In this document: positions 1 through 64,000 of the stretch, in pieces
Position numbering within the stretch: the first letter of the stretch is position 1
How the letters are laid out: every line of letters begins with the position of its first letter
Source: Planctomycetota bacterium
GTDB taxonomy: Bacteria; Planctomycetota; UBA8108; SXIK01
DNA length: 64,000 bases
Reading direction: 5' to 3'
Assembly (NCBI GenBank): GCA_965223845.1
Contig: CBDCXR010000004.1
Span: 6,113,252-6,177,251, forward strand
Translations under genes and position numbers: made by a program
The notes under the pieces: generated by a model
Told to the model about the DNA's origin: nothing
Database searches by the model: none
The model's input: only the letters and a program-made list of their open reading frames with translations

Positions 1-1162
1 TGATGCGATCCATCGTCCACCCTTCGAACCTCTTATTGCGCTCGCTTAGATTCGCGTTCACGAGCATGCGACTCCAGTCGCCGCCGACCGCACCGTAGTG
101 GCTGTACCACCCCTCGACCCCCTCGAGCACGTCCGCGCGGATCCGCGCCCGCGCCTCCGGATCCCGCAGCCGCTCGAGAAACCGCTGTCTGCCTCCGTCG
201 TGAGCCCACGGCGGAGCGATCGTCGCGAGGTTGTTGTTGCCCCGCGTGTACGGGTAGACGTTCGCCTGCACATCGATACCGCGCCGCCGCGCCGCTTCGA
301 TCCGCGAGACGATCTCCGGCATTCTTCCCCAGAGCTGCTCCTCGGCGATCTTGATGTGAATGATGTCGGCGGTGAGCTTCGCTCGCCCGGCGATCGCGAT
401 GATCTCGTCGACGGCATCGAGGACCAGCGATCCTTCGTTCCGAATGTGACTCGAGAAGATCCCGCCTCGCTCGGCCACCGGTCTACAGAGCTCGACCAAC
501 TCGTCCGTCGTCGCCAGCAGCCCGGGCGGAACGGCGAGCATCGTCGAAAGACCGAAGGCGCCATCGGCCATCGCCTCGTCGATGAGGCGACGCATCGCCG
601 CGAACTCTTCGCTCGATGGCCGCACGTGCGACTCTCCCATCACACACCGCCATACGTTCCCGAGTCCGACGTAAGTCGCTACGTTGATCGAAATCCCCGA
701 TCGCTCGAGCGCGTTCAGATAATCGGCCACCGTTCGGATCGTGACCGTACGGCCATCGACGTCGACCTCGCGCGCCGGAAGCTTCCCTTTGAACGGCCCA
801 CCGGAGGAATCTTCACCGATCACGTCCGTCGTGACGCCCTGGCGAATCTTGCTCTGGGCGAATCCGTCCTCGAAGAGAAGCCAATCGGAATGAGAATGGT
901 TGTCGATGAAGCCCGGCGACACGACGAGTCCCGTCGCGTCGATCGTCCGTTTCGCACGCGCGCCGTCGAGTCGTCCGATGCGAGCAATCCGATCCCCACG
1001 AATCCCGACGTCCGCGCGGCGCCACGGATTGCCGCTTCCGTCGACGACGCGACCGCCGTGAATGACAATATCGTAGTCTTCCCGGTCTTGGGCCCGGGTG
1101 GGGCGACCGACTCCCGCGCTGAGAACGATCAGTAGCCAGCCCCATACAATCCGTGAACGCAT
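1..1162 (-). CDS. N-acyl-D-amino-acid deacylase (D-aminoacylase) family amidohydrolase; C-terminus cut by window edge
   Basis: Absent from the ORF track because it runs off the left edge. My reverse-complement translation from ATG at 1162 gives MRSRIVWGWLLIVLSAGVGRPTRAQDREDYDIVIHGGRVVDGSGNPWRRADVGIRGDRIARIG...SPGFIDNHSHSDW...QGVTTDV...YPYTRGNN. This shows a signal-like N-terminus, the DxVIxGGxVVDGSG opening and the HxH metal motif of the D-aminoacylase fold. An AGAGGGGG RBS-like string lies upstream. The listed + ORF 98..1135 is its antisense shadow. Confidence 0.75.
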   Translation of the reverse strand, partial: MRSRIVWGWLLIVLSAGVGRPTRAQDREDYDIVIHGGRVVDGSGNPWRRADVGIRGDRIARIGRLDGARAKRTIDATGLVVSPGFIDNHSHSDWLLFEDGFAQSKIRQGVTTDVIGEDSSGGPFKGKLPAREVDVDGRTVTIRTVADYLNALERSGISINVATYVGLGNVWRCVMGESHVRPSSEEFAAMRRLIDEAMADGAFGLSTMLAVPPGLLATTDELVELCRPVAERGGIFSSHIRNEGSLVLDAVDEIIAIAGRAKLTADIIHIKIAEEQLWGRMPEIVSRIEAARRRGIDVQANVYPYTRGNNNLATIAPPWAHDGGRQRFLERLRDPEARARIRADVLEGVEGWYSHYGAVGGDWSRMLVNANLSERNKRFEGWTMDRI

Positions 1163-1347
1163 TGAGGCGCCCCCTCTCGAAGGCCATCGGCCGCTACACG
1201 CGCCGAGGCGGTCGGCGGACTCGCTCCGGCGGATCGGACACCGCCCTTCGGCGATCGCGATTCGAGACCGGTCGCGATCAGCTCGCGACACTCTTCTGAT
1301 CAGTCGACTCCACGCGATTCCCGCGTGCGTCGAACGCTCGGGAAACG

Positions 1348-2121
1348 TCACTGCCGGACGAACGAAACGTCGTCGAGAAACACTTCGCCCGATCCCCCCG
1401 CGACCGCTCCCGTCACGAATCGGAACAAGATTTCGGCTTCGCGCGCGCGCGGCGGAGCGACGAGATCCGAAATCGAAATCTGTTTCCACTCACCACTCCC
1501 GCCTCTGAAACCGGTCAGGCCGGTTCCCACGCCGAGATCGCTTCCGAGTCCGCTCACCCACTTCACCTCGTACTCCTGGACGTAACTGACGCCGTAGTCC
1601 ATCTCCTTCGCCCAAAACGAAAGCTCGTATGTCTCTCCGCTCTCCACGTCGTTCACCGACTGCCGGAGGAGTCCTTCGCTCGGCGTCGCGCCGGCGTTCA
1701 CGAGAAGCGAGTGCATGCTGAACGATCCGGTGCGCGCATCCGCGTCCGATCGACCAGGCGGAAGGCTCGCGGCGACGAACCAATCCGTCGCACTCTCGCC
1801 CGTGCCCGCCTCGAAGCTTCCGTTTCGAACGATGCCCCGATCATCCGAAACGAGAGCCCGGTTCGACGCGTCCGGCTGAGGCACCTCCGGAACCGGATCG
1901 GCGGGCTTCTGCGGCTCGCCGCGTTCGATCGCGGGTGCTTCGGACGGGCTCGACGGCGCGATTCGAGCGGGTTCACTGGCGCCCGGTTGAGCCGTCTCCG
2001 GTGACTCGGCGTCGCCCGGCGACTTCGAGCACGACGGCAAGAGCGCGGCAATCGAAGCTCCGAGAACGAGTCCTCGCGCAGTCAGCCGTAGAAGGGAGAA
2101 CGTACGTTGGCCTCGGTTCAT
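1348..2121 (-). CDS. secreted lipoprotein with CBM4_9 / galactose-binding-like domain
   Basis: Track ORF 1348..2196. I start at internal ATG 2121 because the longer form overlaps the 3' end of 2193..3611. MNRGQRTFSLLRLTARGLVLGASIAALLPSC gives a signal peptide plus lipobox. A Pro/Ser/Ala linker follows, then NGSFE..W...GETYELSFWAKE...VFLDDVSF, which is typical of a jelly-roll carbohydrate-binding module. Confidence 0.6.
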   Translation of the reverse strand: MNRGQRTFSLLRLTARGLVLGASIAALLPSCSKSPGDAESPETAQPGASEPARIAPSSPSEAPAIERGEPQKPADPVPEVPQPDASNRALVSDDRGIVRNGSFEAGTGESATDWFVAASLPPGRSDADARTGSFSMHSLLVNAGATPSEGLLRQSVNDVESGETYELSFWAKEMDYGVSYVQEYEVKWVSGLGSDLGVGTGLTGFRGGSGEWKQISISDLVAPPRAREAEILFRFVTGAVAGGSGEVFLDDVSFVRQ

Positions 2122-2192
2122 GTCGACTCGAGCTTTCCTCATGGATGCGTTCCGCGACGGTGACGCGGCGGAGTTTCGTTCGTTCGCGCGCC

Positions 2193-3611
2193 TCACGCCA
2201 AGATCTCGCGGATCACCCGGCCGTGGACATCGGTCAAACGAAAATCTCTTCCCGCGTAACGATAAGTCAGCCGTTCGTGATCGAGTCCGAGCGCGTGCAG
2301 CATGGTGGCGTGAAGATCGTGGACACTCGTCCGGTTCTCGACCGCTCCGAACCCGAACTCATCGGTCGCACCGTATACGCGTCCACCTCGAATCCCTCCA
2401 CCGGCGAGCCAGACCGTGAAGCCGTAGTGGTTGTGATCCCGACCGAGCATCGGTTTTCCGTCGCCGGTCAGCTCGACCGTCGGTGTGCGCCCGAATTCCC
2501 CGCCCCAAAGGACGAGAGTTTCGTCTAGCATCCCTCGCTGCTTGAGATCGGTGAGGAGAGCGGAGATCGGCTGGTCGATTTCGGCCGCGAGCTTCCGGTG
2601 CGCCGATTCGATCTGCGTGTGATTGTCCCATGGCTGCCCGCCCCCGTGCCAGAGCTGGACATACCGCACTCCTCGCTCGAGCAATCTTCGCGCGATCAAG
2701 GTCTGACGCGCGTGGACACCCGAACCGTACATCTCGCGGATGGACGAGGGCTCGCGCGAAACATCGAATGCATCGGTGGCTTCCGTCTGCATTCGAAACG
2801 CGAGTTCGTACGACTGGATGCGCGCCTCGAGCCGATCGTCTAGTCGCCGAGTCTGGTGCCGCCGATTCCACCGCGCGAGAAGATCGAGCTGGCGTCGTTG
2901 GTCCGCCGTCCCGACGTGCGGATGCTCGATGTTCTCGATGAGTCGGCTCGGACTTTCGTACTTCGAATCGACGTACGTGCCTTGGTACGCTCCCGGGAGA
3001 AACGCGGCCTGCCAGTTTTCCGAGTCCTTAATCGGCAGCCCGTTCGGGCACATCGCGATGAATCCCGGCAGATTCTGGTTTTCCGCACCGAGCCCGTAGA
3101 GAAGCCACGACCCGAAGCTCGGCCGTGCCTGCACGGAGTCTCCGCAGTTCATCAGCATGAGCGACGGCTCGTGGTTCGGCACCTGTGCATACATCGAGCG
3201 GATGACCGCGATGTCGTCGATGTGCTCGGCCGTCTTTCGAAAGAGGTCGCTCACCTCGATCCCCGATGCGCCGTATCGGCGAAACTCGAACGGTGACGGA
3301 AACGCGGCGCCGGTCTTGCGCTCGGTGGTTTGCGTCACCGACAGGAGCTTGCCCGCGTACTTCGCGAGAAGCGGCTTCGGATCGAAGGTGTCGACGTGCG
3401 ACGGGCCGCCGTTCAGAAAGAACTGAACGACGCGTTTCGCTCTCCCGGCGTGATGCGACGGTCGTTCGGCAAGCGGACCCGTCTTCGGCGTCGCTCGGAG
3501 CTCCTCCGAAACTAGCGAAGAGAGCGCGAGCGATCCGACGCCGAGCGCTGAACGCGCCAACATCTCACGGCGATTGTAAGGAAACGGGTTGACTCGAGCG
3601 GAACTGTTCAT
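2193..3611 (-). CDS. DUF1501 domain protein (sulfatase-fold, Tat signal)
   Basis: 472-aa ORF. Motifs: Tat-like NRREMLARSALGVG; FFLNGGPSHVDTFDPKP; WGGEFGRTP; GRDHNHYGF. It lies 24 nt downstream of its usual PSCyt/DUF1553 partner. Confidence 0.85.
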   Translation of the reverse strand: MNSSARVNPFPYNRREMLARSALGVGSLALSSLVSEELRATPKTGPLAERPSHHAGRAKRVVQFFLNGGPSHVDTFDPKPLLAKYAGKLLSVTQTTERKTGAAFPSPFEFRRYGASGIEVSDLFRKTAEHIDDIAVIRSMYAQVPNHEPSLMLMNCGDSVQARPSFGSWLLYGLGAENQNLPGFIAMCPNGLPIKDSENWQAAFLPGAYQGTYVDSKYESPSRLIENIEHPHVGTADQRRQLDLLARWNRRHQTRRLDDRLEARIQSYELAFRMQTEATDAFDVSREPSSIREMYGSGVHARQTLIARRLLERGVRYVQLWHGGGQPWDNHTQIESAHRKLAAEIDQPISALLTDLKQRGMLDETLVLWGGEFGRTPTVELTGDGKPMLGRDHNHYGFTVWLAGGGIRGGRVYGATDEFGFGAVENRTSVHDLHATMLHALGLDHERLTYRYAGRDFRLTDVHGRVIREILA

Positions 3612-3635
3612 TGCGTCACGGGTGATGCGAGTACG

Positions 3636-6600
3636 TCAGTCGATGAACAAGAACTCGTTGGTCGAAAGCAAGATCTGTGCGAGCTGTGCCCAGCCGCCGA
3701 GTCGGCGTTTCGAATCGGGAGTGAAATCCGTCCGAGAGTTCCACGCAACCGACGCCTCGTGGGCGCGCAAGCTCGCGTCGCGGATGTCGATCTCCCACGA
3801 ATACTGATCGTGACTCAGCGTGCCGCCGATATCGACGACGAAGTCGATCGTTTCGCCTGCGATCACTTCGACCTCGCCGACCGAGACGGAGCTCGCGTTC
3901 CGATGGATCTCTTTCCGAGCGAGCAGGCCGGACCTCGAGCTCACGATACGCGCCGAGATTCCGTCGCCTTCTTTCGGCTCGTGTGCGAGTCGACTCTCGA
4001 TGCGCACCGCCATCGCGCGCGGTGCGGTCCACCGGCGGATCGACGCGTGCTCTTTGTCGTTCCCGGGGTGCCCGCCCGTCGCCGTCAACTGAACCCAGCC
4101 GAGCTTCGGGTCCGGCCAGCGCGCTCCGCCCTGCCACGCCTCGCCGGTGAAGTGGGGAAGAGGCGCGAAATTCGCCACCCGCTTCGCCTTCTCGTCGAAG
4201 AGTCCGAATCCGTACTGCCAGTCCCGAGCCGTAGCCGGCGCGGCGTCTACGGGTCGCGCCGACTCGATCAGCTCCGCTCCCTCCCGGAGCTCGGCCGCGT
4301 CGGGTTCCCGCTGAAACGCGCGCGCAAAGAGCGCCCGGATTCCGATCTCCCGCGCCTTCGCGCTCTCACCGTAACGCGCGAGCGCGAGCGCGCGATCGAG
4401 GACGAGCGGATGATTGAGAAAGAACAGAGCCTGCTGCGGCACCGTCGTTTCGCGCCGTGCCGGAATGTGAAGGTCCGGGTTCGCGAAGTCGAACGTCCGG
4501 AGCGCGGCGGGCAGAAACTGACGATCGACCTTGGCGTAGAGCGTGCGTCTTCGCCCGAACGGCTCGCCGAAGAGATCGAACGGTTTGCCGCCCATCGCGG
4601 GCTCGAGATCGCTCGCGACCGCGAGCATCGCGTCGCGAAACTCCTCGAAGGTGAGTCGCCGAGGCGTCATTCGCCAGAGGAGGCGATTGTCCGGATCCGA
4701 TGCCTCCGCGGCGGCTTTCGCGCGCGGGTCGGACGGCCCTGTCGACGCCTGGCGGAACGTCGCCGAGAGGACGATCGTGCGGTGCAGCTTCTTGAGGCTC
4801 CACCCGTCGGTGACGAATCGAGCCGCGAGCCAGTCGAGGAGCTCCGGATGGGAAGGCGGGGCGGCGCGGCGACCGAAGTCGCTCGGTGTCGCAACGAATC
4901 CTCGTCCGAAGTGATGCATCCACACACGATTGACGATGACGCGCGCGGTGAGAGGATTCGACGGCGATGCGATCGCCTCGGCGAGCTCGAGTCGACCGCT
5001 TCCCTTTCGAAACGGTTCCGAGGTCTCGGCGATCACGGGGAGAAACCGCCGCGGCACCTCCTCTCCCTTGTCGATCGGGTTTCCACGGCGGAAGATCCGC
5101 GGTCGAGCCGGAACGGAGCGATCCCGAAGCACGGTCGTGAACGGAGCGGCGCCGCGCGCATTGATGATCCAGCGGTCAACTTCGCCCTGCAGTTTCCACA
5201 GCTCTCCCACGCGTCCCGAGTCGAAGAAGTTCTCGCAGTCGACGATCGCTTCGTCCGGCACCTCGCACGGCGCGTTCTCGCCGTAGAGCACTCGCCGGAG
5301 CGCGTCGGTCGCGTCGTCGAGGGAACCACGCGAGACGGATGAAGTACTCGCGTCCGCGGATCTTCGCGCCGCCTTCCAACGCTCGTCGGCGGCCGTAAGG
5401 ACGCGAGCGTAGCGATCGATGACGTCGTCGAAGCTTTTCGGTGGCTCTCTGAACGCCTCTCCGATGAGCGGATGGACGTCTCCTCGTTCTCCGCTCTGGA
5501 GCGCGCGTGTCACCTCGGCGGTGAGTTTCGCAAATGACTCCTGCGGTAACGAGGCGTAGGCGTGCCACGGAACGAAGATCGGATCGCGTTCCTCTCTCGC
5601 GCGACGGAGGAACTCCTCCCATCGACGCACGAAGGCCGGAAGAAGATCGTCCGGCTGAAAGATCTGGTCGAAGCCATCGGCGGGGAATTCGCCAAGGCGA
5701 GTCTGCGCCTTCAAGTAGTCGCCGATTCGCCGGCGCGCGCGGTCCGACGCTTCGAGACGGAACGCCGCGAGCTGCGTGGCGAGCTTCTCTTGGCGCTTGG
5801 CGAGCTCCGATTCGAACGCCGCGTCGCTCGCTCCGCCGGGAAGTCGCTCGACTCGTTCGCTCGAGCTGTCGAACACCCCGTAGAGCGAATAGTAGTCGGC
5901 GGTCGCGATCGGATCGTATTTGTGATCGTGGCAGCGCGCGCAGCTCACCGTGAGACCGAGCGTGCCGCGAGTGACGACGTCGATGCGGTCGTCGATGATC
6001 TCTCGCGCGACGCCGAGGAATCGGCGGCCGAGAGTGAGGAACCCCATCGCCGCGAGATCTTCCGGCCGGCGATCCTCGATCTGATCGGCCGCGATCTGGA
6101 GCCGAAGGAACCGATCGTAGGGCAGGTCTTCGTTGAGCGCTCGCACCACCCAGTCGCGATACGTCCACGCGTGGATCCACGTGCGCTCCTCCCGGGCGTA
6201 AACGTAGCCTTTGGTATCGGAGTAGCGAGCGACGTCGAGCCAGTGGCGAGCCCACCGCTCGCCGTAGCGCGGAGAGTCGAGAAACGAGTCGACGAGGCGC
6301 TCGTATGCATCGAGGCGCGGATCGCGGAGGAACTCGCGCACTTCTTCGACGCTCGGCGGGAGCCCGCGGAGTGCGAAGCTGAGCCGCCGAATGAGTGTCC
6401 GTCGGTCGGCCTCCGGCGAAGCTTCGAGACCCTCTCCCTCGAGTCGCGCGCGAACGAACGCATCGATTGGATTTCGCGTCGGCGCGTCGCCCCCGACTCG
6501 AGGGATCGTAGGCGCGCGCACGGGCTCGAAGGCCCAGTGCTTCTCGCTCGCGGCCGGCTTCTCCGTTCCTTCAACCGATGCCGGCCACGGAGCGCCCGCT

Positions 6601-6932
6601 TCGATCCATCGCGCGAGCGCACGCACTTCGCGTTCGCCGAGCGCGCGATCGGGTGGCATTTTCGGATCGCCCGTTCGTGCGACCGCCTGAACGAGCCGAC
6701 TCGCCGCGGAGTCGCCGGGAACGATCGCTGGCCCCCGCTCGCCTCCGCGGAGGATCGCCGCCCGCGAGTCGACGCGGAATCTGCTCTTCGCCTTCTCGCC
6801 GCCGTGGCAGCCACCACACTTCGAGACGAGGAGCGGGCGGATTTCGCGCTCGAAGAATTCCGTCGCCGCGAATTCGTCTGCCGCCGCGGGCGTAAGGAGT
6901 GATGCGACTAGTAAGGCCCGAACTATCGCCAC
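3636..6932 (-). CDS. PSCyt (planctomycete cytochrome c) / DUF1549 / DUF1553 domain protein
   Basis: 1098-aa ORF with a GTG start and a short signal (MAIVRALLVASLLTPAAA). Heme-type CGGCHG motif. DUF1549-like NPIDAFVRARLEGEGLEASPEADRRTLIRRLSFALRGLPPSVEEV. CARCHDHKYDPI. DUF1553-like C-terminal half. Confidence 0.85.
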   Translation of the reverse strand: MAIVRALLVASLLTPAAADEFAATEFFEREIRPLLVSKCGGCHGGEKAKSRFRVDSRAAILRGGERGPAIVPGDSAASRLVQAVARTGDPKMPPDRALGEREVRALARWIEAGAPWPASVEGTEKPAASEKHWAFEPVRAPTIPRVGGDAPTRNPIDAFVRARLEGEGLEASPEADRRTLIRRLSFALRGLPPSVEEVREFLRDPRLDAYERLVDSFLDSPRYGERWARHWLDVARYSDTKGYVYAREERTWIHAWTYRDWVVRALNEDLPYDRFLRLQIAADQIEDRRPEDLAAMGFLTLGRRFLGVAREIIDDRIDVVTRGTLGLTVSCARCHDHKYDPIATADYYSLYGVFDSSSERVERLPGGASDAAFESELAKRQEKLATQLAAFRLEASDRARRRIGDYLKAQTRLGEFPADGFDQIFQPDDLLPAFVRRWEEFLRRAREERDPIFVPWHAYASLPQESFAKLTAEVTRALQSGERGDVHPLIGEAFREPPKSFDDVIDRYARVLTAADERWKAARRSADASTSSVSRGSLDDATDALRRVLYGENAPCEVPDEAIVDCENFFDSGRVGELWKLQGEVDRWIINARGAAPFTTVLRDRSVPARPRIFRRGNPIDKGEEVPRRFLPVIAETSEPFRKGSGRLELAEAIASPSNPLTARVIVNRVWMHHFGRGFVATPSDFGRRAAPPSHPELLDWLAARFVTDGWSLKKLHRTIVLSATFRQASTGPSDPRAKAAAEASDPDNRLLWRMTPRRLTFEEFRDAMLAVASDLEPAMGGKPFDLFGEPFGRRRTLYAKVDRQFLPAALRTFDFANPDLHIPARRETTVPQQALFFLNHPLVLDRALALARYGESAKAREIGIRALFARAFQREPDAAELREGAELIESARPVDAAPATARDWQYGFGLFDEKAKRVANFAPLPHFTGEAWQGGARWPDPKLGWVQLTATGGHPGNDKEHASIRRWTAPRAMAVRIESRLAHEPKEGDGISARIVSSRSGLLARKEIHRNASSVSVGEVEVIAGETIDFVVDIGGTLSHDQYSWEIDIRDASLRAHEASVAWNSRTDFTPDSKRRLGGWAQLAQILLSTNEFLFID

Positions 6933-7004
6933 GGCACGTCTCCCTTCCGCTCGCCATTCTGAGCGAGCGAACGTAGCGGATCAACGAGACGTCCCGGAAA
7001 CGTC

Positions 7005-8444
7005 CTACTCGAGCTTCATGCTGTCGACGCTTTCCGTCAGCTTCTTGCCGACATCGCTCCACTGAGCTTCGAGCGCCGCTGCGGTTGCGACGTACACGCG
7101 ACCGTCGGCGAGCTCGATCCGCGCGTAAAAGCGAAGATCGCGCCCGTTCAGCTTCCCGGAGTAGTCGAGCGTCGCGGTTCCCGCTGCGTGCCCGACGCTC
7201 TCCGCAATGATCGTCATGTTGACTAGCTCGAGCTTCTGCTTCGTGATCGTGACGTAACCGTCGATCGAGCCGACGTACGGCTCGATTTGAACCTCGACGT
7301 GCGGCGCGTAGCCGCTCGTCGCTGGGAGGTAGAGCACGGCCGATCGATACGGTGCAGCACTCACGCCCGCTTCGAGCGGTGCGATCGAGAATCCGTTCTT
7401 CTCGAACTGAAGCCTTGGCGGGCGTCCGGCGACGTCGGCGCCGGGCTTCATCCGCAGAAGCTTCATGATGCGCCCCGACACGTTCCAGTCCTGGACGTAG
7501 AGATTCCCCGCCCCGTCCCAATACGATCCGTGCGTGCCGCTGAAGTAACCTTCGACCCAATCCTCTTGCTTGATGCCGAACGACCCGCCCTTCCTTCGGT
7601 CGGGGTTGTGGCCGAGCACGGCGATGATCGTGTTCGTCTTATCGAGAATGACGAGACGACCGTGGAGATCGGGTACCGAGACGAAATCGCCCCGAACCGC
7701 CGCCGAGGTCGGCATGCCGAGCCCCGTCACGACTTCGCCGATGAACTCGCCGTCGAGGCCGTAGTGGACGAGGCGTCCCTTGGGTTGGTGGTTTCGATCG
7801 CAGATGAGAAGCCGGGGAGGGTCGTAGCGCGTATCTAGCGTCATCCCGTGCGCAGTGTTGAACTCCTTGAGACCGTTCCCTTTCTTCCCAAAGTACATGA
7901 CGAACTTGCCGGTCTTGTCGAACTTGAAGATCCGGTCGCTCGCGTACCCGTCCGCCAAGACGATGTCGCCGTTTGGGGCGACGGTGATCGCCGTCGGCTT
8001 GAAGTTCCTGCCGTCTAGCCCCGAGTCCTCGGGAAAGCCGAGCTTCAGCACGATCTCACCGTCCGACGCTTTGATCTTGAGTCCCTCGCGATCGTTGTTG
8101 CGCGCGCCGTAGATGTATTCGGTACCGTTCTCATCCCGAATCTCGAGGTCGTGAATGTTCGAGTAGCTCTTCCCGAGGAACGAGCGGACGACCTGCCCGC
8201 CGGGCGAGAATACGACGACTCCCTTCTGCGCGCTCGTGTAGACGTTGCCGGCCTTGTCGACGACGACTCCGCCGTGCGTCGGGCCGAGCACAGACTTTCC
8301 GTCGGCGCCGAGTCCCCAGCCCGGAACGGTGTGAAACGTCATCTCGCCGCAGCCCATGCTCACCGGCAGAGGAGATTCCTTCGCGGAGATCGTGGTGGTG
8401 GACGAGATCGCGAGCGCGATGGCAAGTAGCGATGAGGTTTTCAT
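7005..8444 (-). CDS. secreted NHL-repeat / six-bladed beta-propeller protein (peptidyl-alpha-hydroxyglycine lyase-like) with extra C-terminal domain
   Basis: Track ORF 7005..8579. I prefer internal ATG 8444 (MKTSSLLAIALAISSTTTISA signal). Repeated G.VVVDKAGNVYT / PNGDIVLADGYASDRIFKF / AGNLYVQDW strings match NHL-type blades. The last ~140 aa belong to no family I recognise. Confidence 0.65.
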   Translation of the reverse strand: MKTSSLLAIALAISSTTTISAKESPLPVSMGCGEMTFHTVPGWGLGADGKSVLGPTHGGVVVDKAGNVYTSAQKGVVVFSPGGQVVRSFLGKSYSNIHDLEIRDENGTEYIYGARNNDREGLKIKASDGEIVLKLGFPEDSGLDGRNFKPTAITVAPNGDIVLADGYASDRIFKFDKTGKFVMYFGKKGNGLKEFNTAHGMTLDTRYDPPRLLICDRNHQPKGRLVHYGLDGEFIGEVVTGLGMPTSAAVRGDFVSVPDLHGRLVILDKTNTIIAVLGHNPDRRKGGSFGIKQEDWVEGYFSGTHGSYWDGAGNLYVQDWNVSGRIMKLLRMKPGADVAGRPPRLQFEKNGFSIAPLEAGVSAAPYRSAVLYLPATSGYAPHVEVQIEPYVGSIDGYVTITKQKLELVNMTIIAESVGHAAGTATLDYSGKLNGRDLRFYARIELADGRVYVATAAALEAQWSDVGKKLTESVDSMKLE

Positions 8445-8870
8445 GTGGAGCTCCAACGGACGCGGCTGCGCGCGGCGCACGCGAGACGCGAGGTCAACTG
8501 GATGAATTCGGATGGGGGAGGGTCGACGCTCTCCGCCGCGAATGCCTCCAAATTCGAAGGGCTCTTCGCGTGCGGTCATCGTGGATGCCTATTCTCCGTG
8601 AGGAGGTCGCGGAAATCCACGGACAGCGCGCCGCCGGCCGAGCGGCACGGGATTCTCGCTCCCGTGAGCTTCGAATGACGCCACGGCTCGGCGTATCGGT
8701 GGATGTTCGGTAGTCTCGCCACGGGGTGAATCCGGTGCAGAGGGCGAGCGATTCGGCTCTCGCCTCTTCGCGTTCGATCCGAGGAGAGCTTGACGTCGCG
8801 ATCCCTAGATTCGCTAATCGTGTCGGGGCGGGCGTTCTCCAGGAGGGAAGGCGGAGCGAGGCGAAACCCG

Positions 8871-10169
8871 ATGTCCCAGCGAAAGATCCATCGGCGAGCG
8901 GTTTTCAAGCGAGCAGCGGGCGCGGCGACGGCGCTCGTGGCGCCGAGCTTCGTCCCCGCGTCCATTCTCGGCCGAAGCGGCCGCGTACCGCCGAGCGACA
9001 AGATCACCGTCGGCTTCATCGGAGTCGGGGGACACGGACGACAGCGGAACCTCGAGCAGTACCTCGGCCAGGACGACGCGCGCGTCCTCGCCGCGTGCGA
9101 CGTCGACTCGAACCATCTCGCGATCGCGACGAACCGGATCAACGAGGTTTACCGAAACAAGGACTGCGCGACGTACAGAGATTTCCGCGAGCTCCTCGCG
9201 CGGGACGACATCGACGCCGTCATGATCTCGACGCCCGACCACTGGCACGTCCTCATGAGCGTACTCGCCGTCCGCGCGGGGAAGGACGTCCAATGCGAGA
9301 AGCCGACACTCACGATCGACGAAGGGAAGATCCTCGTCCGAGAGGTGCGAAAGCACCGCAAGGTGTTTCAAACGAGCACGGAAGACCGATCAATCCCCGT
9401 CTACCACCGAATCGCGGAGCTCGTTCGGAACGGACGCATCGGGAAGCTGCAGACGATACGCGTCACGCTCCCCCAGCAACCGAAGGAGCCCGGTGACCCG
9501 ACGCCGCAGCCCGTCCCGAAGGACCTCGACTACGATCTCTGGCTCGGCCCGGCGCCGTTTGCCCCGTACACGAAGGGGCGAGTTCATTTCCACTTTCGCT
9601 GGATCTCGGACTACTCGGGCGGAATCATTCCCGACTGGGGCGCGCACCTCTTCGACACCGCAGCGTGGGCGAGCGACACGGAGCGGAGCGGTCCGATTAA
9701 GGTGGAGGGAAGCGGAACGTTTTGGAAGGGCGGCCTTTACGATACCGCGAAGGACTATCACGTCGAGTACACGTACGCGGGCGGTCTCAAGATGATCCTC
9801 GATCACGGAGGGAGCCGGCTCCGCTTCGAAGGCACGAAAGGGTGGGTCGAGATTCCGCGGTGGCGCGCGGACATCATCGCGAGCGATCCGAAGATCCTCG
9901 ATTCGAAGATCGGACCGGACGGAGTTCGTCTGTACACGAATCCAGCTGGCGAGCACCGTGATTTTCTCGACTGCGTGAAGTCGCGGAAGGACCCGTATTT
10001 CCCGGCGGACATCGGCCACCGCGTCTCGACGCTCTGCCACCTCGCCGACATCGCGCTTCGGCTCGGGCGCCCGCTCGAGTGGGATCCGAAGGCAGAGCGC
10101 TTTTCGAAGGACGATGAGGCGAACCGAATGTTGTCGCGTCCGATGCGTGAGCCGTGGAGCTTCGCGTAG
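8871..10169 (+). CDS. Gfo/Idh/MocA family oxidoreductase with Tat signal
   Basis: Track ORF 8790..10169. ATG 8871 gives MSQRKIHRRAVFKRAAGAATALVAP (twin-arginine signal), followed by the Rossmann motif ITVGFIGVGGHG, then DAVMISTPDHWH and EKP. Confidence 0.8.
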   Translation: MSQRKIHRRAVFKRAAGAATALVAPSFVPASILGRSGRVPPSDKITVGFIGVGGHGRQRNLEQYLGQDDARVLAACDVDSNHLAIATNRINEVYRNKDCATYRDFRELLARDDIDAVMISTPDHWHVLMSVLAVRAGKDVQCEKPTLTIDEGKILVREVRKHRKVFQTSTEDRSIPVYHRIAELVRNGRIGKLQTIRVTLPQQPKEPGDPTPQPVPKDLDYDLWLGPAPFAPYTKGRVHFHFRWISDYSGGIIPDWGAHLFDTAAWASDTERSGPIKVEGSGTFWKGGLYDTAKDYHVEYTYAGGLKMILDHGGSRLRFEGTKGWVEIPRWRADIIASDPKILDSKIGPDGVRLYTNPAGEHRDFLDCVKSRKDPYFPADIGHRVSTLCHLADIALRLGRPLEWDPKAERFSKDDEANRMLSRPMREPWSFA

Positions 10170-10259
10170 ATTCGCTTCCACGGCGCGAAGGATCATTGCG
10201 ACGGGCGATGGAAACGCGGAGAATCTGAGCGAAACTCTCATCGCGCGGGAGGCACGACG

Positions 10260-11708
10260 GTGACGGAAATCGAGCGCAAGGCCATCGCGTCGAGCTCGCT
10301 CGCAACTCGACGTTCCGTGCTCCGGGCCGGCTCGATCGGCCTCCTCGGTCTAGGGCTCCCCGAGCTCGGCTATCTCCGCGCCGAATCGACGCGCGAGCCG
10401 AAGGCGAAGTCGGTCATCTATATCTTTCTCTCCGGCGGCCTCTCGCAGATCGACAGCTTCGACATGAAGCCGGAGGCGCCCGAGAAGTACCGCGGGTCCT
10501 TCCGTCCGATCTCGACGAAGACGCCGGGTCTGCAGATCTGCGAACACTTGCCACTCCTCGCGGCGCGGAGCGACAAGTGGGCGATCTGCCGTTCGCTCAC
10601 TCATCCATACAACGAGCATTCCCAGGGACACATGGTGATGCTCTCGGGGCGCCGCGACCTTCCGCCCGGTTTCGACGCGAGCAAGCCACGCGCGGAGGAT
10701 TGGCCGTCGATCGCGGCGTGCGGCGCGAAGCTGCTCGAGTCTCGCGGCGCGCTGCCGCCGGCGATGGTTCTTCCCGAACGACTCGTTCACCGGACGGGCC
10801 GCGTGATCCCCGGACAGTTTTCCGGAAAGATGGGCGCCGGAGCCGAGCCGTGGTTCATCGAAGCTTCGAGCTTCAACGCCGCCTCGTACGGCGCGTACCC
10901 GACGTTCAATTTCCACCACGAGCGGGGTTCGGAGCAGCGGTCGAATCCCGCGTTCGCGGTGCCGGAAATCTCACTTCCGGAAGAGATGACACTCGGACGA
11001 CTTCGCCGGCGCGCCGACATCCTCCGTCTTGTGAACGCTCAGCAGCGCGCGCTCGAGACCGCCCCGCCGGTCACCTCTTACCGGCGTTACCACGATCTCG
11101 CGATTCGACTTCTCGCCGACTCGAAGACGCGGGCGGCGTTCGATCTCTCCAGCGCGGACGCGCGTACGCTCGATCGCTACGGACGCAATTCCTTCGGCTG
11201 GTCGCTCCTTCTCGCGCGCCAGCTCGTTGAGGCGGGAGTTCAGCTCGTCCAGGTGAACCTCGGGAACAACGAGACGTGGGACACGCATCAAAAGGCGTTT
11301 CACAATCTCGAGCACTACTTGTTCCCGCCGACCGACCGGGCCGTCTCGGCGCTGCTCGACGATCTGGGCGAGAGCGGGCTCCTCGACGATACACTCGTCG
11401 TCATGGCGAGCGAGTTTGGCCGGACGCCGCGCATCTTCAGCATCGGGAAGGGCAAGCTCCCGGGGCGAGACCACTGGGGCGCGGTGCAGACCGTCTGGTT
11501 CGCGGGCGGGGGAGTCGCGGGCGGCGCGGTGGTGGGTTCATCGGACGCAACGGGCGGGCACCCGAAGGACTCGCCGCAGACGCCGGAGAGCTTCGCCGCG
11601 ACGATCTTCGACGCCCTGGGGATCCCGCGCGACGCCCACTGGGAGGAGAAACTCGGGCGTCCCCACCCGCTCTATCGAGCGGACCCGATCCCCGGGCTCG
11701 TGAGCTGA
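10260..11708 (+). CDS. DUF1501 domain protein (second copy, no PSCyt partner adjacent)
   Basis: 482-aa ORF with GTG start. Motifs: Tat-like TRRSVLRAGSIGLLGLG; IYIFLSGGLSQIDSFDMKP; ASEFGRTP; GRDHWG. Confidence 0.85.
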   Translation: MTEIERKAIASSSLATRRSVLRAGSIGLLGLGLPELGYLRAESTREPKAKSVIYIFLSGGLSQIDSFDMKPEAPEKYRGSFRPISTKTPGLQICEHLPLLAARSDKWAICRSLTHPYNEHSQGHMVMLSGRRDLPPGFDASKPRAEDWPSIAACGAKLLESRGALPPAMVLPERLVHRTGRVIPGQFSGKMGAGAEPWFIEASSFNAASYGAYPTFNFHHERGSEQRSNPAFAVPEISLPEEMTLGRLRRRADILRLVNAQQRALETAPPVTSYRRYHDLAIRLLADSKTRAAFDLSSADARTLDRYGRNSFGWSLLLARQLVEAGVQLVQVNLGNNETWDTHQKAFHNLEHYLFPPTDRAVSALLDDLGESGLLDDTLVVMASEFGRTPRIFSIGKGKLPGRDHWGAVQTVWFAGGGVAGGAVVGSSDATGGHPKDSPQTPESFAATIFDALGIPRDAHWEEKLGRPHPLYRADPIPGLVS

Positions 11709-12054
11709 ACTCCGCCGTGGAGGGGGCGAACCACACCGCGACTCGGACGATCACGGAACGCCCCACAACATTCATCGAGATCCGCCGGCCCGATCCGTCA
11801 GGATTTTTCCGGGCCGCGTTGCGCGCCGACGAAAGAGGTCGCCGGATCGGGATGCGAATCCGTCATAAGGTGCTTCACCAAGTTGGCTTACGTGAGGGTC
11901 GCACGCGGTTTCGCGGACGCGTCAGCCGCTCTCGACCGCCGCTCGCACTTGCGCCGACTGGCGCATCCGTCGTCGCCCGTGGGGCTCTCGCCGTCCGGCG
12001 GCCAGCCGGCGCCGCGAGAGGATTCCGGAGTCACTCGCCGGGAGGAGCGGCTGA

Positions 12055-12735
12055 ATGAGCCCGAAGCCTGAGGCGGAGCGGACGAACGGGGACCTTGCCT
12101 GGTTCGTCACTCTCCGCCGAGAGGAGTACCGCGGCGAAGCCCGCGCCAACCTGATTCGCCTCATCGGCATCGCCGGCTTCTACGCGATCGAGCTCATCAG
12201 TTACTACGGGCTCCGGGTCGGGTTCCTGGAGATTCCGCGACAGACAGGCATCGACCGGGAGTTTCACGTCGCCGTCACCGCGCTCGCTCTCACCTGGACC
12301 GCCGTCGGGCTCGGTGTTCACTTCGCGCTGCGCGCAAGGGTCTTTCCCGACGTCCTCAAGTTTGTCTCCACCGGCGCCGACGTCGCGCTCCTCACGTCGG
12401 TCCTCGTTCTCGCCGACGGCCCGCGGAGTCCGCTCGTCGTGATCTACTTCCTCGTGCTCGCTCTCGCTGCGCTCCGCTTCAGCTTGCCGCTCGTTCGTTT
12501 TGCCACCGGATCGTCGATCGCCAGCTATCTCTTTCTGAGCGGCTACGCGCGCTGGTTCGCCGAGCGTGACCTCACCGTTCCTCGCTACGCGCAGTTCGTC
12601 GTTCTGCTCGCGCTGCTCCTCGCCGGTGTGGTGCTCGGTCAAGTGCTGCGCCGCATCCGCGCCATGGTTCGAGAACACGCGAACGCGACGACGGCCGCTC
12701 CGCGAACGACGCCGACCGGGGAGCCGAAGCGATGA
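12055..12735 (+). CDS. polytopic membrane protein, unknown function
   Basis: 226-aa ORF with about 6 hydrophobic segments (LIRLIGIAGFYAIELISYY, VAVTALALTWTAVGLGV, LVVIYFLVLALAAL, FVVLLALLLAGVVLG). Its stop overlaps the next start (ATGA at 12732-12735). Confidence 0.6.
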   Translation: MSPKPEAERTNGDLAWFVTLRREEYRGEARANLIRLIGIAGFYAIELISYYGLRVGFLEIPRQTGIDREFHVAVTALALTWTAVGLGVHFALRARVFPDVLKFVSTGADVALLTSVLVLADGPRSPLVVIYFLVLALAALRFSLPLVRFATGSSIASYLFLSGYARWFAERDLTVPRYAQFVVLLALLLAGVVLGQVLRRIRAMVREHANATTAAPRTTPTGEPKR

Positions 12736-13313
12736 GCGGCTTACCATCGCTCGTTCGGTGCCAGGTTTGCAGCGAACTCAACAACCCCGGTCGATCCATC
12801 TGTTGGCTCTGCGAGCAGCCGCTCGAACCCCGAACCGTCGATCCCGTGATCCGCGGCCCGGAGATCGAGCCAGTGAGCGAAGAGGGAGCGTCTCTCTTTC
12901 ACTCCAGCTTGGTGGTCGCGCCGGCTCTCCTCCTCGTTCTTCTCGGCGTCGGGCTCGTTTGGCCGGGCCTCGGGATCGTGCTGGCGATCGTCCTCGTGAT
13001 CCCGTTTCTCCGAACGGCGGCGCTCGCGCGCCGGCGCGCTGAGGCCGGCGCGGAAGACGCGTTTCCATTCCTGGTCGGCTCGTTCGTCGGCTCCACACTC
13101 GCGACGTTCGTCGTCATCGCGGTCGTCGGCGTCGTCGGATTCGGCACGTTTTGCATTACGTGTTTCGGAGTCGGGGTATCCACCAACAACATCCATCTAG
13201 CGGTGCTCGGTTCGGGACTTCTCGCGATCATCGTGCTCATTCCTGTTTGTCGGAGGCTCGCGCGCTGGGTGCGGAATCGCTGGCGGCGCGACGTCAAGCG
13301 ACGCAGTCTCTAG
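12732..13313 (+). CDS. zinc-ribbon membrane protein, unknown function
   Basis: 193 aa. N-terminal CxxC...CxxC (RCQVCSELNNPGRSICWLCEQ), then about 4 TM segments. It is translationally coupled to the preceding gene. Confidence 0.6.
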   Translation: MSGLPSLVRCQVCSELNNPGRSICWLCEQPLEPRTVDPVIRGPEIEPVSEEGASLFHSSLVVAPALLLVLLGVGLVWPGLGIVLAIVLVIPFLRTAALARRRAEAGAEDAFPFLVGSFVGSTLATFVVIAVVGVVGFGTFCITCFGVGVSTNNIHLAVLGSGLLAIIVLIPVCRRLARWVRNRWRRDVKRRSL

Positions 13314-13328
13314 CTAGGTCTTCTTCTC

Positions 13329-14750
13329 ATGCAGCTTCGCGATCACGTCTTCCTCGGGACGACACAGAGTCTCTGTCCGAGCTGCCTCGGACTCGTCCAG
13401 GCCAAGATCATCGAGCGTCGGGGACGGGTCTATTTTCGGAAGCGCTGCCCCGAGTGCGGCGTGCGTGAAGACTTCGTCTGCTCCGATCGCGCTCAGTTCG
13501 ACCGCCTAGAGCTCAACTCGCCGGGTAAGGTTCCGCACCAGAGCGGAGTTCTTCCCGAGCGGGGTTGTCCCTACGACTGCGGGCTTTGCACCGAGCACGA
13601 GCAGCACACCTGTGTGGGCCTCGTCGAAATCACATCCGCGTGCAATCTCAAATGCCCGATGTGCTACGCGTCGAGCGGCCCGGGCGGGCGGCACCTCGAG
13701 TTCGACGAGTGTCGGAGTGCCATCGAGCGCCTCGTCGACGTCGAAGGTCGCCCCGAGGTGCTCCAGCTCTCCGGCGGCGAGCCGACCATCCATCCCGAGT
13801 TCGATCGCGTGCTCTCGTTCGCGTGCGCACAGCCGATCGACATGGTGATGATCAACTCGAACGGCATCCGCTTCGCTAACGACCCGGAGTTTCTGCGGCG
13901 GGTTGCGGAATACCGAGATCGGCTCGAAGTCTATCTTCAGTTCGACGGGTTTCGGCCGGAGACGAGCGCCGCGCTCCGCGGAGAGCCGCTCGTCGAGACG
14001 AAGCTTCGAGCCGTGGAGGCGCTCGGCGAAGCGGGCGTCCGCGTGATCCTCGTGAGCACGCTTCAAGCGGGAGTGAACGACGGTGAGATCGGTGCGATTG
14101 TGAACTACGGCCTCGAGCGGCCGTGGGTCACCGGCGTGAGCTTCCAACCGGCGACCTACTCCGGCCGGCACGTCTTACCCGACGAGCTCGAACGACGGAT
14201 CACGTTTCCCGACGTCGTCCGGGCGATCGTCGAGCAGACGAACGGCGTCTTCGCCGTCGAAGATTTCCTGCCCCTCCCCTGCGCTCACCCGAACTGCCAC
14301 ACTCTTACCTACGCGTACCGGCGCGGAGGGACGATCGTTCCGCTCACGCGCTTCATCGACGTCCGGAGCCACGTCGATCTCCTATCGAACGGCATCACGT
14401 TCACCCGACCCCGCGCGCGCGCGTTGATCGAGCAGTACGTAGAGCGCGCGAACTGCGGGGACGGCGGCTGCGGGTTCGGTGCGTCCGTGCCGGCGCCTCT
14501 TGTTGCCGTCGCGCAAGAGTTCTTCGGAAAAGCGATGCGCGAAGACCTTTCGCCGAGCGATGTCTTCCGGATCACGATCACTTCGTTCCTCGATGCCTAC
14601 AACTTTGATGTGCGGCGACTCATGAAGTGCTGCATCCATCACGTACTTCCGAGTGGACACGTCGTTCCGTTCTGCGCCTACAACGTACTCTACCGCGACG
14701 GCCACGTATCATTGCCGCAACTGGTCGCGAATTCGCAAGCTGAGATCTAG
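13329..14750 (+). CDS. radical SAM enzyme with N-terminal rubredoxin-like Cys pairs and an extra Cys cluster
   Basis: 473 aa. CNLKCPMCYA (CxxxCxxC) plus SGGEPTIHPEF. N-terminal CPSC...CPEC. A second cluster is GCPYDCGLCTEHEQHTC. The C-terminal half is Cys-rich (PCAHPNCH, CGDGGCG, KCCIHH). Confidence 0.85.
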   Translation: MQLRDHVFLGTTQSLCPSCLGLVQAKIIERRGRVYFRKRCPECGVREDFVCSDRAQFDRLELNSPGKVPHQSGVLPERGCPYDCGLCTEHEQHTCVGLVEITSACNLKCPMCYASSGPGGRHLEFDECRSAIERLVDVEGRPEVLQLSGGEPTIHPEFDRVLSFACAQPIDMVMINSNGIRFANDPEFLRRVAEYRDRLEVYLQFDGFRPETSAALRGEPLVETKLRAVEALGEAGVRVILVSTLQAGVNDGEIGAIVNYGLERPWVTGVSFQPATYSGRHVLPDELERRITFPDVVRAIVEQTNGVFAVEDFLPLPCAHPNCHTLTYAYRRGGTIVPLTRFIDVRSHVDLLSNGITFTRPRARALIEQYVERANCGDGGCGFGASVPAPLVAVAQEFFGKAMREDLSPSDVFRITITSFLDAYNFDVRRLMKCCIHHVLPSGHVVPFCAYNVLYRDGHVSLPQLVANSQAEI

Positions 14751-14783
14751 TGCCGCGGCGAACTACGAACGGCGGAGCGCAGC

Positions 14784-15518
14784 ATGAACTGGAATGATCC
14801 GATTTGGATCTACTCCGCGATCATGGTTGCGGCGGTCGCGGCGGGATGGCTCGTGAGCCGCCGAACGCAGAGTCGTGCTCCGCTGAGCGGTTTCGAGAAG
14901 CTCGCGATCGCGCTCGGCGCTTTTTGCGGGGCGATGATCGGAGCGAAGCTGCCCTTCGTCCTTCTCGACTGGGACGGACTCCTCTCCGGACGTGCCTGGC
15001 TCGAGAACGGGAAAACGATCACATTCGGATTGGTCGGCGGATACGTCGGCGTCGAGCTCGCGAAGTGGGCGCTAGCGATTCGCGTGAAGACCGGCGATTC
15101 GTTCGCCGTGCCCGTCGCCCTGTCGATCGGGATCGGTCGTCTCGCCTGCTTTTCCGTGGGTTGCTGTCACGGGACGGAGACCGCGCTCCCTTGGGGAGCT
15201 GATTTCGGCGACGGGATCCGCCGGCACCCGACTCAACTCTACGAATCGGCCTTCCATCTTTCGGCGACGCTCGCGCTCGCGTACCTGCTCCGTTTCGGTC
15301 TCTTCCGCGGACAGCTCATCAAGCTGTATTTCATCGCCTACTTCGTCTTCCGCTTCGCGAGCGAGTTCATCCGCCCGGAACCCGAGGCATGGCTCGGTCT
15401 CACCGTGTATCAGTGGGCGACGATCGCGTTCATTCCGCTTTTCGGCGCGCTCTGGATCGTGGATCGGCGGAGGTTCGCGCTCGAGTCGGCGCAGGTGAAC
15501 ACGCGTGCCGGAGCGTAG
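14784..15518 (+). CDS. prolipoprotein diacylglyceryl transferase (Lgt) family protein, divergent GCCxG subtype
   Basis: 244 aa, polytopic. GLVGGYVG; GIGRLACFSVGCCHG...LPWG; RHPTQLYES. This is the Lgt signature with GRxGNF replaced by GRLACFxxGCC. Confidence 0.8.
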   Translation: MNWNDPIWIYSAIMVAAVAAGWLVSRRTQSRAPLSGFEKLAIALGAFCGAMIGAKLPFVLLDWDGLLSGRAWLENGKTITFGLVGGYVGVELAKWALAIRVKTGDSFAVPVALSIGIGRLACFSVGCCHGTETALPWGADFGDGIRRHPTQLYESAFHLSATLALAYLLRFGLFRGQLIKLYFIAYFVFRFASEFIRPEPEAWLGLTVYQWATIAFIPLFGALWIVDRRRFALESAQVNTRAGA

Positions 15519-15533
15519 CCGGTCCCGCTTCGC

Positions 15534-18500
15534 CTACTCGCAACCCGAGTACTCGTCGCAGCCCAGTGCGGGATCCTCGCCGCAATCGGGGTACGGCGCC
15601 GCCGGTCCCGCGCCCGCGCCGAACATGAAGTTGAGGAGCCTCAAGGCGTCGGTGATCACCACCGTGCCGTCGGCGTCCGCGTCCGCGGCGTCCGCGCAGC
15701 GGAAAGGATCGGGCACGGAGAAGAGCTGGATGAGGATCGAGACTGCGTCCGAGATGTCGATTTGGCCGTCGCCATTCGCATCCCCGCGAAGGAAGGCTCG
15801 CGATTCTTCGCCTACGAATTGATCCCACGTGTACGCAGCGGTTTCGTGCGCGCCTTCGACGCGCTCGGCGGTGACGTACTCGACACTCCCGTCGAATAGC
15901 TCGAGCGGAGAGAGCGAGTACGGACCGGATCGCTGCGAATCGTAAATCTGCTCACCCGGGAAGACGAGGCGGAAGCCCTCGGTCTGCGGCACGGCGAGAT
16001 CGAGAATCGCGTGCGCGGTCGCCACCGTCTCGCCCGCTGGATCGAGCAGCGTCCCCGCGATGACGAAGCGCCCCGCGATGTCGGCTTCGATCATCCCGTC
16101 GATCCAGAGCGAGCCGAACTCGGCCGCACCGGCCCCGCCGTCTCCTTCGCCTCCGGCGGCCGGCGCGAGTCCCGATTCGAGCTCGCCGCCGAAGCGAACC
16201 GAGTCCGAGCGCACCTCGAGCTGCGTGGTTCGCTGACGAAGGAACGTACCGGCGGGGTCGGACGCTGCAACCTCGATGAGGTGGAGACCTGCTTCGTCAC
16301 CACTCAGCTCCGCAGTGTAGACCCCGTCGCCCGCGGACGCGTCCGGGGCGACGCCGTTATCGAGGAGATCGACGAGATCGAGCGTCCCGTTGGGGCGCCA
16401 TAGGCTTGCGGTCGCGTTCGCACCGGTGATCGGTGCGCCGAGCTCCATCAGGGTCGCGGTGAGCGCGGTCGAGCCCGCGATATCGATCTCGTCGGGATCG
16501 AGCACGACATCGAGGACGAGGTCGCTTTCCGAGTAGAGCTCGACCGTATACGGCACGGGAACGTTGTCGACCGGGTTTTCGAGCACGGCGGTGTACACGC
16601 CGACCTCACCACTCGCGAAGTCGTAGAGCTGAACTTGGTGACCTTCCCCGTCGAGGAAGCTTTGATATTCGACCCCTTCGCCTGGATTCGACGGTGTATG
16701 CACGATCACTTCCGGTCCCGGGTCGTGAACATCGAACTCGAGTCCGCCAGGAACGCCGATGTTCAGAATCACGATGATCGACTCCGAGGTGTCCGAGAGC
16801 ATGAGCAGCTCGGCGGTCCGCCCCGGCTCGAGGAAACCGGAATAGAACGTACCGAGCGAGTAGCTCGACCCGACGCCCCCCGCCGCACCGGGAACGTCGT
16901 TCTCCGCGCCCCCTCCGGCGACGCCCGCGACGGGGTTCTCGACGTGCTCGAGCACATCGCGAAGGAGAACCGTGATCGACTCGCCGCCGCGCCCGAGCGT
17001 CCCGTGGTTCTCCGCGACGCGGTGAGTCACAGCTCCGGCGATTCCGCCGAGCGCACTCGCAGCGCACACGCGATCGTCGTGTTCACCGCAGCTGAGAACG
17101 GGATCGAGACTCGAGCGCCCGCCCGTTCCCGCGACGAGATGAACGCGGGCCCCGCGCGTGTCGATTACCGCGCGATTGAACCGCGCGAGGAACTCCGCGG
17201 TCTGCTCCGCGGCGCCGGCGAACTCGTCTTCCGTGATCGAACCCGACACCCCGTCGAGGGGGCGACTCGCGAGCTCGCCGCGCACCTCGATCCGCGCGCG
17301 CGGCGTTCCCAAGTTCGGTGTTCCAAGGAGGGCGAATCGGCGCACCCGGCCGTACTCGGACTCGGCGAGGTACAGCCGCGCCGCGAGTCCCGCCGCGCCG
17401 TACGCGACGATGTCGACCTGATCCGGTGCGCGCCCGAAATTTGCGGCGAGCTTCGCGTCGAGAGCTTCCAGATGACGCGCGAGTGAGAGCGCCCCGCGAG
17501 TGATCCCCGGCTCGATGCGAAGCGAACGGAACCACGCGGGCGCCGCCGGGGCGGCGAGGTTCGCGTTCGCCTGCGCCGATGCGAGCAGCTCCCGCCATCG
17601 CTCGGTGTCGTCGCCGAGCGATGGCTCGCGACTCGCGACGAGAATCACGGGCACCGGCAGCCGGAGCTCGACCTGGCGGCCGGCGCCGACTTCGACGTCG
17701 ACGCTGAGAACACGGTTGAGGTCGCCGGGCAGAGCCGGTCCGCCGATCAAGCCCGCACGGTAGCGGAGCTGAGTGGGGACGCCATCGCCCGGCGATCGCA
17801 GGATGAATCGGCCCGAAGGATCGACCTGCGCCACCTCCACTTCGACACCGCCTTCGTCGAGTCGCACCACCGCACCGCGGTTGACCGTCGTTCCCGCGCG
17901 ATCGCCGTAACGAACGACGCCGGCGAGGAGCGGCTCCGGTGGAGCGCCGACATCCGCCCGACAGAGCTCGCTCGGCGGTCCGCGCCGCGCGAAACCTCTC
18001 TCGGCGACGCCCAGCACGCGATACTCGTTTCGCCCCGGCGGCACCCCGCCTTCTCGGTAGGGCGGAAGCCCGACGCGGGCGACGACGACGCCGTTGCGGA
18101 GGATATCGTACGCGTCGTACTCCGGCGCCGGATTCCAGTCGAGCTCGACGACGCGCGGTCCGACGAGCGCGCAGCCAAAGCCCTCGATCGGCGGCAGCTC
18201 CGACGCGTCGACGGTCACACGACACGTCGCGCGCGATTCCGGCGCCGCCGGATCGAGCACCTCGATGAGATGCGTGCCGTCGGCGACGTTCGGGATGAAG
18301 AACGACGTCGTCGTCGGCGGCAGCGGTCCGCTCGCGTCTCGACCGTCGATGCGAACGAGGAGCGACGAGTAGCGATCCGCCAGGCGCCAGCGCACGGCGA
18401 TCCCGGCGTCGGTTTCTTCGCACGCGAGATCTCTCACCGCGAGCGTACGAACGACGATGCGAACCATTTCCGAGCGAAGCGCCGGATCCCCGTTCGCTTC

Positions 18501-20234
18501 GACGAAGTAGATATGCTCACCGCGTTCGACGCCGATATCCGTGAAGTCCATCAGCCGACCGGAAAGTGGCTGGGGGTTCACGAGGGTGCCGTCGCGGTAA
18601 ACGTTCTGGAACGCGTAGCGCCCGTCGATCGTCCACGCGAGATGCACTCGTCCGCCCGGGATCTGCTTCGCGCGGAGATGCCGCGGCGCGCCGTCGGTCG
18701 CTTCATCGCCGATGAAAACGACGACCGCCAAGCCCACCCCGCCATCGCGGATATGCGGAATGCCGGGCGCACCGATCGTGAGCTCACCGCGGCCACCGCC
18801 CGAGAAATCTTCGAGGCCGCCGACCGACGACCCGACCCCCGCGCCGGAGACGCCCGCGCTGAATGCGGCACCATCGTTCGAGCGCATCGCGGCGAGCAGG
18901 ATCTCGGCCGGGAGAGCGTTTCCGCCGAACGCGAGGTAGGCCGCTCCGCGTCCTTCCCCGCGCAGCGGAGCACCGATGAACGCCTCGGCGATTCCGTCGC
19001 CGTTAGCGTCCGGCGTGAACGCGACGGCCGACCCGGCGCGTTCGCCGTCCGATCCGAGGTACGTCGTCTGCGCGACGACGGAAACGTCGACGCTCGGAAC
19101 GCCGCTTCTCAGTCGCGCTCCACCGGCGATGAGAAACGCGGCACCGGAGACGCGGTCGAAAGCGAGCCCCGGCGATCCGAGAAGCAGATCGGGAGCGCCA
19201 TCGCCCGTCGCGTCGCGCCCCCCCGCGATCGCCGCCCCGAGCTCGCTCGCCGGCAGAGCGGAGCGAACTTCGACGAGACGATCACCATCCGGCGCGTCTG
19301 CGTTCGGGAGTCCGTCGAGCCCGGCGCGACCGAAGTAGACGTAGACGGCACCGCCCCCAAATGCCGGCGCGCCGGCGGCGAAGTCGCGTATTCCGTCTTC
19401 GTCGGTGTCTCCGAGCGGCGCGATCGCCGCGCCGAAGAGGCTCCCGTCCGCCGGTCCATGAGCGACGATCGCGTTCTCTCCCGGTAGCGCCGCGACATCG
19501 ATCGACGCGAAGGCTCCGGGCCGCGCGAGCTCGAGATCGACGAGCGCGATGATCTTTCCGCGGCGCTCGCCGGTCGCCTCGTGGAGGCCGCGAGGGATCC
19601 CGAGAACGACATCGTCCCGCCCGTCGCCGCTCGCGTCTCCGACCCCGACTCCGCTCTCGCCGAGACGACCTTCGCCCGCGAGCGACGAAGTGAGAAAGAC
19701 GACGCCGTGAGGCGAGAAGGTGAGATCGATGACGCCAGGCAGTGCGTCCGATCCGAGGAGAAGGACGACGCCGCTCTCACCGCCCGCGACGATGCCACCC
19801 GGCGCGCCGATCAAGACGTCGTCGAATCCGTCGGCGTTGACATCGCCCGCTCCGGCGACGAAGCGGCCGAATTCGTCGCCCGGACCCGCGCCCGAGCGAA
19901 TTTCGACGATGAACTCGCGCCCCGGATGGAGCGTCGCGCGGAGTGTCGGAGGACGTCCGCCGAAGACGAGGAACACACGCCCGGGGGTTCTCGCGCTTCC
20001 CGGTGCACTGACGATGACGTCCGTGCGACCGTCGCCGTTGACGTCGCCTGCGTCGGCGATGTGGGCGCCCGCGCCGAACGTCCCGTCGCCGGCGAAGAGC
20101 TCGAGACGATTCCCAGGGTTGTCGCCATCGAGGCGCGTTTCGAGCGGAAGCTGCGCGCATACCGGTACCACCGACGCGAGGAAGATCGCGAACGCGAAGG
20201 TAGCTCGCAGGATCCGCTTCAAAGATCGAGACAC
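15534..20234 (-). CDS. giant secreted FG-GAP (integrin-alpha-like propeller) protein with Ser-less lipase-like domain and dockerin-like C-terminus
   Basis: 1566 aa, GTG start, signal MSRSLKRILRATFAFAIFLASVVPVCA. About 7 FG-GAP/VCBS blades (GDVNGDGRTDVIVSAPG, GDVNADGFDDVLIGAPG, GDASGDGRDDVVLG, PDANGDGIAEAFIGAP). PGAP1/lipase-like VDIVAYGAAGLAARLYL...LLGTPNLGT. Two dockerin-type repeats and a Cys tail at the end. Confidence 0.85.
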   Translation of the reverse strand: MSRSLKRILRATFAFAIFLASVVPVCAQLPLETRLDGDNPGNRLELFAGDGTFGAGAHIADAGDVNGDGRTDVIVSAPGSARTPGRVFLVFGGRPPTLRATLHPGREFIVEIRSGAGPGDEFGRFVAGAGDVNADGFDDVLIGAPGGIVAGGESGVVLLLGSDALPGVIDLTFSPHGVVFLTSSLAGEGRLGESGVGVGDASGDGRDDVVLGIPRGLHEATGERRGKIIALVDLELARPGAFASIDVAALPGENAIVAHGPADGSLFGAAIAPLGDTDEDGIRDFAAGAPAFGGGAVYVYFGRAGLDGLPNADAPDGDRLVEVRSALPASELGAAIAGGRDATGDGAPDLLLGSPGLAFDRVSGAAFLIAGGARLRSGVPSVDVSVVAQTTYLGSDGERAGSAVAFTPDANGDGIAEAFIGAPLRGEGRGAAYLAFGGNALPAEILLAAMRSNDGAAFSAGVSGAGVGSSVGGLEDFSGGGRGELTIGAPGIPHIRDGGVGLAVVVFIGDEATDGAPRHLRAKQIPGGRVHLAWTIDGRYAFQNVYRDGTLVNPQPLSGRLMDFTDIGVERGEHIYFVEANGDPALRSEMVRIVVRTLAVRDLACEETDAGIAVRWRLADRYSSLLVRIDGRDASGPLPPTTTSFFIPNVADGTHLIEVLDPAAPESRATCRVTVDASELPPIEGFGCALVGPRVVELDWNPAPEYDAYDILRNGVVVARVGLPPYREGGVPPGRNEYRVLGVAERGFARRGPPSELCRADVGAPPEPLLAGVVRYGDRAGTTVNRGAVVRLDEGGVEVEVAQVDPSGRFILRSPGDGVPTQLRYRAGLIGGPALPGDLNRVLSVDVEVGAGRQVELRLPVPVILVASREPSLGDDTERWRELLASAQANANLAAPAAPAWFRSLRIEPGITRGALSLARHLEALDAKLAANFGRAPDQVDIVAYGAAGLAARLYLAESEYGRVRRFALLGTPNLGTPRARIEVRGELASRPLDGVSGSITEDEFAGAAEQTAEFLARFNRAVIDTRGARVHLVAGTGGRSSLDPVLSCGEHDDRVCAASALGGIAGAVTHRVAENHGTLGRGGESITVLLRDVLEHVENPVAGVAGGGAENDVPGAAGGVGSSYSLGTFYSGFLEPGRTAELLMLSDTSESIIVILNIGVPGGLEFDVHDPGPEVIVHTPSNPGEGVEYQSFLDGEGHQVQLYDFASGEVGVYTAVLENPVDNVPVPYTVELYSESDLVLDVVLDPDEIDIAGSTALTATLMELGAPITGANATASLWRPNGTLDLVDLLDNGVAPDASAGDGVYTAELSGDEAGLHLIEVAASDPAGTFLRQRTTQLEVRSDSVRFGGELESGLAPAAGGEGDGGAGAAEFGSLWIDGMIEADIAGRFVIAGTLLDPAGETVATAHAILDLAVPQTEGFRLVFPGEQIYDSQRSGPYSLSPLELFDGSVEYVTAERVEGAHETAAYTWDQFVGEESRAFLRGDANGDGQIDISDAVSILIQLFSVPDPFRCADAADADADGTVVITDALRLLNFMFGAGAGPAAPYPDCGEDPALGCDEYSGCE

Positions 20235-21107
20235 GGCCGGGACACTCAGCCTGACTGCTTTTCGGTTGGCAGCTCCTCGGCAAACCAGACCTAGAGATGG
20301 CGAAGCGCGCGAAAGGGGCAGCTGTTCTCTACACTTCCGATGATGACCGTGATGGCGCTGACGGCGCGACGTTCAGCGAGAACGCGCACCGCGTCCTCGA
20401 CCGGACGTTCGCCGCAGATTCGGTGCCCACCGCTCCGGTGAGCGAGAAAGACGCGGTCCCCCGTCGGCGTTCGCCGTCGGCTCGCCGGCACTCGCCTCGG
20501 TTCGGCACGACGTGCGGAGTCTGGGGGCCGCGCGTCGCGACGTTCGCCCTCACCCCCCTCCCCGAGAACCGTGGGAACGTCGGGCCTGTGTCCTTGAAAC
20601 ACCCTGAAATTCAGGGCTTACACAGCGCTTGTTCCCGGATCGAGAGGATCGTGCGTCGTCGCACCTAGGCCGAAGAGCGACCGGGTTGGCCTCGGGTTCC
20701 AGCTTCCGAGGGACCGAGCAACTTCTTCCACCCAGCTCGAAAGCACGTCCTGTGCCATCCCTCCGCGATCTTCGTTATTGAGTCGGCGGGGACGTTTAAG
20801 ACTCTATGAAGTAATGACTTAAGAAGTTCCAGCCGCGCTTCGTGCGGACGCTCTCCCCGCTCGCCTCACAACTTCTTTGTCAAGCGAGCCCGGTAGGTGG
20901 CCGGGATCGGCCTCGAAAGGCCCACAAGGATGTTGTGAGTCGAGCTCGGACCCGAGGAACGTTCGCGTGGATTGTCGCCCACGAACTCTTTTGACCCGAA
21001 GTTGATCGGGTCGCCGCTGCGTGGGGTTCTAATCACGAAGCGGCGTCTTCGCCGCCGCTCCCCCGGATTCGTCCCGTTTCGCCCCGAGTTTCTTCTAGAG
21101 GAACAGC

Positions 21108-22526
21108 ATGTTTCGATCCCCGCGCTCAAGATCGTTCGTTGGCACCGCCCGATTCGTCGGAGCTCTCGTCTTCGCCGGCAGCCTGAACTCGTTCGCCGCC
21201 GCCGGCGATTGGCTCCACTGGCGCGGCCCGACCGGGAACGGCACCGCTCCGGACGCGAAGCCGCCGATCGAGTGGGGTGAATCGAAGAACCTTCGCTGGA
21301 AGGTCGAGATCCCCGGGAACGGCAGTGCGTCGCCGATCATCGTCGGCAACCGAGTCTTCATCGCGACCGCAGTCGAGGATGAGAACGCCCGCGGCGCGCG
21401 GCGCTCGGATCCTCGCCGTCCGACGGAAACTCGCGCAGCGGGCCAAGAAGAACCGGAGCGGCGCCGAGATCGGCGCCGCGGACGAGGCGGACGACGCGGC
21501 GGTCGCGGGCGAGGCGGCCCGCCGACGGTCACACAGAGCTTTACGCTCCTCTGTCTCGATCGAAAAAGCGGCGACACTCTCTGGACGAAGGTCGCCGCGA
21601 AGACCGTCCCGCACGAAGGTCACCACGGCGACCACGGATTCGCTTCCGCCTCGCCGTGCTCGGACGGGGAGCGCGTCTATACGCACTTCGGCTCGCGCGG
21701 ACTTTTCTGCTACGACCTCGCGGGGAAGCTGATCTGGGAAAAGGCCGACTTCGGGAAGATGGAAACTCGAAACGGGTTCGGCGAGGGCAGCTCCCCGACC
21801 GTCTACAAGGACGTCGTCATCGTCCCTTGGGATCACCAAGGTCCGTCCTACCTCGTCGTTCTCGACAAGAAGACGGGCGACGTGCGCTGGCGCGTCGACC
21901 GCGACGAGCCGACGTGCTGGGCGACGCCGCTCGTCGTCGAGCACAACGGGAAAGAACAAATCATCGTGAGCGGAGAGAATCACGCACGTGGCTACGATCT
22001 AAAGAGCGGTGACGAGCTCTGGCGCTGCTCGGGACAGACGGGCCGGCCGGTAGCTTCGCCGGTCGCCGGTCACGGGCTCGCGTTCGTCGGGAGTGGATTT
22101 CGCGGCTCGTTTCTCGGCGCGTTCCGGCTCGGCGCGCGCGGCGATTTGAAGGGCACGGACGGAGTCGCGTGGCAACTCAAGTCGTCGACCCCCGACATTC
22201 CGTCGCCGCTCCTCTCGGGAACTCGCCTCTATTTCCACGCGGCGAGGAAGAACATCATTTCGTGCTACGACGCGCCGAGTGGAGAGCCCCACTACGGACC
22301 GACGCGCGTAGAGGGACTCGGCGACACCTACGCCTCACCCATAGCGGCGAACGGCTACGTCTACCTGACGGACCGAAGCGGCACGACGGTCGTGATCAAG
22401 GACGCTGACAAGCTCGAGATCGTGGCGACGAACGAGCTCGACGAGGGTGTCGACGCGACTCCGGCGCCAGTGGGGAACGAGATGTTCGTCCGCGGGCGAC
22501 GGCATCTCTATTGCTTCGGTAGTTGA
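21108..22526 (+). CDS. PQQ-like (BamB-type) beta-propeller repeat protein, secreted
   Basis: 472 aa, GAGGAA RBS, signal FVGALVFAGSLNSFAAA. DWLHWRGPTGNGTAP...NLRWKVEIPGNGSASPIIVGNRVFI is the typical opening of planctomycete PQQ_2 propellers. It contains an Arg/Gly-rich insertion. Confidence 0.8.
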   Translation: MFRSPRSRSFVGTARFVGALVFAGSLNSFAAAGDWLHWRGPTGNGTAPDAKPPIEWGESKNLRWKVEIPGNGSASPIIVGNRVFIATAVEDENARGARRSDPRRPTETRAAGQEEPERRRDRRRGRGGRRGGRGRGGPPTVTQSFTLLCLDRKSGDTLWTKVAAKTVPHEGHHGDHGFASASPCSDGERVYTHFGSRGLFCYDLAGKLIWEKADFGKMETRNGFGEGSSPTVYKDVVIVPWDHQGPSYLVVLDKKTGDVRWRVDRDEPTCWATPLVVEHNGKEQIIVSGENHARGYDLKSGDELWRCSGQTGRPVASPVAGHGLAFVGSGFRGSFLGAFRLGARGDLKGTDGVAWQLKSSTPDIPSPLLSGTRLYFHAARKNIISCYDAPSGEPHYGPTRVEGLGDTYASPIAANGYVYLTDRSGTTVVIKDADKLEIVATNELDEGVDATPAPVGNEMFVRGRRHLYCFGS

Positions 22527-22546
22527 TCGGTCGACTTGAGAGAGAA

Positions 22547-22746
22547 TTTCACACGAAGAGCGCGAAGGACCGCGAAGAAAGACTTCGGAAGAGAGATCGC
22601 GGAGGTTTCGTCCTCGCGTACGTTCGTCCGGTTAGGGATGTAGATTCATCGATCCACCACCACATCGACTCCGAACGTTCGCCACCAATCTCTCTCCCGC
22701 TCTTTCTTCCTCTTTCTTCGCGGTCCTTCGCGCTCTTCGTGTGAAA
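22547..22746. repeat. perfect 35-36 bp inverted repeat (arms 22547-22582 and 22711-22746) with ~128-nt spacer in a convergent intergenic gap
   Basis: The left arm is tttcacacgaagagcgcgaaggaccgcgaagaaag(a). The right arm (t)ctttcttcgcggtccttcgcgctcttcgtgtgaaa is its exact reverse complement, verified base by base. The repeat lies between the stops at 22526 and 22779. Confidence 0.9.
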
Positions 22747-22778
22747 CTCTTCGTCAGAGTCGACCAACCGCCCGGGAA

Positions 22779-25514
22779 TCAACCACACCCCGGAAACACC
22801 GCGCAAGTCAGCGAACCCGGCGTCGGATCATCCCCGCAAGCGTCAAACGGCGGCGGTGGAGCGTCGCCATCGCCGAAGAGGTGGTTCAGCAGCCAAATCG
22901 CATCCGCGATGTTGATCCCACCGGAGTCATCCACGTCCGCCGCATTCGCGCATGCCGGGTCGTCGCCGTCGACGAAGAGGTAGTTGAGGATGAAGATCGC
23001 GTCGGCGATGTTCGCGCTCGCGTCGCCGTCGACGTTACCGCGGCGAAAGGCGACATCGGCCGGGCAAGCCTCGTACGCCCCGCGGTCGACGCCGCCGCCG
23101 CACGGTCTCGCGCGGCCGTCGAGATCGGTCGCGGGTGCGCCGTCCGCCTGCCCCCGGTCGATCGACTCGGAGGTCGCCTCGAGACGGAAGTCACCGGGGA
23201 TCCACACGTCGTCGGCCGGGCTCGGTGTCCCGCGGTCGTCCCAGCGACCCGCATCGATGAAATCCGGGTCGACGTTCGAGTTCCCGTCGCCGGGCCAGGT
23301 GTTTTCGCCGCGGACGCACGAGAAGCTGATCTCCGCCGTTGATCCAGAGCGAAGATCGAGCGGAGTCTCTTCCCAGAAGATTGCGTTCGCCGCCGAGAGC
23401 GTCGACTGCGCGGCCAAGATGCCGGCGGTCCGATTGCCGGAAAACGTCGTGTTCACGAACTCCGGGTCGGCCCCGCCCGTCAGGTACGCGCCGATCTCGT
23501 TGCCCGAGACGACGACGTTCTCGAGTCGCGGTCGAGAGAGAAACGCAAAGAGTCCCGCGCCGCCGAACGCCGCCGGGTCGATGATGTCGCGGAGCTCGCT
23601 CCTTGCGCGCGAGTTCGCCTCGAGGTGAACTCGCGACAGGAGAGGGGTCTCTCCCGAAGCGACGGCGATCGCCGCCAACACCTCCCCCGCGGTGACGGTC
23701 GCGTCCTCGACGCGCGCGCTCGTTCGGAGACCGGCCAGAGTCCCGCGGAGCAGCGTCGAGCGGTGGCCGTCCCCTAGGAGACTGACCGCGAGCGCGAGAT
23801 TCGTCAGGCCGACGGTCAACTCACCCGCTACGTGAACCGTCCGGCGGTCGAATCCACTCGCCGGCACGCGATCGTCGCTCGCGCCCATGTCGACGCCGTC
23901 CGCTCCGCTACCGAGACACGGTGAATCCTCGGCGAGCGCGAGATCGAAACCCGCGAGAGCGGGGTCGAGAGTCCCGAACGGCGCCGCTTCCGTGCCGTCA
24001 CCACCATCCGGGGCCCCCGCGACGACGTACACTTCGTCCGTCGACCAGCCTGCGAATGCGGGCGCCGCGGCGATATTCCCCGCGCCCGGCCACGGGCCGT
24101 CGTTCTCGACGCAGGAGAACGTCACGGTGCAAAGATTTCCGTCGCACAGATTCCCCGCGATGGGGCCGCCCGCGTTCGCCCAGAGGATCGAGCTTTCGAT
24201 CGTGAGGGCGGCCTTGTCGGAGAAGATTCCGCCGCCGGTTCGAAGCGCCGCGTTTCCGACGATCGTCGCGCGATCGATCTCCGTCATCGATTCGCTCAGG
24301 TACGCGGCGCCGCCGGTGCCGGCGGTGTTCCGAAAGAAAATCGACTCGGAGACCTGGATCTCGCCGCCGTAGGCACAGAAGAGTCCGCCTCCGCGCGGTG
24401 CGAAATTCTCCTCGATGCGGCACCGCTCGAACCGGATCGCGTTCTCCTTGTGCTCGGTGTACAGCGCTCCGCCCGAGTCGCGCGCGCGGTTCTCCGCGAA
24501 TCGGCACCCGACGACGATCGGAGGAGAGTCGTCCCTCGCGCTCGCGATCGTCTCGACGGAGATTCCCGCTCCGACCTGCGCGGTGTTGAGGAGGAATTCG
24601 CTTCCTTCGATCCGCAGGTCGATGCGCGCGAGTGCATCGATTTCAAGGCCTCCACCCGATCCGCCGGTGCCGTCGGGAAGGCCCTCCGCGACGTTTCCGC
24701 GAAATAGACTGTCCTCGAGTGCGAGCTTCTTTCCGCGGCAGAAGAGGCCCCCGCCGTGAAACTTCGCGGTGTTGTTTCGAAACTCGACGCGGCGGATCTC
24801 GGCGCTCGCATCGCCGTCGATGAAAATGCCGGCGCCGTTTACGGCGCGATTGCTCGAGAAGACCGAATCTTCGACGACCAGGTTCGAGTCCGCGAGAGCG
24901 GCGATGCCCGCTCCGCCCGGGAAGCGAAACCTCGGCGCATCGGGGTTGAAGTTCCGCGCAAAGGTCGAGCGCCGTACGGTGACGCGCGAATCGACTCCGC
25001 AGAGGATCGCGCCGCCGTACTCGGCGGTGTTCGATTCGAAGACGCAGTCTTCGATCACCGGCTCAGCGTGCGGGCCGACGTACACCGCGCCGCCGCCGAC
25101 GGCGAGCACGACTTCGAACTTTCCGTCGGGGAGTCGAACTTCAATCTCGCGGCGAGTGCCTCGGCCGCCGCTGATCGTAAGGCCGGCGATGCGAACGTCG
25201 GGCTCGCCGCTTTCGAGCGCGAATACGCTCGCCCGGGAGCGGTCGTCGGGTGAACCCATGCGCACGGTCGTCGCCTCGGCGCCGTCGCGGCTTCGAACCG
25301 TGAGCGACTTCCCGCCGAACACGATCGGGCGCGTCACCTCGTACTCGCCGGGCGCGATGACGATTTCGTCGCCACTCTCGGCGGCAGCGATCGCGGCGGC
25401 GATCGTCGCGTGGTCTTCCGGAACGCGGAGCTCGACGGCTGGGAGAGCGCTCCATCCGATGAAGAGCGCGATCGCGACGAACGGTCCGAGCTTCGAAGGC
25501 CTCGACTCACTCAC
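22779..25514 (-). CDS. secreted right-handed beta-helix protein with Pmp-type (GGAI / FxxN) repeats and dockerin-like C-terminus
   Basis: 911 aa. GTG start overlaps the upstream stop by 8 nt. Repeats: FSSNRAVNGAGIFI, FRNNTAKFHGGGLFC, FAENRARDSGGALYT, FFRNTAGTGGAAYL. It ends in two dockerin-like repeats plus a Cys tail. Confidence 0.85.
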   Translation of the reverse strand: MSESRPSKLGPFVAIALFIGWSALPAVELRVPEDHATIAAAIAAAESGDEIVIAPGEYEVTRPIVFGGKSLTVRSRDGAEATTVRMGSPDDRSRASVFALESGEPDVRIAGLTISGGRGTRREIEVRLPDGKFEVVLAVGGGAVYVGPHAEPVIEDCVFESNTAEYGGAILCGVDSRVTVRRSTFARNFNPDAPRFRFPGGAGIAALADSNLVVEDSVFSSNRAVNGAGIFIDGDASAEIRRVEFRNNTAKFHGGGLFCRGKKLALEDSLFRGNVAEGLPDGTGGSGGGLEIDALARIDLRIEGSEFLLNTAQVGAGISVETIASARDDSPPIVVGCRFAENRARDSGGALYTEHKENAIRFERCRIEENFAPRGGGLFCAYGGEIQVSESIFFRNTAGTGGAAYLSESMTEIDRATIVGNAALRTGGGIFSDKAALTIESSILWANAGGPIAGNLCDGNLCTVTFSCVENDGPWPGAGNIAAAPAFAGWSTDEVYVVAGAPDGGDGTEAAPFGTLDPALAGFDLALAEDSPCLGSGADGVDMGASDDRVPASGFDRRTVHVAGELTVGLTNLALAVSLLGDGHRSTLLRGTLAGLRTSARVEDATVTAGEVLAAIAVASGETPLLSRVHLEANSRARSELRDIIDPAAFGGAGLFAFLSRPRLENVVVSGNEIGAYLTGGADPEFVNTTFSGNRTAGILAAQSTLSAANAIFWEETPLDLRSGSTAEISFSCVRGENTWPGDGNSNVDPDFIDAGRWDDRGTPSPADDVWIPGDFRLEATSESIDRGQADGAPATDLDGRARPCGGGVDRGAYEACPADVAFRRGNVDGDASANIADAIFILNYLFVDGDDPACANAADVDDSGGINIADAIWLLNHLFGDGDAPPPPFDACGDDPTPGSLTCAVFPGCG

Positions 25515-28500
25515 AGTCCACTCGGAGCGGCGATGCCGCGCGCCCCCCTCCGTAGAGATAGTTCAAGAATGCGATTGGATCGTTGATCGCGACCGAACCG
25601 TTTCGATCGAAATCTGCAACCGATGGACAAACGATCGCGACCTCCGTCGCGCCTTCGCGCGCGCCGAAGAGATGGCGCAGCACGGTCACCGCGTCGGTGA
25701 CGTCGAGCCGACGATCGCCGTTCGCGTCGCCCGTCAAGATGTCGCGCGCGTACACGTACGCACCGGCCTGGCGGTCGGTTCCGTGTGCGGTTTCCACGAT
25801 GACATCAACTGAGTCTGCGCGCACGGCCGGAGGCGCGAGTCCGCGAAGATCCCCGCTCGGGAGGAGGGCGAGATCGAACAGTTCGCGCTCGCCGACGAGA
25901 ACGCGGGTTGCGCTCGTCAATCCCGCGCCCGTCACCGTGACGACGTCACCCCCGAGAACCGACCCGCGCGCGGGAAGGATCTTCGCGATCGCCGGCGGCT
26001 CGGAGCTCGCGAGTCCGCGCGCGCCCATGTCCGTTCCGTCGCGCCCGGTGCCGAGACAGGGAGATCCCGCGCGCAATCGGACGTCCCGCTGAGCGACGAA
26101 CTCGGGGTCGAGAGAGACGTTCTCAACACCCCAGAAATCCGGATCCGTGCCGAGATTCGATCGAGAGATCTCGAGCGTCGAATCGAGGTCGACGCTCACG
26201 TCGACGTCGTTGCCCCACACGATCGAGCTGTGGAACGTCCCGTGAGCCCCGAGCGCGCCGGCGGTCTTGACCAGGGCCGCTACGCCGTTCAGGCATCCCG
26301 TAACCGTGTTGTGGTCGCCCGTAGCCGTCGTCCCGTCCTTGAGGACGATCCCGTCGCGGCAGTCGACGATCACGTTCTTGCGAATGGAGGGCGATCCGAG
26401 GCCCTCGATCGAGATCGCGCGATCGCCGCAATCGATCATCACGTTTCCCTCGATCAGAGCGGAAGACGCGAGGAGGTCGATCCCATCGTCGCTTCCCCCG
26501 CGGATCAAGTTCCCGGCGATGCGACTCGCTCCCGGTTCGCGGTCGAGCTCCCCGTCGAGATCGATCGCGTCCTGGTCGCCGTGAACATCCTCGATCGTAT
26601 TTCCGGTCGCGATCACTGTCGACGTCACCCCGTGGATCGCTTCGCCGGTCCGCCGGAAAGTGCAGTCGGCAACCTCGAGCCGGCCGTCGATCGCTTCGAG
26701 GACGACTCCGGGAATCCCTTCGAAGTGGGAGTTCCGCACCGAGACGTTCCCCTTCTCATTTTCGATGAACGGTTTCGCGGGTGTCGACGGATCGAACTCG
26801 CCGCTCGCAAACACGAAGCGGACGTGCTCGAGGCGGCCGCGCGAACCGTTCAAAAAGTGGATGCGTTGGCCGCTGCCGCCGGGGATAGAAAGCCCGAACA
26901 CGATCGGTCGATCGGCGCTTCCCACCGCATCCAGGTTGCCGTCGACGAGAAGCTCGCCGCTCGGTGCAAGGAGAACGTGGGCCCCGGCGTCGATCCGGAC
27001 CGAAGCGTTCGCGGGCACCTTGAGGTCGGGTGCGAGGATCCAGGGCGCTCCGTCAGCCGCGAACTGGGTCTCCCCGGGAGGAAGCGTCGAAACGACGCGT
27101 TCGGGCGAGATGCGCTCGAGCGTCGCGTCGAGCCTTGCGATGGTCTCGCCGTCCTCGTCGAAGGCGCGGATGCGAAGCCTCCGGTCCGTGCGCGCGGAGA
27201 TCGCGATGCGCCAAATGCCGTCGACCGCCGAGTACTCGGCTTCCCGTCCGGCTACCGTCACCCGCGCCGCCTCCGCGGGTGGCGCCGTACCGGAGAGAAC
27301 AAGATCCTCGGCGATCGCGAAGAGTCTCCGGCCGCTCCCGACTCCGCCCTCGGCGACCGAGGCGCTCAGCGTGCGCTCGACGTGCCGGCGGATGAACGCG
27401 CTTCTCTCGCGGACGAAGGTGACGAACTCGTCCTGACCCTCGAGGTCGTACCCGCGCTCGATGCGGCGCGCTTGGCGAGCGGTCGCTTCGACGGTGAAGT
27501 GCGTCGAGACGAGATCGCGGAGCGTCCGGTAGTAGTGTCGTGAGTACTCGGGGATCTCGAGGAGACGACGGATCGCGGGCACGCTCGGGCGGACGAGCCG
27601 CTCCTCGGACTCGAGGTAGACGCTGTCCATGTCCCACGGAAGGAGCACGAAGCGCCCGCCTTCGGGCGAGTAGATGAAATAGTCGTCTCCCGTGTCGCGA
27701 TAGATGCCGCCCTCCTGATTGCTGAGCGCACCGTGCACGGCGAGAGTCTCTATCCATTGGCGCGCATCGATCCGGCGGGAAATCGTCGCCCGAAACTCGT
27801 CCTCGGGAGTCTCGCTGAACACACGGCATAGTTCGATGATGTCCGAGAAATCGCCGTCGCGCTCGTTCGTCTCCTTGTTGTAGTGCTCGACGTAGGCCGC
27901 GGGATCGTCGCCGCGATAATCGAATACCGCTTCGTCGCGGCCGCGGTAGAGATTGCCGTCGTCGTCGCTGAAGTGCCGGCGGAGGTACGCCCGATCGATC
28001 GGCTCGAGCTGGGCGTAGCGAGGAAAAAGCTGGCCGTCGAAGACGAGACGGACGAGGCGCGCGCGCGAGTAGGGAAGTCCCACGCGGCGCCAAAGATCCA
28101 TTCCCATGACTTGTCGGTGCGGCTGGAACGCATTGAGGAAGATCGTGCGGCCGTCGGGAAATCGGTCTTCGTCGCGAAAGCGGATGCGGTAGGACTTCGG
28201 ATCGAGGAGCCGCGACCCGCTCCCTCGGTAGCGAACGCGAGCGCGGTAGTACGCCTTCCCCCCCGCGATGAAGGTAGCGGGACGCTGGACGTTCGAGAGC
28301 GGATCCTCGGCGAGCGCGGCGACGTCCGCCGGCCGGAGAACGAGACGGTAGTCTTCGTCGAGCGGCGAGTCGCGGTCGGTGTCGACTTCGAAGAGTGCGG
28401 TATCCGGCTCGCCGCCGTAAGGGAACACGCCGCACTCGCGGCGCCCGCGGCTCTCGGGGCCGCAAACCTCGATCTGAAACTCGATCACCGCGCCGTCGAC

Positions 28501-30651
28501 CTGCGGAGGAATTTCTCCGATCCAGAAACCGTCCTCCGCTCGCATCGGAAGCTCGGCGAGCGCGCCGTCGCCGGCGACGCGGTAGCGGAGCGTCGCCGCG
28601 GGAACGGAGTCCTCCGCGCGGGCGCGGATGGAGATCGCGTCGCCCGGGGTCGGTACGAGCGGCGTGTGCGTCACGTCCCAGATCTGACGCGGGACGCGTT
28701 CGCCCTCGACGCTGTTCGCGCGGCCGGGAGTCCCACCTACCGCGAGCGATGGCAGCCAAGCCCCGCCGGCCTCGTTTTCGAGCGCCGCCTCGACGAGCTC
28801 GAGCGATACCCCCGACTCGTCGGGCTCCTCGGGCCACGTCCCGCCGGCCGCGTAACGAACGCGGTCGAGTTCGCGCCCGCGGCCATCTGAGAGGACGAGC
28901 GTCTCGCCGCGACTCGACAGACGTCCGGCGAACGGGCCTAGGACCATCGTTTCCGGTGGGACGTCGATCTCGTCCGGCTCTTCCGCGACGACGAGGCGCT
29001 CGCCCGCTTCGAGCACTACATCTTCGGGAAAGAGGTACTCGACGCCGCCCGAGACCCGGCCGTAGCCGAGGTCGACCCGCTCGCGCGCGACGATTTCGAT
29101 AAACTCGCTCCCCGATGTCGGGCGGTAGAGGATCTCCGTGATCACCGCCGCGCCGGGCGCCGGGGGAACGTTCGGCGCGGCGGGCGTCGCTCGCTCGAGC
29201 CACCGCACGGGATCGCCGGACGCGTCGCTCGACGGATCCCCGGAGGGAAAGCGCCCGAGCGAACCGCTCTCCGGCGCGCGCGGAAACCAGCGCGCGTCGA
29301 TGAGTCGATCTCCGTCCGCAGTGCGGAGTGCGAGCCGTTTCCCGTCGAGCTCATTCGGAAGCTCGAGAGTGGAGAACCCGTTCGCTGGGAGCACCGTTCC
29401 GGGCGGGAGGGTCGTCACCGGGCTCGGCGCCTCGCTGGCGAGCGCTTCGGCGTCGAGGAGCTGCGCGCCCGAGAGGTCGACCGCGTGCGGTGACGCATTT
29501 CGAAGCTCGAGTCGAAGCGTTCCGCCGTCGCGCCAGAGTTCGTTGAGAGTCACTTCCGGCGGACGCGGCCGCCGCGTCGCCAGCTCGAGCTTCGGATCGA
29601 TCACGAAGTCCGAGCCTCGGACGTGATCGTTGACCGCGTAAACGGCGAGGACGTTCGTCCCCGGGACGAGAAGGTCTGCGCGCGATGAGAGGTGGATGAC
29701 CGCCGGAACGCCTTCGGCGCGCTGTCGCTCCGTCGCGACGTCGTCGTGACGAACCGGCGTTCCCGGCTCGCCCGTATTTCGCCGCGCGATCTCTTCGCCG
29801 TTGAGCCACGCGACGAAGCCGTCGTCGAAGAGGGTCGTGAACACGAGATCGACGATGTCTTCTCCTGACGGCGAGTAGTCGAAGGTGCGCCGGAGGTAGA
29901 GCGAGCTGTAGGACTCGCGCATGTCGTCGAGAACCGTCGCATCATCGAAGTTACCGAACCCGAAGGAAGCCGGATCCTCGGCCCACGAGCCGTCGTCATA
30001 GTTCGCTCCCGTCCACGCGAGAGCGTCACCCAAGGGCTCCGAGCGACCTTTGAAGTAACGCCACCGCGCGCCGGGCGGGACGAGCGCTTCGGTCGAAAAC
30101 GCCTCCGCCCGCGAGTTCGTGCGTCCCGGAGTTCCTCCGATCGCCCACGAGCGAGCCCAGGATGCGGCGCGCGTTGGATCCGAGAACGTCGCGACGCGCT
30201 CGAGCGATGCTCCCCCGCGATCGGCGGCCGCGCCCGGTTCGATCGCATACTCGCTGCGCTCGATCGAGCGGCGCTCGGCGTCTTCGATGCGGAGCTCGCC
30301 GCCGTCCGCCGGAAGCTTGCCGGAATACTCCCCCGTCGCCTCGAATCCGAATCGTTCGCGAAAGAGCTCGAGATCGTCCGTGAGAACGATCCACCCGCGG
30401 CCGGGAACGGTCGATCCGGCGGGAAACGAATACCGGGCGTCGCCGCGGAGCCGCCAACCGCCGACTGAGAGCGGTCGCGGTGACGGATTGAAGAGCTCGA
30501 CGAACGCCGGCCACCCTCTCGCGGGCGCGGCGTGGATCTCGCTCGTGAGGAGATCGCGCGCGCTCAGCGTCGGCGCCGCGAGCGCGAGCGCGATCACGGC
30601 GGCTCGCGTCGATCCGCGCCGCCGCGGGGGCAAGTTCTCGTTCCCGTTCAC
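25507..30651 (-). CDS. giant CotH kinase-family protein with lamin-tail (LTD) domains, beta-helix, IPT/TIG and dockerin-like C-terminus
   Basis: Track ORF 25507..31986, but its first ~445 codons are an Arg-rich shadow inside the upstream gene. I start at GTG 30651 (GTGA overlap with the upstream stop; VNGNENLPPRRRGSTRAAVIALALAAPTLSA signal). GTG 30657 is an alternative. LTD-like AFVELFNPSPRPLSVGGWRL and ITEILYRP..SEFIEIV. CotH-like YRIRFRDE...FLNAF...LVRLVFDGQLFPRYAQLEPIDRAYLRRHF...GNLYRG and LLPWDMDSVY. IPT-like LPARGSVLGGDVVTVTGAGL. Confidence 0.8.
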   Translation of the reverse strand: MNGNENLPPRRRGSTRAAVIALALAAPTLSARDLLTSEIHAAPARGWPAFVELFNPSPRPLSVGGWRLRGDARYSFPAGSTVPGRGWIVLTDDLELFRERFGFEATGEYSGKLPADGGELRIEDAERRSIERSEYAIEPGAAADRGGASLERVATFSDPTRAASWARSWAIGGTPGRTNSRAEAFSTEALVPPGARWRYFKGRSEPLGDALAWTGANYDDGSWAEDPASFGFGNFDDATVLDDMRESYSSLYLRRTFDYSPSGEDIVDLVFTTLFDDGFVAWLNGEEIARRNTGEPGTPVRHDDVATERQRAEGVPAVIHLSSRADLLVPGTNVLAVYAVNDHVRGSDFVIDPKLELATRRPRPPEVTLNELWRDGGTLRLELRNASPHAVDLSGAQLLDAEALASEAPSPVTTLPPGTVLPANGFSTLELPNELDGKRLALRTADGDRLIDARWFPRAPESGSLGRFPSGDPSSDASGDPVRWLERATPAAPNVPPAPGAAVITEILYRPTSGSEFIEIVARERVDLGYGRVSGGVEYLFPEDVVLEAGERLVVAEEPDEIDVPPETMVLGPFAGRLSSRGETLVLSDGRGRELDRVRYAAGGTWPEEPDESGVSLELVEAALENEAGGAWLPSLAVGGTPGRANSVEGERVPRQIWDVTHTPLVPTPGDAISIRARAEDSVPAATLRYRVAGDGALAELPMRAEDGFWIGEIPPQVDGAVIEFQIEVCGPESRGRRECGVFPYGGEPDTALFEVDTDRDSPLDEDYRLVLRPADVAALAEDPLSNVQRPATFIAGGKAYYRARVRYRGSGSRLLDPKSYRIRFRDEDRFPDGRTIFLNAFQPHRQVMGMDLWRRVGLPYSRARLVRLVFDGQLFPRYAQLEPIDRAYLRRHFSDDDGNLYRGRDEAVFDYRGDDPAAYVEHYNKETNERDGDFSDIIELCRVFSETPEDEFRATISRRIDARQWIETLAVHGALSNQEGGIYRDTGDDYFIYSPEGGRFVLLPWDMDSVYLESEERLVRPSVPAIRRLLEIPEYSRHYYRTLRDLVSTHFTVEATARQARRIERGYDLEGQDEFVTFVRERSAFIRRHVERTLSASVAEGGVGSGRRLFAIAEDLVLSGTAPPAEAARVTVAGREAEYSAVDGIWRIAISARTDRRLRIRAFDEDGETIARLDATLERISPERVVSTLPPGETQFAADGAPWILAPDLKVPANASVRIDAGAHVLLAPSGELLVDGNLDAVGSADRPIVFGLSIPGGSGQRIHFLNGSRGRLEHVRFVFASGEFDPSTPAKPFIENEKGNVSVRNSHFEGIPGVVLEAIDGRLEVADCTFRRTGEAIHGVTSTVIATGNTIEDVHGDQDAIDLDGELDREPGASRIAGNLIRGGSDDGIDLLASSALIEGNVMIDCGDRAISIEGLGSPSIRKNVIVDCRDGIVLKDGTTATGDHNTVTGCLNGVAALVKTAGALGAHGTFHSSIVWGNDVDVSVDLDSTLEISRSNLGTDPDFWGVENVSLDPEFVAQRDVRLRAGSPCLGTGRDGTDMGARGLASSEPPAIAKILPARGSVLGGDVVTVTGAGLTSATRVLVGERELFDLALLPSGDLRGLAPPAVRADSVDVIVETAHGTDRQAGAYVYARDILTGDANGDRRLDVTDAVTVLRHLFGAREGATEVAIVCPSVADFDRNGSVAINDPIAFLNYLYGGGRAASPLRVDCE

Positions 30652-33600
30652 TCGCACGGTGGAAACGCCTCGCAGGTGAGTCCGTCGTCGTCGGTCGGGT
30701 CGAATCCGCACGTGAGAAGCGGCGCGGGCGGCTCGCGTCCGTCCGCGAAGAGGTAGTTGAGAAGACCGATCGGATCGCTGATGTCGATGCCGCCGCCGTC
30801 TTCGATGTCGGCCGCATCGCGGCACACCGGCGGTGAGCCGTCCGCGAAGAGGTAGAGAAGTATGTAGAGTGCATCGCTCACGTCCGTCCCGCCGTCGGCG
30901 TTCGCGTCGCCGCGCTGGAACCGGACGGGTCCGTCCGCGCAAAACTCGTACGCGCCGGGATCGATTCCCGCACCGCAGGGACGAGCTCTCCCGACGAGAT
31001 CGAACTCCGGCGCCGATTCGCTCGTCCCGGCGTCGATGACCGGCGCGTCGGATGCGAGGCGGTAGTCGCCGATCGCGAATCGCTCGCCGATCCACTCGCC
31101 GGCGCGCACGAATCCCGGATCCTCGTTGCGGTTCCCCTCGCCCGGAAGCACGGCTTCCGTGCCCAAGGTCGAGTAGGTCGCGGAGACCTTGGTCTCCTGA
31201 TCCCACTCGGGAATGAACAGATCGTCGATCTCGTTGTCCCACACGATCGAATTGACGATCGTCCAATCGGAGTTGGCACTCGCTAGGCCGATCCAGTTGT
31301 CGGCGATGGTCGTCGAGAGGATCGTCGCCGTGCCGCCGTCGAGGTTGACTCCGCGGTGGAGATTGCCGACGACTTCGCAGTTTGTGAGTGAGACCGTGCC
31401 ATCGAAGCCGGACCACACTCCCGCGCCGTCGTTGTCGTGCAGGCGGCACTCGAAGAGAGACGCTTCCGCCGCGCCTTCGAGATAGACGCCGCCGCCGATG
31501 ACCTCGCCGTGAAAGGTGAAGCCTGCGTTTCGCGCCAGAAGCGAGGAGAAGATCTCGGTGCGCGCCCCGCCGCCGAGGTAAACCCCGGCTTCCGAGTTGT
31601 CGGCGATGGTGGAATCTCTGATTTCGATGACGGACCCGCTCAGCGCGAGGATCCCCTGCCCTTCGTTCGCCCAAACTTCGCTCGACACGAGTCGAGCCAC
31701 CGCGTTCATGCCAGCGAGAACTCCGGGGCCGACGGATTCGGCGACGACGGATCCTTCGATGGTCGCGTCGCCGTCGTGCGCGAACGCGACGCCGAGGCCG
31801 CGTCCGTTTCGCACCGTCACCCGGGCGAGCCTCGAGCCCGCCGAGAGACCGGTGAGCGCGCCGTTGAGCTCGACCTCGCTCGCGTGCGTTCCCGTGATGC
31901 TCGCGCGCTGAAGCGACACGCCCTGCGCTGCGTAGTCTCCCGGCGCGAGCTCGACCGTTCGGTGCTCGACGCCGGCGCTCGCGCACGTCTCCATCGTCGC
32001 GCCGACGTCGGTACCGCCTTCACCTGCACCGAGGCAGGGTGAGTCCGACGCGAGTGCGACGGAGAAGTCGAATGCGCTCGCGATCGGAGTCGGACCCGCG
32101 CGACCGGGATCCGGCGCGATCTCGAGCCTAGCGTCATCTCCCCAGCCGCAGAAGAGCGGTGCGTCGACGAAGTTTCCCGGTCCCGCCGGTGGCGAGTCGG
32201 CCTCGATGCACGAGTACGCGATCTCGAGAGTTCGCGGCGGGCTCGTGTTCGCGAGAAGGTTCCCGCTATCCCAGACGATCGATGATCGGATCTCGAGCCT
32301 GCCGTCGCGCACGATGAAGAACCCGGACCCGACCCCGGAGTTGCGCGCGAGCGTGCAGTGATCGAGGCGGAGGTCGCCGTTTGAGAAGAGGTTGAAGAGC
32401 CCGGCTCCGCTGGTGTCGAAGTTGCCGTCGATCGTTCCGCCGGACCACCGAATGGTCGTGTTCCCGCCGGTCACGATGCTTCCGACGGTTCGCGTCACGC
32501 GCCCCCCCTCGACTGTGAGGTCGGCGTCGCGGATCCAGAACGCAGTGCCCGAAACCGACTCGACCAAGGTGTCGCGGACGATCGGCGCGGCCCCCTCGGT
32601 GATCTCGACGAGGATCGCGAATCTCTGCGCGCCGCCGCTCAGCTCGCAGTCGTCGAAAACGGGCCGAGCGCCCGCTCGACAGCGAATCGCGGGACGCGTC
32701 GACGATCCAGCGCGGATCCTGCAACGCTCGACCGTCGCGTTCGAATTCACCCCGAAATCGAGCGCGCCGTCGCCGCCGGCGGCGAGGGTCACGTCGCGGA
32801 GGAACGCGCCGCTGCCGAGACCGCGCAGGGCGCCGTGGAGGACCGTGGTCTCGCGACTCTCTCCCGCGATGCTCACGCCGTGAAAGAGCGAAGCCGCTCC
32901 GACCTCGTATTCGCCGGCGGCGAGCATCACCGTTCGCGCATCGATCGTCTGGCCCGTGCATGAGCCGAGCGGCGCTCCCATGTCGCTGCCGTCCCGTCCG
33001 GCGCCGCGACAGGGCGAGCGGTTCGAGAGGGCGAGATCGAAGCTAGCGAGCGCCTCGGAGAGCGTTCGGTACGGTGACTCCGCCGAGCCGTCGCCGCCCG
33101 CCGGCGCGGATGCATCGACGTGCGCTTCCTCCGACGACCAACCGCAGAAGCTCGGATCGACATCGATGTTCCCCGTGCCCGTCCATCCTCCGTCGATGCA
33201 GCTGTAGGTGACGATCGGCGTCGAGTTCGGGACCTGCTGCTCGAGCGATTTTGGTCCGTTCGACCAAAGGATGGAGCTGTCGATCGTGACGGCGCCCTGG
33301 AGCATGTTCACGACGGGGCCGGTGTCGTTCACGTTCGCCGCGATCGTCGATTGCCGCACGGTGATCGTCGATCCGGTCCCGTTCGTGTGGAGCGCGCTCC
33401 CGGCCGAGAACGCGTAGTTCGACGCGATCACGCACTCTTCGACGGTGATGTCCGCCCCGGCGAGAGCCGAAACGCCGGCTCCGCGGTCGTAGGCCCGTGA
33501 ATCGTTCCCGGTGATCTCGGTCCCGCGCACGGTCGGCTGACTGCCGCTTGCGAGGATCCCGCCGTGGGAGTTTCCGCGCAATCGACAATCGCGGACGAGC

Positions 33601-35075
33601 GGGGCACGACCGGGTGCGACGAACACCCCGCCTTGAGTGCCGTCCGTCACGGTGACTCCGGCGAGCTCGGCACCCGACTCGAGTCCGCGTACCGTGCCGC
33701 GGAGCGTCGTCGAGTCCCGCCCCGCGCCGAGTAGAGAGACCTGATGGTCGAGCCCGCGTCCCGCGAGCGCGTACTCACCGCTCGCGACGTGAACGATGCG
33801 AGACTCGACCGGCGCGAGGTCACACTCGCCGGACGCTCTCCCGCGATTCCCGCCGTCGGATGCCGATCCGATACACGGTGAACCCGGCGCGAGGGCGTAG
33901 CTGTAGTCGAGTGCCGGCGCGAGGCGGTGGAACGGATTCGCCGCGGAGCCATCGCCCCCCGCGGGTGCCGCGGCGTCCACCCACACTTCATCGCCCCCGG
34001 CGGTCCACCCGCAGAAGAGCGGATCGCCGCGCAGGTTTCCCTCGCCCGGCCACACCTCCGGACTGTCGACGAGCGAGTAGCGAACGGTCGGCCGCGATAC
34101 TCCACCGTCGATGAGCGCGTCGGGCGCGTTTCCGAAGACGATCGAATCTTCTATGGCGAGCGTCGATTGGCGCGCGCTGATTCCTCCAGCGGTGCGGGTA
34201 GCGACGTTCGCGACGACCGTCACTCGCGTGAGTCGACCGGTCCCACCGTCGGCCGAGATCCCGCCGCCCGAGTCCGAATCGTTTCCTACGACGAGAGTGT
34301 CGTCGACGATCGCCTCGCCGCGTCCGGCGAGCCGGAGGGCTCCGCCGGCCCAGTTCGCCGAGTTGTGGCGGAACTCGCAGCCCGTGATCGTCGGCGCTGC
34401 GTCGTTTTCAATCGCGATGCCTCCGCCCATCGCAGCGGCGTTCGACTGAAATACGCATCCCGCAAATGTCGCGGCGGACTCGTCTCCGCACCAAGCTCCA
34501 CCGCCCATGAGATCGCTCGCCGCCGTCGTGCCGTTCCTCTCGAAGACACACGCTTCGAACCTCGGAGACGACGTACCGGCGATCCACACGCCGCCACCGC
34601 GAACGACGACGAAGCACCCCTCAGAGCAATCGACCTCGCCCTGCCCGCGACCGCCGGTGAGCGTGAGCCCGATGATCTCCGTAGCGGAAGTCTCGCCGCG
34701 CGTCGCGACGAAGACAGCCGCGCGGAGAGGATCGCGCGGCGTATCGGACATGCGCACGATCGTCGCCGCGGCTCCGGCTTCTCCGCGAACCCGGACGTCC
34801 TTCAGCGGAGGAGCGCTCGGATCACCTTCGACGTGGAGTCGATTCACGTCGAGCGGCTCGTCGATCACGTACTCCCCTGGCGCGATGAGAACTTCGTCGC
34901 CGCTCTGGGCCGCGTCGAGCGCACCCTGGATCGTCGCGTGGTCCGCGGGAACGCGGAGAATCTCGGCCGTCACTCTACCCGCGACGAGCTGAAGGAGAGC
35001 GAAAAGGAGCGCGGGGAGGATGGCGGGGCGACCGCGGCCGGGCTTCAGCCGGCGCGCGCGCGGGGAAATCATCAT
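30648..35075 (-). CDS. giant secreted beta-helix protein, Pmp-type repeats in at least three ~330-aa modules, dockerin-like C-terminus
   Basis: 1475 aa, signal ILPALLFALLQLVAGRVTA. Repeats: FQSNAAAMGGGIAI, FRHNSANWAGGALR, VVGNDSDSGGGISA. A module recurs with the pattern ...DP.FCGW...APAGGDGSA.P...L..AL....LA..SPC.G.G.DG.DMGA... Confidence 0.85.
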   Translation of the reverse strand: MMISPRARRLKPGRGRPAILPALLFALLQLVAGRVTAEILRVPADHATIQGALDAAQSGDEVLIAPGEYVIDEPLDVNRLHVEGDPSAPPLKDVRVRGEAGAAATIVRMSDTPRDPLRAAVFVATRGETSATEIIGLTLTGGRGQGEVDCSEGCFVVVRGGGVWIAGTSSPRFEACVFERNGTTAASDLMGGGAWCGDESAATFAGCVFQSNAAAMGGGIAIENDAAPTITGCEFRHNSANWAGGALRLAGRGEAIVDDTLVVGNDSDSGGGISADGGTGRLTRVTVVANVATRTAGGISARQSTLAIEDSIVFGNAPDALIDGGVSRPTVRYSLVDSPEVWPGEGNLRGDPLFCGWTAGGDEVWVDAAAPAGGDGSAANPFHRLAPALDYSYALAPGSPCIGSASDGGNRGRASGECDLAPVESRIVHVASGEYALAGRGLDHQVSLLGAGRDSTTLRGTVRGLESGAELAGVTVTDGTQGGVFVAPGRAPLVRDCRLRGNSHGGILASGSQPTVRGTEITGNDSRAYDRGAGVSALAGADITVEECVIASNYAFSAGSALHTNGTGSTITVRQSTIAANVNDTGPVVNMLQGAVTIDSSILWSNGPKSLEQQVPNSTPIVTYSCIDGGWTGTGNIDVDPSFCGWSSEEAHVDASAPAGGDGSAESPYRTLSEALASFDLALSNRSPCRGAGRDGSDMGAPLGSCTGQTIDARTVMLAAGEYEVGAASLFHGVSIAGESRETTVLHGALRGLGSGAFLRDVTLAAGGDGALDFGVNSNATVERCRIRAGSSTRPAIRCRAGARPVFDDCELSGGAQRFAILVEITEGAAPIVRDTLVESVSGTAFWIRDADLTVEGGRVTRTVGSIVTGGNTTIRWSGGTIDGNFDTSGAGLFNLFSNGDLRLDHCTLARNSGVGSGFFIVRDGRLEIRSSIVWDSGNLLANTSPPRTLEIAYSCIEADSPPAGPGNFVDAPLFCGWGDDARLEIAPDPGRAGPTPIASAFDFSVALASDSPCLGAGEGGTDVGATMETCASAGVEHRTVELAPGDYAAQGVSLQRASITGTHASEVELNGALTGLSAGSRLARVTVRNGRGLGVAFAHDGDATIEGSVVAESVGPGVLAGMNAVARLVSSEVWANEGQGILALSGSVIEIRDSTIADNSEAGVYLGGGARTEIFSSLLARNAGFTFHGEVIGGGVYLEGAAEASLFECRLHDNDGAGVWSGFDGTVSLTNCEVVGNLHRGVNLDGGTATILSTTIADNWIGLASANSDWTIVNSIVWDNEIDDLFIPEWDQETKVSATYSTLGTEAVLPGEGNRNEDPGFVRAGEWIGERFAIGDYRLASDAPVIDAGTSESAPEFDLVGRARPCGAGIDPGAYEFCADGPVRFQRGDANADGGTDVSDALYILLYLFADGSPPVCRDAADIEDGGGIDISDPIGLLNYLFADGREPPAPLLTCGFDPTDDDGLTCEAFPPCE

Positions 35076-35511
35076 GGAGGCGCCTCAGAGAAACGATACG
35101 GAATCGAACAACGCACGAAGCTGGACGACCGTGGAACCGGTCTCCGCTCGTGTCATCTCCGACACCGTTCACTCCGCAGCTATCCGGCCGCGGGCGCGAG
35201 CGGGGTGAGAGGACCGAGCCGCCGGCGTCGTTCAAAGGCGCGACACCGACCACCCCGCGTACTCCGTTTCCCCGCGGGCGTGCGCATGCGCGTCCCGAAC
35301 GAGATCGAATTGGCGCGGATCCGAAAACCGCACGTCATCGACTGCCGCCGGTGAGCTGCTAAGACACCCCAGACGCATCCATCGTAGGCGTCCGGGAGTG
35401 GCGGGGCGACATCTGCTTTGGGGGAAAATGTCTCTGAGGCCCGTGCCCCGCGCGTGGACGGCCGGCCTCGGAACGGGCCGGCGCGCGGACCAAGACCGGG
35501 GGCGGCCGCGG

Positions 35512-35982
35512 CTATCGAGGGGCGGTCGCCAGGCGCCGCTTCACCTTTTCCCAGTACCGGTCGGTCGACTCGAGCTCCGGGCCCCGCGGACCGCCGTTGT
35601 GAGTGCGCGCGATGCTCTCCGCGTCGCGGACTTTCCACGCGGTCGCCGCGTAGCGTCGCATGTAGGCGTCGATCACCTGCTCGGCGTAATCGCGCCGCCG
35701 GCAATCCTCGTACTCGCCGCCGATGTCCGGGTCGAACTGAGTCGCGTCCGCCCAGTACGACCAGCCGATCTGGTACGGGCCGATCGACATCCCGCCGTCG
35801 CCATCGGGAGGGTTTTCCTGGTCGCTCGTCTCGACGAAGCGAATCGCGTCGAGGATCTCGCGCTCGGTGTGCCGCGGCGCGAGGAGAGTGAGGAGAGCGA
35901 GAAGCGGAACGAGGGTTTTCGTGAGAACGAACATAGGTTGTTCTACAACGAAATCGCGGACTGCGCTCACTCGCTTCGTCAT
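35512..35982 (-). CDS. lysozyme-like / SLT-type transglycosylase domain protein
   Basis: Track ORF 35512..36198 overlaps the sulfatase 3' end. I use ATG 35982; ATG 35934 (MFVLTKTLVPLLALLTLLAP signal) is equally possible. VETS...GGMSIGPYQIGWSYWADA resembles the Glu-Ser...G.xQI..YW core of lysozyme-like folds. Confidence 0.55.
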   Translation of the reverse strand: MTKRVSAVRDFVVEQPMFVLTKTLVPLLALLTLLAPRHTEREILDAIRFVETSDQENPPDGDGGMSIGPYQIGWSYWADATQFDPDIGGEYEDCRRRDYAEQVIDAYMRRYAATAWKVRDAESIARTHNGGPRGPELESTDRYWEKVKRRLATAPR

Positions 35983-36002
35983 CGGCGCGCGATCCAATCC
36001 GT

Positions 36003-37406
36003 TTACTCCGCGCGAAGTGCTTCCCTCCGAGCGGGCTGCTCGGTTGCACCGGCGCGCACGTCTTTTCGCCACTCCTCGAGCGCGGCGTTGAGCTCGCGCG
36101 CGATCCCGGGACGCTCGGCCGCGAGATCGCGCGTTTCTCCGAGGTCGGATTCGAGGTCGAAGAGCGACGTCTTTCCGCGCACGACGTGGAGCTTCCACTT
36201 TCCCCGGCGGACGGCGGCGCTGCGGCCGAATTCCCAGAAGAGATCGCGCGGCTCGGCCGTCGCGGGGCTCGCTTCACCGCGGAGCGTTCCGGCGAGGCTG
36301 ATTCCGTCGAGCGCGAGCTCCTCGGGTGCTCTGGCTCCCGCGAGCTCGACGAGGGTCGGAAAGATGTCGATCGAGATCGCCGGCGCCTGGTGGACGCTCC
36401 CGGCTTTCACCACGCCGGGCCACCACGCGATCGCCGGCACGCGGTGCCCTCCTTCCCAGAGCGATCCCTTGAACCCGCGGAGCGGGCCGTTCGAGCCGTT
36501 CCGATTCGCCCCGTTGTCCGAGAAGAAGAACACGAGAGTATTCTCGGCGACGCCGCGCCGCCGGAGCGCATCGACGACCTCGCCGACGCCTCGATCCATC
36601 TCCTCCATCATCGTCTGGTACGTCGCGCGAATGTCCGGTCGGGCGTTCTTCCCGCCCCTCGCGCGGTTCTTCGCCGCCTTCGGTCCGCGCACCGGGGGAT
36701 CGTCCGGTCCCTGATAGGGAGAGTGCGGCGCCTCATGAGCGATGTAGAGGCAGAACGGCTGTTCACTCTTCTCTTCGATGAATCGGACGGCGTGCTTCGT
36801 GATGAGGTGGGTCGTGTACCCGAGTTCGTCCTCGAGCTTCGTCCCCCTCCACCAATCGAAGATCCCCATGCGATCGTAGTGCGAGATATAGTCGATATTG
36901 CCGCTCACGAAGCCGCGAAACTCGTCGAAGCCCTGTGCCGTCGGGTTGTACTTCGAGTCGTACCCGAGGTGCCACTTACCGAAGACCGCCGTTCGGTAGC
37001 CGGCGCCCTTCAGGACTTCCGCGAGGGTGGTTTCGGAAAGCTGAAGACCGTGGTGGCGGTTGTCCTTCGGGTCCGCCAAGATGACTCCAGGGACGCTCGC
37101 TCGCTGCTGGTAGCGCCCGGTGAGGAGCCCCGCGCGGGTGGGACTGCACACAGCGCCGCTCGAGTGAAAGTCGGTGAAGCGCATTCCTTCGCGCGCGAGG
37201 CGGTCGAGGGCCGGAGTCTCGTAGCGCGTGCCGCCGTAACAGCTCGCGTCGGCGTAGCCCATGTCGTCAGCGAGTATGACGACGAAGTTCGGCTTCGGGG
37301 GCGCACTCGTCGCGACCGACTCGCTCGGAGCGAGAAGAGCGATGAACGAAACGAACAGCGCTCGTCGCGCGTCTTTTAGATGAATGCAGTCGATGGATTT
37401 GAGCAC
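36003..37406 (-). CDS. arylsulfatase (formylglycine-dependent sulfatase family)
   Basis: Track ORF 36003..37571. I prefer GTG 37406, with GGAGAG about 5 nt upstream. NFVVILADDMGYAD; the FGly motif CSPTRAGLLTGR; FFSDNG; GSLWEGGHRVP. Confidence 0.85.
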   Translation of the reverse strand: MLKSIDCIHLKDARRALFVSFIALLAPSESVATSAPPKPNFVVILADDMGYADASCYGGTRYETPALDRLAREGMRFTDFHSSGAVCSPTRAGLLTGRYQQRASVPGVILADPKDNRHHGLQLSETTLAEVLKGAGYRTAVFGKWHLGYDSKYNPTAQGFDEFRGFVSGNIDYISHYDRMGIFDWWRGTKLEDELGYTTHLITKHAVRFIEEKSEQPFCLYIAHEAPHSPYQGPDDPPVRGPKAAKNRARGGKNARPDIRATYQTMMEEMDRGVGEVVDALRRRGVAENTLVFFFSDNGANRNGSNGPLRGFKGSLWEGGHRVPAIAWWPGVVKAGSVHQAPAISIDIFPTLVELAGARAPEELALDGISLAGTLRGEASPATAEPRDLFWEFGRSAAVRRGKWKLHVVRGKTSLFDLESDLGETRDLAAERPGIARELNAALEEWRKDVRAGATEQPARREALRAE

Positions 37407-37625
37407 GGCTCTCTCCAACCGTCCGAACACTAGGGTCAGGTATTTCCGGATCTTCGGGTAGCCCCCGCCGCTACGTACCCGTCGCGCGGTGAATACGCGG
37501 CTTTGCTGGACGTCGAATCTGTGAGACCGGAAGATTCTACCGAGTTCCGGTTCGCGTCCGTAACGATTCACCCGCGAGGGGCGAATCGAACTCGAGGGGC
37601 GAGCCGGATCGGAAGGGAGGCGACC

Positions 37626-38087
37626 ATGAGCAAGTCTCTTCTACCGAACGATCGAGGCTACACCGTTCCCGCTCCTCGTGCGAATTCGACGTCACAAAAC
37701 GGCGCGGCGTGGATCGCTCTCGCGCTCGGACTCCTCGTTGTCGTCGGGTCGGGCTGCTCGGGGCACTCACGCACCCGAATCAAGCTCAGCTTCTCTCACG
37801 GCTTCGACGACGGCTACGCGCACGGCGAGGACGATGGCTACCACGACGGTTATCACGAAGGGCGCGCGCTCGGGTTCGACGACGGCGCCGACGACTACCA
37901 CTTCGGGTTCGGCTACGATCCGCACCCCCGTGGGTTCGACTTCGATTTCGTGCTCGAGCTCGGCATCGCTTTCAGCGACTACGACGAAGGCTACAACGAA
38001 GGCTACGACGAGGCGTACCACATCTTCTTCGAGGTCGGATTCCTCGAAGGCTACCTCGACGGTTACGACGAAGGCTACGACTCGTAG
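37626..38087 (+). CDS. small acidic lipoprotein with D/E-G-Y repeats
   Basis: ATG 37626 follows GGAAGGGAGG. Signal plus lipobox: AAWIALALGLLVVVGSGC. The remaining ~105 aa are dominated by DDGY/HDGY/EGY/DEGY units. Confidence 0.6.
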   Translation: MSKSLLPNDRGYTVPAPRANSTSQNGAAWIALALGLLVVVGSGCSGHSRTRIKLSFSHGFDDGYAHGEDDGYHDGYHEGRALGFDDGADDYHFGFGYDPHPRGFDFDFVLELGIAFSDYDEGYNEGYDEAYHIFFEVGFLEGYLDGYDEGYDS

Positions 38088-38213
38088 ATCTACCTCCCAC
38101 ACGCCCAACCCAGCGGTCCGCCGGGGTCTACCCTCCCGATCCCGACACCATTGCCCCGATCTCGGCGGGCCGCACCTTTCGAGGCGAGTCTCGCCCGGTG
38201 AGGAGTCTCGGCG

Positions 38214-40379
38214 TTAGTTAGCGCCCGGCGTTTCTGGCCCGGTGTACTCGAGGAGATGCGCGCGCCGGTAGTCGGCGAAGTTCTTGATGCCGATCTTCAC
38301 GCGACCACCGAAGCCGCTTTCGTTCGCGACGTCCTCGGTGAGGCTCTTCTCGAAGCCCTCCGTCGAGTCGAGCTTTCGCGTGTCGGATCGGACGACGTCA
38401 GCGATGAGTGCGCGGTGACGCTCAGCGATCGGGCCGAGGGTCTCCCAGTCGAGCCAGTTCTCGGCGATGTCTCGAACGTAGGCGAGATAGCGCGCGCGGA
38501 GCGAAGGCACGGCGAGTAGGCGCGAGAGAAGCGGCTTGCTCTCGTCGTCCTTCGCGATGAGGGGGTCGAGGTGGACCGCCTCCGGCTTGATCGGCTCGGG
38601 AGGTCGAGGTGGCCCGCCTCGTCCGCGCGGCGCGCCGAAGCCCGGCGGCGGGAGCTTCGAGCGGAGTCCGTTCGCGAGCTGCGATTCGCTCAGCGAGCCG
38701 CTCTTTTCGGCGTCGAACTCACGGAACCAGCTCGTGAGAAGTGCCTCGAGCTCGTTCTTCGTCAGTTCGCCGTTCGCGTCGGCATCGGCTGCGCGGTAGA
38801 TGCCGTCGCGCATGAATTCCTGGGGAGTCCCGCCCGGTCGCCGCGGTGAGTCGCTCTGACCATCGCCATCGCGTCTTGCGCGAAGAGCGTCGCCGAGCTT
38901 GGCGCTGAACGTCTCCTTTGAGACGGCGCCCGTTTTCTCGCTGTCGAGCGCTCCGAACCAGACTGCCGCGAGCGCTTTCATCTCATCTGCGTCGAGCGCT
39001 TGATCGCGATTGGCATCGGCCTGCGCCATGATCGCCGCCGCTGTCTGGCCGCGTCCCATCATGCGCGCGCCTCCCCGACCGCCGCGCGGGCGGCTCGGTA
39101 CCGCGAACGTCTCATTCGTGTCGTGCGGAATGATGTGAAACTTCCCCTTCTCGTCGAGATAGAGGTTGTAGTCGCTCGAGCGAATCCAGTAACCGTCGTT
39201 GCTGACGAGCACGTTCTCGAGCGCGAGGAAGCGGAGCGCGCCGTCGATGTCGAGAATGGGGTCGAGCGCGGCTTCGAGCTCTTCCGCCGGCGTTTCAGTG
39301 AGCGTCTTACAGAGTCTCACGAGCGCCGCCCAGGCTTCGGGGTCCTCCTTCGAACGGATGCTGTACGCTCGGCGGTAGTCGTCGACGTCGTCGCTGATGT
39401 AACCGAGCGTCGCTTGTCCCCGCGGGCTTCCGGGCGTCTTCCACCGCGTGCCCTTCGTCGTCCCGAACCACTCCTTGATGAAGTCGCGATTGAACTGCTG
39501 CTGGTTGATGTAGATGCCCCAGCTTTCGCCGTTGATCACGAGACGAACGAAGTTCGCTTTCGTCGCCGGAACGTATCGCTGTGCTATGTGGCAGAAGAGC
39601 ACCGAGCGAAGGAAGCTCGGATCGCCGTGCGAGTTCAGAAGATTGAGCGTTCGGTAGCCGTAGAGACGCTGCTTCTTCTCGACGAAATCCATCGAGAGGT
39701 TGAGCGAGCGCTTGAATCCCGCGCTGACCGCGCCGAAGGACGATGCGCCGCGAAAGTGAACCCCGACGTTCGGATACGCCTTGCCGTCCACGGTGAGCGT
39801 TGCCGGGACGTCGACGTCGGTGTTGTTGAAGTCGGCGAGCTCGGCTTCCCAGTCTTCGCTCTCGAACTCGAGAAAGAGTGTGCGGAGAACGCCGGTGTCG
39901 TAGAGCGGGGCGTCCGGATACCAGGTGACGTCGGACTTGGCGACCTTCGGTCCCGGTGCGGGCGGTTCGGCCGGCCCACCTCGGCGCGGGAACCCGCGGC
40001 GACCGCGACCGGCGGCGCGCTCTTTGGCGAGATGTTCCCGTGCAGCTTTTCGCTCTTCGGCGTTCAGTCGACCGCTTTCATCTTCGTCGAACTGCTTCAG
40101 CAGCTCGGTCTGGCGTCCGAATCCTCCGGGTCCGCCTGGACCCCCCGGGCCTCCAGGGCCACGCGGACCGCCGGGGCCTTCCGGTCCTCCGGGAGGGCTT
40201 CGGCGCCCTCTCCGTTCGGGGCGATCCTCCCGCTCACGCTCGTCTTCTTTCGGGTCTTCCTGCGCGACGGCGTCGAGGGACTCGGATGCGGGCCAGGCGG
40301 GTTCGGGCGCGGATTTGACGGTGCCGGAGAGGAGCGCGCAAATGCCGATGACCGCGGAGCGGGTGAGGAGGGAGCTCAT
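38214..40379 (-). CDS. CotH kinase-family protein with Gly-Pro repeat and EF-hand-like loops, secreted
   Basis: 721 aa, signal SAVIGICALLSGTVKSA. CotH core: TLTVDGKAYPNVGVHFRGASS...LNLSMDF...YRTLNLLNSHGDPSFLR...FVRLVINGESWGIYINQQQFN. EF-hand-like DEDESGRLNAEE, DANRDQALDADEM, DADANGELTKNEL. GGPEGPGGPRGPGGPGGPGGPGG repeat. Confidence 0.8.
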   Translation of the reverse strand: MSSLLTRSAVIGICALLSGTVKSAPEPAWPASESLDAVAQEDPKEDEREREDRPERRGRRSPPGGPEGPGGPRGPGGPGGPGGPGGFGRQTELLKQFDEDESGRLNAEERKAAREHLAKERAAGRGRRGFPRRGGPAEPPAPGPKVAKSDVTWYPDAPLYDTGVLRTLFLEFESEDWEAELADFNNTDVDVPATLTVDGKAYPNVGVHFRGASSFGAVSAGFKRSLNLSMDFVEKKQRLYGYRTLNLLNSHGDPSFLRSVLFCHIAQRYVPATKANFVRLVINGESWGIYINQQQFNRDFIKEWFGTTKGTRWKTPGSPRGQATLGYISDDVDDYRRAYSIRSKEDPEAWAALVRLCKTLTETPAEELEAALDPILDIDGALRFLALENVLVSNDGYWIRSSDYNLYLDEKGKFHIIPHDTNETFAVPSRPRGGRGGARMMGRGQTAAAIMAQADANRDQALDADEMKALAAVWFGALDSEKTGAVSKETFSAKLGDALRARRDGDGQSDSPRRPGGTPQEFMRDGIYRAADADANGELTKNELEALLTSWFREFDAEKSGSLSESQLANGLRSKLPPPGFGAPRGRGGPPRPPEPIKPEAVHLDPLIAKDDESKPLLSRLLAVPSLRARYLAYVRDIAENWLDWETLGPIAERHRALIADVVRSDTRKLDSTEGFEKSLTEDVANESGFGGRVKIGIKNFADYRRAHLLEYTGPETPGAN

Positions 40380-40732
40380 GTCGATCTCGATTCAAGGGGG
40401 GAGCTGCGTAACGGACGGAACCGCCCACGATCGGGGATGAACCCCAGCTTGACGTGGCGGTTGCGAAGAATGAATGAAGATCTTAACCGAGGAAGCGCCC
40501 CGAACTCGGTGTTGTTCGACGGCCGACGTCGCGCGGAGAGCGGGTCTGTCTTCTCCTCCCGTTCTCGTTCTCGTTCCCGACACTCTTCGTATAGCTCTGC
40601 TCCTGCTGCCGCCGTCGTCCTCTGCTAGCTCTCACCCCACCTAGGCCGAACGGGTCGCCCGTTGCCGCGATGGCGAATCGAGCCTTCCCATCGCCCGTTC
40701 GCGAACGGGAACGGGAGCGGGGGGATGCGACC

Positions 40733-41101
40733 TCAACCTTCCCGAGGAAACTCGAACGTCCCGTCCGCGGTCGGGACGAGCGGCCGGGCGTCCAGAACCG
40801 CATCGAGGGGGAGCGGCGAATAGAGGTGGGGATAGCGGTCGGTCGATCCATCGGGCGCCGTGTTCTCTTCGAATCGTAGGGCGTCCCCGAGTCGCGCTGG
40901 ATCGACGATGAGAACGACGACTCGGTTCGCCCCACGGAAGAGCGAGTTCGCAACGGGAAGCAACTGCCGCGCGGTCGAGAAGTGGATGAACCCTTCCCGT
41001 TCCGGTGCGAGGCTCGCGGGCCGGTACTCGCCCAACGACTGGGCTTCGCCCCAGTCGTGCTCCGTCGCGATGTGATAGACGCGGATGGGTTCGTTTGTCA
41101 T
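40733..41101 (-). CDS. DUF952 domain protein
   Basis: 122 aa. VYHIATEHDW...GFIHFSTARQL...RYPHLYSPLPLDAV matches the DUF952 pattern. Confidence 0.8.
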   Translation of the reverse strand: MTNEPIRVYHIATEHDWGEAQSLGEYRPASLAPEREGFIHFSTARQLLPVANSLFRGANRVVVLIVDPARLGDALRFEENTAPDGSTDRYPHLYSPLPLDAVLDARPLVPTADGTFEFPREG

Positions 41102-41117
41102 CGAACGGGTGGAGAGG

Positions 41118-42311
41118 CTAGGGTTTCGCCTTCACCCAATCCTCGTCGAAAGCCGCGTGCTTCATCGTCTTTCCGTCTTTGACGAAGAAGCTGTAGATGA
41201 CGTGGATCGTCTCGTCTCGACCTTGGATCACCGCCGGGTAGTGATACCCCCCGGTCTCGTGCTTTTCGAGATGGCGCGTCCACTTCCAAGTCTTTCCTTC
41301 GTCGTCCGAGATCGAAACCGCGAGGCTGCTCCGGCCGCGCGTCGTGTCGTTGTAGACGAGCAGCCAATGTCCGTTCGCGAGTCGGACGCCGTCGAGCCCC
41401 GATCCCGGGTTCTCGAGACTCGAGACACCGACGGGCCCCCAAGTGATTCCGTCGTCTTTCGATTCCGAAACCCGCACCCGATCGAGGGGGCCGTTCTCGC
41501 GCATGTACGCGACAAGCGTGCCGTCGTTGCGCCGGAGGACGGCCGGCTGGATGCTTCCCCACCCGGCGAGCGGACGGCTCGCGAACCAGGTCTCGCCGCC
41601 ATCGTCGCTGATCGCCATGAGCGAGACCGAATAGGTGTCCGAGTAAAGCGGCATGAGGATGCGCCCCGTCGGGAGAACCGTCGGCTTACAGCGCGGCTGC
41701 CAACCGAGGCGCTGGCTGAGCTTGTCCTCGACGAGTTCCTTCTTCCCGTTCCAAAACTCCTCGCCGCCGTTCGGCGAGAGCTTCAGACGCTCCTCGTAGC
41801 CCTTTCGCATGTCCGCGGCGAAATCGACGGGCTTGAGATACATCGCTCCTTGCCACGACCACTGGGGCGGGCCGTCGCCTTCGAAGCTCGCGGAAACGCG
41901 ATAGTTCGTGAGACAGGATTCCCACGTGTTTGCGAGCACCACGGGCCAAAAGAGCCAGAGTCGCCCGGCGCGGTCGATGTGGAGAGCGGTGTTGCCGTCG
42001 GGGAAGCCGGGGTTGTCGACGAGCGGGAAGGCCTCCGACCACTTGTCTTCGCCCTTCCGTTTTCTCGCGCCGAAGACGGCGACGTCATCGGCGCGGCGCT
42101 CCCCCGAGCCGCGGTACCACGAGACGAGGATGTCGCCGTTCGGGCATTCGACGATGCCCGGGGCGTGGTTGTGGTCCTGGCGCAGCGGGAACACGAACGA
42201 CCCGTCGATCGACTCTCCCGCTTCCTCCGGTGCACCGACGACGGTGGAGACGATGGCTACGGCAATCCACAGCGAAAGTGCGCGACGGGGACGGACGCGG
42301 AGCGGAAGCAT
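41118..42311 (-). CDS. BNR/Asp-box exo-alpha-sialidase-like glycoside hydrolase family protein, secreted
   Basis: 397 aa. Asp-boxes SDDGGETW, SKDDGITW, SDDEGKTW. HAPGIVECPNGDILVSWYRGSGE is typical of BNR_2 sialidase-like proteins. Confidence 0.8.
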   Translation of the reverse strand: MLPLRVRPRRALSLWIAVAIVSTVVGAPEEAGESIDGSFVFPLRQDHNHAPGIVECPNGDILVSWYRGSGERRADDVAVFGARKRKGEDKWSEAFPLVDNPGFPDGNTALHIDRAGRLWLFWPVVLANTWESCLTNYRVSASFEGDGPPQWSWQGAMYLKPVDFAADMRKGYEERLKLSPNGGEEFWNGKKELVEDKLSQRLGWQPRCKPTVLPTGRILMPLYSDTYSVSLMAISDDGGETWFASRPLAGWGSIQPAVLRRNDGTLVAYMRENGPLDRVRVSESKDDGITWGPVGVSSLENPGSGLDGVRLANGHWLLVYNDTTRGRSSLAVSISDDEGKTWKWTRHLEKHETGGYHYPAVIQGRDETIHVIYSFFVKDGKTMKHAAFDEDWVKAKP

Positions 42312-42424
42312 CGGCGATTCCTCAGACTCGGTTTCTCGTTCCGGGGAAAAAGGAGAACGCCGGCAAGGAGCCGGGCCGGGTCATTCTAATCGCCCGCAGG
42401 GAGGAGTGAACACCACTTCGCGCG

Positions 42425-42805
42425 TCATTCGCCCACGGCGTAGTAGAACTTCTCCTTGGCGATCTTGCCGTCCTTCACCGTGTAGACGCCGACCTCTTCC
42501 ATCTGCATTCGCTGGCCGGCCATCGGACCCGCCGTCGGCGTGACGTCGTAGTTAAAGATGAGGGAGAATTCGTCGCCGTTCGGAAACGGCCCGCGGACTT
42601 CTCCGCTGTGGACTTCGTGGTTCGCGAACCACCATTCGTTCTTTCCGCGCACCGCGTCGATACCGTTCATCACGCGCGGCAGCTCGGGCATGCCGACGAC
42701 TTCTTCCGACACCACGTCCGGCGCGTAGTACTGATCGATCGCTTCGAGATTCTTTCCTTCGCGGCAGAGCTCGACAAGCTTCGAACCGATTTCTTGGGCA
42801 CTCAT
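42425..42805 (-). CDS. SnoaL-like / NTF2-fold protein
   Basis: 126 aa, AAGGAGA RBS. The LVELCREGKNLEAIDQYYAPDVVS...WW..HEVHS...V pattern matches the SnoaL/NTF2 family. Confidence 0.7.
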   Translation of the reverse strand: MSAQEIGSKLVELCREGKNLEAIDQYYAPDVVSEEVVGMPELPRVMNGIDAVRGKNEWWFANHEVHSGEVRGPFPNGDEFSLIFNYDVTPTAGPMAGQRMQMEEVGVYTVKDGKIAKEKFYYAVGE

Positions 42806-42871
42806 GCGGGTTCTCCTTTGGGATGGCGCGCGTGCACGCGGATCCTTCGAGCGCGGGCCTCGATCCGCGGA

Positions 42872-44323
42872 TCATTTTGAAGAGGAAGTTCGCCCTTGGC
42901 TACGAGATTCAGCGTGCTTGTCTCGGATCCAATCGGGGACGCGAAACGAAACACTGAATTCGCCGCGATACCAGAGGCTGGTGCTGGGTACGACGGTGAG
43001 CGGAGCCGGAACGAGCTCCGATGCCGGCACGAGATCGGTCGCTGAGCTCGGATCGGCATCGATCCGAAAGCTGCGTTGATCCATTCGAACGTAGCGAAGC
43101 GCGAGCTGATCTCCGTCTCCGCGGAGAACCCCCGGCCAGCGCGCCGCGAGCTCGGCTTCGGTCGCGGGGAGCTCGCCGCGCGCTCGAAAGTGGCGAAACA
43201 GTCGGCCGGCGATGCGGAAGGCGCGGTTTGTGACGCCGGTCTTGAGGGCAGACTTGCATAGAGATCGGACGAGGGTAGTGGACATCTCGCCGATTCTCGT
43301 CGACATATCTTCGAGGTCCGCCGCGATCTCGGGAACCGTGATGCTTCGGTCTCCGCCGAAGCGTCGCTCGAAGCGATAGTAGGCGAGAGTCGCCCTCGCC
43401 GCATCGCGCGGGAGGAGCGCCCAGTCGCGGGGCGTCGCGAGGACACCCACCGCTTTTTCGAACGCAGTTGAGCCGAGCGTCGACGATCCGGTGAGATCGC
43501 TGAGAAGCGCGAACTCAGCCTCGACGAGAAGTGACTGAAAGAGAATTCGTTCGCCGCGCATCGCCTGCGCGAGCCGTGCAAACGGAGCGGGCGGGGTTTT
43601 GATCCAACGATCCACCCGGTCGTCCGAGACGATTCCACGCGCGATGCACGCGAGGTAGGCTTCGTCGCGAAATTGTCCGATCGCGTTGAACATCATCATC
43701 TCGAGCAGCGATCCGCAAGGCGAATTGGCGGCGACGAGACGGTCGAGGCCGACGAGGTACGGATCCGGTCCGTTCGGAGACACGACCGCTTGGATCCGCA
43801 TCCAAGTCGCCAGCTGGCGGAGGGCGAGCAGCGAGGGGATCCTCAATGTTACGGTCTCTCCGATGGTAGAGTCCGGCGAGAGATCCGCGGCCGCGTAGCC
43901 GTGCCCCGAGAGGACGAGCTCCGGGCGCTCGAGGAGCGCGAGGGCTTCGCGATAGTGCGCGTCACGGCCCGCGAGCGCGGAGGCGAGCTCCGGCGACACG
44001 ACGGCGGGTGGCGGGCTCGCGACCCACTCCTCGAACTCGACGAGCGAACTGAGAAGCGGAGTCGACACCCCGCGTTCGCTCCAGTCCCAGAACTCTTCTT
44101 GGAGCGCGGAGTCGACCTCGACCGCGTCGATGAACTCGGCGAGCGTGGTCCAGCCGCCGGCCGCGGCGATTTCGCGCTGAACGGCGGCGAACTCACCGCG
44201 CCCGTGAAGGCGAACGACCGCGCCCACTCCGACCGCGAGGATGGCGAGACTCGCGAGGATCCAGACGAAGGTCGGGATCCGTCGTGCGCGCAGCTTCGGT
44301 TTGGAGGAATCGCTCGGGTTCAC
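42872..44323 (-). CDS. membrane-anchored protein of unknown family, tandem paralogue 3 of 3
   Basis: 483 aa, GTG start, one N-terminal TM (IPTFVWILASLAILAVGVGAVV). Shares REIAAAGGWTTLAEF..AVEVDSALQEEFWDWSER, LDRL..ANSPCGS, GELP...LAARWP..GD.L.LRY and FRVPDW with the two upstream genes. Confidence 0.75.
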   Translation of the reverse strand: MNPSDSSKPKLRARRIPTFVWILASLAILAVGVGAVVRLHGRGEFAAVQREIAAAGGWTTLAEFIDAVEVDSALQEEFWDWSERGVSTPLLSSLVEFEEWVASPPPAVVSPELASALAGRDAHYREALALLERPELVLSGHGYAAADLSPDSTIGETVTLRIPSLLALRQLATWMRIQAVVSPNGPDPYLVGLDRLVAANSPCGSLLEMMMFNAIGQFRDEAYLACIARGIVSDDRVDRWIKTPPAPFARLAQAMRGERILFQSLLVEAEFALLSDLTGSSTLGSTAFEKAVGVLATPRDWALLPRDAARATLAYYRFERRFGGDRSITVPEIAADLEDMSTRIGEMSTTLVRSLCKSALKTGVTNRAFRIAGRLFRHFRARGELPATEAELAARWPGVLRGDGDQLALRYVRMDQRSFRIDADPSSATDLVPASELVPAPLTVVPSTSLWYRGEFSVSFRVPDWIRDKHAESRSQGRTSSSK

Positions 44324-44386
44324 CGGATGCTCTCGGAAACGTCGTGGTGGTGACCGCCGGTGTTTCGGCTTCGTGAACCCTCTTTC

Positions 44387-45829
44387 CTACTCGAACCAGT
44401 CGGGCACGCGGAACTGAAAATCGTAGCCGGTTGCTATCCAGAGTCTTTCCGCTGGTCGAGGCGCAGCGGGCCGCCCCTGCGCGAAGGAAGCGAACTCGGC
44501 GGCGGACAAGAGGGGCGTTGTGGCAATCCAATCAACGGTGACGCGAAACCGGCAGTCGTTTTCGAGTTCGTAGCGAAGCCGGAGTCCGTCTCCCTCCGGT
44601 ACGAAGAGATCGGGCCAGCGCGCGGCAAGCGTTTCTTGATCTTGGGGTAGCTCGCCGTGCGTTCGTCGATGGAGGTAAGCTCGCGCGGCGATCCGGAGGG
44701 CGCGGTGCGTATTGTCGAATGGGAAGAGCGACGAGCAAGTCGAGTAGAGGTCGAAATCGCTCCGATTCGACACTTCACGCGTAAGCTCTCGGAAGCTAGC
44801 TCGGATTTCTGCGAGCGAGATCGACGATTCACCGGAGAAGCGGCGTTCCAATTGATACTGAGCTCGAATCGCTCGAGCGAATTCGTCCCGGCCGAGAACC
44901 CAATCGATGCGTGTAGCGAGGTTCCGGCACGACGCCATGAACGGATGGTCCGCGGACGACCGCCGCCAACGAGTGCCGCCCGCCTCGACCAGAGTCGAAA
45001 GATCCGCGTCGAGGAATGGGATCAATTCGAAGATCCTGTCGCCGCGCATTCCTTCAGCGTAGCGCGTGAATACGCGGGAAGGTGCTTGGAGCCACGCGCG
45101 GGCGAGATCGGGACTCACCTGCCTTCGGACGATCGCGGCGAGATAGGTTTCGTCCCGAGTCCACCCGAAGAGGCGGGAAAGAAACGCGTCCCACGATTTG
45201 CCGCAAGGAGCGTAGCCGTTGTCGATTCGATCGAGGCTTCGCAGCCATCGGTCGGCGCTTCCGTCTGAGAGAATCGATCGAAAATGTATCCACCTCACTA
45301 AATCTCGCAGCGCGCTCACGCTCGAAGTTCGACGGCAGTTCTCGCCGTAGAGCTTCGATGCACCGGTCCAATCCAGCGGCGTGAAACCGTGCGCCGACAA
45401 GATCAGTCCCGGTCGTTCGAGGAGTGTGAGTCCTTCGACGAGCCACGGATGATTCGCCTCGGCCATGTCATCGGCCTCCGGCGGACGCGGCAGATTCGGG
45501 TCGCGCGCGATCCAGTAGTACTCGTCGGGTGGCGACTGGAACTCCCACCGCTCGTTCCAGTCCCAGAACTCCTCCTGGAGCGCCCGATCGACTTCGACGG
45601 CGCCGAAGTATTCGGAAAGCGTCGTCCAACCGCCACTCTCCGCGATGTCTCGTCGGATCGACGCGAGCGCTTCGGCCCGACGGGAGTGACTGATCCAGCT
45701 CACTCCCGCGGCGAGTAGGGTGACCAGAACGACCGACCGGGCCCACGGCCGGAAACTCCGTCGGTGGTAATCGCGCGATCTCGAACGGGTCTGAATCGGA
45801 AGACGTGTTTGTCTGAGTCCGCGCGTCAT
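44387..45829 (-). CDS. membrane-anchored protein of unknown family, tandem paralogue 2 of 3
   Basis: 480 aa, one TM (SVVLVTLLAAGVSWI). RDIAESGGWTTLSEYFGAVEVDRALQEEFWDWNERW; LDRIDNGYAPCGKS; GELPQDQETLAARWPDL...GDGLRLRY; FQFRVPDWFE. Confidence 0.75.
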   Translation of the reverse strand: MTRGLRQTRLPIQTRSRSRDYHRRSFRPWARSVVLVTLLAAGVSWISHSRRAEALASIRRDIAESGGWTTLSEYFGAVEVDRALQEEFWDWNERWEFQSPPDEYYWIARDPNLPRPPEADDMAEANHPWLVEGLTLLERPGLILSAHGFTPLDWTGASKLYGENCRRTSSVSALRDLVRWIHFRSILSDGSADRWLRSLDRIDNGYAPCGKSWDAFLSRLFGWTRDETYLAAIVRRQVSPDLARAWLQAPSRVFTRYAEGMRGDRIFELIPFLDADLSTLVEAGGTRWRRSSADHPFMASCRNLATRIDWVLGRDEFARAIRAQYQLERRFSGESSISLAEIRASFRELTREVSNRSDFDLYSTCSSLFPFDNTHRALRIAARAYLHRRTHGELPQDQETLAARWPDLFVPEGDGLRLRYELENDCRFRVTVDWIATTPLLSAAEFASFAQGRPAAPRPAERLWIATGYDFQFRVPDWFE

Positions 45830-45972
45830 TTAACCCCTACGCGTGCGCCTTGCCGACCAGCTCGAGTCACTCCGAAATCCGGAGTTCGTAGAGTGGTCTA
45901 GGATGTTCCGCCGCGCCCCGGTGACTAGTGAAGCCCTGTTCACTCCTCGGGATCTTTCTTCGCTTTCTTGAT

Positions 45973-47421
45973 TCACGTGGCTATTCGAACCACTCGGGGA
46001 TTCGAAACTCGAAGCGAAAACTCCAACCCGCCCAGAGGACCCCCTTCGACTTTGAGGTCGATCGGGTCGTCTGACTTCGACCAGAGCGCGATTTGTTCTG
46101 GGGATGCGAGCCTGCGCGGGCTCCTAGGGTCGACCGCGATCCGAAACTGATCGGCGCTCAGCTTCTCATACCGGATTCCGAGTCGATCGCCCGGCGCGGA
46201 GTAGAGATTCGGCCAGCGCTTCGCGAGTGACGCGTCGTCGGGGGGGAGCTCGCCGCTCGTTTTCCGGTCGAGATAAATGCGGCCGGCTAGCCGGATGATC
46301 CGGTGGGATGTGTCAAGAGCAAGAACCGCTGCGGAGAGCCCGGCGATATCCGGGCCGAGGATCCTGCCGTAGACGCTGCTCATCGACGAGCAGTCCACCG
46401 CGACCTGCGAGACGTCGACCGAGAGATCCCCTTCGAGACGACGTTCCAATCGATAGAGCGAGCGAATCGCTCGCGCGCAGTCAGAGGGAAGTGTCAACCA
46501 GTCGGTGGTCGAGACGACTCGGTCCCAAGCCACCGGACTCGCGTCGCGTTCGAGAACGGACCTTATCTTCCACCAGATTCCCATCCACTCTCGACGAGTC
46601 GCACTGCTGGTCTCAAGAAGCCGAGGCCAGAACACGATTCGATCCGCGCGGAGCCCTTCAGCGTAGCGCTTGAATGCGACGGAAGGCGCATTGAACCACG
46701 CGCTCGCAGACTCATCGGTGATCGCTCCGTGGATGATTCCGGCGAGATAAGCCTTGTCCCGGGCAGCACAATGTCGAGCGAAAAAAAACGCATCGAGCAG
46801 GCTCCCCGAGGGAGCGTTCGCGTCGACGAGACGGTCGAGAAGAAGAAGCCAAACAGTGGCATCCTGGTCGGGAGAGAGCGACCGAATCTGAAGCCAATCT
46901 GTAAAGTCGTCGAGCGATCTCGACACGAGCGCGCTCTCTGCGCGCGACTCTCTCATGAACTCCTCGACGCCGAGCTCGGTTGCGTTCGAGCCAACCGAAG
47001 AGAGGACGAGATTCGGTCGCCGAAGGAACTCGATGCCCTCCCGAAAGAGCTCTTTACTGGCCTCCAACGCGTCGTTGATCCCCGGCGGAATCGAGGCGCC
47101 CGGGCGTTGGACGACGAACTCCTGGATGACCCAGAATTCCTGGGCGTCCGCGAAAACGGCCGCCTCAACCACGCGCTCGCGCCAATCCCTGAATTCTTGT
47201 TGCAGACCCTCGTCGACATCGACGGCCTGACTCAGCTCGGCGATTGTCGTCCACCCCCCTTCGGTAGCGATCTCACGCTGAACTGCTTCGAGCTCGCTAA
47301 CGCCGCGGCTCCGCACGAGCCAGGCGAATCCCGCCACGATCAGAATGGAGCAGAGAAGAGTCCCGCCACAGATGACGAGGCGGCCCCTGCGCACGTGCCG
47401 AGGCAGCCCTCTCTTTGTCAT
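45973..47421 (-). CDS. membrane-anchored protein of unknown family, tandem paralogue 1 of 3
   Basis: 482 aa, one TM (LVICGGTLLCSILIVAGFAWLV). REIATEGGWTTIAELSQAVDVDEGLQQEFRDWRER; LDRLVDANAPSGS; GELPPDDASLAKRWPNL...GDRLGIRY. Its ATG overlaps the stop of 47418..47822 (ATGA). Confidence 0.75.
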   Translation of the reverse strand: MTKRGLPRHVRRGRLVICGGTLLCSILIVAGFAWLVRSRGVSELEAVQREIATEGGWTTIAELSQAVDVDEGLQQEFRDWRERVVEAAVFADAQEFWVIQEFVVQRPGASIPPGINDALEASKELFREGIEFLRRPNLVLSSVGSNATELGVEEFMRESRAESALVSRSLDDFTDWLQIRSLSPDQDATVWLLLLDRLVDANAPSGSLLDAFFFARHCAARDKAYLAGIIHGAITDESASAWFNAPSVAFKRYAEGLRADRIVFWPRLLETSSATRREWMGIWWKIRSVLERDASPVAWDRVVSTTDWLTLPSDCARAIRSLYRLERRLEGDLSVDVSQVAVDCSSMSSVYGRILGPDIAGLSAAVLALDTSHRIIRLAGRIYLDRKTSGELPPDDASLAKRWPNLYSAPGDRLGIRYEKLSADQFRIAVDPRSPRRLASPEQIALWSKSDDPIDLKVEGGPLGGLEFSLRVSNPRVVRIAT

Positions 47422-47822
47422 CGCTGGCGCTTCGCGGATTCGACGATCAGCTCCGGATCGTGAAGCGCGAGCGCACGCGACTCCATCGCCGGAGGCGAGA
47501 TCGCGCCCACGTCCTCGGTACTCGTCAGCTCGAAGATCAACATCAACGCTCCGAGTCGGATCACGAACGCAAGGACCGTGATGATGAGCGCCTTGAAGAG
47601 GTCGATGTCCATGAGTTTCGAGAGCAGCACAAAGAACACGATGAGCGAAGCGATTCCGCCGATCGCAGGGATGAACTGCACGAGAGAGGAGATGAGCGCG
47701 ATGATTCCAAACTCGAGGAACTTTCCTTCATCGCCGATGAGCTTCGCCGCGATCCAAAGACTCGCGGTGTAGATCGCGAGTCCGACGAGGAATATCACGA
47801 GTAACTCGACAAAGTCGGACAT
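47418..47822 (-). CDS. small polytopic membrane protein, unknown function
   Basis: Track ORF 47418..47843. ATG 47822 has GAGGAGG/CAGGAG upstream. MSDFVELLVIFLVGLAIY..., with 3-4 hydrophobic segments and a soluble tail. It is coupled to the first paralogue. Confidence 0.65.
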   Translation of the reverse strand: MSDFVELLVIFLVGLAIYTASLWIAAKLIGDEGKFLEFGIIALISSLVQFIPAIGGIASLIVFFVLLSKLMDIDLFKALIITVLAFVIRLGALMLIFELTSTEDVGAISPPAMESRALALHDPELIVESAKRQR

Positions 47823-47942
47823 CGAACTCCTGGACCTCCTCAAACCGGCGGATCATTCCACATCGCGAGGCGAGATTCGGGCCTCTACGCACCGTCTCCT
47901 CGGATTCTTCGCTCTCCGCCGGAGACGTGCGAGCGCTCGGAG

Positions 47943-48518
47943 CTAGCCCACCGGCGCCACCTCCGGCCACAGCCACCCGAATGTCGCCGCTGTCACAAGT
48001 CCGTAGACGACGCCGTCGCCCAGATGTTTCGCCGTGTTCGACCACTTGTGGCCCTTCCAGATCGAGTCCGGGAGATTCGCGATCCCGTAGGCGGCGATCG
48101 CAGCCGCGCCCACCACGCGAAACACCGCCGCGAACCCCGCGCCGGGGCCGAGTCCGTTCCACGACGCGTACGCGACGAAGAGGCCGACGAGGACCGAGTA
48201 GAGGAACCACTGGACGAGGCTCTTCCCCATCGTCATCGGGCCGCTCGGAAGGATCGTCAAAAAGCCGACCGGTCCCTGCTTGTACTTCTCGAGCATCTCC
48301 GGCGACGACATGTCTTTCATCTCGCGGCAAAACGGGAAGTGATAGTCGCCGCGCGTGATGCCTTGCTCACGCATCGCCGCGAGGACGCTTGCCTCGCCGG
48401 GTATTTGCTCGTAGTCCTTCCGGTGGATCGGGAGAACCATGTGGAGGATGGAGCTCGCGACGAAGACGAAGACCGCCGAGAGAAGGATCGGGAGCCACAG
48501 CTCGGTGAGGAACTCCAT
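47943..48518 (-). CDS. membrane protein, unknown function (about 4 TM)
   Basis: 191 aa, AAGGAGAG RBS. MEFLTELWLPILLSAVFVFVASSILHMV...; SLVQWFLYSVLVGLFVAY; VVYGLVTAATFGWLW. Confidence 0.65.
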   Translation of the reverse strand: MEFLTELWLPILLSAVFVFVASSILHMVLPIHRKDYEQIPGEASVLAAMREQGITRGDYHFPFCREMKDMSSPEMLEKYKQGPVGFLTILPSGPMTMGKSLVQWFLYSVLVGLFVAYASWNGLGPGAGFAAVFRVVGAAAIAAYGIANLPDSIWKGHKWSNTAKHLGDGVVYGLVTAATFGWLWPEVAPVG

Positions 48519-48685
48519 AACGCTCTCCTTTGTCGTGAATCGATCGCGTGAACGCGCCGGAAGGCTCCGGACGCGTTCGGATTCTACTCTTCGCGACGAT
48601 TCACGCCGAGCGTCGATCCTCCTGCCGAGGCGAAGTGGCGCCGGCCCGGACGGGATCGTCCGTTACCGAGCCGGCGCGTGGGGGA

Positions 48686-49624
48686 TTACGCGTAGGAGTA
48701 GCCGAGCGCTGCGATATCGCGCGTGTCGGCTTCGGTCTCACTCCACGGATCCATGATCGCCGCGGAGCCGGTGAGCGACGGGTGTTCGGTCGGATGCGTC
48801 TGCTGCCACTCGTGCCAGATCCGGTCGATCTCGGCGTGATGCATCCAGAAGATCGGATCGCACGGCGCAGTCGGAACGATTCCCATCGAGCCGCCGACCC
48901 ACACGTGACCCGAGTCGTGGACGCCCTCGAGATCCTGCCAAAACGGAACGAACGTCGCATTTCCCATCGCGGCGGTGACGTCGGCCGTATCGGGTAGAGT
49001 CGCGAACACGCCGATGTTGCGGGTGACCGTATGCGGACCGCTCGCGAGATTGACGGTCGGTGTGAATCCGAGCAGCCAAGACGGGAACGCTTGCTCTTCG
49101 CTCGACTTCCAGTAGGGAAGGCACACCGTAGGATCGATCGATTGGAGCAGCTCTTCGAGGCGCAGCAGATAGATTCGGTGCCACGGCAGGAAGCGCGGAT
49201 GCTGATGCATCTGGTGCGTCGAGTTCGCGTGGATGTCGACGAGCGGGCCGAGCGCGCCGAGAGCGTTCGCCTGCGCGAATGCGTTCAGGAAGCGAGTCTG
49301 CTGATCGGACGTGAGCGTCCGGTGGTCGCGACGCACACACAGCCGCTGGGGATCATTGTCGTCACCGTCGTCCTCGTGGCACTTCGTCGGCGGCTTGTAA
49401 CACTTCTCGATCGGCCTGAAGCACGAATGGTCGTACGAGTGTGGGACGTACGGCGGTGGATCCTTCGTCGCGTAGGAACCGTAGAGGTCCGGGTCCGGAT
49501 ACCGCGGATTCTCCGGTGGCTTGTGATGCGAATGGTCCGGTCGACCGTGGTCGTCGTAGTCCTTCTCGTAGCACGGATTCGGTTTCGGTTTCTTGTGGTG
49601 TTCGTGTTGTTTCCCTTTGCCCAC
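48686..49624 (-). CDS. tyrosinase / type-3 copper polyphenol oxidase with His/Tyr/Pro-rich N-terminal extension
   Basis: Track ORF 48686..49744. I prefer GTG 49624, with GGGAGA 6 nt upstream. CuA: HANSTHQMHQHPRFLPWHRIYL. CuB: HDSGHVWVGG...CDPIFWMHHAEIDRIWHEWQ. No signal peptide is visible. Confidence 0.8.
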   Translation of the reverse strand: MGKGKQHEHHKKPKPNPCYEKDYDDHGRPDHSHHKPPENPRYPDPDLYGSYATKDPPPYVPHSYDHSCFRPIEKCYKPPTKCHEDDGDDNDPQRLCVRRDHRTLTSDQQTRFLNAFAQANALGALGPLVDIHANSTHQMHQHPRFLPWHRIYLLRLEELLQSIDPTVCLPYWKSSEEQAFPSWLLGFTPTVNLASGPHTVTRNIGVFATLPDTADVTAAMGNATFVPFWQDLEGVHDSGHVWVGGSMGIVPTAPCDPIFWMHHAEIDRIWHEWQQTHPTEHPSLTGSAAIMDPWSETEADTRDIAALGYSYA

Positions 49625-49814
49625 GGATCGTCTCCCTTGAGAACAAACTGACTCGTTCGATCGTGCGACAAGTCCACCGCTATCGGTGGGCTTACCGCGT
49701 CCCAGTACCCCGATCGAGCGGACCCGTTTCGGTCCGCCGCGCAATCGACCGCGGCGTGCGCTTTGGGAAACGCACGCGTTCGCAAGATGCGGTTCGGTTC
49801 GCGCTACCCGGCCG

Positions 49815-50402
49815 TCACTTCTCGGCCAGCGCGGCCGCGGCGCTCGCCTGAAGCGGAGATTCTGCGTTTTCGGCTAACGCGCGAAGGGCCGCCTTCGCGC
49901 CGTCCGTCGCGAGAACACCGAGACCGAGCACCGCTTGGCTGCGGTAGCTGAGCGCGAAGTTCTCGCGAGCGCGGGTGACGACCTCGTCCTCGCTCCGGCC
50001 GCGCAGCGCCTCGAGATCGTCGCCTTCGAGCCCGAACGTCTCGCCCCCTTTCAGTTGCTCGTTCGTCTGCGCGAATCTACGGCGCGCACCGCTCTCGACG
50101 TCCGCGAGGAGCTCGTCGTCCGGACCGTCCGCGACTGCCTTGAGGAAGATCGCCTCGAGCTCCGCGGCTCGTTCGGCGAGGGCAGTTTCGACCGAGTCGT
50201 CGTCGCCGAGATCGCAAGCTTCGAGGAGCCAGAGCTCGGCGAGGTCGTTCGCGGGAAGCTCCGCCGGCGCCAGTGGGTTCGCCAGCTGGGCGGGAGCACC
50301 GCCAGAGCTCGACGTCGTCTCGCACGATACGAGAAGGCCGAGCACCGCGAGCACTCCGGCGACGCGAGTCGAGAGGAAATTGGATCGTCTGGATCGCACC
50401 AT
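49815..50402 (-). CDS. lipoprotein, unknown function (acidic, helical)
   Basis: 195 aa. Lipobox: VAGVLAVLGLLVSC. The rest is Ala/Glu/Leu/Asp-rich. Confidence 0.6.
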   Translation of the reverse strand: MVRSRRSNFLSTRVAGVLAVLGLLVSCETTSSSGGAPAQLANPLAPAELPANDLAELWLLEACDLGDDDSVETALAERAAELEAIFLKAVADGPDDELLADVESGARRRFAQTNEQLKGGETFGLEGDDLEALRGRSEDEVVTRARENFALSYRSQAVLGLGVLATDGAKAALRALAENAESPLQASAAAALAEK

Positions 50403-50435
50403 GGTCTTCGTCTCCCGTAATTCCTCGAGCGGAGC

Positions 50436-51389
50436 TCAGTTGGCTGGCCATACACCGTCCGCCCAGAGACGGGTGTTGATTGCCGGGCAGTTGTTGTTCG
50501 ACGCCCCGTGCGTGCAGTTGCGCGTTGGAAGACCCGGACGCGCGTTGTACGTCGTGTTGAGCGCCGAGTTGCCGTCGAGATGCATACGGAAGAGCTGGCC
50601 TTCCGTGATGAACTCCCTCGTGCTGCTCGCGCTGTGCATGATGTTCGTCTGATCGAACGTCGCCTGGCCGTTCGTGTGCTCGAGGTCGAAGTTGTGGCCG
50701 AACTCGTGGACGAGAAGCTCGTCGTTCGTCGCTCGCCCCATCGCTACGAAGTCGCTCCCAAATGCGCAGGCCTGACCGCGACCGGTGCCGCCGTCGACCG
50801 TATCCACCCAGTAGATATTGATCCGATTCGCTCGGCGACCGATGTCGGTTTGAATCCCGGCGCGGAGCCCGCAATTGAAATTGAAGTAGGTCGGAGCATC
50901 GGGATCGCCGGTCGCGTTCACGATCTCGATCGCGGAGAAGCCGATCCCCATTCGCTCGTTGTTCCAGATCGTCGCCGTCGTGAGGAGGTGATTGAGCGCC
51001 AGGTTTCGCTGGGGAATGAACGGGCCGCGAACGATCCACACGGTCACCGGAATGAGGATGCGATTCGGGAAGTCGACCCGAACGCGGTCGAACGCCGAGC
51101 TAGTCCAGCCGACGTTCTCTTCGAGCGCGACGGGTCGTCCGTTCGTGAACGCGGTGACTTCCTCGTTCGACGCGGAACCCGCGTTGATGCGGCCGATCCA
51201 CCGGCGCCGGTTCGTCGAGCGGTAGCGCTGGTCGTTGACCGGACCGCCCGCACGGGTCCCGTCGACGAGCATTCCCCATTCGGTGGGGAGCGGCGCGTTC
51301 ACCACCTCGACGGAATCGCAGCCGGCGAGACCGACTCCGAGCACAAAGCAACAAATCGATCGCGAAACAATGGCTGATCGCTCGATCAT
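50436..51389 (-). CDS. zinc metalloprotease lipoprotein (metzincin-like HExxHxxxxxH)
   Basis: 317 aa, AGGAGG RBS. Lipobox: CCFVLGVGLAGC. HEFGHNFDLEH motif, followed downstream by NIMHSAS (a possible Met-turn). Confidence 0.7.
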   Translation of the reverse strand: MIERSAIVSRSICCFVLGVGLAGCDSVEVVNAPLPTEWGMLVDGTRAGGPVNDQRYRSTNRRRWIGRINAGSASNEEVTAFTNGRPVALEENVGWTSSAFDRVRVDFPNRILIPVTVWIVRGPFIPQRNLALNHLLTTATIWNNERMGIGFSAIEIVNATGDPDAPTYFNFNCGLRAGIQTDIGRRANRINIYWVDTVDGGTGRGQACAFGSDFVAMGRATNDELLVHEFGHNFDLEHTNGQATFDQTNIMHSASSTREFITEGQLFRMHLDGNSALNTTYNARPGLPTRNCTHGASNNNCPAINTRLWADGVWPAN

Positions 51390-51507
51390 GGCGACCTCCT
51401 ACAACAACTCCCGGATTGACGCGGCGACTGCCCTTGAGATCGATAAGAACGAGAATCCAGCCGGCGTAACACGATTTCTCGGCGAAAACATCGCCAAGGA
51501 TCTCTCG

Positions 51508-52359
51508 CTACTCGGGCGAACGCTGGTCGGACCCGCCGAGAGCCTCCCGCAGCGCCCGCGCGAGCGCGATCGTCCGCTCGTGGTCCGCGATCGCATCTTC
51601 GTCGACGTCCTTCCGACCGGCGTACGTCGCTCGGAGCTCATCGCTGAAAAACGAGCGGTCGCCCGACTTGTAGCGCTGGAGGTCTTCTTCGTATGCGGCT
51701 GCGACGTTTTCGAGAAACCGGCGGCATTCATCCCGGCTTCCCGGGCGGTGGCTCCGGACGAAATCGGTGAGGAACGAGACGCAGCTCGTGAGGTCCTCGT
51801 TCGTCCGTCGGCTGGCCTCGAGGAGATCTGGAATGAGGCGGGCGCTTCCGGCGCGCTTCCAGATTCGATCGCGAAAGAGGCAGCGCACCTCCGGTGGAAG
51901 GGGTCGATACGCGCTGCACTCGCTCGGGAGCGGCGAATCGATGTGAGTGAGGCGAACGAAGCGCTCGATGATCACCGGAGGCACCGGAAACTGAAGGGTC
52001 CTTCCTTCGATCTCGAGAACGAACTTGAGGCCCTGCTCGACGAGCGCTTCGACCACCTCCGCGATGTGATCGGCGTCGAGATGGCCCTCGCCGAGGACGT
52101 CCTCGAAGCGCTCACGCGTCTCGCGCGTCGGGGTGAAGAGCGGCGAGAGGAGCAGCTCGAGCTCGTAGCCTTCGAGCGTCGCGAGCTCCCGCTGGAGCCA
52201 CGAGACGGTTTCGCCAGCCGGCACGTCGTGCTGGCTTCGAAGGTACTCGGCGACTTGCGGCGTGAGCGCGCGCGGAGCGCAGAGCAGCTCGCGCGCGACG
52301 TCGACGACCGCGCTCAGCTCAGGCGTTCGCGGCCTCGCGAGCTTCTTTGATGTCGGCAT
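51508..52359 (-). CDS. hypothetical protein (helical, no recognised family)
   Basis: 283-aa ORF. ATG 52359 overlaps the 3' end of the PFOR TPP-subunit gene by 41 nt. No in-frame ATG/GTG lies between the upstream stop and codon 21. Confidence 0.55.
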   Translation of the reverse strand: MPTSKKLARPRTPELSAVVDVARELLCAPRALTPQVAEYLRSQHDVPAGETVSWLQRELATLEGYELELLLSPLFTPTRETRERFEDVLGEGHLDADHIAEVVEALVEQGLKFVLEIEGRTLQFPVPPVIIERFVRLTHIDSPLPSECSAYRPLPPEVRCLFRDRIWKRAGSARLIPDLLEASRRTNEDLTSCVSFLTDFVRSHRPGSRDECRRFLENVAAAYEEDLQRYKSGDRSFFSDELRATYAGRKDVDEDAIADHERTIALARALREALGGSDQRSPE

Positions 52360-53974
52360 TTTCGATCCCCGCGAGCTCCTGTAGGCGCCGCCAGTTTTGG
52401 AGGCGCTCCTTCTGGGCCTTCAGGATCACTTCCGTAACGGGATTGCCGTCTTTATCGAAGTGCTTGCGGAAACGCCCCTCGGTCTTCGCCCACTCGAGAA
52501 ACGTCACCGGTCGGTCGGAACCGTCGGCCGCCTTGCGCACGTACCAGTCGCGCTGAGCGCTCGGGTTTCCTGCGAGCGAGAGACACTCCTTGATCGAGTC
52601 TCCCTTGTCCGGATCGTACGTGAAGACCGGGAACGCGCGCGATTCGACTGCGAGGCGCGCCTGCGCGCCCGCCATGTCGTCCGCGACGCCGTGCTCGGGC
52701 TGACAGGTCGTGAAGACGTTGATCACCGCCGGGCCGCGGAATGCGTTCGCGCGCTCGATCGCTCCGTAGAAGTGTTTCGCCATCGGTCCGACCGTCTGCG
52801 CGACGTAGGTGCGCGGGTGGAAGATGGAGAGGATGCCGAGCTCCTTTCGCGCTTCGACCTTGCCGTGAACGGCCTTGCCGTGCGAGCTCATCTTCGCCTC
52901 TTGGCCGACGAAGGTCGCCGTCGAGGTCTGACCGCCGGTGTTCGAGTACACCTGCGTATCGAGGACGAGCACCTTGATGTTCATGCCGGAGGTGAGGAGG
53001 CGCGAGAGCGACTGAAAGCCGATGTCGAGCATCGCGCCGTCGCCGCCGACCACCCAGAGCGGCCAGTCCTCGTGACCCATCGCGTCCCAGCACGCGCGGA
53101 TCCCCATCGCATCGGCCGGCGCATTCTCGAAGAGGGGGTTCGTCCACGGGACCATGAACGGATTGTAGGGATAGGTCGAGCCGTAGACGGTGTTGCAGCC
53201 CGTCGCAGCGACGATGCCCCAGTTGTTGCCGTAGACTTCGGACGTCGCGGCCATGAACTGACGCAGGACGGACGCCTCGCCGCACCCCATGCAGCTCCCC
53301 GCACCGCCGACGTACGACAGGTTGTCGTCGTTCAGCATCAAGTCGCGCTTGTCCTTGACGACGCGGTGTTCCGGTTTCGTGTTCGGAAGTGCGCCGTAGA
53401 ACTCGAACGTCTCGAGGAAGCGCGGCAGATTGTCGGGCGTCTTCTTGATCATTCGCAGCGCGTCGTGATCGCCGCACACCTCGACGCACTCGGCGCAGCC
53501 CTTGCATTTCGTCGGATCGATGAAGATCCCGAACCACGCGCCCTCGGGCAACTCCGGTTTCTTGGCGCGTTTCTTTTCGTACGACGTGAAGTACTTCGTC
53601 GTCTCGACGAATTGCTCCTTCAGGAAATCGCGCAGATCCTCGTTTTCGACCTCATCGCACTGGTTCTCGACGATCTCGCGCGGGATCGCCTTCGCTAGGA
53701 TCGCCGTGTCGGGGCAGTTCGTCACGCAGTCCATGCAGCCGACGCAGGCTTCGGCATTGAACTCGGGGAGTTCGGGGGCGATGTAGCTGAAGTCGCGCGC
53801 GCGACCCGTTCCCGCGGGGATGATCGAGCGCGCGACGAAGGCGTCGGCTTCGAGCGAAGACCCGCTCCCCCGGTTGTACGCCTCGACGACCTCGTTCGCG
53901 CGGTCGAAGTCGAACCAATCGTCGACCGAGTACACCTTCGAGCTGAGAGTGGACGACTGTCGCGTGTCCTTCAT
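52319..53974 (-). CDS. PFOR-type 2-oxoacid:ferredoxin oxidoreductase, ferredoxin + TPP-binding part (domains V-VI equivalent)
   Basis: 551 aa. Two 4Fe-4S motifs: CVGCMDCVTNCP and CKGCAECVEVCG. TPP motif: GGDGAMLDIGFQSLSRLL...LVLDTQVYSNTGGQ. Confidence 0.85.
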   Translation of the reverse strand: MKDTRQSSTLSSKVYSVDDWFDFDRANEVVEAYNRGSGSSLEADAFVARSIIPAGTGRARDFSYIAPELPEFNAEACVGCMDCVTNCPDTAILAKAIPREIVENQCDEVENEDLRDFLKEQFVETTKYFTSYEKKRAKKPELPEGAWFGIFIDPTKCKGCAECVEVCGDHDALRMIKKTPDNLPRFLETFEFYGALPNTKPEHRVVKDKRDLMLNDDNLSYVGGAGSCMGCGEASVLRQFMAATSEVYGNNWGIVAATGCNTVYGSTYPYNPFMVPWTNPLFENAPADAMGIRACWDAMGHEDWPLWVVGGDGAMLDIGFQSLSRLLTSGMNIKVLVLDTQVYSNTGGQTSTATFVGQEAKMSSHGKAVHGKVEARKELGILSIFHPRTYVAQTVGPMAKHFYGAIERANAFRGPAVINVFTTCQPEHGVADDMAGAQARLAVESRAFPVFTYDPDKGDSIKECLSLAGNPSAQRDWYVRKAADGSDRPVTFLEWAKTEGRFRKHFDKDGNPVTEVILKAQKERLQNWRRLQELAGIENADIKEAREAANA

Positions 53975-53992
53975 AACCGATCCTTGACTGGC

Positions 53993-56062
53993 CTAGATAA
54001 AGAACGCGTTCGTATCTTTTCCCTTCGCTTCCCACTCTGCTCGACCGAGCTCGATCGTCGCCGGGTCGGTCGCTTCCATGAGCGAACGCGGGACCTCGAA
54101 GACTTCCTCGTAGCCCATCTTCACGGCGCGAAGATTGTCCTGAATCACCTGGTCGCCGCGCTTCCCGAAGTAGTACCGGAGCGGCGTTTCCACGCGTTTG
54201 AAGAGCTCCTCATTCTCGATGCCCGATTCATCCTTGAAGGGCGTGACTTTGAGGAAAACGCCGAGGAGAACGATTCCCTGGAACCGCTGGACGAGTGAGT
54301 CGTCCGCGCGGCAACACGCGCGCGCAATCCGCACGGTGTCGACGGCGTAGAAGCGGATGTTGTTCTCGATGAAGAAGTACTTCGCCCAGTGCGGAATCGA
54401 ATTCCAGAGCGCTTCGACCTCTTCCGTGTCCGTATGCTGAAACACGGCTCCGCTCGGCCCGAGGCCGACGAGCGGATTTCCCATGTTCCAGGTGTTCGGA
54501 TCCATGAGCGGAACGAACTCGACCTGCTGGAGCTCGGAGTGCGTTTGGATCTTTCCCGAGCGCGTGACGGTCAGATACGTATTCGTCGGGAGGCCCTTCT
54601 TCTCCGAGCCGTACTTCGGCGACGCCTGAACGGAGAAGCCGAAAATGTCGCCGAGCGATTTCGCGATGACCTTGTTGGTGGTGACCGAGCCGTAGCCGCC
54701 GACCGAGTGCCCCCGAATCGAGAACGATCCGGGCGGCCGAACGTCCGGCTCGTCGTCGACGGGGAGCGTGTTCTCGTAGTCGACGCCGAGGACGAAGAAG
54801 CGCTTTCCACGAGCTCCGGTGAGTCGATTGACGGGACCCTCCGCCATGTTCTTTACGCACGCGACCATCTGTCCCGGCGTCACGTCGCGCGAGCCGAGAC
54901 CCGCGCAGCCGGAGTAGACCCGAGGAACGCGTGAGATCGAGGGGTAACCCTCGAGTCCCATGGCCGCCTTCGCGAACGCGGCTTCGAGCTCGGCCGTGAG
55001 CGGATTGTCGACCGCGAGGGGAACGTCGAGTCGTTCGATCACGCTGATCGCCTGAGTGTTCTTGAGCGCCTCGACGAGCTCGGCACCGGGGAACGGACGG
55101 AACGAGACGACGTTGACGACGCCCGCGCGGTAGCCGAGCGAGCGCAGGTGATCGATGGTCGCGATCGCCGTGTCCGCGGTCGACCCCATCGAGACGATCG
55201 CGAAGTCGGCGTCCTCCATCCCCACGGTCTCGATCAGACCGTATTTTCGGCCGGTGAGACGCCCGAACTCGTCCATCGCCTTCACGAGAAACTCGGGAAC
55301 GCGATCGTAGTAGAGTCGCTGCGCGATCTTTCCCGTCATGTAGCTGTCTTGGTTTTGCACGACGCCGCTCATGAGCGGATTCCGCGGATCGAAGACGCGC
55401 TGGATGCGTTCCTCCGGGCGACCGAGGTACTCGCGGATGAGATCGTCCTCCGGGAAGAGGACGTTTTCGATCGTGTGCGTCGTGAGGAAACCGTCCTGGA
55501 TGTTCATGAACGGCGTGAGCGAATCTTCCGCCGCGCGACGGCTGATCAGCGCGAAGTCACCGGCTTCCTGCACGTTCTTCGCAAAGAGCATCCCCCAGCC
55601 GCAATCGACGACCGCCATGACGTCGTCGTGGCCCGCGTGGACGTTGAGCGAGTGCGATGTCAGTGCGCGAGCGGCGATGTGGAACACGATCGGGAGACGC
55701 TTTCCCGAGATCGTGTAGAGGACCTCTTTCATGAGGACGAGGCCCTGTCCCGAAGTGAAGTTCGTCACCCGCCCCCCCGCGAGCGCGAATCCTTCGCAGC
55801 CTGTCGCGGAGGAGTGCTCGGACTCCATCTCCATCCACTGGAGAGGCTGTCCCCACACATTGCGGACGCCGTCGGCCACCGCGGCTTGGTAGCCCACCCC
55901 CATCTGGGTCGAGGAGGTGATGGGATACGCGGCCGAGCCCTGCGTGCCGCGCGTCTCCACGTAGACGATCATGGCGGTGCCGTCCGCCGTGCCGACCACG
56001 CCCGGGTACTGCGCCGTTTGCTCAGGGGCCACCGGCTCGCTGAGCGGGACTTCCACCTTCAT
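53993..56062 (-). CDS. PFOR-type 2-oxoacid:ferredoxin oxidoreductase, N-terminal part (domains I-III equivalent)
   Basis: 689 aa. YPITSSTQM, GGRVTNFTSGQGLVLM, IRGHSVGGYGSVTTNKV and GSEKKGLPT are typical pyruvate:ferredoxin/flavodoxin oxidoreductase strings. It lies 18 nt upstream of the TPP part. Confidence 0.85.
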   Translation of the reverse strand: MKVEVPLSEPVAPEQTAQYPGVVGTADGTAMIVYVETRGTQGSAAYPITSSTQMGVGYQAAVADGVRNVWGQPLQWMEMESEHSSATGCEGFALAGGRVTNFTSGQGLVLMKEVLYTISGKRLPIVFHIAARALTSHSLNVHAGHDDVMAVVDCGWGMLFAKNVQEAGDFALISRRAAEDSLTPFMNIQDGFLTTHTIENVLFPEDDLIREYLGRPEERIQRVFDPRNPLMSGVVQNQDSYMTGKIAQRLYYDRVPEFLVKAMDEFGRLTGRKYGLIETVGMEDADFAIVSMGSTADTAIATIDHLRSLGYRAGVVNVVSFRPFPGAELVEALKNTQAISVIERLDVPLAVDNPLTAELEAAFAKAAMGLEGYPSISRVPRVYSGCAGLGSRDVTPGQMVACVKNMAEGPVNRLTGARGKRFFVLGVDYENTLPVDDEPDVRPPGSFSIRGHSVGGYGSVTTNKVIAKSLGDIFGFSVQASPKYGSEKKGLPTNTYLTVTRSGKIQTHSELQQVEFVPLMDPNTWNMGNPLVGLGPSGAVFQHTDTEEVEALWNSIPHWAKYFFIENNIRFYAVDTVRIARACCRADDSLVQRFQGIVLLGVFLKVTPFKDESGIENEELFKRVETPLRYYFGKRGDQVIQDNLRAVKMGYEEVFEVPRSLMEATDPATIELGRAEWEAKGKDTNAFFI

Positions 56063-56776
56063 ACGCTAGCTCCGACCGTTCTTTTCCCGCGGGCAGCGGA
56101 GCCGAGGCAAGCGTACGAAATCGAAAACCTTCCGCCCGCGCGGGGCGCGTCCAGGCGAAAGGCGCCTTGGGAAGTCCGCTGCGATCTGTCCGAGTTGTTG
56201 GTTCTCCCGGGTCTGGGGAAGTGGGTCCACGCCAGTTCGGGACTCGGCCATCAGGATACGCGGTCGGGTGGGTTGGGGGTATGGGTTTTTAGGGGAACGC
56301 CCCTGTGAAGCAATCGTAAATGCCGTCGCCATGGGGGGATGCGGGCGGTCGGTGAACCCCCGTTCCCGGCGGTCATCGATCGCGAAGACGTGGTTGACGG
56401 AGGCCGTCCGGGTGGGAGCGACTCCGCGAATCCGAGAGCCCGGAATCGAGGATCCGGGTCGGCCCGCGGGGGCGTCTCTCGGCCGGGGAGCGTCTCGAAT
56501 CTGTGTCGCCGCCGTGGCGGTCCCGGTTGCGCTCCGCTCGAGCTCAGTCGCCGATAGCGGAGTTCAACGAATCGTCGGGCGACGTTCGACGTGAATGAGC
56601 TCGAGGCCGGGACGATTTCGCCCGCACTTAGCTAGCCCGTTGTTCGGGGCGGCGTTCGTCGATGGCGGCACAAGGAATGTTAAGCTGTAAGCCTTACCTC
56701 AGTCGGCATAGTTCGCTCACTCAAGATCTTCTCGAGCGGGCGAACGAGACTCAATCCCACTTTGGTGAATGGGCAG

Positions 56777-59700
56777 ATGGACGAACAACTCGATGTCATC
56801 AATCAACTTTCTGAGGCCTGGCAAACCGGGCACGCGATCGTTCCATTTCTCGGGGCGGGCATCTCGATCGGTGCGGGAGTGCCGACGATTTCGCAGCTGA
56901 AGGAATACTTCGCGAAATTCAGATTCTACGTAGAGAACGGAGCATACGGTCCTTCCGATCGACGGTTCAAGTTTCGCGGGCAAGCTGCCGCCAATCCCAG
57001 CGAGTACCTAACGGATTTCGGCTGGCCCGATCCCTACCAGCTCGAAGCGGACTTGTGGTACTGGTTTGACGAGTCGCATCGGTCGAACCCGGATAAGCAC
57101 CTGCCGTGCGGACGCGATCAGCTCGACAAGGTCGTGCAGGACACGATACTTCGCGAGATCCGTCATGAAGAGCCGGGTCTCGTCGATGCGATCCGACGCG
57201 GAGCCCACCCGATCTCCGTGTCTGGAAACTGGCACGCTCTCCTGGGACAGCTAACCGGTGGCAATCTCGACTACGTCGACGCACTCTTCGATCGGTTGTC
57301 GAAGGGCCGGGAACCTGGCGCTGCACACACCTATCTCGCGTTTCTCTCTCAGTTGATGGGATGGCAGCTCTTCCTGACGATCAACTTCGACAGTCTTCTC
57401 GAAGAGGCGCTGCGCGCGGAGGGCTTGGTGCCAAAAGTGTTCGATGTATTTCGTGACGCTTCACTTCCGCACGACTCGCTCGTAAGAGGGCACCTCGCCG
57501 TAGTCAAGCTCCACGGCGGGGCGTACGGACTCAGGACAGGTGAACGGCTTGACTATGCCCTCGAACCGGAGAGCCGCGATCGTCTACTTCGCTATATTCC
57601 GATCGACGGCATCGTGTTGGTACTCGGCTTCGGTGGCTCCGAGCGACGGATGACCCAGCTCATGGAGCAGCTTATCATCCGCGGCGGCTCGGCAAGAGGA
57701 CCCTATCCGAGCGTGATTTGGCTCTATGCCGAGTCGACACCCCCGCCCGCACTCGTATGGCTCCAAGAGAGGGCTTCGAGTTTTGGAAGCGACCGGGAAC
57801 GAATTCTCCGCTCTTGTCGGATCAGCGACGCCGGGCGGTTTCTGAACGAGCTCTACTGTCGCGTCGCGAGTACGCATCCGGCGGGTGCTCAGATGTACCC
57901 CATCGGCAGCGTTCGCCCGATCGGCGTGAGCGCTCGCGTGGAAACACTCGCTCCGAGCGACGACGGGAAAACCGAGAGCGAGTCTGGAGGCGAGGCGAAC
58001 GGTGACGGAAGACTCCGCGAGCCCGCGGCGACCGCGAAACTGGAACCGGACGCACGGCCTGACGAAGGAGTAGATGACGGCGGACAAACGGAAAATGAGA
58101 CCGAGGACTGGGCTGAATTCGTCGAGCGTCCCGTGCAGATTTTCACCTCCATCAAGTCAAGCGATGAAATCGGAACTTCTTCGGAGCTCGAGAGTTCGGT
58201 GATGATGACAGAGTTCGTGGCTGAGCTCGGCCCTCGGTACCGAACCATTTGGATTGATTTCGAGCAACACCACACAGTCGACGGCGTCGTCACGGAGATT
58301 GTCGATCGGCTTCGTCAATACGACACGGCTCTCGCGCCATTCGTCGTTCCGTCCGGTGACGAAACAAGAGAGAACTATTCCTCCGCCGTCCGTCGAGTCC
58401 GCATGGCGCTGAGGAGGGGCCGGTACGTACTCGCGTTTGACTCGGTCGCGGCGTTTGCCCGCCCCGAAACCGTTCACCACGGCGTCCCGGAGTGCCCCAC
58501 AGATCCTGAGAAACAGGACGACGAGTCCAAACGTCTAACGAGGCGGGTCGGCTCGTTGAATTCGTTTCTCACCGAGCTGTGCGCGATTGGCGTAAAAGAC
58601 TCGCGGGTCGTTGCTGCAGAAGCGATCAAGGACAGCTATTTGTGCATCGCCGTCGACGAGCCTAGGAGCCGATTCGGTAAAGACCCGAACGATAAACACC
58701 TAGACATCGTCCGTTCCGCGATCAGCAAGTTCTACAAAGAAGCCGACCGGGAATCTAATAAGAAGCGAGAGCAGGGATTGGCGCCTCCGCACGTCGCGCT
58801 GCGAGGGCCACTGCACGCGAGCGCCATGCCGAGCCCGAGTCCCCCCCCGAACGTTTGCTCGGCGGAACTCATTCGCGGTTATTTGCGACGGGGCATTGTC
58901 GAACCGAGCGACGTCGGTTCGTCGCTGACGAGCACCGCGCTTCTCATTCTCTCGTTCTTCCGCAAACCGCCAAGCGTCGTGGCGGTGCGCTCGTTGCTAG
59001 CGGACGCGTGCCCGCTAGAAAACGATCTCGCGCCTCAGCAGAGGCAAGTGTACGCGAAGATCGACAAATTGCTTGAGGACCTTCAGAGCGAAGGCCATCT
59101 CGCGCGCCTCGAAGGGGGTGCGTACTGGATTAGCCGAATCAAGCGAGATCTCGTCTATGAAAGTTGGTTGAAGCTCTCCTACCCTTCCGAAGTTCGAAAT
59201 CTCTGCAAGCAACTGATTCCAATGCAGCAACTCACGGTCGAACAAGATGACTTGGTCCGAAACACCGCGATCGAGCTTTTCTTTGTTTGCACCCAGCACA
59301 GACGAATCGCGAAGTACTACTACACGGAGCTCTTCTTTGCCTCGAAAGACGTCGGGGCGTTCTTCGAGTATCTTTACCATCGGGTTTCATCGATCCGCTA
59401 TTTGCGCTTGCTCCAACTGCTAGTTGTATCGACGAACTCCAGAAATTGGATTCGAGAGAGAATCCGCCCGACGACGGAAGCTCCTCGATTTTCGGGGGAA
59501 GATCCACTGGAAGCGTTCGGGGGATCCTTCGACGAACTCCTCAAAGTGAACGACGCATCCGTCGTGTACTCGGAGCTCGTAGCGTCCGAGATTCGTTCGC
59601 TGCGCCAGACCCTTCACCGAGAGCGAGAATCGATTCTCGCGAGTGCGCCGGCCGACACCTGGATCGGCTGGATTCGCCGAATCGAGACGCACGATCTCGA

Positions 59701-61564
59701 CGATTTTCGCTTCGCCCTGAGTCCGCTCAAATCATCGGACGGCGTCGAGATAGAGAGAGACGATCCCGTAACGACGGCCTGCCTTGATTTGCGCCGGGAT
59801 CTTCAGGATCTGCAGGCGAAAGTACTTCGGGAGAAGGGCGACTATAACAAGTGTGTAGACTTGCGGTCCGAACAGATCGGTGCGGTTAGCACACACTCAA
59901 TTGCAGAGTGGATCGACCGTGCCAACTGGCTCCGCGATCAAGGGACCTGCTTGGTCAGCCAGTTCAGATACGACGATGCAAGAAACCGGTTCGACCAAGC
60001 TAAGGAGGCGCTGACCGAGGCGGAACGTGCTCGGAGGGAGGCGAACGGTGCGTCCAGCGACGCGGACGATTCGTACGCGCGGCGGATCGGGACCGCCAGA
60101 CTTTCCCTGCTATTTCGGCGCATCGTGTTCGATCTGAACGACATCAATCCATGGGAATTAAAGGGACGGAATCGATTCGGAACTTCAGACCCGATCACAG
60201 AGGTGCACCGGTTGTGCGAGGACGCGCGAGTTCGTTGCGTGGCGGGTCAACGGGACGTTCGACGGACAATCTACACACGCGCGGCAGATTACGCCGACTT
60301 CCGTTGCTATTTTCTTACGCTCGAAGCGAGAGCGCTCTATCTACAGGACAAATTCGCCCGAGCGCACGAACGGCTTGATCGAGCAGAGGCTGGATTGAGC
60401 GCTCACGACGCGGTTCAGCGTCAGGGTCTCGCGGTAGTGCTGCTTTCTCGTGCCGAGTGTCTTCTCTTAAGCGCGGATCAAACCGTTGAGACTTATGCGA
60501 ACCGTGTTGTCAGACGTCGAGCCGGGCAAGAACTGAACTACGTGCGGTCTTCGCAACTTTCCGTGTTCGCTTTGCAAAATGTTCTCGAATCTGTGGGGAT
60601 CGAGCCGCGTGATAATGACGCCTACCACCAACTAACAGGACTCGCTATCGACGCCCCACACGACGGTGCTGCGCTTGAAACTCTCAAGGAGATCGCGGCG
60701 GAAAGACCGATCGATCGAATGCGCCTTGGCGTAGAAGAGCCCGGTCTCGTCCAGCGCGCACAAGAGTTGCTGGAAAAACGCAAGAGAATTCAACGCGCAA
60801 TGCCGACGGATATCACGAAGTTGTCCTTCTGCGAGTGGCGTGACTCTCTGCTCAACGACTCTGCCGGATTACTAGACGAGGCGGACCATCGCGCGTGCAT
60901 CGCGCGCGCCGACCGCAAGCTTTGGCGAGCAGAAACCTGCCTGGATCAGGCGGAACGATTGTTCACCCGAGGACGGCGCAACGTCTATTGGTGGCATCAG
61001 CTGTATGTTCTTCGGGTCCAGCTTTACATCGAGCGTCTGCTCCTCGAGATGACCGCTCGGACGAAGGCCTTCGGCGATACCTGGCCGGAGTTCGTCGTTC
61101 GCTTCCAGCAATGTGTTCGCGGGGCACTCAACGCGATTCGAAGTGCGCGAGATACCTTGGCTCGCCCGCGCCGTGAGGGCGGCGGCGGTCGCCGGGCTCG
61201 CAGGACACACCTTCGAGCCCTTTGGCTCGAGCTCATGCTGTGCTCGTGGTACCTCAGCATCACAATCCAAAAATCCCTCGACGACGACCCTAAACACAGT
61301 CACCGACCGTGGTTCTACATCATCGGAAGCGGGTCACACGACGTTCTTTGGGATCGATGGAAATGGATGAACGAATCCTCGGGGAACCGAGACTGGGTGC
61401 AGGGCAATGTGGACGAGATTGTCCTGTCTCTACTCGAACGGAGTGCCAAGGACGTCGAATGGTACCACGGTCATTCGATCCGCTCGCGCGCCAATCTCCT
61501 CCAGGTCGTGAACCGCGCATTTGGCGCGGACGACATTAAGAGTCTTATGGAGGAATCTCAGTAG
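56777..61564 (+). CDS. SIR2-domain giant protein (SIR2_2-type N-terminus + long helical/TPR-like region)
   Basis: Track ORF starts at TTG 56762. I prefer ATG 56777 (MDEQLDV...). SIR2_2 motif series: AIVPFLGAGISIGAGVPT, FLTINFDSLLEEAL, LAVVKLHGG, IVLVLGFGGSERRM. An acidic linker follows, then ~1,100 aa of helical repeats. No P-loop is visible. Confidence 0.8.
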   Translation: MDEQLDVINQLSEAWQTGHAIVPFLGAGISIGAGVPTISQLKEYFAKFRFYVENGAYGPSDRRFKFRGQAAANPSEYLTDFGWPDPYQLEADLWYWFDESHRSNPDKHLPCGRDQLDKVVQDTILREIRHEEPGLVDAIRRGAHPISVSGNWHALLGQLTGGNLDYVDALFDRLSKGREPGAAHTYLAFLSQLMGWQLFLTINFDSLLEEALRAEGLVPKVFDVFRDASLPHDSLVRGHLAVVKLHGGAYGLRTGERLDYALEPESRDRLLRYIPIDGIVLVLGFGGSERRMTQLMEQLIIRGGSARGPYPSVIWLYAESTPPPALVWLQERASSFGSDRERILRSCRISDAGRFLNELYCRVASTHPAGAQMYPIGSVRPIGVSARVETLAPSDDGKTESESGGEANGDGRLREPAATAKLEPDARPDEGVDDGGQTENETEDWAEFVERPVQIFTSIKSSDEIGTSSELESSVMMTEFVAELGPRYRTIWIDFEQHHTVDGVVTEIVDRLRQYDTALAPFVVPSGDETRENYSSAVRRVRMALRRGRYVLAFDSVAAFARPETVHHGVPECPTDPEKQDDESKRLTRRVGSLNSFLTELCAIGVKDSRVVAAEAIKDSYLCIAVDEPRSRFGKDPNDKHLDIVRSAISKFYKEADRESNKKREQGLAPPHVALRGPLHASAMPSPSPPPNVCSAELIRGYLRRGIVEPSDVGSSLTSTALLILSFFRKPPSVVAVRSLLADACPLENDLAPQQRQVYAKIDKLLEDLQSEGHLARLEGGAYWISRIKRDLVYESWLKLSYPSEVRNLCKQLIPMQQLTVEQDDLVRNTAIELFFVCTQHRRIAKYYYTELFFASKDVGAFFEYLYHRVSSIRYLRLLQLLVVSTNSRNWIRERIRPTTEAPRFSGEDPLEAFGGSFDELLKVNDASVVYSELVASEIRSLRQTLHRERESILASAPADTWIGWIRRIETHDLDDFRFALSPLKSSDGVEIERDDPVTTACLDLRRDLQDLQAKVLREKGDYNKCVDLRSEQIGAVSTHSIAEWIDRANWLRDQGTCLVSQFRYDDARNRFDQAKEALTEAERARREANGASSDADDSYARRIGTARLSLLFRRIVFDLNDINPWELKGRNRFGTSDPITEVHRLCEDARVRCVAGQRDVRRTIYTRAADYADFRCYFLTLEARALYLQDKFARAHERLDRAEAGLSAHDAVQRQGLAVVLLSRAECLLLSADQTVETYANRVVRRRAGQELNYVRSSQLSVFALQNVLESVGIEPRDNDAYHQLTGLAIDAPHDGAALETLKEIAAERPIDRMRLGVEEPGLVQRAQELLEKRKRIQRAMPTDITKLSFCEWRDSLLNDSAGLLDEADHRACIARADRKLWRAETCLDQAERLFTRGRRNVYWWHQLYVLRVQLYIERLLLEMTARTKAFGDTWPEFVVRFQQCVRGALNAIRSARDTLARPRREGGGGRRARRTHLRALWLELMLCSWYLSITIQKSLDDDPKHSHRPWFYIIGSGSHDVLWDRWKWMNESSGNRDWVQGNVDEIVLSLLERSAKDVEWYHGHSIRSRANLLQVVNRAFGADDIKSLMEESQ

Positions 61565-61676
61565 TCTCTCTTCATCGATCTCTTTTCACGTCCCCCGCAC
61601 CTCTACCCGCCTAGCCCTCTGCGAAGCGGCCTTCGGCATCATCACTTGCAGCACGCCGTTTTTCAGCTCCGCCCCC

Positions 61677-61928
61677 GTCTACATCATCGGAACCGGGTCG
61701 CATGGAGTTCTGTGGGATCGGTGGAAGTGGATGAATGAGTCCTCGGGAAATCGAGACTGGGTGGAGGACGACGTCGAGGAGCTCGTTCATTCTCTCCTTG
61801 CGCAAGGCGCGAAGGACGTCGAAAAGTTCTACGGTCATTCGATCCGCTCGCGCGCGAATCTGCTCCGCGTCGTGAATCGCGCGTTCAACGAGCCGGAGGT
61901 CAGGCGGCTCATGAGCGACTCCGAGTGA
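61677..61928 (+). other. orphan, diverged but intact duplicate of the last 83 codons + stop of the SIR2 gene
   Basis: VYIIGTGSHGVLWDRWKWMNESSGNRDWV...GHSIRSRANLLRVVNRAF...LMSDSE aligns without gaps to FYIIGSGSHDVLWDRWKWMNESSGNRDWV...GHSIRSRANLLQVVNRAF...LMEESQ (61313-61564). It is in a different frame from the main gene. Its only in-frame start is TTG 61521. Confidence 0.85.
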
Positions 61929-62120
61929 TCTCTCCTTGGATTCGTGAAATCGCTCGCGGGCGATCCGGCGTAGGGCTTGTCCCAGAGAGCGGCGCTTGAC
62001 CGCCGCCTCACGCAAAGCTCTCCGGCCGGTGCGGAAGCGCGAACCGGCCTGAGCTCGGTTTCGGCGAGTTGGTGACGCCGGTCGGCGTGGCCCGGAATCT
62101 GAAACCCACGTCCCGTTGGC

Positions 62121-63842
62121 TCAGGTCACCTCGTGAGCTAGAAGCTCAATCGACGCATCCCCTCGAGCCGTCCAACCGATCCACAGGCGTTCGCCGAAGT
62201 GAACGAGGCACGGCGACTGCTTCGACTCCTCGCGCAGCGCGACCCGGTCCGTCCACGAGGAGCCGTCGTCACTCGTTGCGAGGTGGATTCGTGCGCTCTC
62301 CGCATCGCGCCAAGCGAGAAACAGTCCCGTGGGGCCCGCCGTGAGCGCGACGGGAGCATCGGATTTCCTTCCGATCGCCTTTTTGGGGGAAAACGCTCCT
62401 CCCGTTCGCGTCGAGGTCCACAAGCGGTCCGCTGCATCGCCCCAGACGAGGACGAGGCGATTCCCGAGCGCCGCGAGCGCCGGTCCGGTTCGCGTCGTCC
62501 AGGGCAGCGTCGTCTTCGCGCTCCAGGTTCGACTGTCCGTCGACTCGATCATGCTGATTCGATTGCTTCCTCTCGCGCGCCAAGCGCAGAAGACTCGATT
62601 CGGTGAGGCGGCGAGGGTGGGTGGGGACGCCGTTCGCGCGTTGAGCGACGCGTCCGGGCCCCAAGCCGTGCCGTCCGTCGAGCTGATCACGCGGAGCTCT
62701 CTCGTTCCGTGGCTCGCGTAAGCGACGACGTACGACCCTCCAAACGAGACCGCTGCGGGAGCGAGGCGTGTCGCCGCCCCGAGTCGCCGGATCGTCCCGA
62801 AGGTCCGCCCGTCCGTCGAAGCACGGCATCGTATCCGGCCCGTGACTCGATCGGACCAGACGAGCAATAGCTCCCCGGGTCTGGCCGCCAAGGCCGGACT
62901 CGCGCGACTGCCCGTGCGAAGGCCGACTCTCTCCGTCAATCGAATCTTGAGCGTCTCTGCGACTTTCGTCATGTGCTTTGCCGACGCCTGCTCGCGCTGG
63001 CCAGGTTTTTCGCCGGCAAAATGAAGTCCCACCGCTGCGTGACTCGAGGCCTCGAGCCAGAGGGCTCCGGAGTCGCCCTTCTTCGTGAGCTCGCCACCCG
63101 AGCTTGCCGGAACGATCGATAGTTCGTGAGTCCCGACGCCGTCGATGACGCCCTCGGTCCGCCCGGTTTTCGCGCCCGATTTGATGACTCGCATTCCGAT
63201 CGCCGGTGGGACGACGCCCGTCACTCCTCCCGGAATCCCCACGATCCCGCGCGACGCTTCGCGTTGGTTCCCGAGTTGAGCGACCGCACAATCGAGTTCG
63301 CGGTTGGAACGAAGCACGCGGGCGATGCGATCCCCGACGGCGGTCGTGCCAGGTTGCGTGACCCAATCGCCTCGCGCGCCGTTCGCGCGGGACCGCACGA
63401 ATACGTGGTGATTCGAAAGAACGAGTGAATCGCCGGTCGCACGATCGATCACGACCGCGCCGATCGTCCCCTTCTGATCGAGGCGAACGTTGCGAGCCTG
63501 GCTACCGCCGACGATCGGATCGAATCGTTCCCCTTCGTGCAGATCGATCGACGACTCGATGACATCGACGGGGATTCCGAAGATCGACCGAGGAATGCGC
63601 TCGGCTCGAGGCAGCTTCGCGAGGTCGACCTTCTTGCTCACGTACGCACGGAGACAGATCTCGCTCGTCATCCGTCCGTCGACCCAGCGGTAGCCAACGT
63701 CGACGCGCTCGACTCCCGCCCTCCGGAGCAATCGCTGGCGGTGCGTTCGCAGTCGCTTCAAGTGGCGCACCATCTCTCGGTCGGTGAGCACGGCGACTGG
63801 TCCGCGTCGACGGCGTCGCTTGGACTTCTTCGCTTTCCCCAT
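62121..63842 (-). CDS. trypsin-like (S1) serine protease fused to Asp-box beta-propeller, no signal peptide
   Basis: 573 aa. Basic N-terminus: MGKAKKSKRRRRRG. Putative triad: SNHHVF / LDCAVAQ / KKGDSGALW. The C-terminal half has about 6 blades with STDGRTFG, STDGTAWG, STDSRTWS, SDDGSSWT and recurring P.LA....L.L.W. Confidence 0.75.
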   Translation of the reverse strand: MGKAKKSKRRRRRGPVAVLTDREMVRHLKRLRTHRQRLLRRAGVERVDVGYRWVDGRMTSEICLRAYVSKKVDLAKLPRAERIPRSIFGIPVDVIESSIDLHEGERFDPIVGGSQARNVRLDQKGTIGAVVIDRATGDSLVLSNHHVFVRSRANGARGDWVTQPGTTAVGDRIARVLRSNRELDCAVAQLGNQREASRGIVGIPGGVTGVVPPAIGMRVIKSGAKTGRTEGVIDGVGTHELSIVPASSGGELTKKGDSGALWLEASSHAAVGLHFAGEKPGQREQASAKHMTKVAETLKIRLTERVGLRTGSRASPALAARPGELLLVWSDRVTGRIRCRASTDGRTFGTIRRLGAATRLAPAAVSFGGSYVVAYASHGTRELRVISSTDGTAWGPDASLNARTASPPTLAASPNRVFCAWRARGSNRISMIESTDSRTWSAKTTLPWTTRTGPALAALGNRLVLVWGDAADRLWTSTRTGGAFSPKKAIGRKSDAPVALTAGPTGLFLAWRDAESARIHLATSDDGSSWTDRVALREESKQSPCLVHFGERLWIGWTARGDASIELLAHEVT

Positions 63843-63887
63843 ATCTGCCTTCCGGAGTGGACGGCTCGCGCTTGCTGCGGACTGGGA

Positions 63888-64000
63888 TCAAGGTGGAAGT
63901 GAGAATCGAATCTCGCGCTCGCCGAACCCGATGTCGATGTGGAGCACGATCTCGCGCCCGCTTCGAAGCGGCTCGCCGCCGAACAGTGCGTAGCCGACGA
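63888..64000 (-). CDS. 3' end of an unidentified gene upstream of the protease (N-terminus outside window)
   Basis: The minus frame is open from the window edge to TGA at 63890-63888: ...VGYALFGGEPLRSGREIVLHIDIGFGEREIRFSLPP*. About 75% G/C at third positions. The stop lies 45 nt before the protease ATG. Too short to assign. Confidence 0.4.
   Translation of the reverse strand, partial: VGYALFGGEPLRSGREIVLHIDIGFGEREIRFSLPP

Follow-up and report, generated by a model that had tools for sequence, protein, structure and literature searches.

STAND/NLR receptors are generally thought to require nucleotide binding for activation. The nearest described counterpart of the protein reported here is Avs5, a SIR2-NOD-repeat NADase encoded by a single gene that acts alone. 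Its nSTAND3/AAA+ NTPase has a canonical Walker A motif, and both EfAvs5 and PaAvs5 depend on the lysine of that motif for defence (PMC11897194; 10.1101/2025.07.08.663546). A core of SIR2, STAND-like NTPase and TPR is likewise found in SAMD9/SAMD9L, of which SAMD9 is antiviral, and in their bacterial SAMD9-like counterparts Avs9 and Avs6 (PMC12680541, PMC5445408). Inactive STAND modules with eroded NTP-binding motifs, iSTAND and iSTAND2, are present in prokaryotic conflict systems (Kaur et al. 2020/2021; PMC8195603), and degenerate Walker motifs are described for KpAvs8 in the legend of Extended Data Fig. 11 of PMC13581612.

The gene described here lies in a 64-kb window, by which we mean the whole 64,000-nt stretch of planctomycete DNA that was analysed. 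Marker domains identify the host as a planctomycete. We read the gene, with a probability of roughly 0.6, as encoding a single-gene abortive-infection sensor gained by horizontal transfer, which would deplete NAD+ and whose switch would not depend on a nucleotide. Its open reading frame has two candidate starts on the + strand, a TTG at 56762 and an ATG at 56777, and ends at 61564; from the ATG it encodes, without interruption, the SIR2-domain protein of 1,595 aa announced in the preliminary description. Homologues exist over the full length, for example P0002, with 99% query coverage and 31% identity. The parts follow in the order SIR2 domain, linker, NOD-like module and α-solenoid:

56777..61564, + strand: whole SIR2-sensor gene, 1,595 codons and a TAG stop (open reading frame and translation)
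56777..57916 (aa 1-380), + strand: SIR2_2 NADase-type domain (Pfam PF13289, invariant columns, pLDDT mostly >85, Foldseek)
56852-56866, + strand: NAD loop G26-A-G28-I-S30 of the SIR2 domain
57383-57385, + strand: N203 of the SIR2 domain, catalytic by conservation
57389-57391, + strand: D205 of the SIR2 domain
57512-57514, + strand: H246 of the SIR2 domain, catalytic by conservation
57926..58111 (aa 384-445), + strand: acidic disordered linker (pLDDT <50 for aa 384-436)
58112..59176 (aa 446-800), + strand: NOD-like module: α/β domain with five strands, then helical domain and winged helix (predicted structure)
58148-58192 (aa 458-472), + strand: eroded P-loop site (motif alignment)
58424-58441, + strand: Walker-B-like strand Y550-D555 (predicted structure)
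59177..61561 (aa 801-1595), + strand: C-terminal α-solenoid, TPR-like (all-helical by DSSP)

Pfam SIR2_2 (PF13289) matches aa 198-313 above its curated cut-off (E=2.8e-6; 27.9 bits vs 24.5), and it matches all 31 homologues scanned with Pfam, the best at E=2.5e-12. The four motif strings from which a SIR2 domain had been proposed for the first ~330 aa were all located (AIVPFLGAGISIGAGVPT at aa 20-37, FLTINFDSLLEEAL at 199-212, LAVVKLHGG at 240-248 and IVLVLGFGGSERRM at 279-292). The catalytic residues also hold up in a proper alignment of 49 sequences, in which the columns G28, S30, G34, P36, N203, F204, D205, K244, H246 and G247 are invariant and with them the GAGxS, N203-F-D205 and K-L-H246-G motifs. 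Across the family, the SIR2 motifs were found in 136-148 of 174 proteins, the remainder including short proteins and proteins with other N-terminal domains. A helical insert specific to the family sits within the domain at aa ~38-195. When a model of aa 1-800 was compared with solved structures by Foldseek, the SPARSA Sir2 structure 8y80 came first (E=1.4e-9), followed by ThsA, KomC, DSR2 and SIR2-HerA, and all of the best 50 matches listed were defence NADases. A PADLOC v2 search bore out the SIR2 part of the proposed defence assignment (matches to PDC-S65, Aga_SIR2, pAgo, ThsA and LmuA, all SIR2-domain models) and gave no Avs, DSR1, DSR2 or NLR model for the protein. By sequence, the domain is in the SIR2_2 branch, where its nearest relatives in both sequence and fold are defence NADases and not deacetylase sirtuins. 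We consider it a genuine SIR2 domain whose catalytic set is kept across the family and which would be expected to act as a NADase.

The acidic linker reported after the SIR2 part coincides with the disordered segment of the model, and the alignment of 49 sequences is gap-rich and little conserved there. The ~1,100 aa that follow had been taken as helical and TPR-like throughout; this holds for aa ~801-1595, whereas aa ~446-800 are predicted to form an α/β, helical and winged-helix module. DSSP on the AlphaFold2 model places β453-457, α473-484 and β489-494 in succession, then, with other elements between, β550-555 and finally β621-626 and β673-676, followed by helices and a β-hairpin at 776-784, an order that fits a nucleotide-binding domain, a helical domain and a winged helix. 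Several family motifs are conserved in this module (IWIDLE, YDP.LPP, FGRPPT.HHG and, in the wing, EGG.YW). The segment RYVLAFDSV, singled out earlier as Walker-B-like, does contain the strand Y550-D555 of the α/β domain in the model.

The absence of a GxxxxGK(S/T) P-loop, already remarked on for this protein, turned out to be universal: Walker A (GxxxxGK[ST]) occurs nowhere in any of 174 family members, this protein included, and GK[ST] is present at the P-loop site in 0 of 49 aligned members. One member, P0273, retains at the expected site a vestigial P-loop, GKTLGEGTST, a relic of the form G..G.GTST. The Walker-B-like strand departs from hhhhD[DE] in that it ends with a lone D or N, the next residue being G, S or A. 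The whole family thus appears to have lost the Walker A loop as well as the second acid of Walker B. Because the loss of the P-loop is common to the whole, strongly conserved family, it would be ancestral and selected, and not a sign of recent decay. Profile methods likewise gave no sequence homology to the STAND superfamily: there was no NTPase Pfam match (nSTAND3 or other) in 31 members, and when the consensus sequence of the NOD-like region was searched with Pfam, the result did not rise above noise (NB-ARC at E=4). Aligned to E. coli MalT with hhalign, the family profile scored a probability of 0.2, and a PDB sequence-profile search found nothing beyond the SIR2 domain at E<=1. The STAND reading is, then, one of predicted fold without a sequence-profile link to any NTPase.

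That fold was searched with an AlphaFold2 model of aa 470-1595 (mean pLDDT 83, pTM 0.87). Foldseek ranked 6mfv, a STAND-TPR protein, first (probability 1.0 over 800 columns, E=4.7e-5) and SAMD9 third (9zjs; E=4.2e-4, 834 columns), with TPR/HEAT solenoids making up the other matches; the TM-scores are low (0.10-0.21), and the TPR part could dominate the alignments. A Foldseek search of viral structures gave nothing at E<=0.001. Apart from the SIR2 domain, the only element recognised by PADLOC v2, NCBIfam (no match to the protein) or Pfam was TPR_12, weakly matched at aa 1014-1079, within the solenoid that we presume to be the trigger-binding sensor. Since a STAND-TPR protein and SAMD9 are among the top three solved-structure matches, we would assign the architecture to the SIR2-STAND type (SIR2-NOD-repeats, as in Avs5 and SAMD9), the predicted layout after the linker being that of a STAND receptor with a nucleotide-binding-like α/β domain, a helical domain, a winged helix and an α-solenoid. 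The preliminary statement that the sensor region fits none of the known subtypes was in this respect too strong.

With Avs5 the protein shares a single polypeptide with an N-terminal SIR2 domain (with the catalytic Asn), a central NOD, here by predicted fold, and a C-terminal helical-repeat sensor, which in Avs5 is of TPR, Sel1 or PPR type. It differs from Avs5 in that this family has no Walker A (0/174) and no match to nSTAND3 or another NTPase Pfam family (31 members), and in that the protein is ~1,600 aa long with a longer solenoid. No solved Avs5 structure is among the best 50 Foldseek matches of either model, and no PADLOC Avs model matches the protein or its 31 homologues; together with the missing Walker A and NTPase profile, this led us to reject membership in Avs5. 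The core of SIR2, STAND-like module and TPR is also that of SAMD9/Avs9, but those proteins have their own N-terminal AlbA_2 nuclease effector, a C-terminal OB fold and a P-loop NTPase, all of which are missing here. The sole candidate effector in our protein is the SIR2 domain, with its catalytic residues kept, as opposed to AlbA_2 in SAMD9/Avs9. We rejected membership in that group as well, since there is no AlbA_2 match, the SIR2 domain starts at residue 1 and the C-terminus is all-helical.

Precedents for STAND-derived sensor modules with eroded NTP motifs are provided by iSTAND/iSTAND2 and by KpAvs8. However, iSTAND/iSTAND2 are the third components of MoxR-vWA ternary systems and have no SIR2 fusion, unlike the protein here; membership was rejected, since no MoxR or vWA gene is adjacent and Pfam returned no module of this kind. 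Other members of the KpAvs8 family keep the motifs, whereas the loss here is family-wide. By profile and fold, the nearest relatives of the SIR2 domain are SPARSA Sir2-APAZ, ThsA and PDC-S65, with a similarity that is limited to that domain (aa ~8-305) and, for PDC-S65, to aa 175-247. Membership in Thoeris was rejected: the ThsA models match aa 169-248 only, and there is neither a SLOG domain nor an adjacent TIR gene (ThsB). SIR2-HerA (Nezha) and SPARSA were rejected too, with no adjacent HerA helicase, short pAgo or APAZ and no conserved partner at 14 loci. The SIR2-NOD-repeat layout is already known from Avs5; what is probably new is the fusion of SIR2 to an NLR-like sensor predicted to be P-loop-less throughout its family.

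The strongest competing explanation is a defence NADase of the DSR2/DSR1 type, in which a long helical ligand-binding scaffold would be joined to an unrelated Rossmann-like subdomain, the likeness to STAND proteins would be an artefact of aligning TPR to TPR, and the ligand would open a pre-formed oligomer without NOD-type oligomerisation. Like our protein, DSR2 is encoded by one gene, begins with a SIR2 NADase-type domain, continues as a long helical sensor region and lacks an NTPase, and the two SIR2 domains match by fold (Foldseek, E about 4e-6). The failure to detect any NTPase profile or motif would also be expected from such a protein, as would the low TM-scores to 6mfv and SAMD9. However, DSR2 is ~1,000 aa long, with a HEAT-like, tail-tube-binding C-terminal domain and no α/β and winged-helix module, and against the C-terminal model it ranks only 41st (E=0.055, probability 0.15), far below 6mfv. 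The β-α-β order, the Walker-B-like strand, an arginine after β4 and the winged-helix hairpin all stand at the places expected for a NOD, and the relic at the P-loop site of P0273 also argues against an unrelated subdomain. The PADLOC Dsr2 model matches 1 of 31 members, weakly (E=0.008), and no Dsr1 model is among the matches of the protein or its 31 homologues, so that membership in DSR2 and in DSR1 was rejected. We consider this explanation unlikely.

Returning to a sensor with a STAND-like layout, we can offer a rough proposal for its action. A trigger, most likely a phage protein, would be bound by the C-terminal α-solenoid (aa ~801-1595), and its binding would relieve an autoinhibition exerted through the central NOD-like α/β and winged-helix module (aa ~446-800). 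This module could then drive self-association, which would activate the N-terminal SIR2 domain with its putative catalytic residues N203 and H246, and the active domain would hydrolyse NAD+ and so abort the infection. Because the Walker A motif and the second Walker B acid have been lost, the switch would be expected to be independent of ATP binding and in this respect more like that of DSR2, a NADase opened directly by its ligand. We infer a NADase activity, a phage trigger, oligomerisation, nucleotide independence and a defence role for the SIR2 protein. If it is active in this way, a NOD scaffold can act as a ligand-gated assembly module without nucleotide, and the known anti-phage repertoire would extend into Planctomycetota and Acidobacteriota, phyla barely covered by current defence catalogues. 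More tentatively, and with odds that we would put somewhat below even, the family may form an abundant clade of its own among NLR-like immune receptors, one that has dispensed with the STAND nucleotide switch and in which a pseudo-NOD assembles the SIR2 NADase in response to a ligand but without ATP. Such a clade would have been missed by surveys seeded with NTPase profiles, and the orphan 3' fragment described below might record, or even make possible, an exchange of sensor C-termini among alleles.

The family comprises at least 293 clusters at 50% identity (SIR2-less profile, E<=1e-30), and nearly all of the 293 have ~400-500 residues N-terminal to the match, which leaves space for a SIR2 domain. 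The protein by itself, used as the query against species-representative genomes, gave no match, whereas a 15-sequence alignment found 8 loci in them. Searches of sequenced plasmid and phage collections by tblastn had no match. The family was seen in Planctomycetota and Acidobacteriota. No conserved neighbour or partner gene was found across 14 homologue loci, in agreement with the earlier suggestion of a single-gene module, and there is no conserved small downstream partner, the downstream ORFs of the loci L001, L002 and L003 being unrelated. One of the 14 contexts is a clear defence island, in which the homologue directly follows the DISARM genes drmA-drmB-drmC and precedes a GajB-like helicase; in another, a mobile-element context, the homologue adjoins an integrase and a recombinase. 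About 10 of the 14 have housekeeping-gene surroundings.

Housekeeping genes flanking most homologue loci would also be compatible with a non-immune role, namely that of a large scaffold for signalling or regulation in the cytoplasm of planctomycetes and acidobacteria, with the SIR2 domain serving as a protein deacylase, an ADP-ribosyltransferase or a sensor of NAD(H) while the TPR part recruits cellular partners. Ser/Thr protein kinase domains, typical of signalling proteins too, are present in some members (P0273, P0289), and many STAND-TPR proteins are transcriptional or signalling regulators. Nevertheless, the placement of the domain in the SIR2_2 branch beside defence NADases, and away from deacetylase sirtuins, speaks against such a scaffold, as do the distribution, which is patchy and crosses phyla, the two copies in one metagenome-assembled genome and the frameshifted copy in another, the homologue within the DISARM/helicase island, and the compositional anomaly and replacement scar described below. 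On balance we regard a non-immune scaffold as improbable. Far less credible still is a decaying or silent relic without present function, its eroded P-loop being part of a general loss of function: the lost NTP-binding motifs, the homologue fragment adjoining the gene and the frameshifted homologue elsewhere would suit it, but the frame is open over all 1,595 codons, the SIR2 catalytic residues and many module-specific motifs are (near-)invariant although family sequences are only ~25-35% identical, and the P-loop loss is family-wide and hence ancestral and selected.

The surroundings of the gene bear on how the proposed sensor was acquired. Two further features are needed here:

56063..56776, no strand: upstream non-coding gap of 714 nt between the divergent oxidoreductase operon and the SIR2 gene
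61678..61934, + strand: diverged orphan duplicate of the 3' end of the gene, covering the last ~85 codons, the stop and ~6 nt beyond (direct repeat)

The AT-richer patch that spot counts had indicated is borne out by windowed G+C and tetranucleotide analysis. The gene has a G+C content of 58.4%, compared with a mean of 65.5% (sd 1.7, minimum 62.0; z=-4.1) for 520 non-overlapping windows of 4,788 nt each within the 64 kb, and is the lowest-G+C window of its size; its tetranucleotide distance (0.31) is the largest in the window (median 0.15), and its GC3 is 0.66 vs 0.69-0.87 in neighbouring genes. The lowest-G+C windows begin at 56601-57001, which puts the left edge of the patch at ~56.6-56.8 kb, and the gap itself is host-like (64.3%). 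This gap, given before as ~700 nt and non-coding, contains no Pfam-matching ORF, Rfam match, tRNA or sigma-70-like site, and the flanks, scanned for Rfam families, tRNAs, promoters and terminators, gave nothing above background; the promoters of both divergent units presumably lie inside it. The genes before the gap, which include a 2-oxoacid:ferredoxin oxidoreductase operon, lie on the minus strand, opposite to the SIR2 gene as first reported, and the immediate neighbours of the SIR2 gene are the oxidoreductase α subunit and a BNR-like protein. No other defence genes were found in the window. In two relatives whose oxidoreductase α subunits are 80-82% identical, the SIR2 gene is missing beside the same operon; the genes upstream of the operon differ in these two nearest relatives, so no precise insertion site is definable. 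Composition, the orphan 3' fragment, absence beside the operon in the two relatives and the patchy spread over two phyla all agree with the acquisition that had been proposed, and the gene was probably acquired by recent horizontal transfer.

The orphan forms a gapless direct repeat of 257 nt with the end of the gene (61314-61570 and 61678-61934, 75% identity), and the homology begins sharply at 61314/61678. In translation it shares 66% identity with aa 1505-1595 (E=6e-38). No orphan tail was found at nine other homologue loci. The differences between the gene tail and the orphan fall 12/15/37 by codon position (dN/dS≈0.20, dS≈0.94), and the orphan tail seems to have diverged under purifying selection. 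Judging from these alignments, it is what is left of a displaced allele or paralogue, the footprint of a gene replacement, in which a copy from a lower-G+C relative would have overwritten an older resident homologue except for its last ~85 codons. The tail would thus offer a case in which the replacement of an allele at a locus of this kind can be dated. Its GC3 is 0.78 vs 0.67 for the gene's own tail, and its nearest relative is the SIR2 gene itself (70% at the amino-acid level), the next family member being 31% identical.

The SIR2 gene encodes a 1,595-aa protein whose effector domain has an intact catalytic set and whose sensor region probably contains a NOD-like module that has lost its P-loop. 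The gene and its immediate surroundings are laid out as follows, with a TTG five codons 5' of the ATG as the mechanical start of the ORF:

56777-61564, plus strand: SIR2 gene, 1,595 aa, with its ATG at 56777 and a TAG stop at 61562-61564
56063-56776: upstream intergenic gap, 714 nt, 64.3% G+C (host-like), long for such a gene-dense window
61678-61934: orphan tail, a diverged second copy of the last ~85 codons and stop of the SIR2 gene, in frame from 61656, with its own stop at 61926-61928

All four SIR2 motif strings quoted in a preliminary description of this DNA occur in the translated gene, and the effector type proposed there, an NADase-type SIR2 domain, is largely right. Pfam SIR2_2 (PF13289) matches aa 198-313 at 27.9 bits (E=2.8e-6), just clearing the curated cut-off of 24.5 bits, and is matched by 31/31 homologues scanned (best E 2.5e-12). 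A word-indexed search gave 48 homologues of 883-1,832 aa, nearly all metagenomic, with 25-41% identity by best local alignment and 18-35% by full-length alignment. The invariant columns of the 49-sequence alignment are G28, S30, G34 and P36 of the GAGxS NAD loop, N203-F204-D205, and K244-x-H246-G247; the latter two correspond to the catalytic Asn/Asp and His residues seen in NADase-type sirtuins. Family alignments served to build AlphaFold2 models of aa 1-800 (pLDDT 80, pTM 0.84) and aa 470-1595 (pLDDT 83, pTM 0.87). The top 50 solved structures listed as matches to the first model are all defence sirtuins (SPARSA Sir2-APAZ 8y80 at E=1.4e-9, ThsA, KomC, DSR2 and SIR2-HerA); the domain belongs to the defence-NADase branch. 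The acidic linker described after it is predicted to be disordered (aa 384-436).

The following ~1,100 aa had been called helical and TPR-like, which holds for aa ~801-1595, modelled as an unbroken α-solenoid, and fails for aa ~446-800. There the predicted model has five β-strands interleaved with helices; a helical bundle follows, and after it comes a winged helix (helix/β-hairpin/helix) bearing a conserved 'EGG.YW'. Among solved structures, the aa 470-1595 model best matches a STAND-TPR protein from Pyrococcus (6mfv; E=4.7e-5 and probability 1.0 over 800 aligned columns), with human SAMD9 (9zjs) third (E=4.2e-4) and DSR2 only at rank 41 (E=0.055); other matches are generic TPR/HEAT solenoids. 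The earlier view that the sensor fits no clear subtype was incomplete: its predicted fold is NLR-like. We put the probability that aa ~446-800 form a pseudo-NOD, a NOD-like module without a P-loop, at roughly two in three (0.65-0.7). The assignment rests on predicted fold and topology because no sequence-level link to any NTPase was found: Pfam NTPase families had no match in 31 family members, the family consensus reached NB-ARC at E=4 only, though in Walker-B register, hhalign against MalT gave a probability of 0.2, and a PDB profile search returned no match beyond the SIR2 domain.

In STAND proteins the β1-α1 loop holds GxxGxGK[ST]. Here the loop is variable (e.g. 'dyG--lGAS'), and GxxxxGK[ST] occurs in 0/174 family proteins, anywhere in the sequence, so that the missing P-loop remarked on for this one protein extends to every family member examined. 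One homologue, P0273, has 'GKTLGEGTST' at the expected position, which reads as a P-loop relic. At the end of the Walker-B-like strand (Y550-D555) stands one D or N, and the second acidic residue is missing. Around it lie the conserved family-specific motifs IWIDLE, YDP.LPP, RGRY.LAF[DN] and FGRPPT.HHG, and such strong conservation about an eroded site indicates that the module is under selection rather than decaying. A profile of aa 446-1595, with the SIR2 domain omitted, was searched against a protein library and matched 667 representatives (clusters at 50% identity) at E<=1e-3; of these, 465 reached E<=1e-10 and 293 reached E<=1e-30. Almost all are 1,400-1,800 aa long, with the match beginning at residue ~400-500. 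Extra or alternative domains are rare: P0273 runs from the SIR2 domain through an inserted Ser/Thr kinase to the solenoid; P0289 has no SIR2 domain, and its kinase lies between the first part of the pseudo-NOD and the remainder of the module; and P0275 bears the C-terminal portion of an nSTAND1 NTPase at its N-terminus, ahead of the family module.

Identity with DSR1, DSR2, ThsA, SIR2-HerA or SPARSA was ruled out by HMMs, fold or partner genes. Avs5 has the same SIR2-NOD-repeats layout; however, its defining nSTAND3 NTPase, with a Walker A whose lysine cannot be mutated without abolishing defence (PMC11897194; 10.1101/2025.07.08.663546), is missing here. The SIR2-NTPase-TPR core of SAMD9/Avs9 is also similar (PMC12680541), but the AlbA_2 and OB domains of those proteins are lacking. 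Eroded STAND modules have precedents in iSTAND and iSTAND2 of MoxR-vWA systems (PMC8195603) and in KpAvs8, with its degenerate Walker motifs (PMC13581612); the literature searched yielded no account of a SIR2 fusion whose module lacks the P-loop throughout a family. This large unannotated family raises the mechanistic question of how a NOD could operate without nucleotide.

The protein combines a catalytic SIR2 domain, a flexible linker, a conserved α/β and winged-helix module without NTP-binding motifs and a 795-residue α-solenoid, and its gene has no partner gene; a defence role and STAND ancestry are what we infer. By analogy with Avs sensors, which wrap phage proteins (PMC13581612), the solenoid would bind the trigger. 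The pseudo-NOD would pass this binding on into self-association, and the clustered SIR2 domains would hydrolyse NAD+, leaving the infected cell no longer able to support phage growth. With no Walker A loop present, the switch is expected to be ATP-independent, and so may lie closer to DSR2, which is without an NTPase, than to Avs5.

No neighbouring gene is conserved across 14 homologue loci, and the SIR2 gene is therefore a single-gene unit, as had been proposed. Two of these loci have the following features:

L003:1875-7637 and L003:13223-15307: DISARM and helicase surroundings of the homologue P0011
L005:5812-6950 and L005:12873-14003: direct repeats flanking the L005 homologue, each a ~1.2-kb segment with a Band_7 gene and two small ORFs

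P0011 lies directly 3' of a complete DISARM core (drmA E=9e-207, drmB E=7e-86, drmC E=2e-25) and 5' of a GajB-like/NERD-UvrD helicase and a >2,200-aa protein with DEAD, Helicase_C and MZB domains, in what by gene content is a defence island. The L004 homologue adjoins a tyrosine integrase, a serine recombinase and a transposase fragment. At L005 a TIR-NB-ARC-WD40 gene lies ~4 kb downstream of the family gene; the repeats there, 84-98% identical and 7.05 kb apart, are a second example of duplication close to a gene of the family. The other loci have housekeeping surroundings. Named hosts are Planctomycetota (Isosphaeraceae, Planctomycetaceae) and Acidobacteriota (Thermoanaerobaculia, Pyrinomonadaceae), and no relatives were found in plasmid and phage collections. 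The Thermoanaerobaculia metagenome-assembled genome DATANP01 has two separate copies (L015, L017), and in a Planctomycetota metagenome-assembled genome (L012:7896-13062) the homologue is split into two overlapping frames of 979 and 824 aa, by either a frameshift or an assembly error.

The AT-richer patch reported earlier is real and coextensive with the SIR2 gene, at 58.4% G+C against a mean of 65.5±1.7% and a minimum of 62.0% in 520 non-overlapping windows of equal length (z=-4.1). Its tetranucleotide distance, 0.31, is the largest in the window (median 0.15), and its GC3 is 0.66 against 0.69-0.87 in adjoining genes. It is transcribed away from a 2-oxoacid:ferredoxin oxidoreductase operon on the minus strand, which agrees with the strand switch first described; the ~700-nt non-coding gap described with it has no detectable family-matching ORF, Rfam match, tRNA, repeat or sigma-70-type promoter.

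The orphan tail forms a gapless 257-nt direct repeat, 75% identical, with 61314-61570; its translation shares 66% identity with aa 1505-1595 (E=6e-38). Homology starts abruptly at codon ~1513 and ends ~6 nt past the stop. Differences fall 12/15/37 at codon positions 1/2/3, with dN/dS≈0.20 and dS≈0.94, a pattern which indicates that both copies diverged as functional genes and not by decay in place. GC3 is host-like in the orphan (0.78) versus 0.67 in the gene's own tail, and the orphan's nearest relative is the SIR2 gene (70% aa), the next family member being at 31%. On the simplest reading, a resident homologue was replaced, all but its 3' end, by an allele that came in from a relative of lower G+C, and the orphan looks like a remnant of the displaced allele. 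This remnant might still recombine with the SIR2 gene, in the manner of orphan toxin tips. Tandem paralogues followed by a deletion may also have produced the orphan. No orphan tail was seen at other homologue loci (0/9). In two relatives with oxidoreductase α subunits that are 80-82% identical, no SIR2 gene of this kind lies next to the operon; a clean empty site is undefinable because synteny around the operon is not conserved in them. The low G+C, the tetranucleotide outlier and the replacement scar together suggest that the claim of horizontal origin was largely right.

The window's host is a planctomycete, judging from its genes: a PSCyt1/PSCyt2/PSD1 protein is encoded at 3636-6932, and a close relative's contig carries PSCyt2, PSD1 and DUF1501 genes. 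No further defence- or mobility-like genes were seen in the window besides the SIR2 gene. Two other features were recorded:

62121-63842, minus strand: downstream convergent neighbour, 573 aa, host-like G+C (65.6%)
22779-35075 and 38214-40379, minus strand: cluster of large predicted surface or secreted proteins

The neighbour has sub-threshold matches only, to the NAL1 N-terminal domain and BNR_2 sialidase-like repeats. The cluster, unrelated to the SIR2 gene finding, encodes β-helix/NosD/Chlamydia-PMP repeat proteins of 911, 2,159 and 1,475 aa (two ORFs overlap mechanically), and CotH kinase domains occur in two of its proteins, of which one also has a lamin-tail domain and the other EF-hands.

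What the first reader, a model, noticed from the sequence alone, without database searches (positions are those of the whole stretch)
61313..61928. Diverged but intact duplicate of the SIR2 gene's last 83 codons sits 112 nt downstream: possible orphan C-terminal cassette
Seen:
- 61313-61564 (83 codons + TAG) and 61677-61928 (83 codons + TGA) align without gaps.
- By my hand count, 187 of 252 nt and 57 of 83 residues are identical.
- About 20 codons differ only synonymously.
- There is no frameshift or internal stop, and the stop codon falls at the same aligned position.
- The copy is in a different frame from the main gene.
- It has no in-frame ATG or GTG between 61524 and 61677; the only in-frame start is a TTG at 61521, inside the main gene.

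Inference: the excess of synonymous change argues for long-term constraint at the protein level rather than a fresh duplication scar. There are three possibilities:
- a silent alternative C-terminal module exchangeable by homologous recombination, comparable in logic to orphan rhs/cdiA-CT or pilS cassettes, which would diversify the end of a defence sensor;
- the remnant of a deleted tandem paralogue;
- a separately translated ~9-kDa protein that mimics or caps the giant protein's C-terminus.
Basis: partly seen in the sequence, partly recalled or inferred. Interest (0 to 1): 0.7.

Follow-up and report, generated by a model that had tools for sequence, protein, structure and literature searches.

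The report
Leftover tail of a SIR2 gene
Just after a giant SIR2-domain gene sits an intact but start-less second copy of its last 83 codons, most likely the recently stranded tail of a second, diverged copy of the gene and not a working swap-in cassette, so it is a real but fairly ordinary rearrangement scar.

Summary
Segments 61313-61564 and 61677-61928 align without gaps: 187/252 nt, 57/83 aa, 21 synonymous-only codons, aligned stops, copy in the +1 frame.

Formal dN/dS is 0.17-0.23 with dS about 1. A copy that was useless from birth is rejected.

That constraint does not show present function:
- It also covers the 18 codons upstream of the only in-frame ATG.
- The only upstream start is a TTG inside the main gene, and its 52-codon leader scores like non-coding sequence.
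- The module is the terminal four helices of an alpha-solenoid. In 1.84 billion representative proteins it occurs only at the C-terminal end of ~1300-1750-aa SIR2 proteins or their fragments.
- None of 60 related loci carries a second module.
- The copy's synonymous codon usage is host-like, while the main gene's looks foreign.

Best reading (about 0.6): the recently orphaned 3' end of a second, diverged full-length homologue, left behind by deletion or gene replacement.

A recombination cassette or a small capping protein is not excluded, but nothing supports either. Interest is low to moderate.

The parts
56777..61564 (+). Main gene: a 1595-aa protein (P0002) with an N-terminal SIR2_2 domain and a long all-helical C-terminal region. 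The open frame begins at TTG 56762.
   Evidence: Searches give the ORF and P0002 (1595 aa, starting at the ATG). Pfam PF13289 matches at aa 203-318. PADLOC gives only weak SIR2-region hits to PDC-S65, LmuA and ThsA. GC3 is 0.66, against 0.69-0.87 in 14 other large ORFs of the window.
61313..61564 (+). Module A: the last 83 codons plus TAG of the main gene, forming the terminal four helices of the protein.
   Evidence: One search gives the alignment. In the AlphaFold model of the last 496 aa, the module is residues 414-496 (helices 421-435, 446-462, 469-484, 487-495). It begins in the lowest-confidence loop, 412-415. It scores 30.5 bits against a family C-terminal profile built without it.
61565..61676 (.). 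112-nt pyrimidine-rich spacer between the two modules, with no detectable homology to anything else in the locus.
   Evidence: It shows no similarity to the sequence after module B or to the sequence before module A. No terminator, promoter or Rfam match was found. Its codon score in the B frame is 0.044, typical of open non-coding frames.
61677..61928 (+). Module B: an orphan copy of the 83 codons plus TGA, in frame +1 relative to the main gene. It is intact but has no start codon at its beginning.
   Evidence: One search gives the alignment. dN/dS is 0.17-0.23 and dS about 1. It scores 26.4 bits against the family profile. It keeps W13, W16, N20, R59 and L78 but has K where 14 of 17 relatives with a residue there have W. 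Its GC3 of 0.771 exceeds that of all 1513 main-gene windows, and its codon usage is host-like.
61731..61928 (+). 65-aa ORF called by a gene finder (P0001), starting at the only in-frame ATG, which is codon 19 of module B.
   Evidence: This start lies near the end of the module's first helix and would drop the conserved LWDRWKW motif. Codons 1-18 upstream of it still show dN/dS 0.11.
61521..61676 (+). Open leader in the B frame, running from TTG 61521 (inside the end of module A) to the start of module B. It is the only way to translate the whole of module B as a separate 135-aa product.
   Evidence: An open frame of this length is expected by chance in 46-56% of cases. Its codon score lies in the bottom 10% of real coding windows.
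61929..61934 (+). TCTCTC directly after the stop of module B, identical to 61565-61570 after the stop of module A. This is the last trace of shared sequence.
   Evidence: repeat D1 extends to 61570/61934.

Best explanation
Module B (61677-61928) is a non-functional, recently orphaned 3' end of a second full-length homologue of the SIR2 gene. That homologue had diverged from the present gene by about one substitution per synonymous site.

For nearly all of that divergence, B was translated as the C-terminal four-helix cap of a ~1600-aa protein. That is why it shows purifying selection over all 83 codons.

A single rearrangement then removed everything upstream of codon -83. This was either deletion of most of a tandem paralogue, or replacement of an older resident allele by an incoming lower-GC3 allele through one illegitimate joint at 61676/61677. 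The tail was left 112 nt behind the stop of the surviving gene, out of frame and without a start.

Its intactness reflects recency, not present function. If B is now neutral, it has drifted for no more than roughly 0.05-0.1 substitutions per site.

Shown: the repeat, the constraint, the lack of a start, the uniqueness of the arrangement and the compositional difference. Inferred: the existence of the second homologue, the type of rearrangement, and non-function.
For: 1. Constraint was real but old.
- dN/dS is 0.17-0.23 and dS is 0.9-1.2.
- In simulation, an in-situ duplicate that was neutral from birth stays stop-free in 4% of runs and never has 26 or fewer aa differences. Two equally constrained lineages (omega about 0.15) reproduce the data.

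2. Constraint covers codons 1-18 of B (dN/dS 0.11, dS 0.80). These lie upstream of the only in-frame ATG, so B did not evolve as the 65-aa ORF.

3. There is no credible way to translate the whole module now.
- The only upstream start is TTG 61521, inside the main gene.
- The open leader is expected by chance in 46-56% of cases.
- Its codon score is that of open non-coding frames.
- No promoter-like site was found.

4. The module is a terminal part of a larger fold, not a free-standing family.
- It is the last four helices of a confidently modelled alpha-solenoid (pLDDT 85, pTM 0.88).
- All 33 profile hits in 1.84 billion representative proteins place it at the extreme C-terminus of large proteins or of N-truncated fragments. 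Five of the seven shortened hits looked up come from 1-3 kb contigs.

5. The arrangement is a one-off.
- 58 family loci from GTDB species representatives plus the two closest relatives have no second copy.
- The positive control found the window's copy.

6. The two lineages have different histories.
- B's GC3 of 0.771 exceeds that of all 1513 main-gene windows (mean 0.664), while windows of 14 other large ORFs of the window average 0.78.
- B's synonymous-codon score of 0.108 equals the mean of those other ORFs, 0.112. No main-gene window reaches it.
- A main gene that has not taken on host composition argues that a divergence of dS about 1 did not accumulate in situ.

7. The left breakpoint is sharp, with no upstream similarity.

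8. There is a small sign of relaxation: B has K at a position where 14 of 17 relatives with a residue there, and copy A, have W.
Against: - No second full-length homologue with a B-like end was found anywhere, and nothing is more than 41% identical to the main protein. The donor or ancestor is therefore hypothetical.
- No close relative or empty site is available. POR orthologues at 80-83% identity have different neighbours.
- B is fully intact. It scores almost as well as A against the family profile (26.4 against 30.5 bits) and keeps all five (near-)invariant module residues. This is also what a functional module would look like.
- The compositional argument rests on 83 codons. My own normal-approximation estimate, not a tool result, puts B's GC3 against the main-gene mean at roughly p = 0.02. 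Part of it compares against windows of the training gene.
- Low GC3 in the main gene could be gene-specific, not a sign of foreign origin.
- Tandem paralogues of this family were not seen in any of the 58 loci, so the deletion variant has no precedent.
Confidence: 0.6

Rival explanations
1. Silent recombination reservoir. B is kept as a donor for the C-terminal cap of the SIR2 protein. Because the copies align without gaps at an offset of 364 nt, any A x B crossover deletes 364 nt and yields an in-frame gene whose end is partly or wholly B. Gene conversion could do the same without loss. Either would change a possible recognition or regulatory surface.
For: - B lacks its own start, as orphan cdiA-CT fragments do.
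- The gapless register guarantees in-frame chimeras.
- A 25-nt identical run exists at 61467-61491.
- B keeps every conserved module residue.
- In the characterised defence sirtuin DSR2, phage proteins act as activator (the tail tube) and inhibitor (DSAD1) (PMC10981675, abstract).
Against: - There is only one copy, not an array.
- No second module was found in 60 related loci.
- The modules are homologous throughout (69% aa), not polymorphic after a conserved junction.
- No partner gene follows.
- DNA identity is only 75%, with no long identical block. dS of about 1 is spread evenly (0.93 and 1.01 in the two parts), so there is no trace of past conversion.
- In direct orientation a crossover is a one-way deletion.
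Confidence: 0.1
2. Separately translated small protein. B is made as a 135-aa product from TTG 61521 or a 65-aa product from ATG 61731. It mimics or caps the C-terminal end of the giant protein, for example as a regulator or decoy.
For: - The reading frame is intact and dN/dS is 0.2.
- A gene caller reports the 65-aa ORF.
- The B frame is open back to a TTG that overlaps the end of the main gene.
- The module begins at a loop between helices.
Against: - The ATG product would lack most of helix 1 and the conserved W-x-x-W motif, yet those untranslated codons show dN/dS 0.11.
- The TTG leader looks non-coding, and its openness is expected by chance.
- No promoter-like site was found.
- No stand-alone homologue exists in 1.84 billion representative proteins.
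- Four terminal helices of a solenoid are unlikely to be a stable independent domain (inference).
Confidence: 0.1
3. In-situ tandem duplication of a 364-nt unit, whose second copy has been a decaying pseudogene ever since.
For: It is the simplest origin for a direct repeat with spacing 364. The TCTCTC shared after both stops shows that the duplicated unit ran past the stop.
Against: - It predicts a pairwise omega of about 0.4-0.55, about 50 aa differences and a 96% chance of a stop. The observed values are omega 0.17-0.23, 26 differences and no stop or indel.
- It also predicts equal synonymous composition of A and B. This is not seen clearly: GC3 is 0.687 for A against 0.771 for B.
Confidence: 0.04
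4. Programmed +1 frameshift near the end of the main gene, producing a protein with module A (minus its last residues), a Ser/Thr/Pro-rich linker and module B in tandem.
For: B is in the +1 frame, and that frame is open from 61521, before the stop of A at 61562.
Against: - The open frame is expected by chance.
- Direct reading of 61521-61564 shows no slippery or stall motif: no homopolymer, and CAG-TAG at the stop offers no +1 re-pairing.
- The leader has a non-coding codon score.
- No family member has two terminal modules.
Confidence: 0.02
5. Assembly artefact that joined two versions of the same gene end in tandem.
For: The source is a single 7.87-Mb contig, probably from a metagenome-assembled or long-read genome.
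Against: Artefactual duplications are near-identical. These copies differ at 26% of positions with a codon-structured pattern, and each has its own stop and a different flank.
Confidence: 0.03

Closest known systems
Orphan cdiA-CT / rhs-CT fragments downstream of full-length cdiA or rhs genes (Poole et al. 2011, PMC3150448)
   Same: Both are 3'-end gene fragments lying just downstream of the full-length gene, in the same orientation and lacking translation initiation signals. Both are thought to arise when a C-terminal end is displaced, and could be re-loaded onto the main gene by recombination.
   Different: Orphan CTs are polymorphic and unrelated after a conserved junction motif (VENN, or the rhs core). 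They come with a cognate immunity gene, are often arrayed, and recur in many species. Here the two ends are homologous throughout (69% aa), there is no partner gene, there is a single copy, and none of 60 related loci has one.
Silent pilS cassettes donating to pilE in Neisseria (from my own knowledge, not tested against a paper here)
   Same: A promoter-less, start-less partial copy of the 3' part of an expressed gene that could donate sequence by homologous recombination.
   Different: pilS systems have multiple copies, with alternating conserved and hypervariable segments, and undergo frequent RecA-dependent gene conversion. Here there is one copy, evenly spread synonymous divergence (dS about 1) and no trace of conversion.
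Gene remnants left by partial deletion or by replacement of a resident allele, for example through homology-facilitated illegitimate recombination (general knowledge)
   Same: A sharp breakpoint, a start-less fragment, an out-of-frame position, uniqueness to one genome, and a compositional difference between the fragment and the neighbouring intact gene.
   Different: Such remnants usually carry stops or indels, whereas this one is still perfectly intact. That requires the event to be recent, at most about 0.05-0.1 neutral substitutions per site.
Single-chain defence sirtuins such as DSR2 (PMC10981675, PMC10973363)
   Same: An N-terminal SIR2 domain followed by a large helical region. In DSR2, phage proteins act as activator and inhibitor (abstracts).
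   Different: No sequence match to DSR models or to any solved structure. Foldseek gives only generic TPR-like hits with E > 0.1. A defence role for this family is untested.
Diversity-generating retroelement template/variable repeat pairs (from my own knowledge)
   Same: Two direct repeats, one at the 3' end of a gene and one just downstream.
   Different: Mismatches are not confined to adenines of one copy (21 A, 17 C, 15 G, 12 T in A; 13 A in B). They are concentrated at third codon positions. None of the neighbouring ORFs scanned gave a reverse-transcriptase match.

Membership tests
Orphan C-terminal toxin modules (cdiA-CT / rhs-CT type) | A 3' gene fragment downstream of the full-length gene, in the same orientation, lacking translation initiation signals | tested here: met
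   B starts 112 nt after the main stop. There is no ATG, GTG or TTG at or just before 61677, and the only upstream in-frame start is TTG 61521, inside the main gene.
Orphan C-terminal toxin modules (cdiA-CT / rhs-CT type) | A conserved junction motif followed by a polymorphic tail unrelated to that of the main gene | tested here: not met
   A and B are homologous over all 83 codons (69% aa). The first 29 codons are more conserved (dN/dS 0.06) than the rest (0.28), but the rest is still clearly the same module.
Orphan C-terminal toxin modules (cdiA-CT / rhs-CT type) | A cognate immunity or partner gene directly after each module | tested here: not met
   After A comes a 112-nt spacer. After B come 192 nt and then the stop of a convergent 573-aa gene.
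Orphan C-terminal toxin modules (cdiA-CT / rhs-CT type) | Recurrence: orphans or arrays at many loci of the family | tested here: not met
   58 family loci plus L081 and L082 show no second copy by tblastn. The six-frame profile scan found one module at each of the 7 loci where any was detected, and two only in the window.
Silent-cassette antigenic variation (pilS/pilE type) | Several silent partial copies | tested here: not met
   Only one extra copy exists in the 64-kb window. The rest of the genome could not be searched.
Silent-cassette antigenic variation (pilS/pilE type) | Evidence of gene conversion between the silent and expressed copies (identical tracts, mosaic divergence) | tested here: not met
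   dS is 0.93 and 1.01 in the two parts. The longest identical run is 25 nt. My own rough calculation, not a tool result, puts a run that long at only marginally unexpected for 75% identity before allowing for codon structure.
Silent-cassette antigenic variation (pilS/pilE type) | Variant junctions in populations | not testable with these tools
   No reads are available, and no close relatives were found in the metagenome, viral or protein collections.
Diversity-generating retroelement (TR/VR) | Differences confined to adenines of the template repeat | tested here: not met
   Mismatches fall on all four bases in both copies, and 36 of 63 coding differences are at third codon positions.
Diversity-generating retroelement (TR/VR) | An adjacent reverse transcriptase | tested here: not met
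   The flanking ORFs give POR and weak, sub-threshold NAL1_N/BNR matches, and none of the other ORFs scanned gave a reverse-transcriptase match. Not every ORF of the window was scanned.
SIR2_2 (PF13289) domain proteins (main gene only) | A match above Pfam's gathering score and the family's invariant N-F-D / H motif | tested here: met
   27.9 bits against a cut-off of 24.5 at aa 203-318. N203, F204, D205 and H246 are invariant in the 43-sequence family alignment, which includes the window protein.
Stand-alone small protein family made of the module | Homologues that consist of the module alone, with their own start, in other genomes | tested here: not met
   All 33 profile hits in 1.84 billion representatives are C-termini of large proteins or N-truncated fragments. 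None begins at the module boundary. The five shortest of the seven fragments looked up come from 1-3 kb contigs.
Programmed +1 ribosomal frameshift fusion | A slippery or stall site in the overlap, and conservation of the fused architecture | tested here: not met
   No slippery motif was found by inspecting 61521-61564. No relative has two terminal modules. Frameshifting itself is not testable here.
Gene remnant (truncated homologue) | Start-less, sharp breakpoint, lineage-specific, with constraint explained by a former full-length context | tested here: met
   The expected decay (stops, indels) is absent, so the event must be recent. One conserved Trp is lost.

The most novel reading that the evidence does not exclude
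B is a maintained, silent alternative end for a giant SIR2 protein. A single A x B recombination (a 364-nt deletion, always in frame) or a conversion would swap part or all of the terminal four-helix cap. This would give a defence-type sensor a stored second specificity or regulatory state. That would be an rhs/cdiA-like 'orphan' logic applied to an immune sensor instead of a toxin.
Probability: 0.1. Interest if true: 0.7.

Novelty: new member of a known kind. Interest (0 to 1): 0.25.

Why it matters
As read here, the feature is a small fossil of gene turnover. It suggests that two diverged versions of an uncharacterised ~1600-aa SIR2 protein succeeded each other, or sat side by side, at one chromosomal site in a probable Planctomycetota genome.

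That is mildly informative about how such accessory, possibly defensive, genes are replaced.

It also carries a methodological caution. A low dN/dS between a gene and an adjacent intact fragment measures the whole history of divergence, not the present state, so it cannot by itself show that the fragment is functional.

If the minority reading were right (a stored alternative C-terminal cap), it would extend orphan-module diversification from secreted toxins to intracellular sensors. That would be of real interest to people working on anti-phage immunity.

Tried and rejected
Searches for relatives of the module
- A word-index protein search (5.8 billion proteins) with B found only the window's own 65-aa call.
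- The JGI metagenome and IMG/VR scans found nothing.

Orthologous or empty-site loci
- The nearest POR orthologues (80-83% identity) have different neighbours, so no synteny comparison was possible.
- Looking up P0001 in the contig index returned nothing.

Homology beyond the repeat
- There is none upstream.
- There is none downstream beyond TCTCTC.

Signals in and around the spacer
- No sigma-70-like promoter or intrinsic terminator.
- No Rfam family.
- No unusually stable RNA fold, with z-scores of -0.2 to -0.5. One search failed on a length limit.

Identity of the C-terminal region
- No PDB sequence match or NCBIfam match.
- Foldseek against the PDB gave only generic TPR-like hits with E > 0.1.

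Rejected explanations
- DGR, because of the base spectrum of the mismatches.
- A pseudogene since an in-situ duplication, by simulation.

Other
- The open frame from 61521 is not evidence of coding, since 46-56% of such frames are open by chance.
- Polarising the A/B differences with the family (at most 34% identity) had little power. Apart from W50K, the two copies are equally close to the family.
- No tRNA gene lies in the window. No integrase or transposase domain was matched in the ORFs scanned, but most ORFs of the window were not scanned.


Full report
WHAT IS THERE

The window carries a 4.8-kb gene on the + strand. The open frame runs 56762-61564, and the called product P0002 starts at ATG 56777 and is 1595 aa.
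- It has a Pfam SIR2_2 domain near the N-terminus (27.9 bits against a cut-off of 24.5).
- PADLOC gives only weak hits, confined to the SIR2 region.
- It has no match in NCBIfam or among PDB sequences.

The last 83 codons plus stop (61313-61564, 'A') recur 112 nt downstream at 61677-61928 ('B').
- The alignment is gapless, with 187/252 nt and 57/83 aa identical.
- 21 codons differ only synonymously and 26 differ non-synonymously.
- Differences by codon position are 13/14/36.
- The stops are aligned, and B is in frame +1.

The match is the only extra hit of the protein in 64 kb, at E about 1e-30, and it is repeat D1.

The similarity has a sharp left edge and ends six bases (TCTCTC) after the stops. 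The flanks are unrelated.

It omitted an in-frame ATG at 61731 (codon 19 of B), which a gene caller used to call a 65-aa protein, P0001.

THE CONSTRAINT IS REAL, BUT WHAT IT MEANS IS LIMITED

dN/dS between A and B is 0.195 (NG86), 0.233 (LWL85), 0.165 (YN00) and 0.166 (ML), with dS of 0.9-1.2.
- Placing the same number of substitutions at random gives a mean of 39.7 aa changes, against 26 observed (P = 5e-5). Only 8% of such sequences stay stop-free.
- A forward simulation of an in-situ duplicate whose second copy is neutral from birth stays stop-free in 4% of runs and never gives 26 or fewer aa differences.
- Two lineages both under omega of about 0.15 reproduce the data.

So the B lineage was constrained about as strongly as the A lineage for most of a long divergence.

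This does not show that B is constrained now. The same numbers arise if B was the end of a full-length functional gene until recently. If B is neutral today, its intactness limits the neutral period to roughly 0.05-0.1 substitutions per site. That is a small fraction of dS of about 1.

CAN B BE EXPRESSED AS IT STANDS?

The only in-frame ATG is at codon 19.
- In the structure model it lies near the end of the module's first helix, after the most conserved motif of the family, L-W-x-x-W-x-x-[LM]-N.
- Codons 1-18, which would be untranslated in that case, still show dN/dS of 0.11 at dS of 0.80.
- B therefore did not evolve as that 65-aa ORF.

The only way to translate the whole module separately is from TTG 61521, inside the end of the main gene, through a 52-codon leader.
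- An open frame of that length is expected by chance in 46-56% of cases in this GC-rich DNA.
- The leader's codon score (0.044) is typical of open non-coding frames (40% of them score at least as high). It falls in the bottom 10% of real coding windows.

No promoter-like site, terminator, Rfam family or unusually stable RNA fold was found around the spacer.

A +1 frameshift fusion is formally possible because the B frame opens before the stop of A. I see no slippery motif in 61521-61564, and no relative has two modules.

WHAT THE MODULE IS

The main protein belongs to a sparsely sampled family of ~1300-1850-aa SIR2 proteins that are at most 41% identical to it. The family occurs in Planctomycetota, Acidobacteriota, Verrucomicrobiota and other phyla.

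AlphaFold2 with the family alignment models the last 496 aa as one all-helical solenoid (pLDDT 85.4, pTM 0.88).
- The module is its last four helices.
- The breakpoint (residue 414 of the fragment) falls in the lowest-confidence loop, which is also a variable-length linker in the family alignment.
- Foldseek finds only generic TPR-like similarity with E > 0.1.

A family C-terminal profile built without the window's protein scores A at 30.5 bits and B at 26.4 bits. Both copies keep W13, W16, N20, R59 and L78. The one clear loss in B is W50K, at a position where 14 of 17 relatives with a residue there have Trp. Otherwise the two copies are equally close to the family.

A profile of the module searched against 1.84 billion representative proteins finds 33 proteins.
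- In every one, the module is at the extreme C-terminus of a large protein or of an N-truncated fragment.
- Of the seven shortened hits looked up, five come from 1-3 kb contigs and two from contigs longer than 60 kb.
- None starts at the module boundary.

There is thus no stand-alone family.

IS THE ARRANGEMENT RECURRENT?

No.
- In 58 family loci from GTDB species representatives with flanks of up to 10 kb, and in the loci of the two closest relatives, tblastn of each protein against its own masked locus finds no second copy. The same procedure recovers B in the window.
- A six-frame scan with the module profile finds one module at each of the 7 loci where any is detected, and two only in the window.
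- No relative of the module was found in the JGI metagenome contigs or IMG/VR.

Close relatives of the organism are not available. POR orthologues at 80-83% identity, one from a Planctomycetota chromosome, have different neighbours. Orthologous or empty sites therefore could not be compared.

COMPOSITION POINTS TO DIFFERENT HISTORIES

The main gene is poorer in GC3 (0.664) than 14 other large ORFs of the window, which I used as the host reference (0.69-0.87; their 83-codon windows average 0.78).
- B has GC3 of 0.771, above all 1513 sliding 83-codon windows of the main gene. A has 0.687.
- A synonymous-codon score contrasting those other ORFs with the main gene gives B 0.108 against a host mean of 0.112. 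A scores -0.01, and no main-gene window reaches B.

The sample is small and part of the comparison is against the training gene, so I treat this as suggestive.

Its logic is useful nonetheless. If A and B had diverged by dS of about 1 in situ, the whole gene should have taken on host composition, and it has not. The divergence therefore probably predates the main gene's residence here. B looks like the longer-resident sequence.

BEST EXPLANATION (CONFIDENCE ABOUT 0.6)

B is the recently stranded 3' end of a second, diverged, full-length homologue. Two routes are possible:
- An older resident allele was largely replaced by an incoming allele, with one illegitimate joint at 61676/61677. Composition mildly favours this route.
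- Most of a tandem paralogue was deleted. No tandem pair is seen in 58 loci, which counts against this route.

B is not expressed as a protein. It is intact only because the event is recent.

Shown: the repeat, the constraint, the lack of a start, uniqueness, module anatomy and the compositional contrast. Inferred: the second homologue, the kind of rearrangement and non-function.

RIVALS

- Silent reservoir for swapping the C-terminal cap (0.1). Any A x B crossover is in frame and there is a 25-nt identical run. But there is one copy, no recurrence, no polymorphic tail, no partner gene, 75% identity and no sign of conversion.
- Separately translated small protein (0.1). Argued against above.
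- In-situ duplicate that has been a pseudogene since birth (0.04). Disfavoured.
- +1 frameshift fusion (0.02).
- Assembly artefact (0.03). The copies differ at 26% of positions in a codon-structured way.
- A DGR template/variable pair. Rejected by the mismatch spectrum, and none of the ORFs scanned gave a reverse-transcriptase match.

COMPARISON WITH KNOWN SYSTEMS

The closest in layout are orphan cdiA-CT/rhs-CT fragments (PMC3150448). B shares their position, orientation and lack of initiation signals. It fails on the polymorphic tail after a conserved junction, the partner immunity gene, arrays and recurrence. I therefore do not file it there. It could still 'work like' one in the minority reading.

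It resembles a pilS cassette only in being a silent partial copy.

It fits the ordinary category of gene remnants, except that it has not yet decayed.

VERDICT

This is a new member of a known kind. Interest is 0.25. The most novel reading not excluded is a stored alternative cap for an immune-type SIR2 sensor, with probability of about 0.1 and interest of 0.7 if true.

Noticed in passing
window 56777-61564 (+): The main protein belongs to an uncharacterised, sparsely sampled family of ~1300-1850-aa single-chain SIR2_2 proteins. Its closest relative in 5.8 billion proteins is at most 41% identical. The family occurs in Planctomycetota, Acidobacteriota, Verrucomicrobiota and others. It has no PDB, NCBIfam or specific PADLOC match, and its C-terminal ~500 aa model as one alpha-solenoid.
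   Followed up: partly
window 56700-61950: The SIR2 gene is a compositional island between a POR operon and a convergent gene. Its GC is 55-62% and GC3 0.66, against 64-69% GC in the flanks and GC3 of 0.69-0.87 in other large ORFs. The window has no tRNA gene, and no integrase or transposase domain was matched in the ORFs scanned.
   Followed up: partly
window 62121-63842 (-): This convergent 573-aa ORF has weak, sub-threshold Pfam hits to NAL1_N and BNR_2. By eye it carries a trypsin-like GDSG motif followed by several S-x-D-x-G-x-x-W (BNR/Asp-box-like) repeats. This is an unusual protease plus beta-propeller combination next to the SIR2 gene.
   Followed up: no
window 42872-47421 (-): Three tandem ORFs of 480-483 aa (42872-44323, 44387-45829, 45973-47421) are paralogues of one another (35-37% identity, E of 1e-72 to 1e-84). 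None has a Pfam match.
   Followed up: partly
window 61565-61676: The 112-nt spacer between the two modules is strongly pyrimidine-rich on the + strand (TCTCTCTTCATCGATCTCTTTTCACGTCCCCCGCACCTCTACCCGCC...). It matches nothing else in the locus, and its origin is unexplained.
   Followed up: partly
proteins P0170 (608 aa) and P0184 (789 aa), from contigs of 68.7 kb and 62.7 kb: Two family members on long contigs are N-terminally shortened, so they lack the SIR2 end but keep the C-terminal solenoid and module. They could be split or truncated genes, or assembly frameshifts. Their loci could not be fetched with the tools allowed.
   Followed up: no
window 38214-40379 (-) and 48686-49744 (-): A CotH-kinase-like protein with EF-hand domains and a tyrosinase-domain protein lie upstream. 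They appear unrelated to the finding.
   Followed up: no
L085 15359-17449 (a Planctomycetota chromosome, relative by POR): In the 80%-identical POR relative, a large serine recombinase (Resolvase/Recombinase/Zn_ribbon_recom) lies about 3 kb downstream of the POR operon. This suggests that the surroundings of this operon are variable in the group.
   Followed up: no
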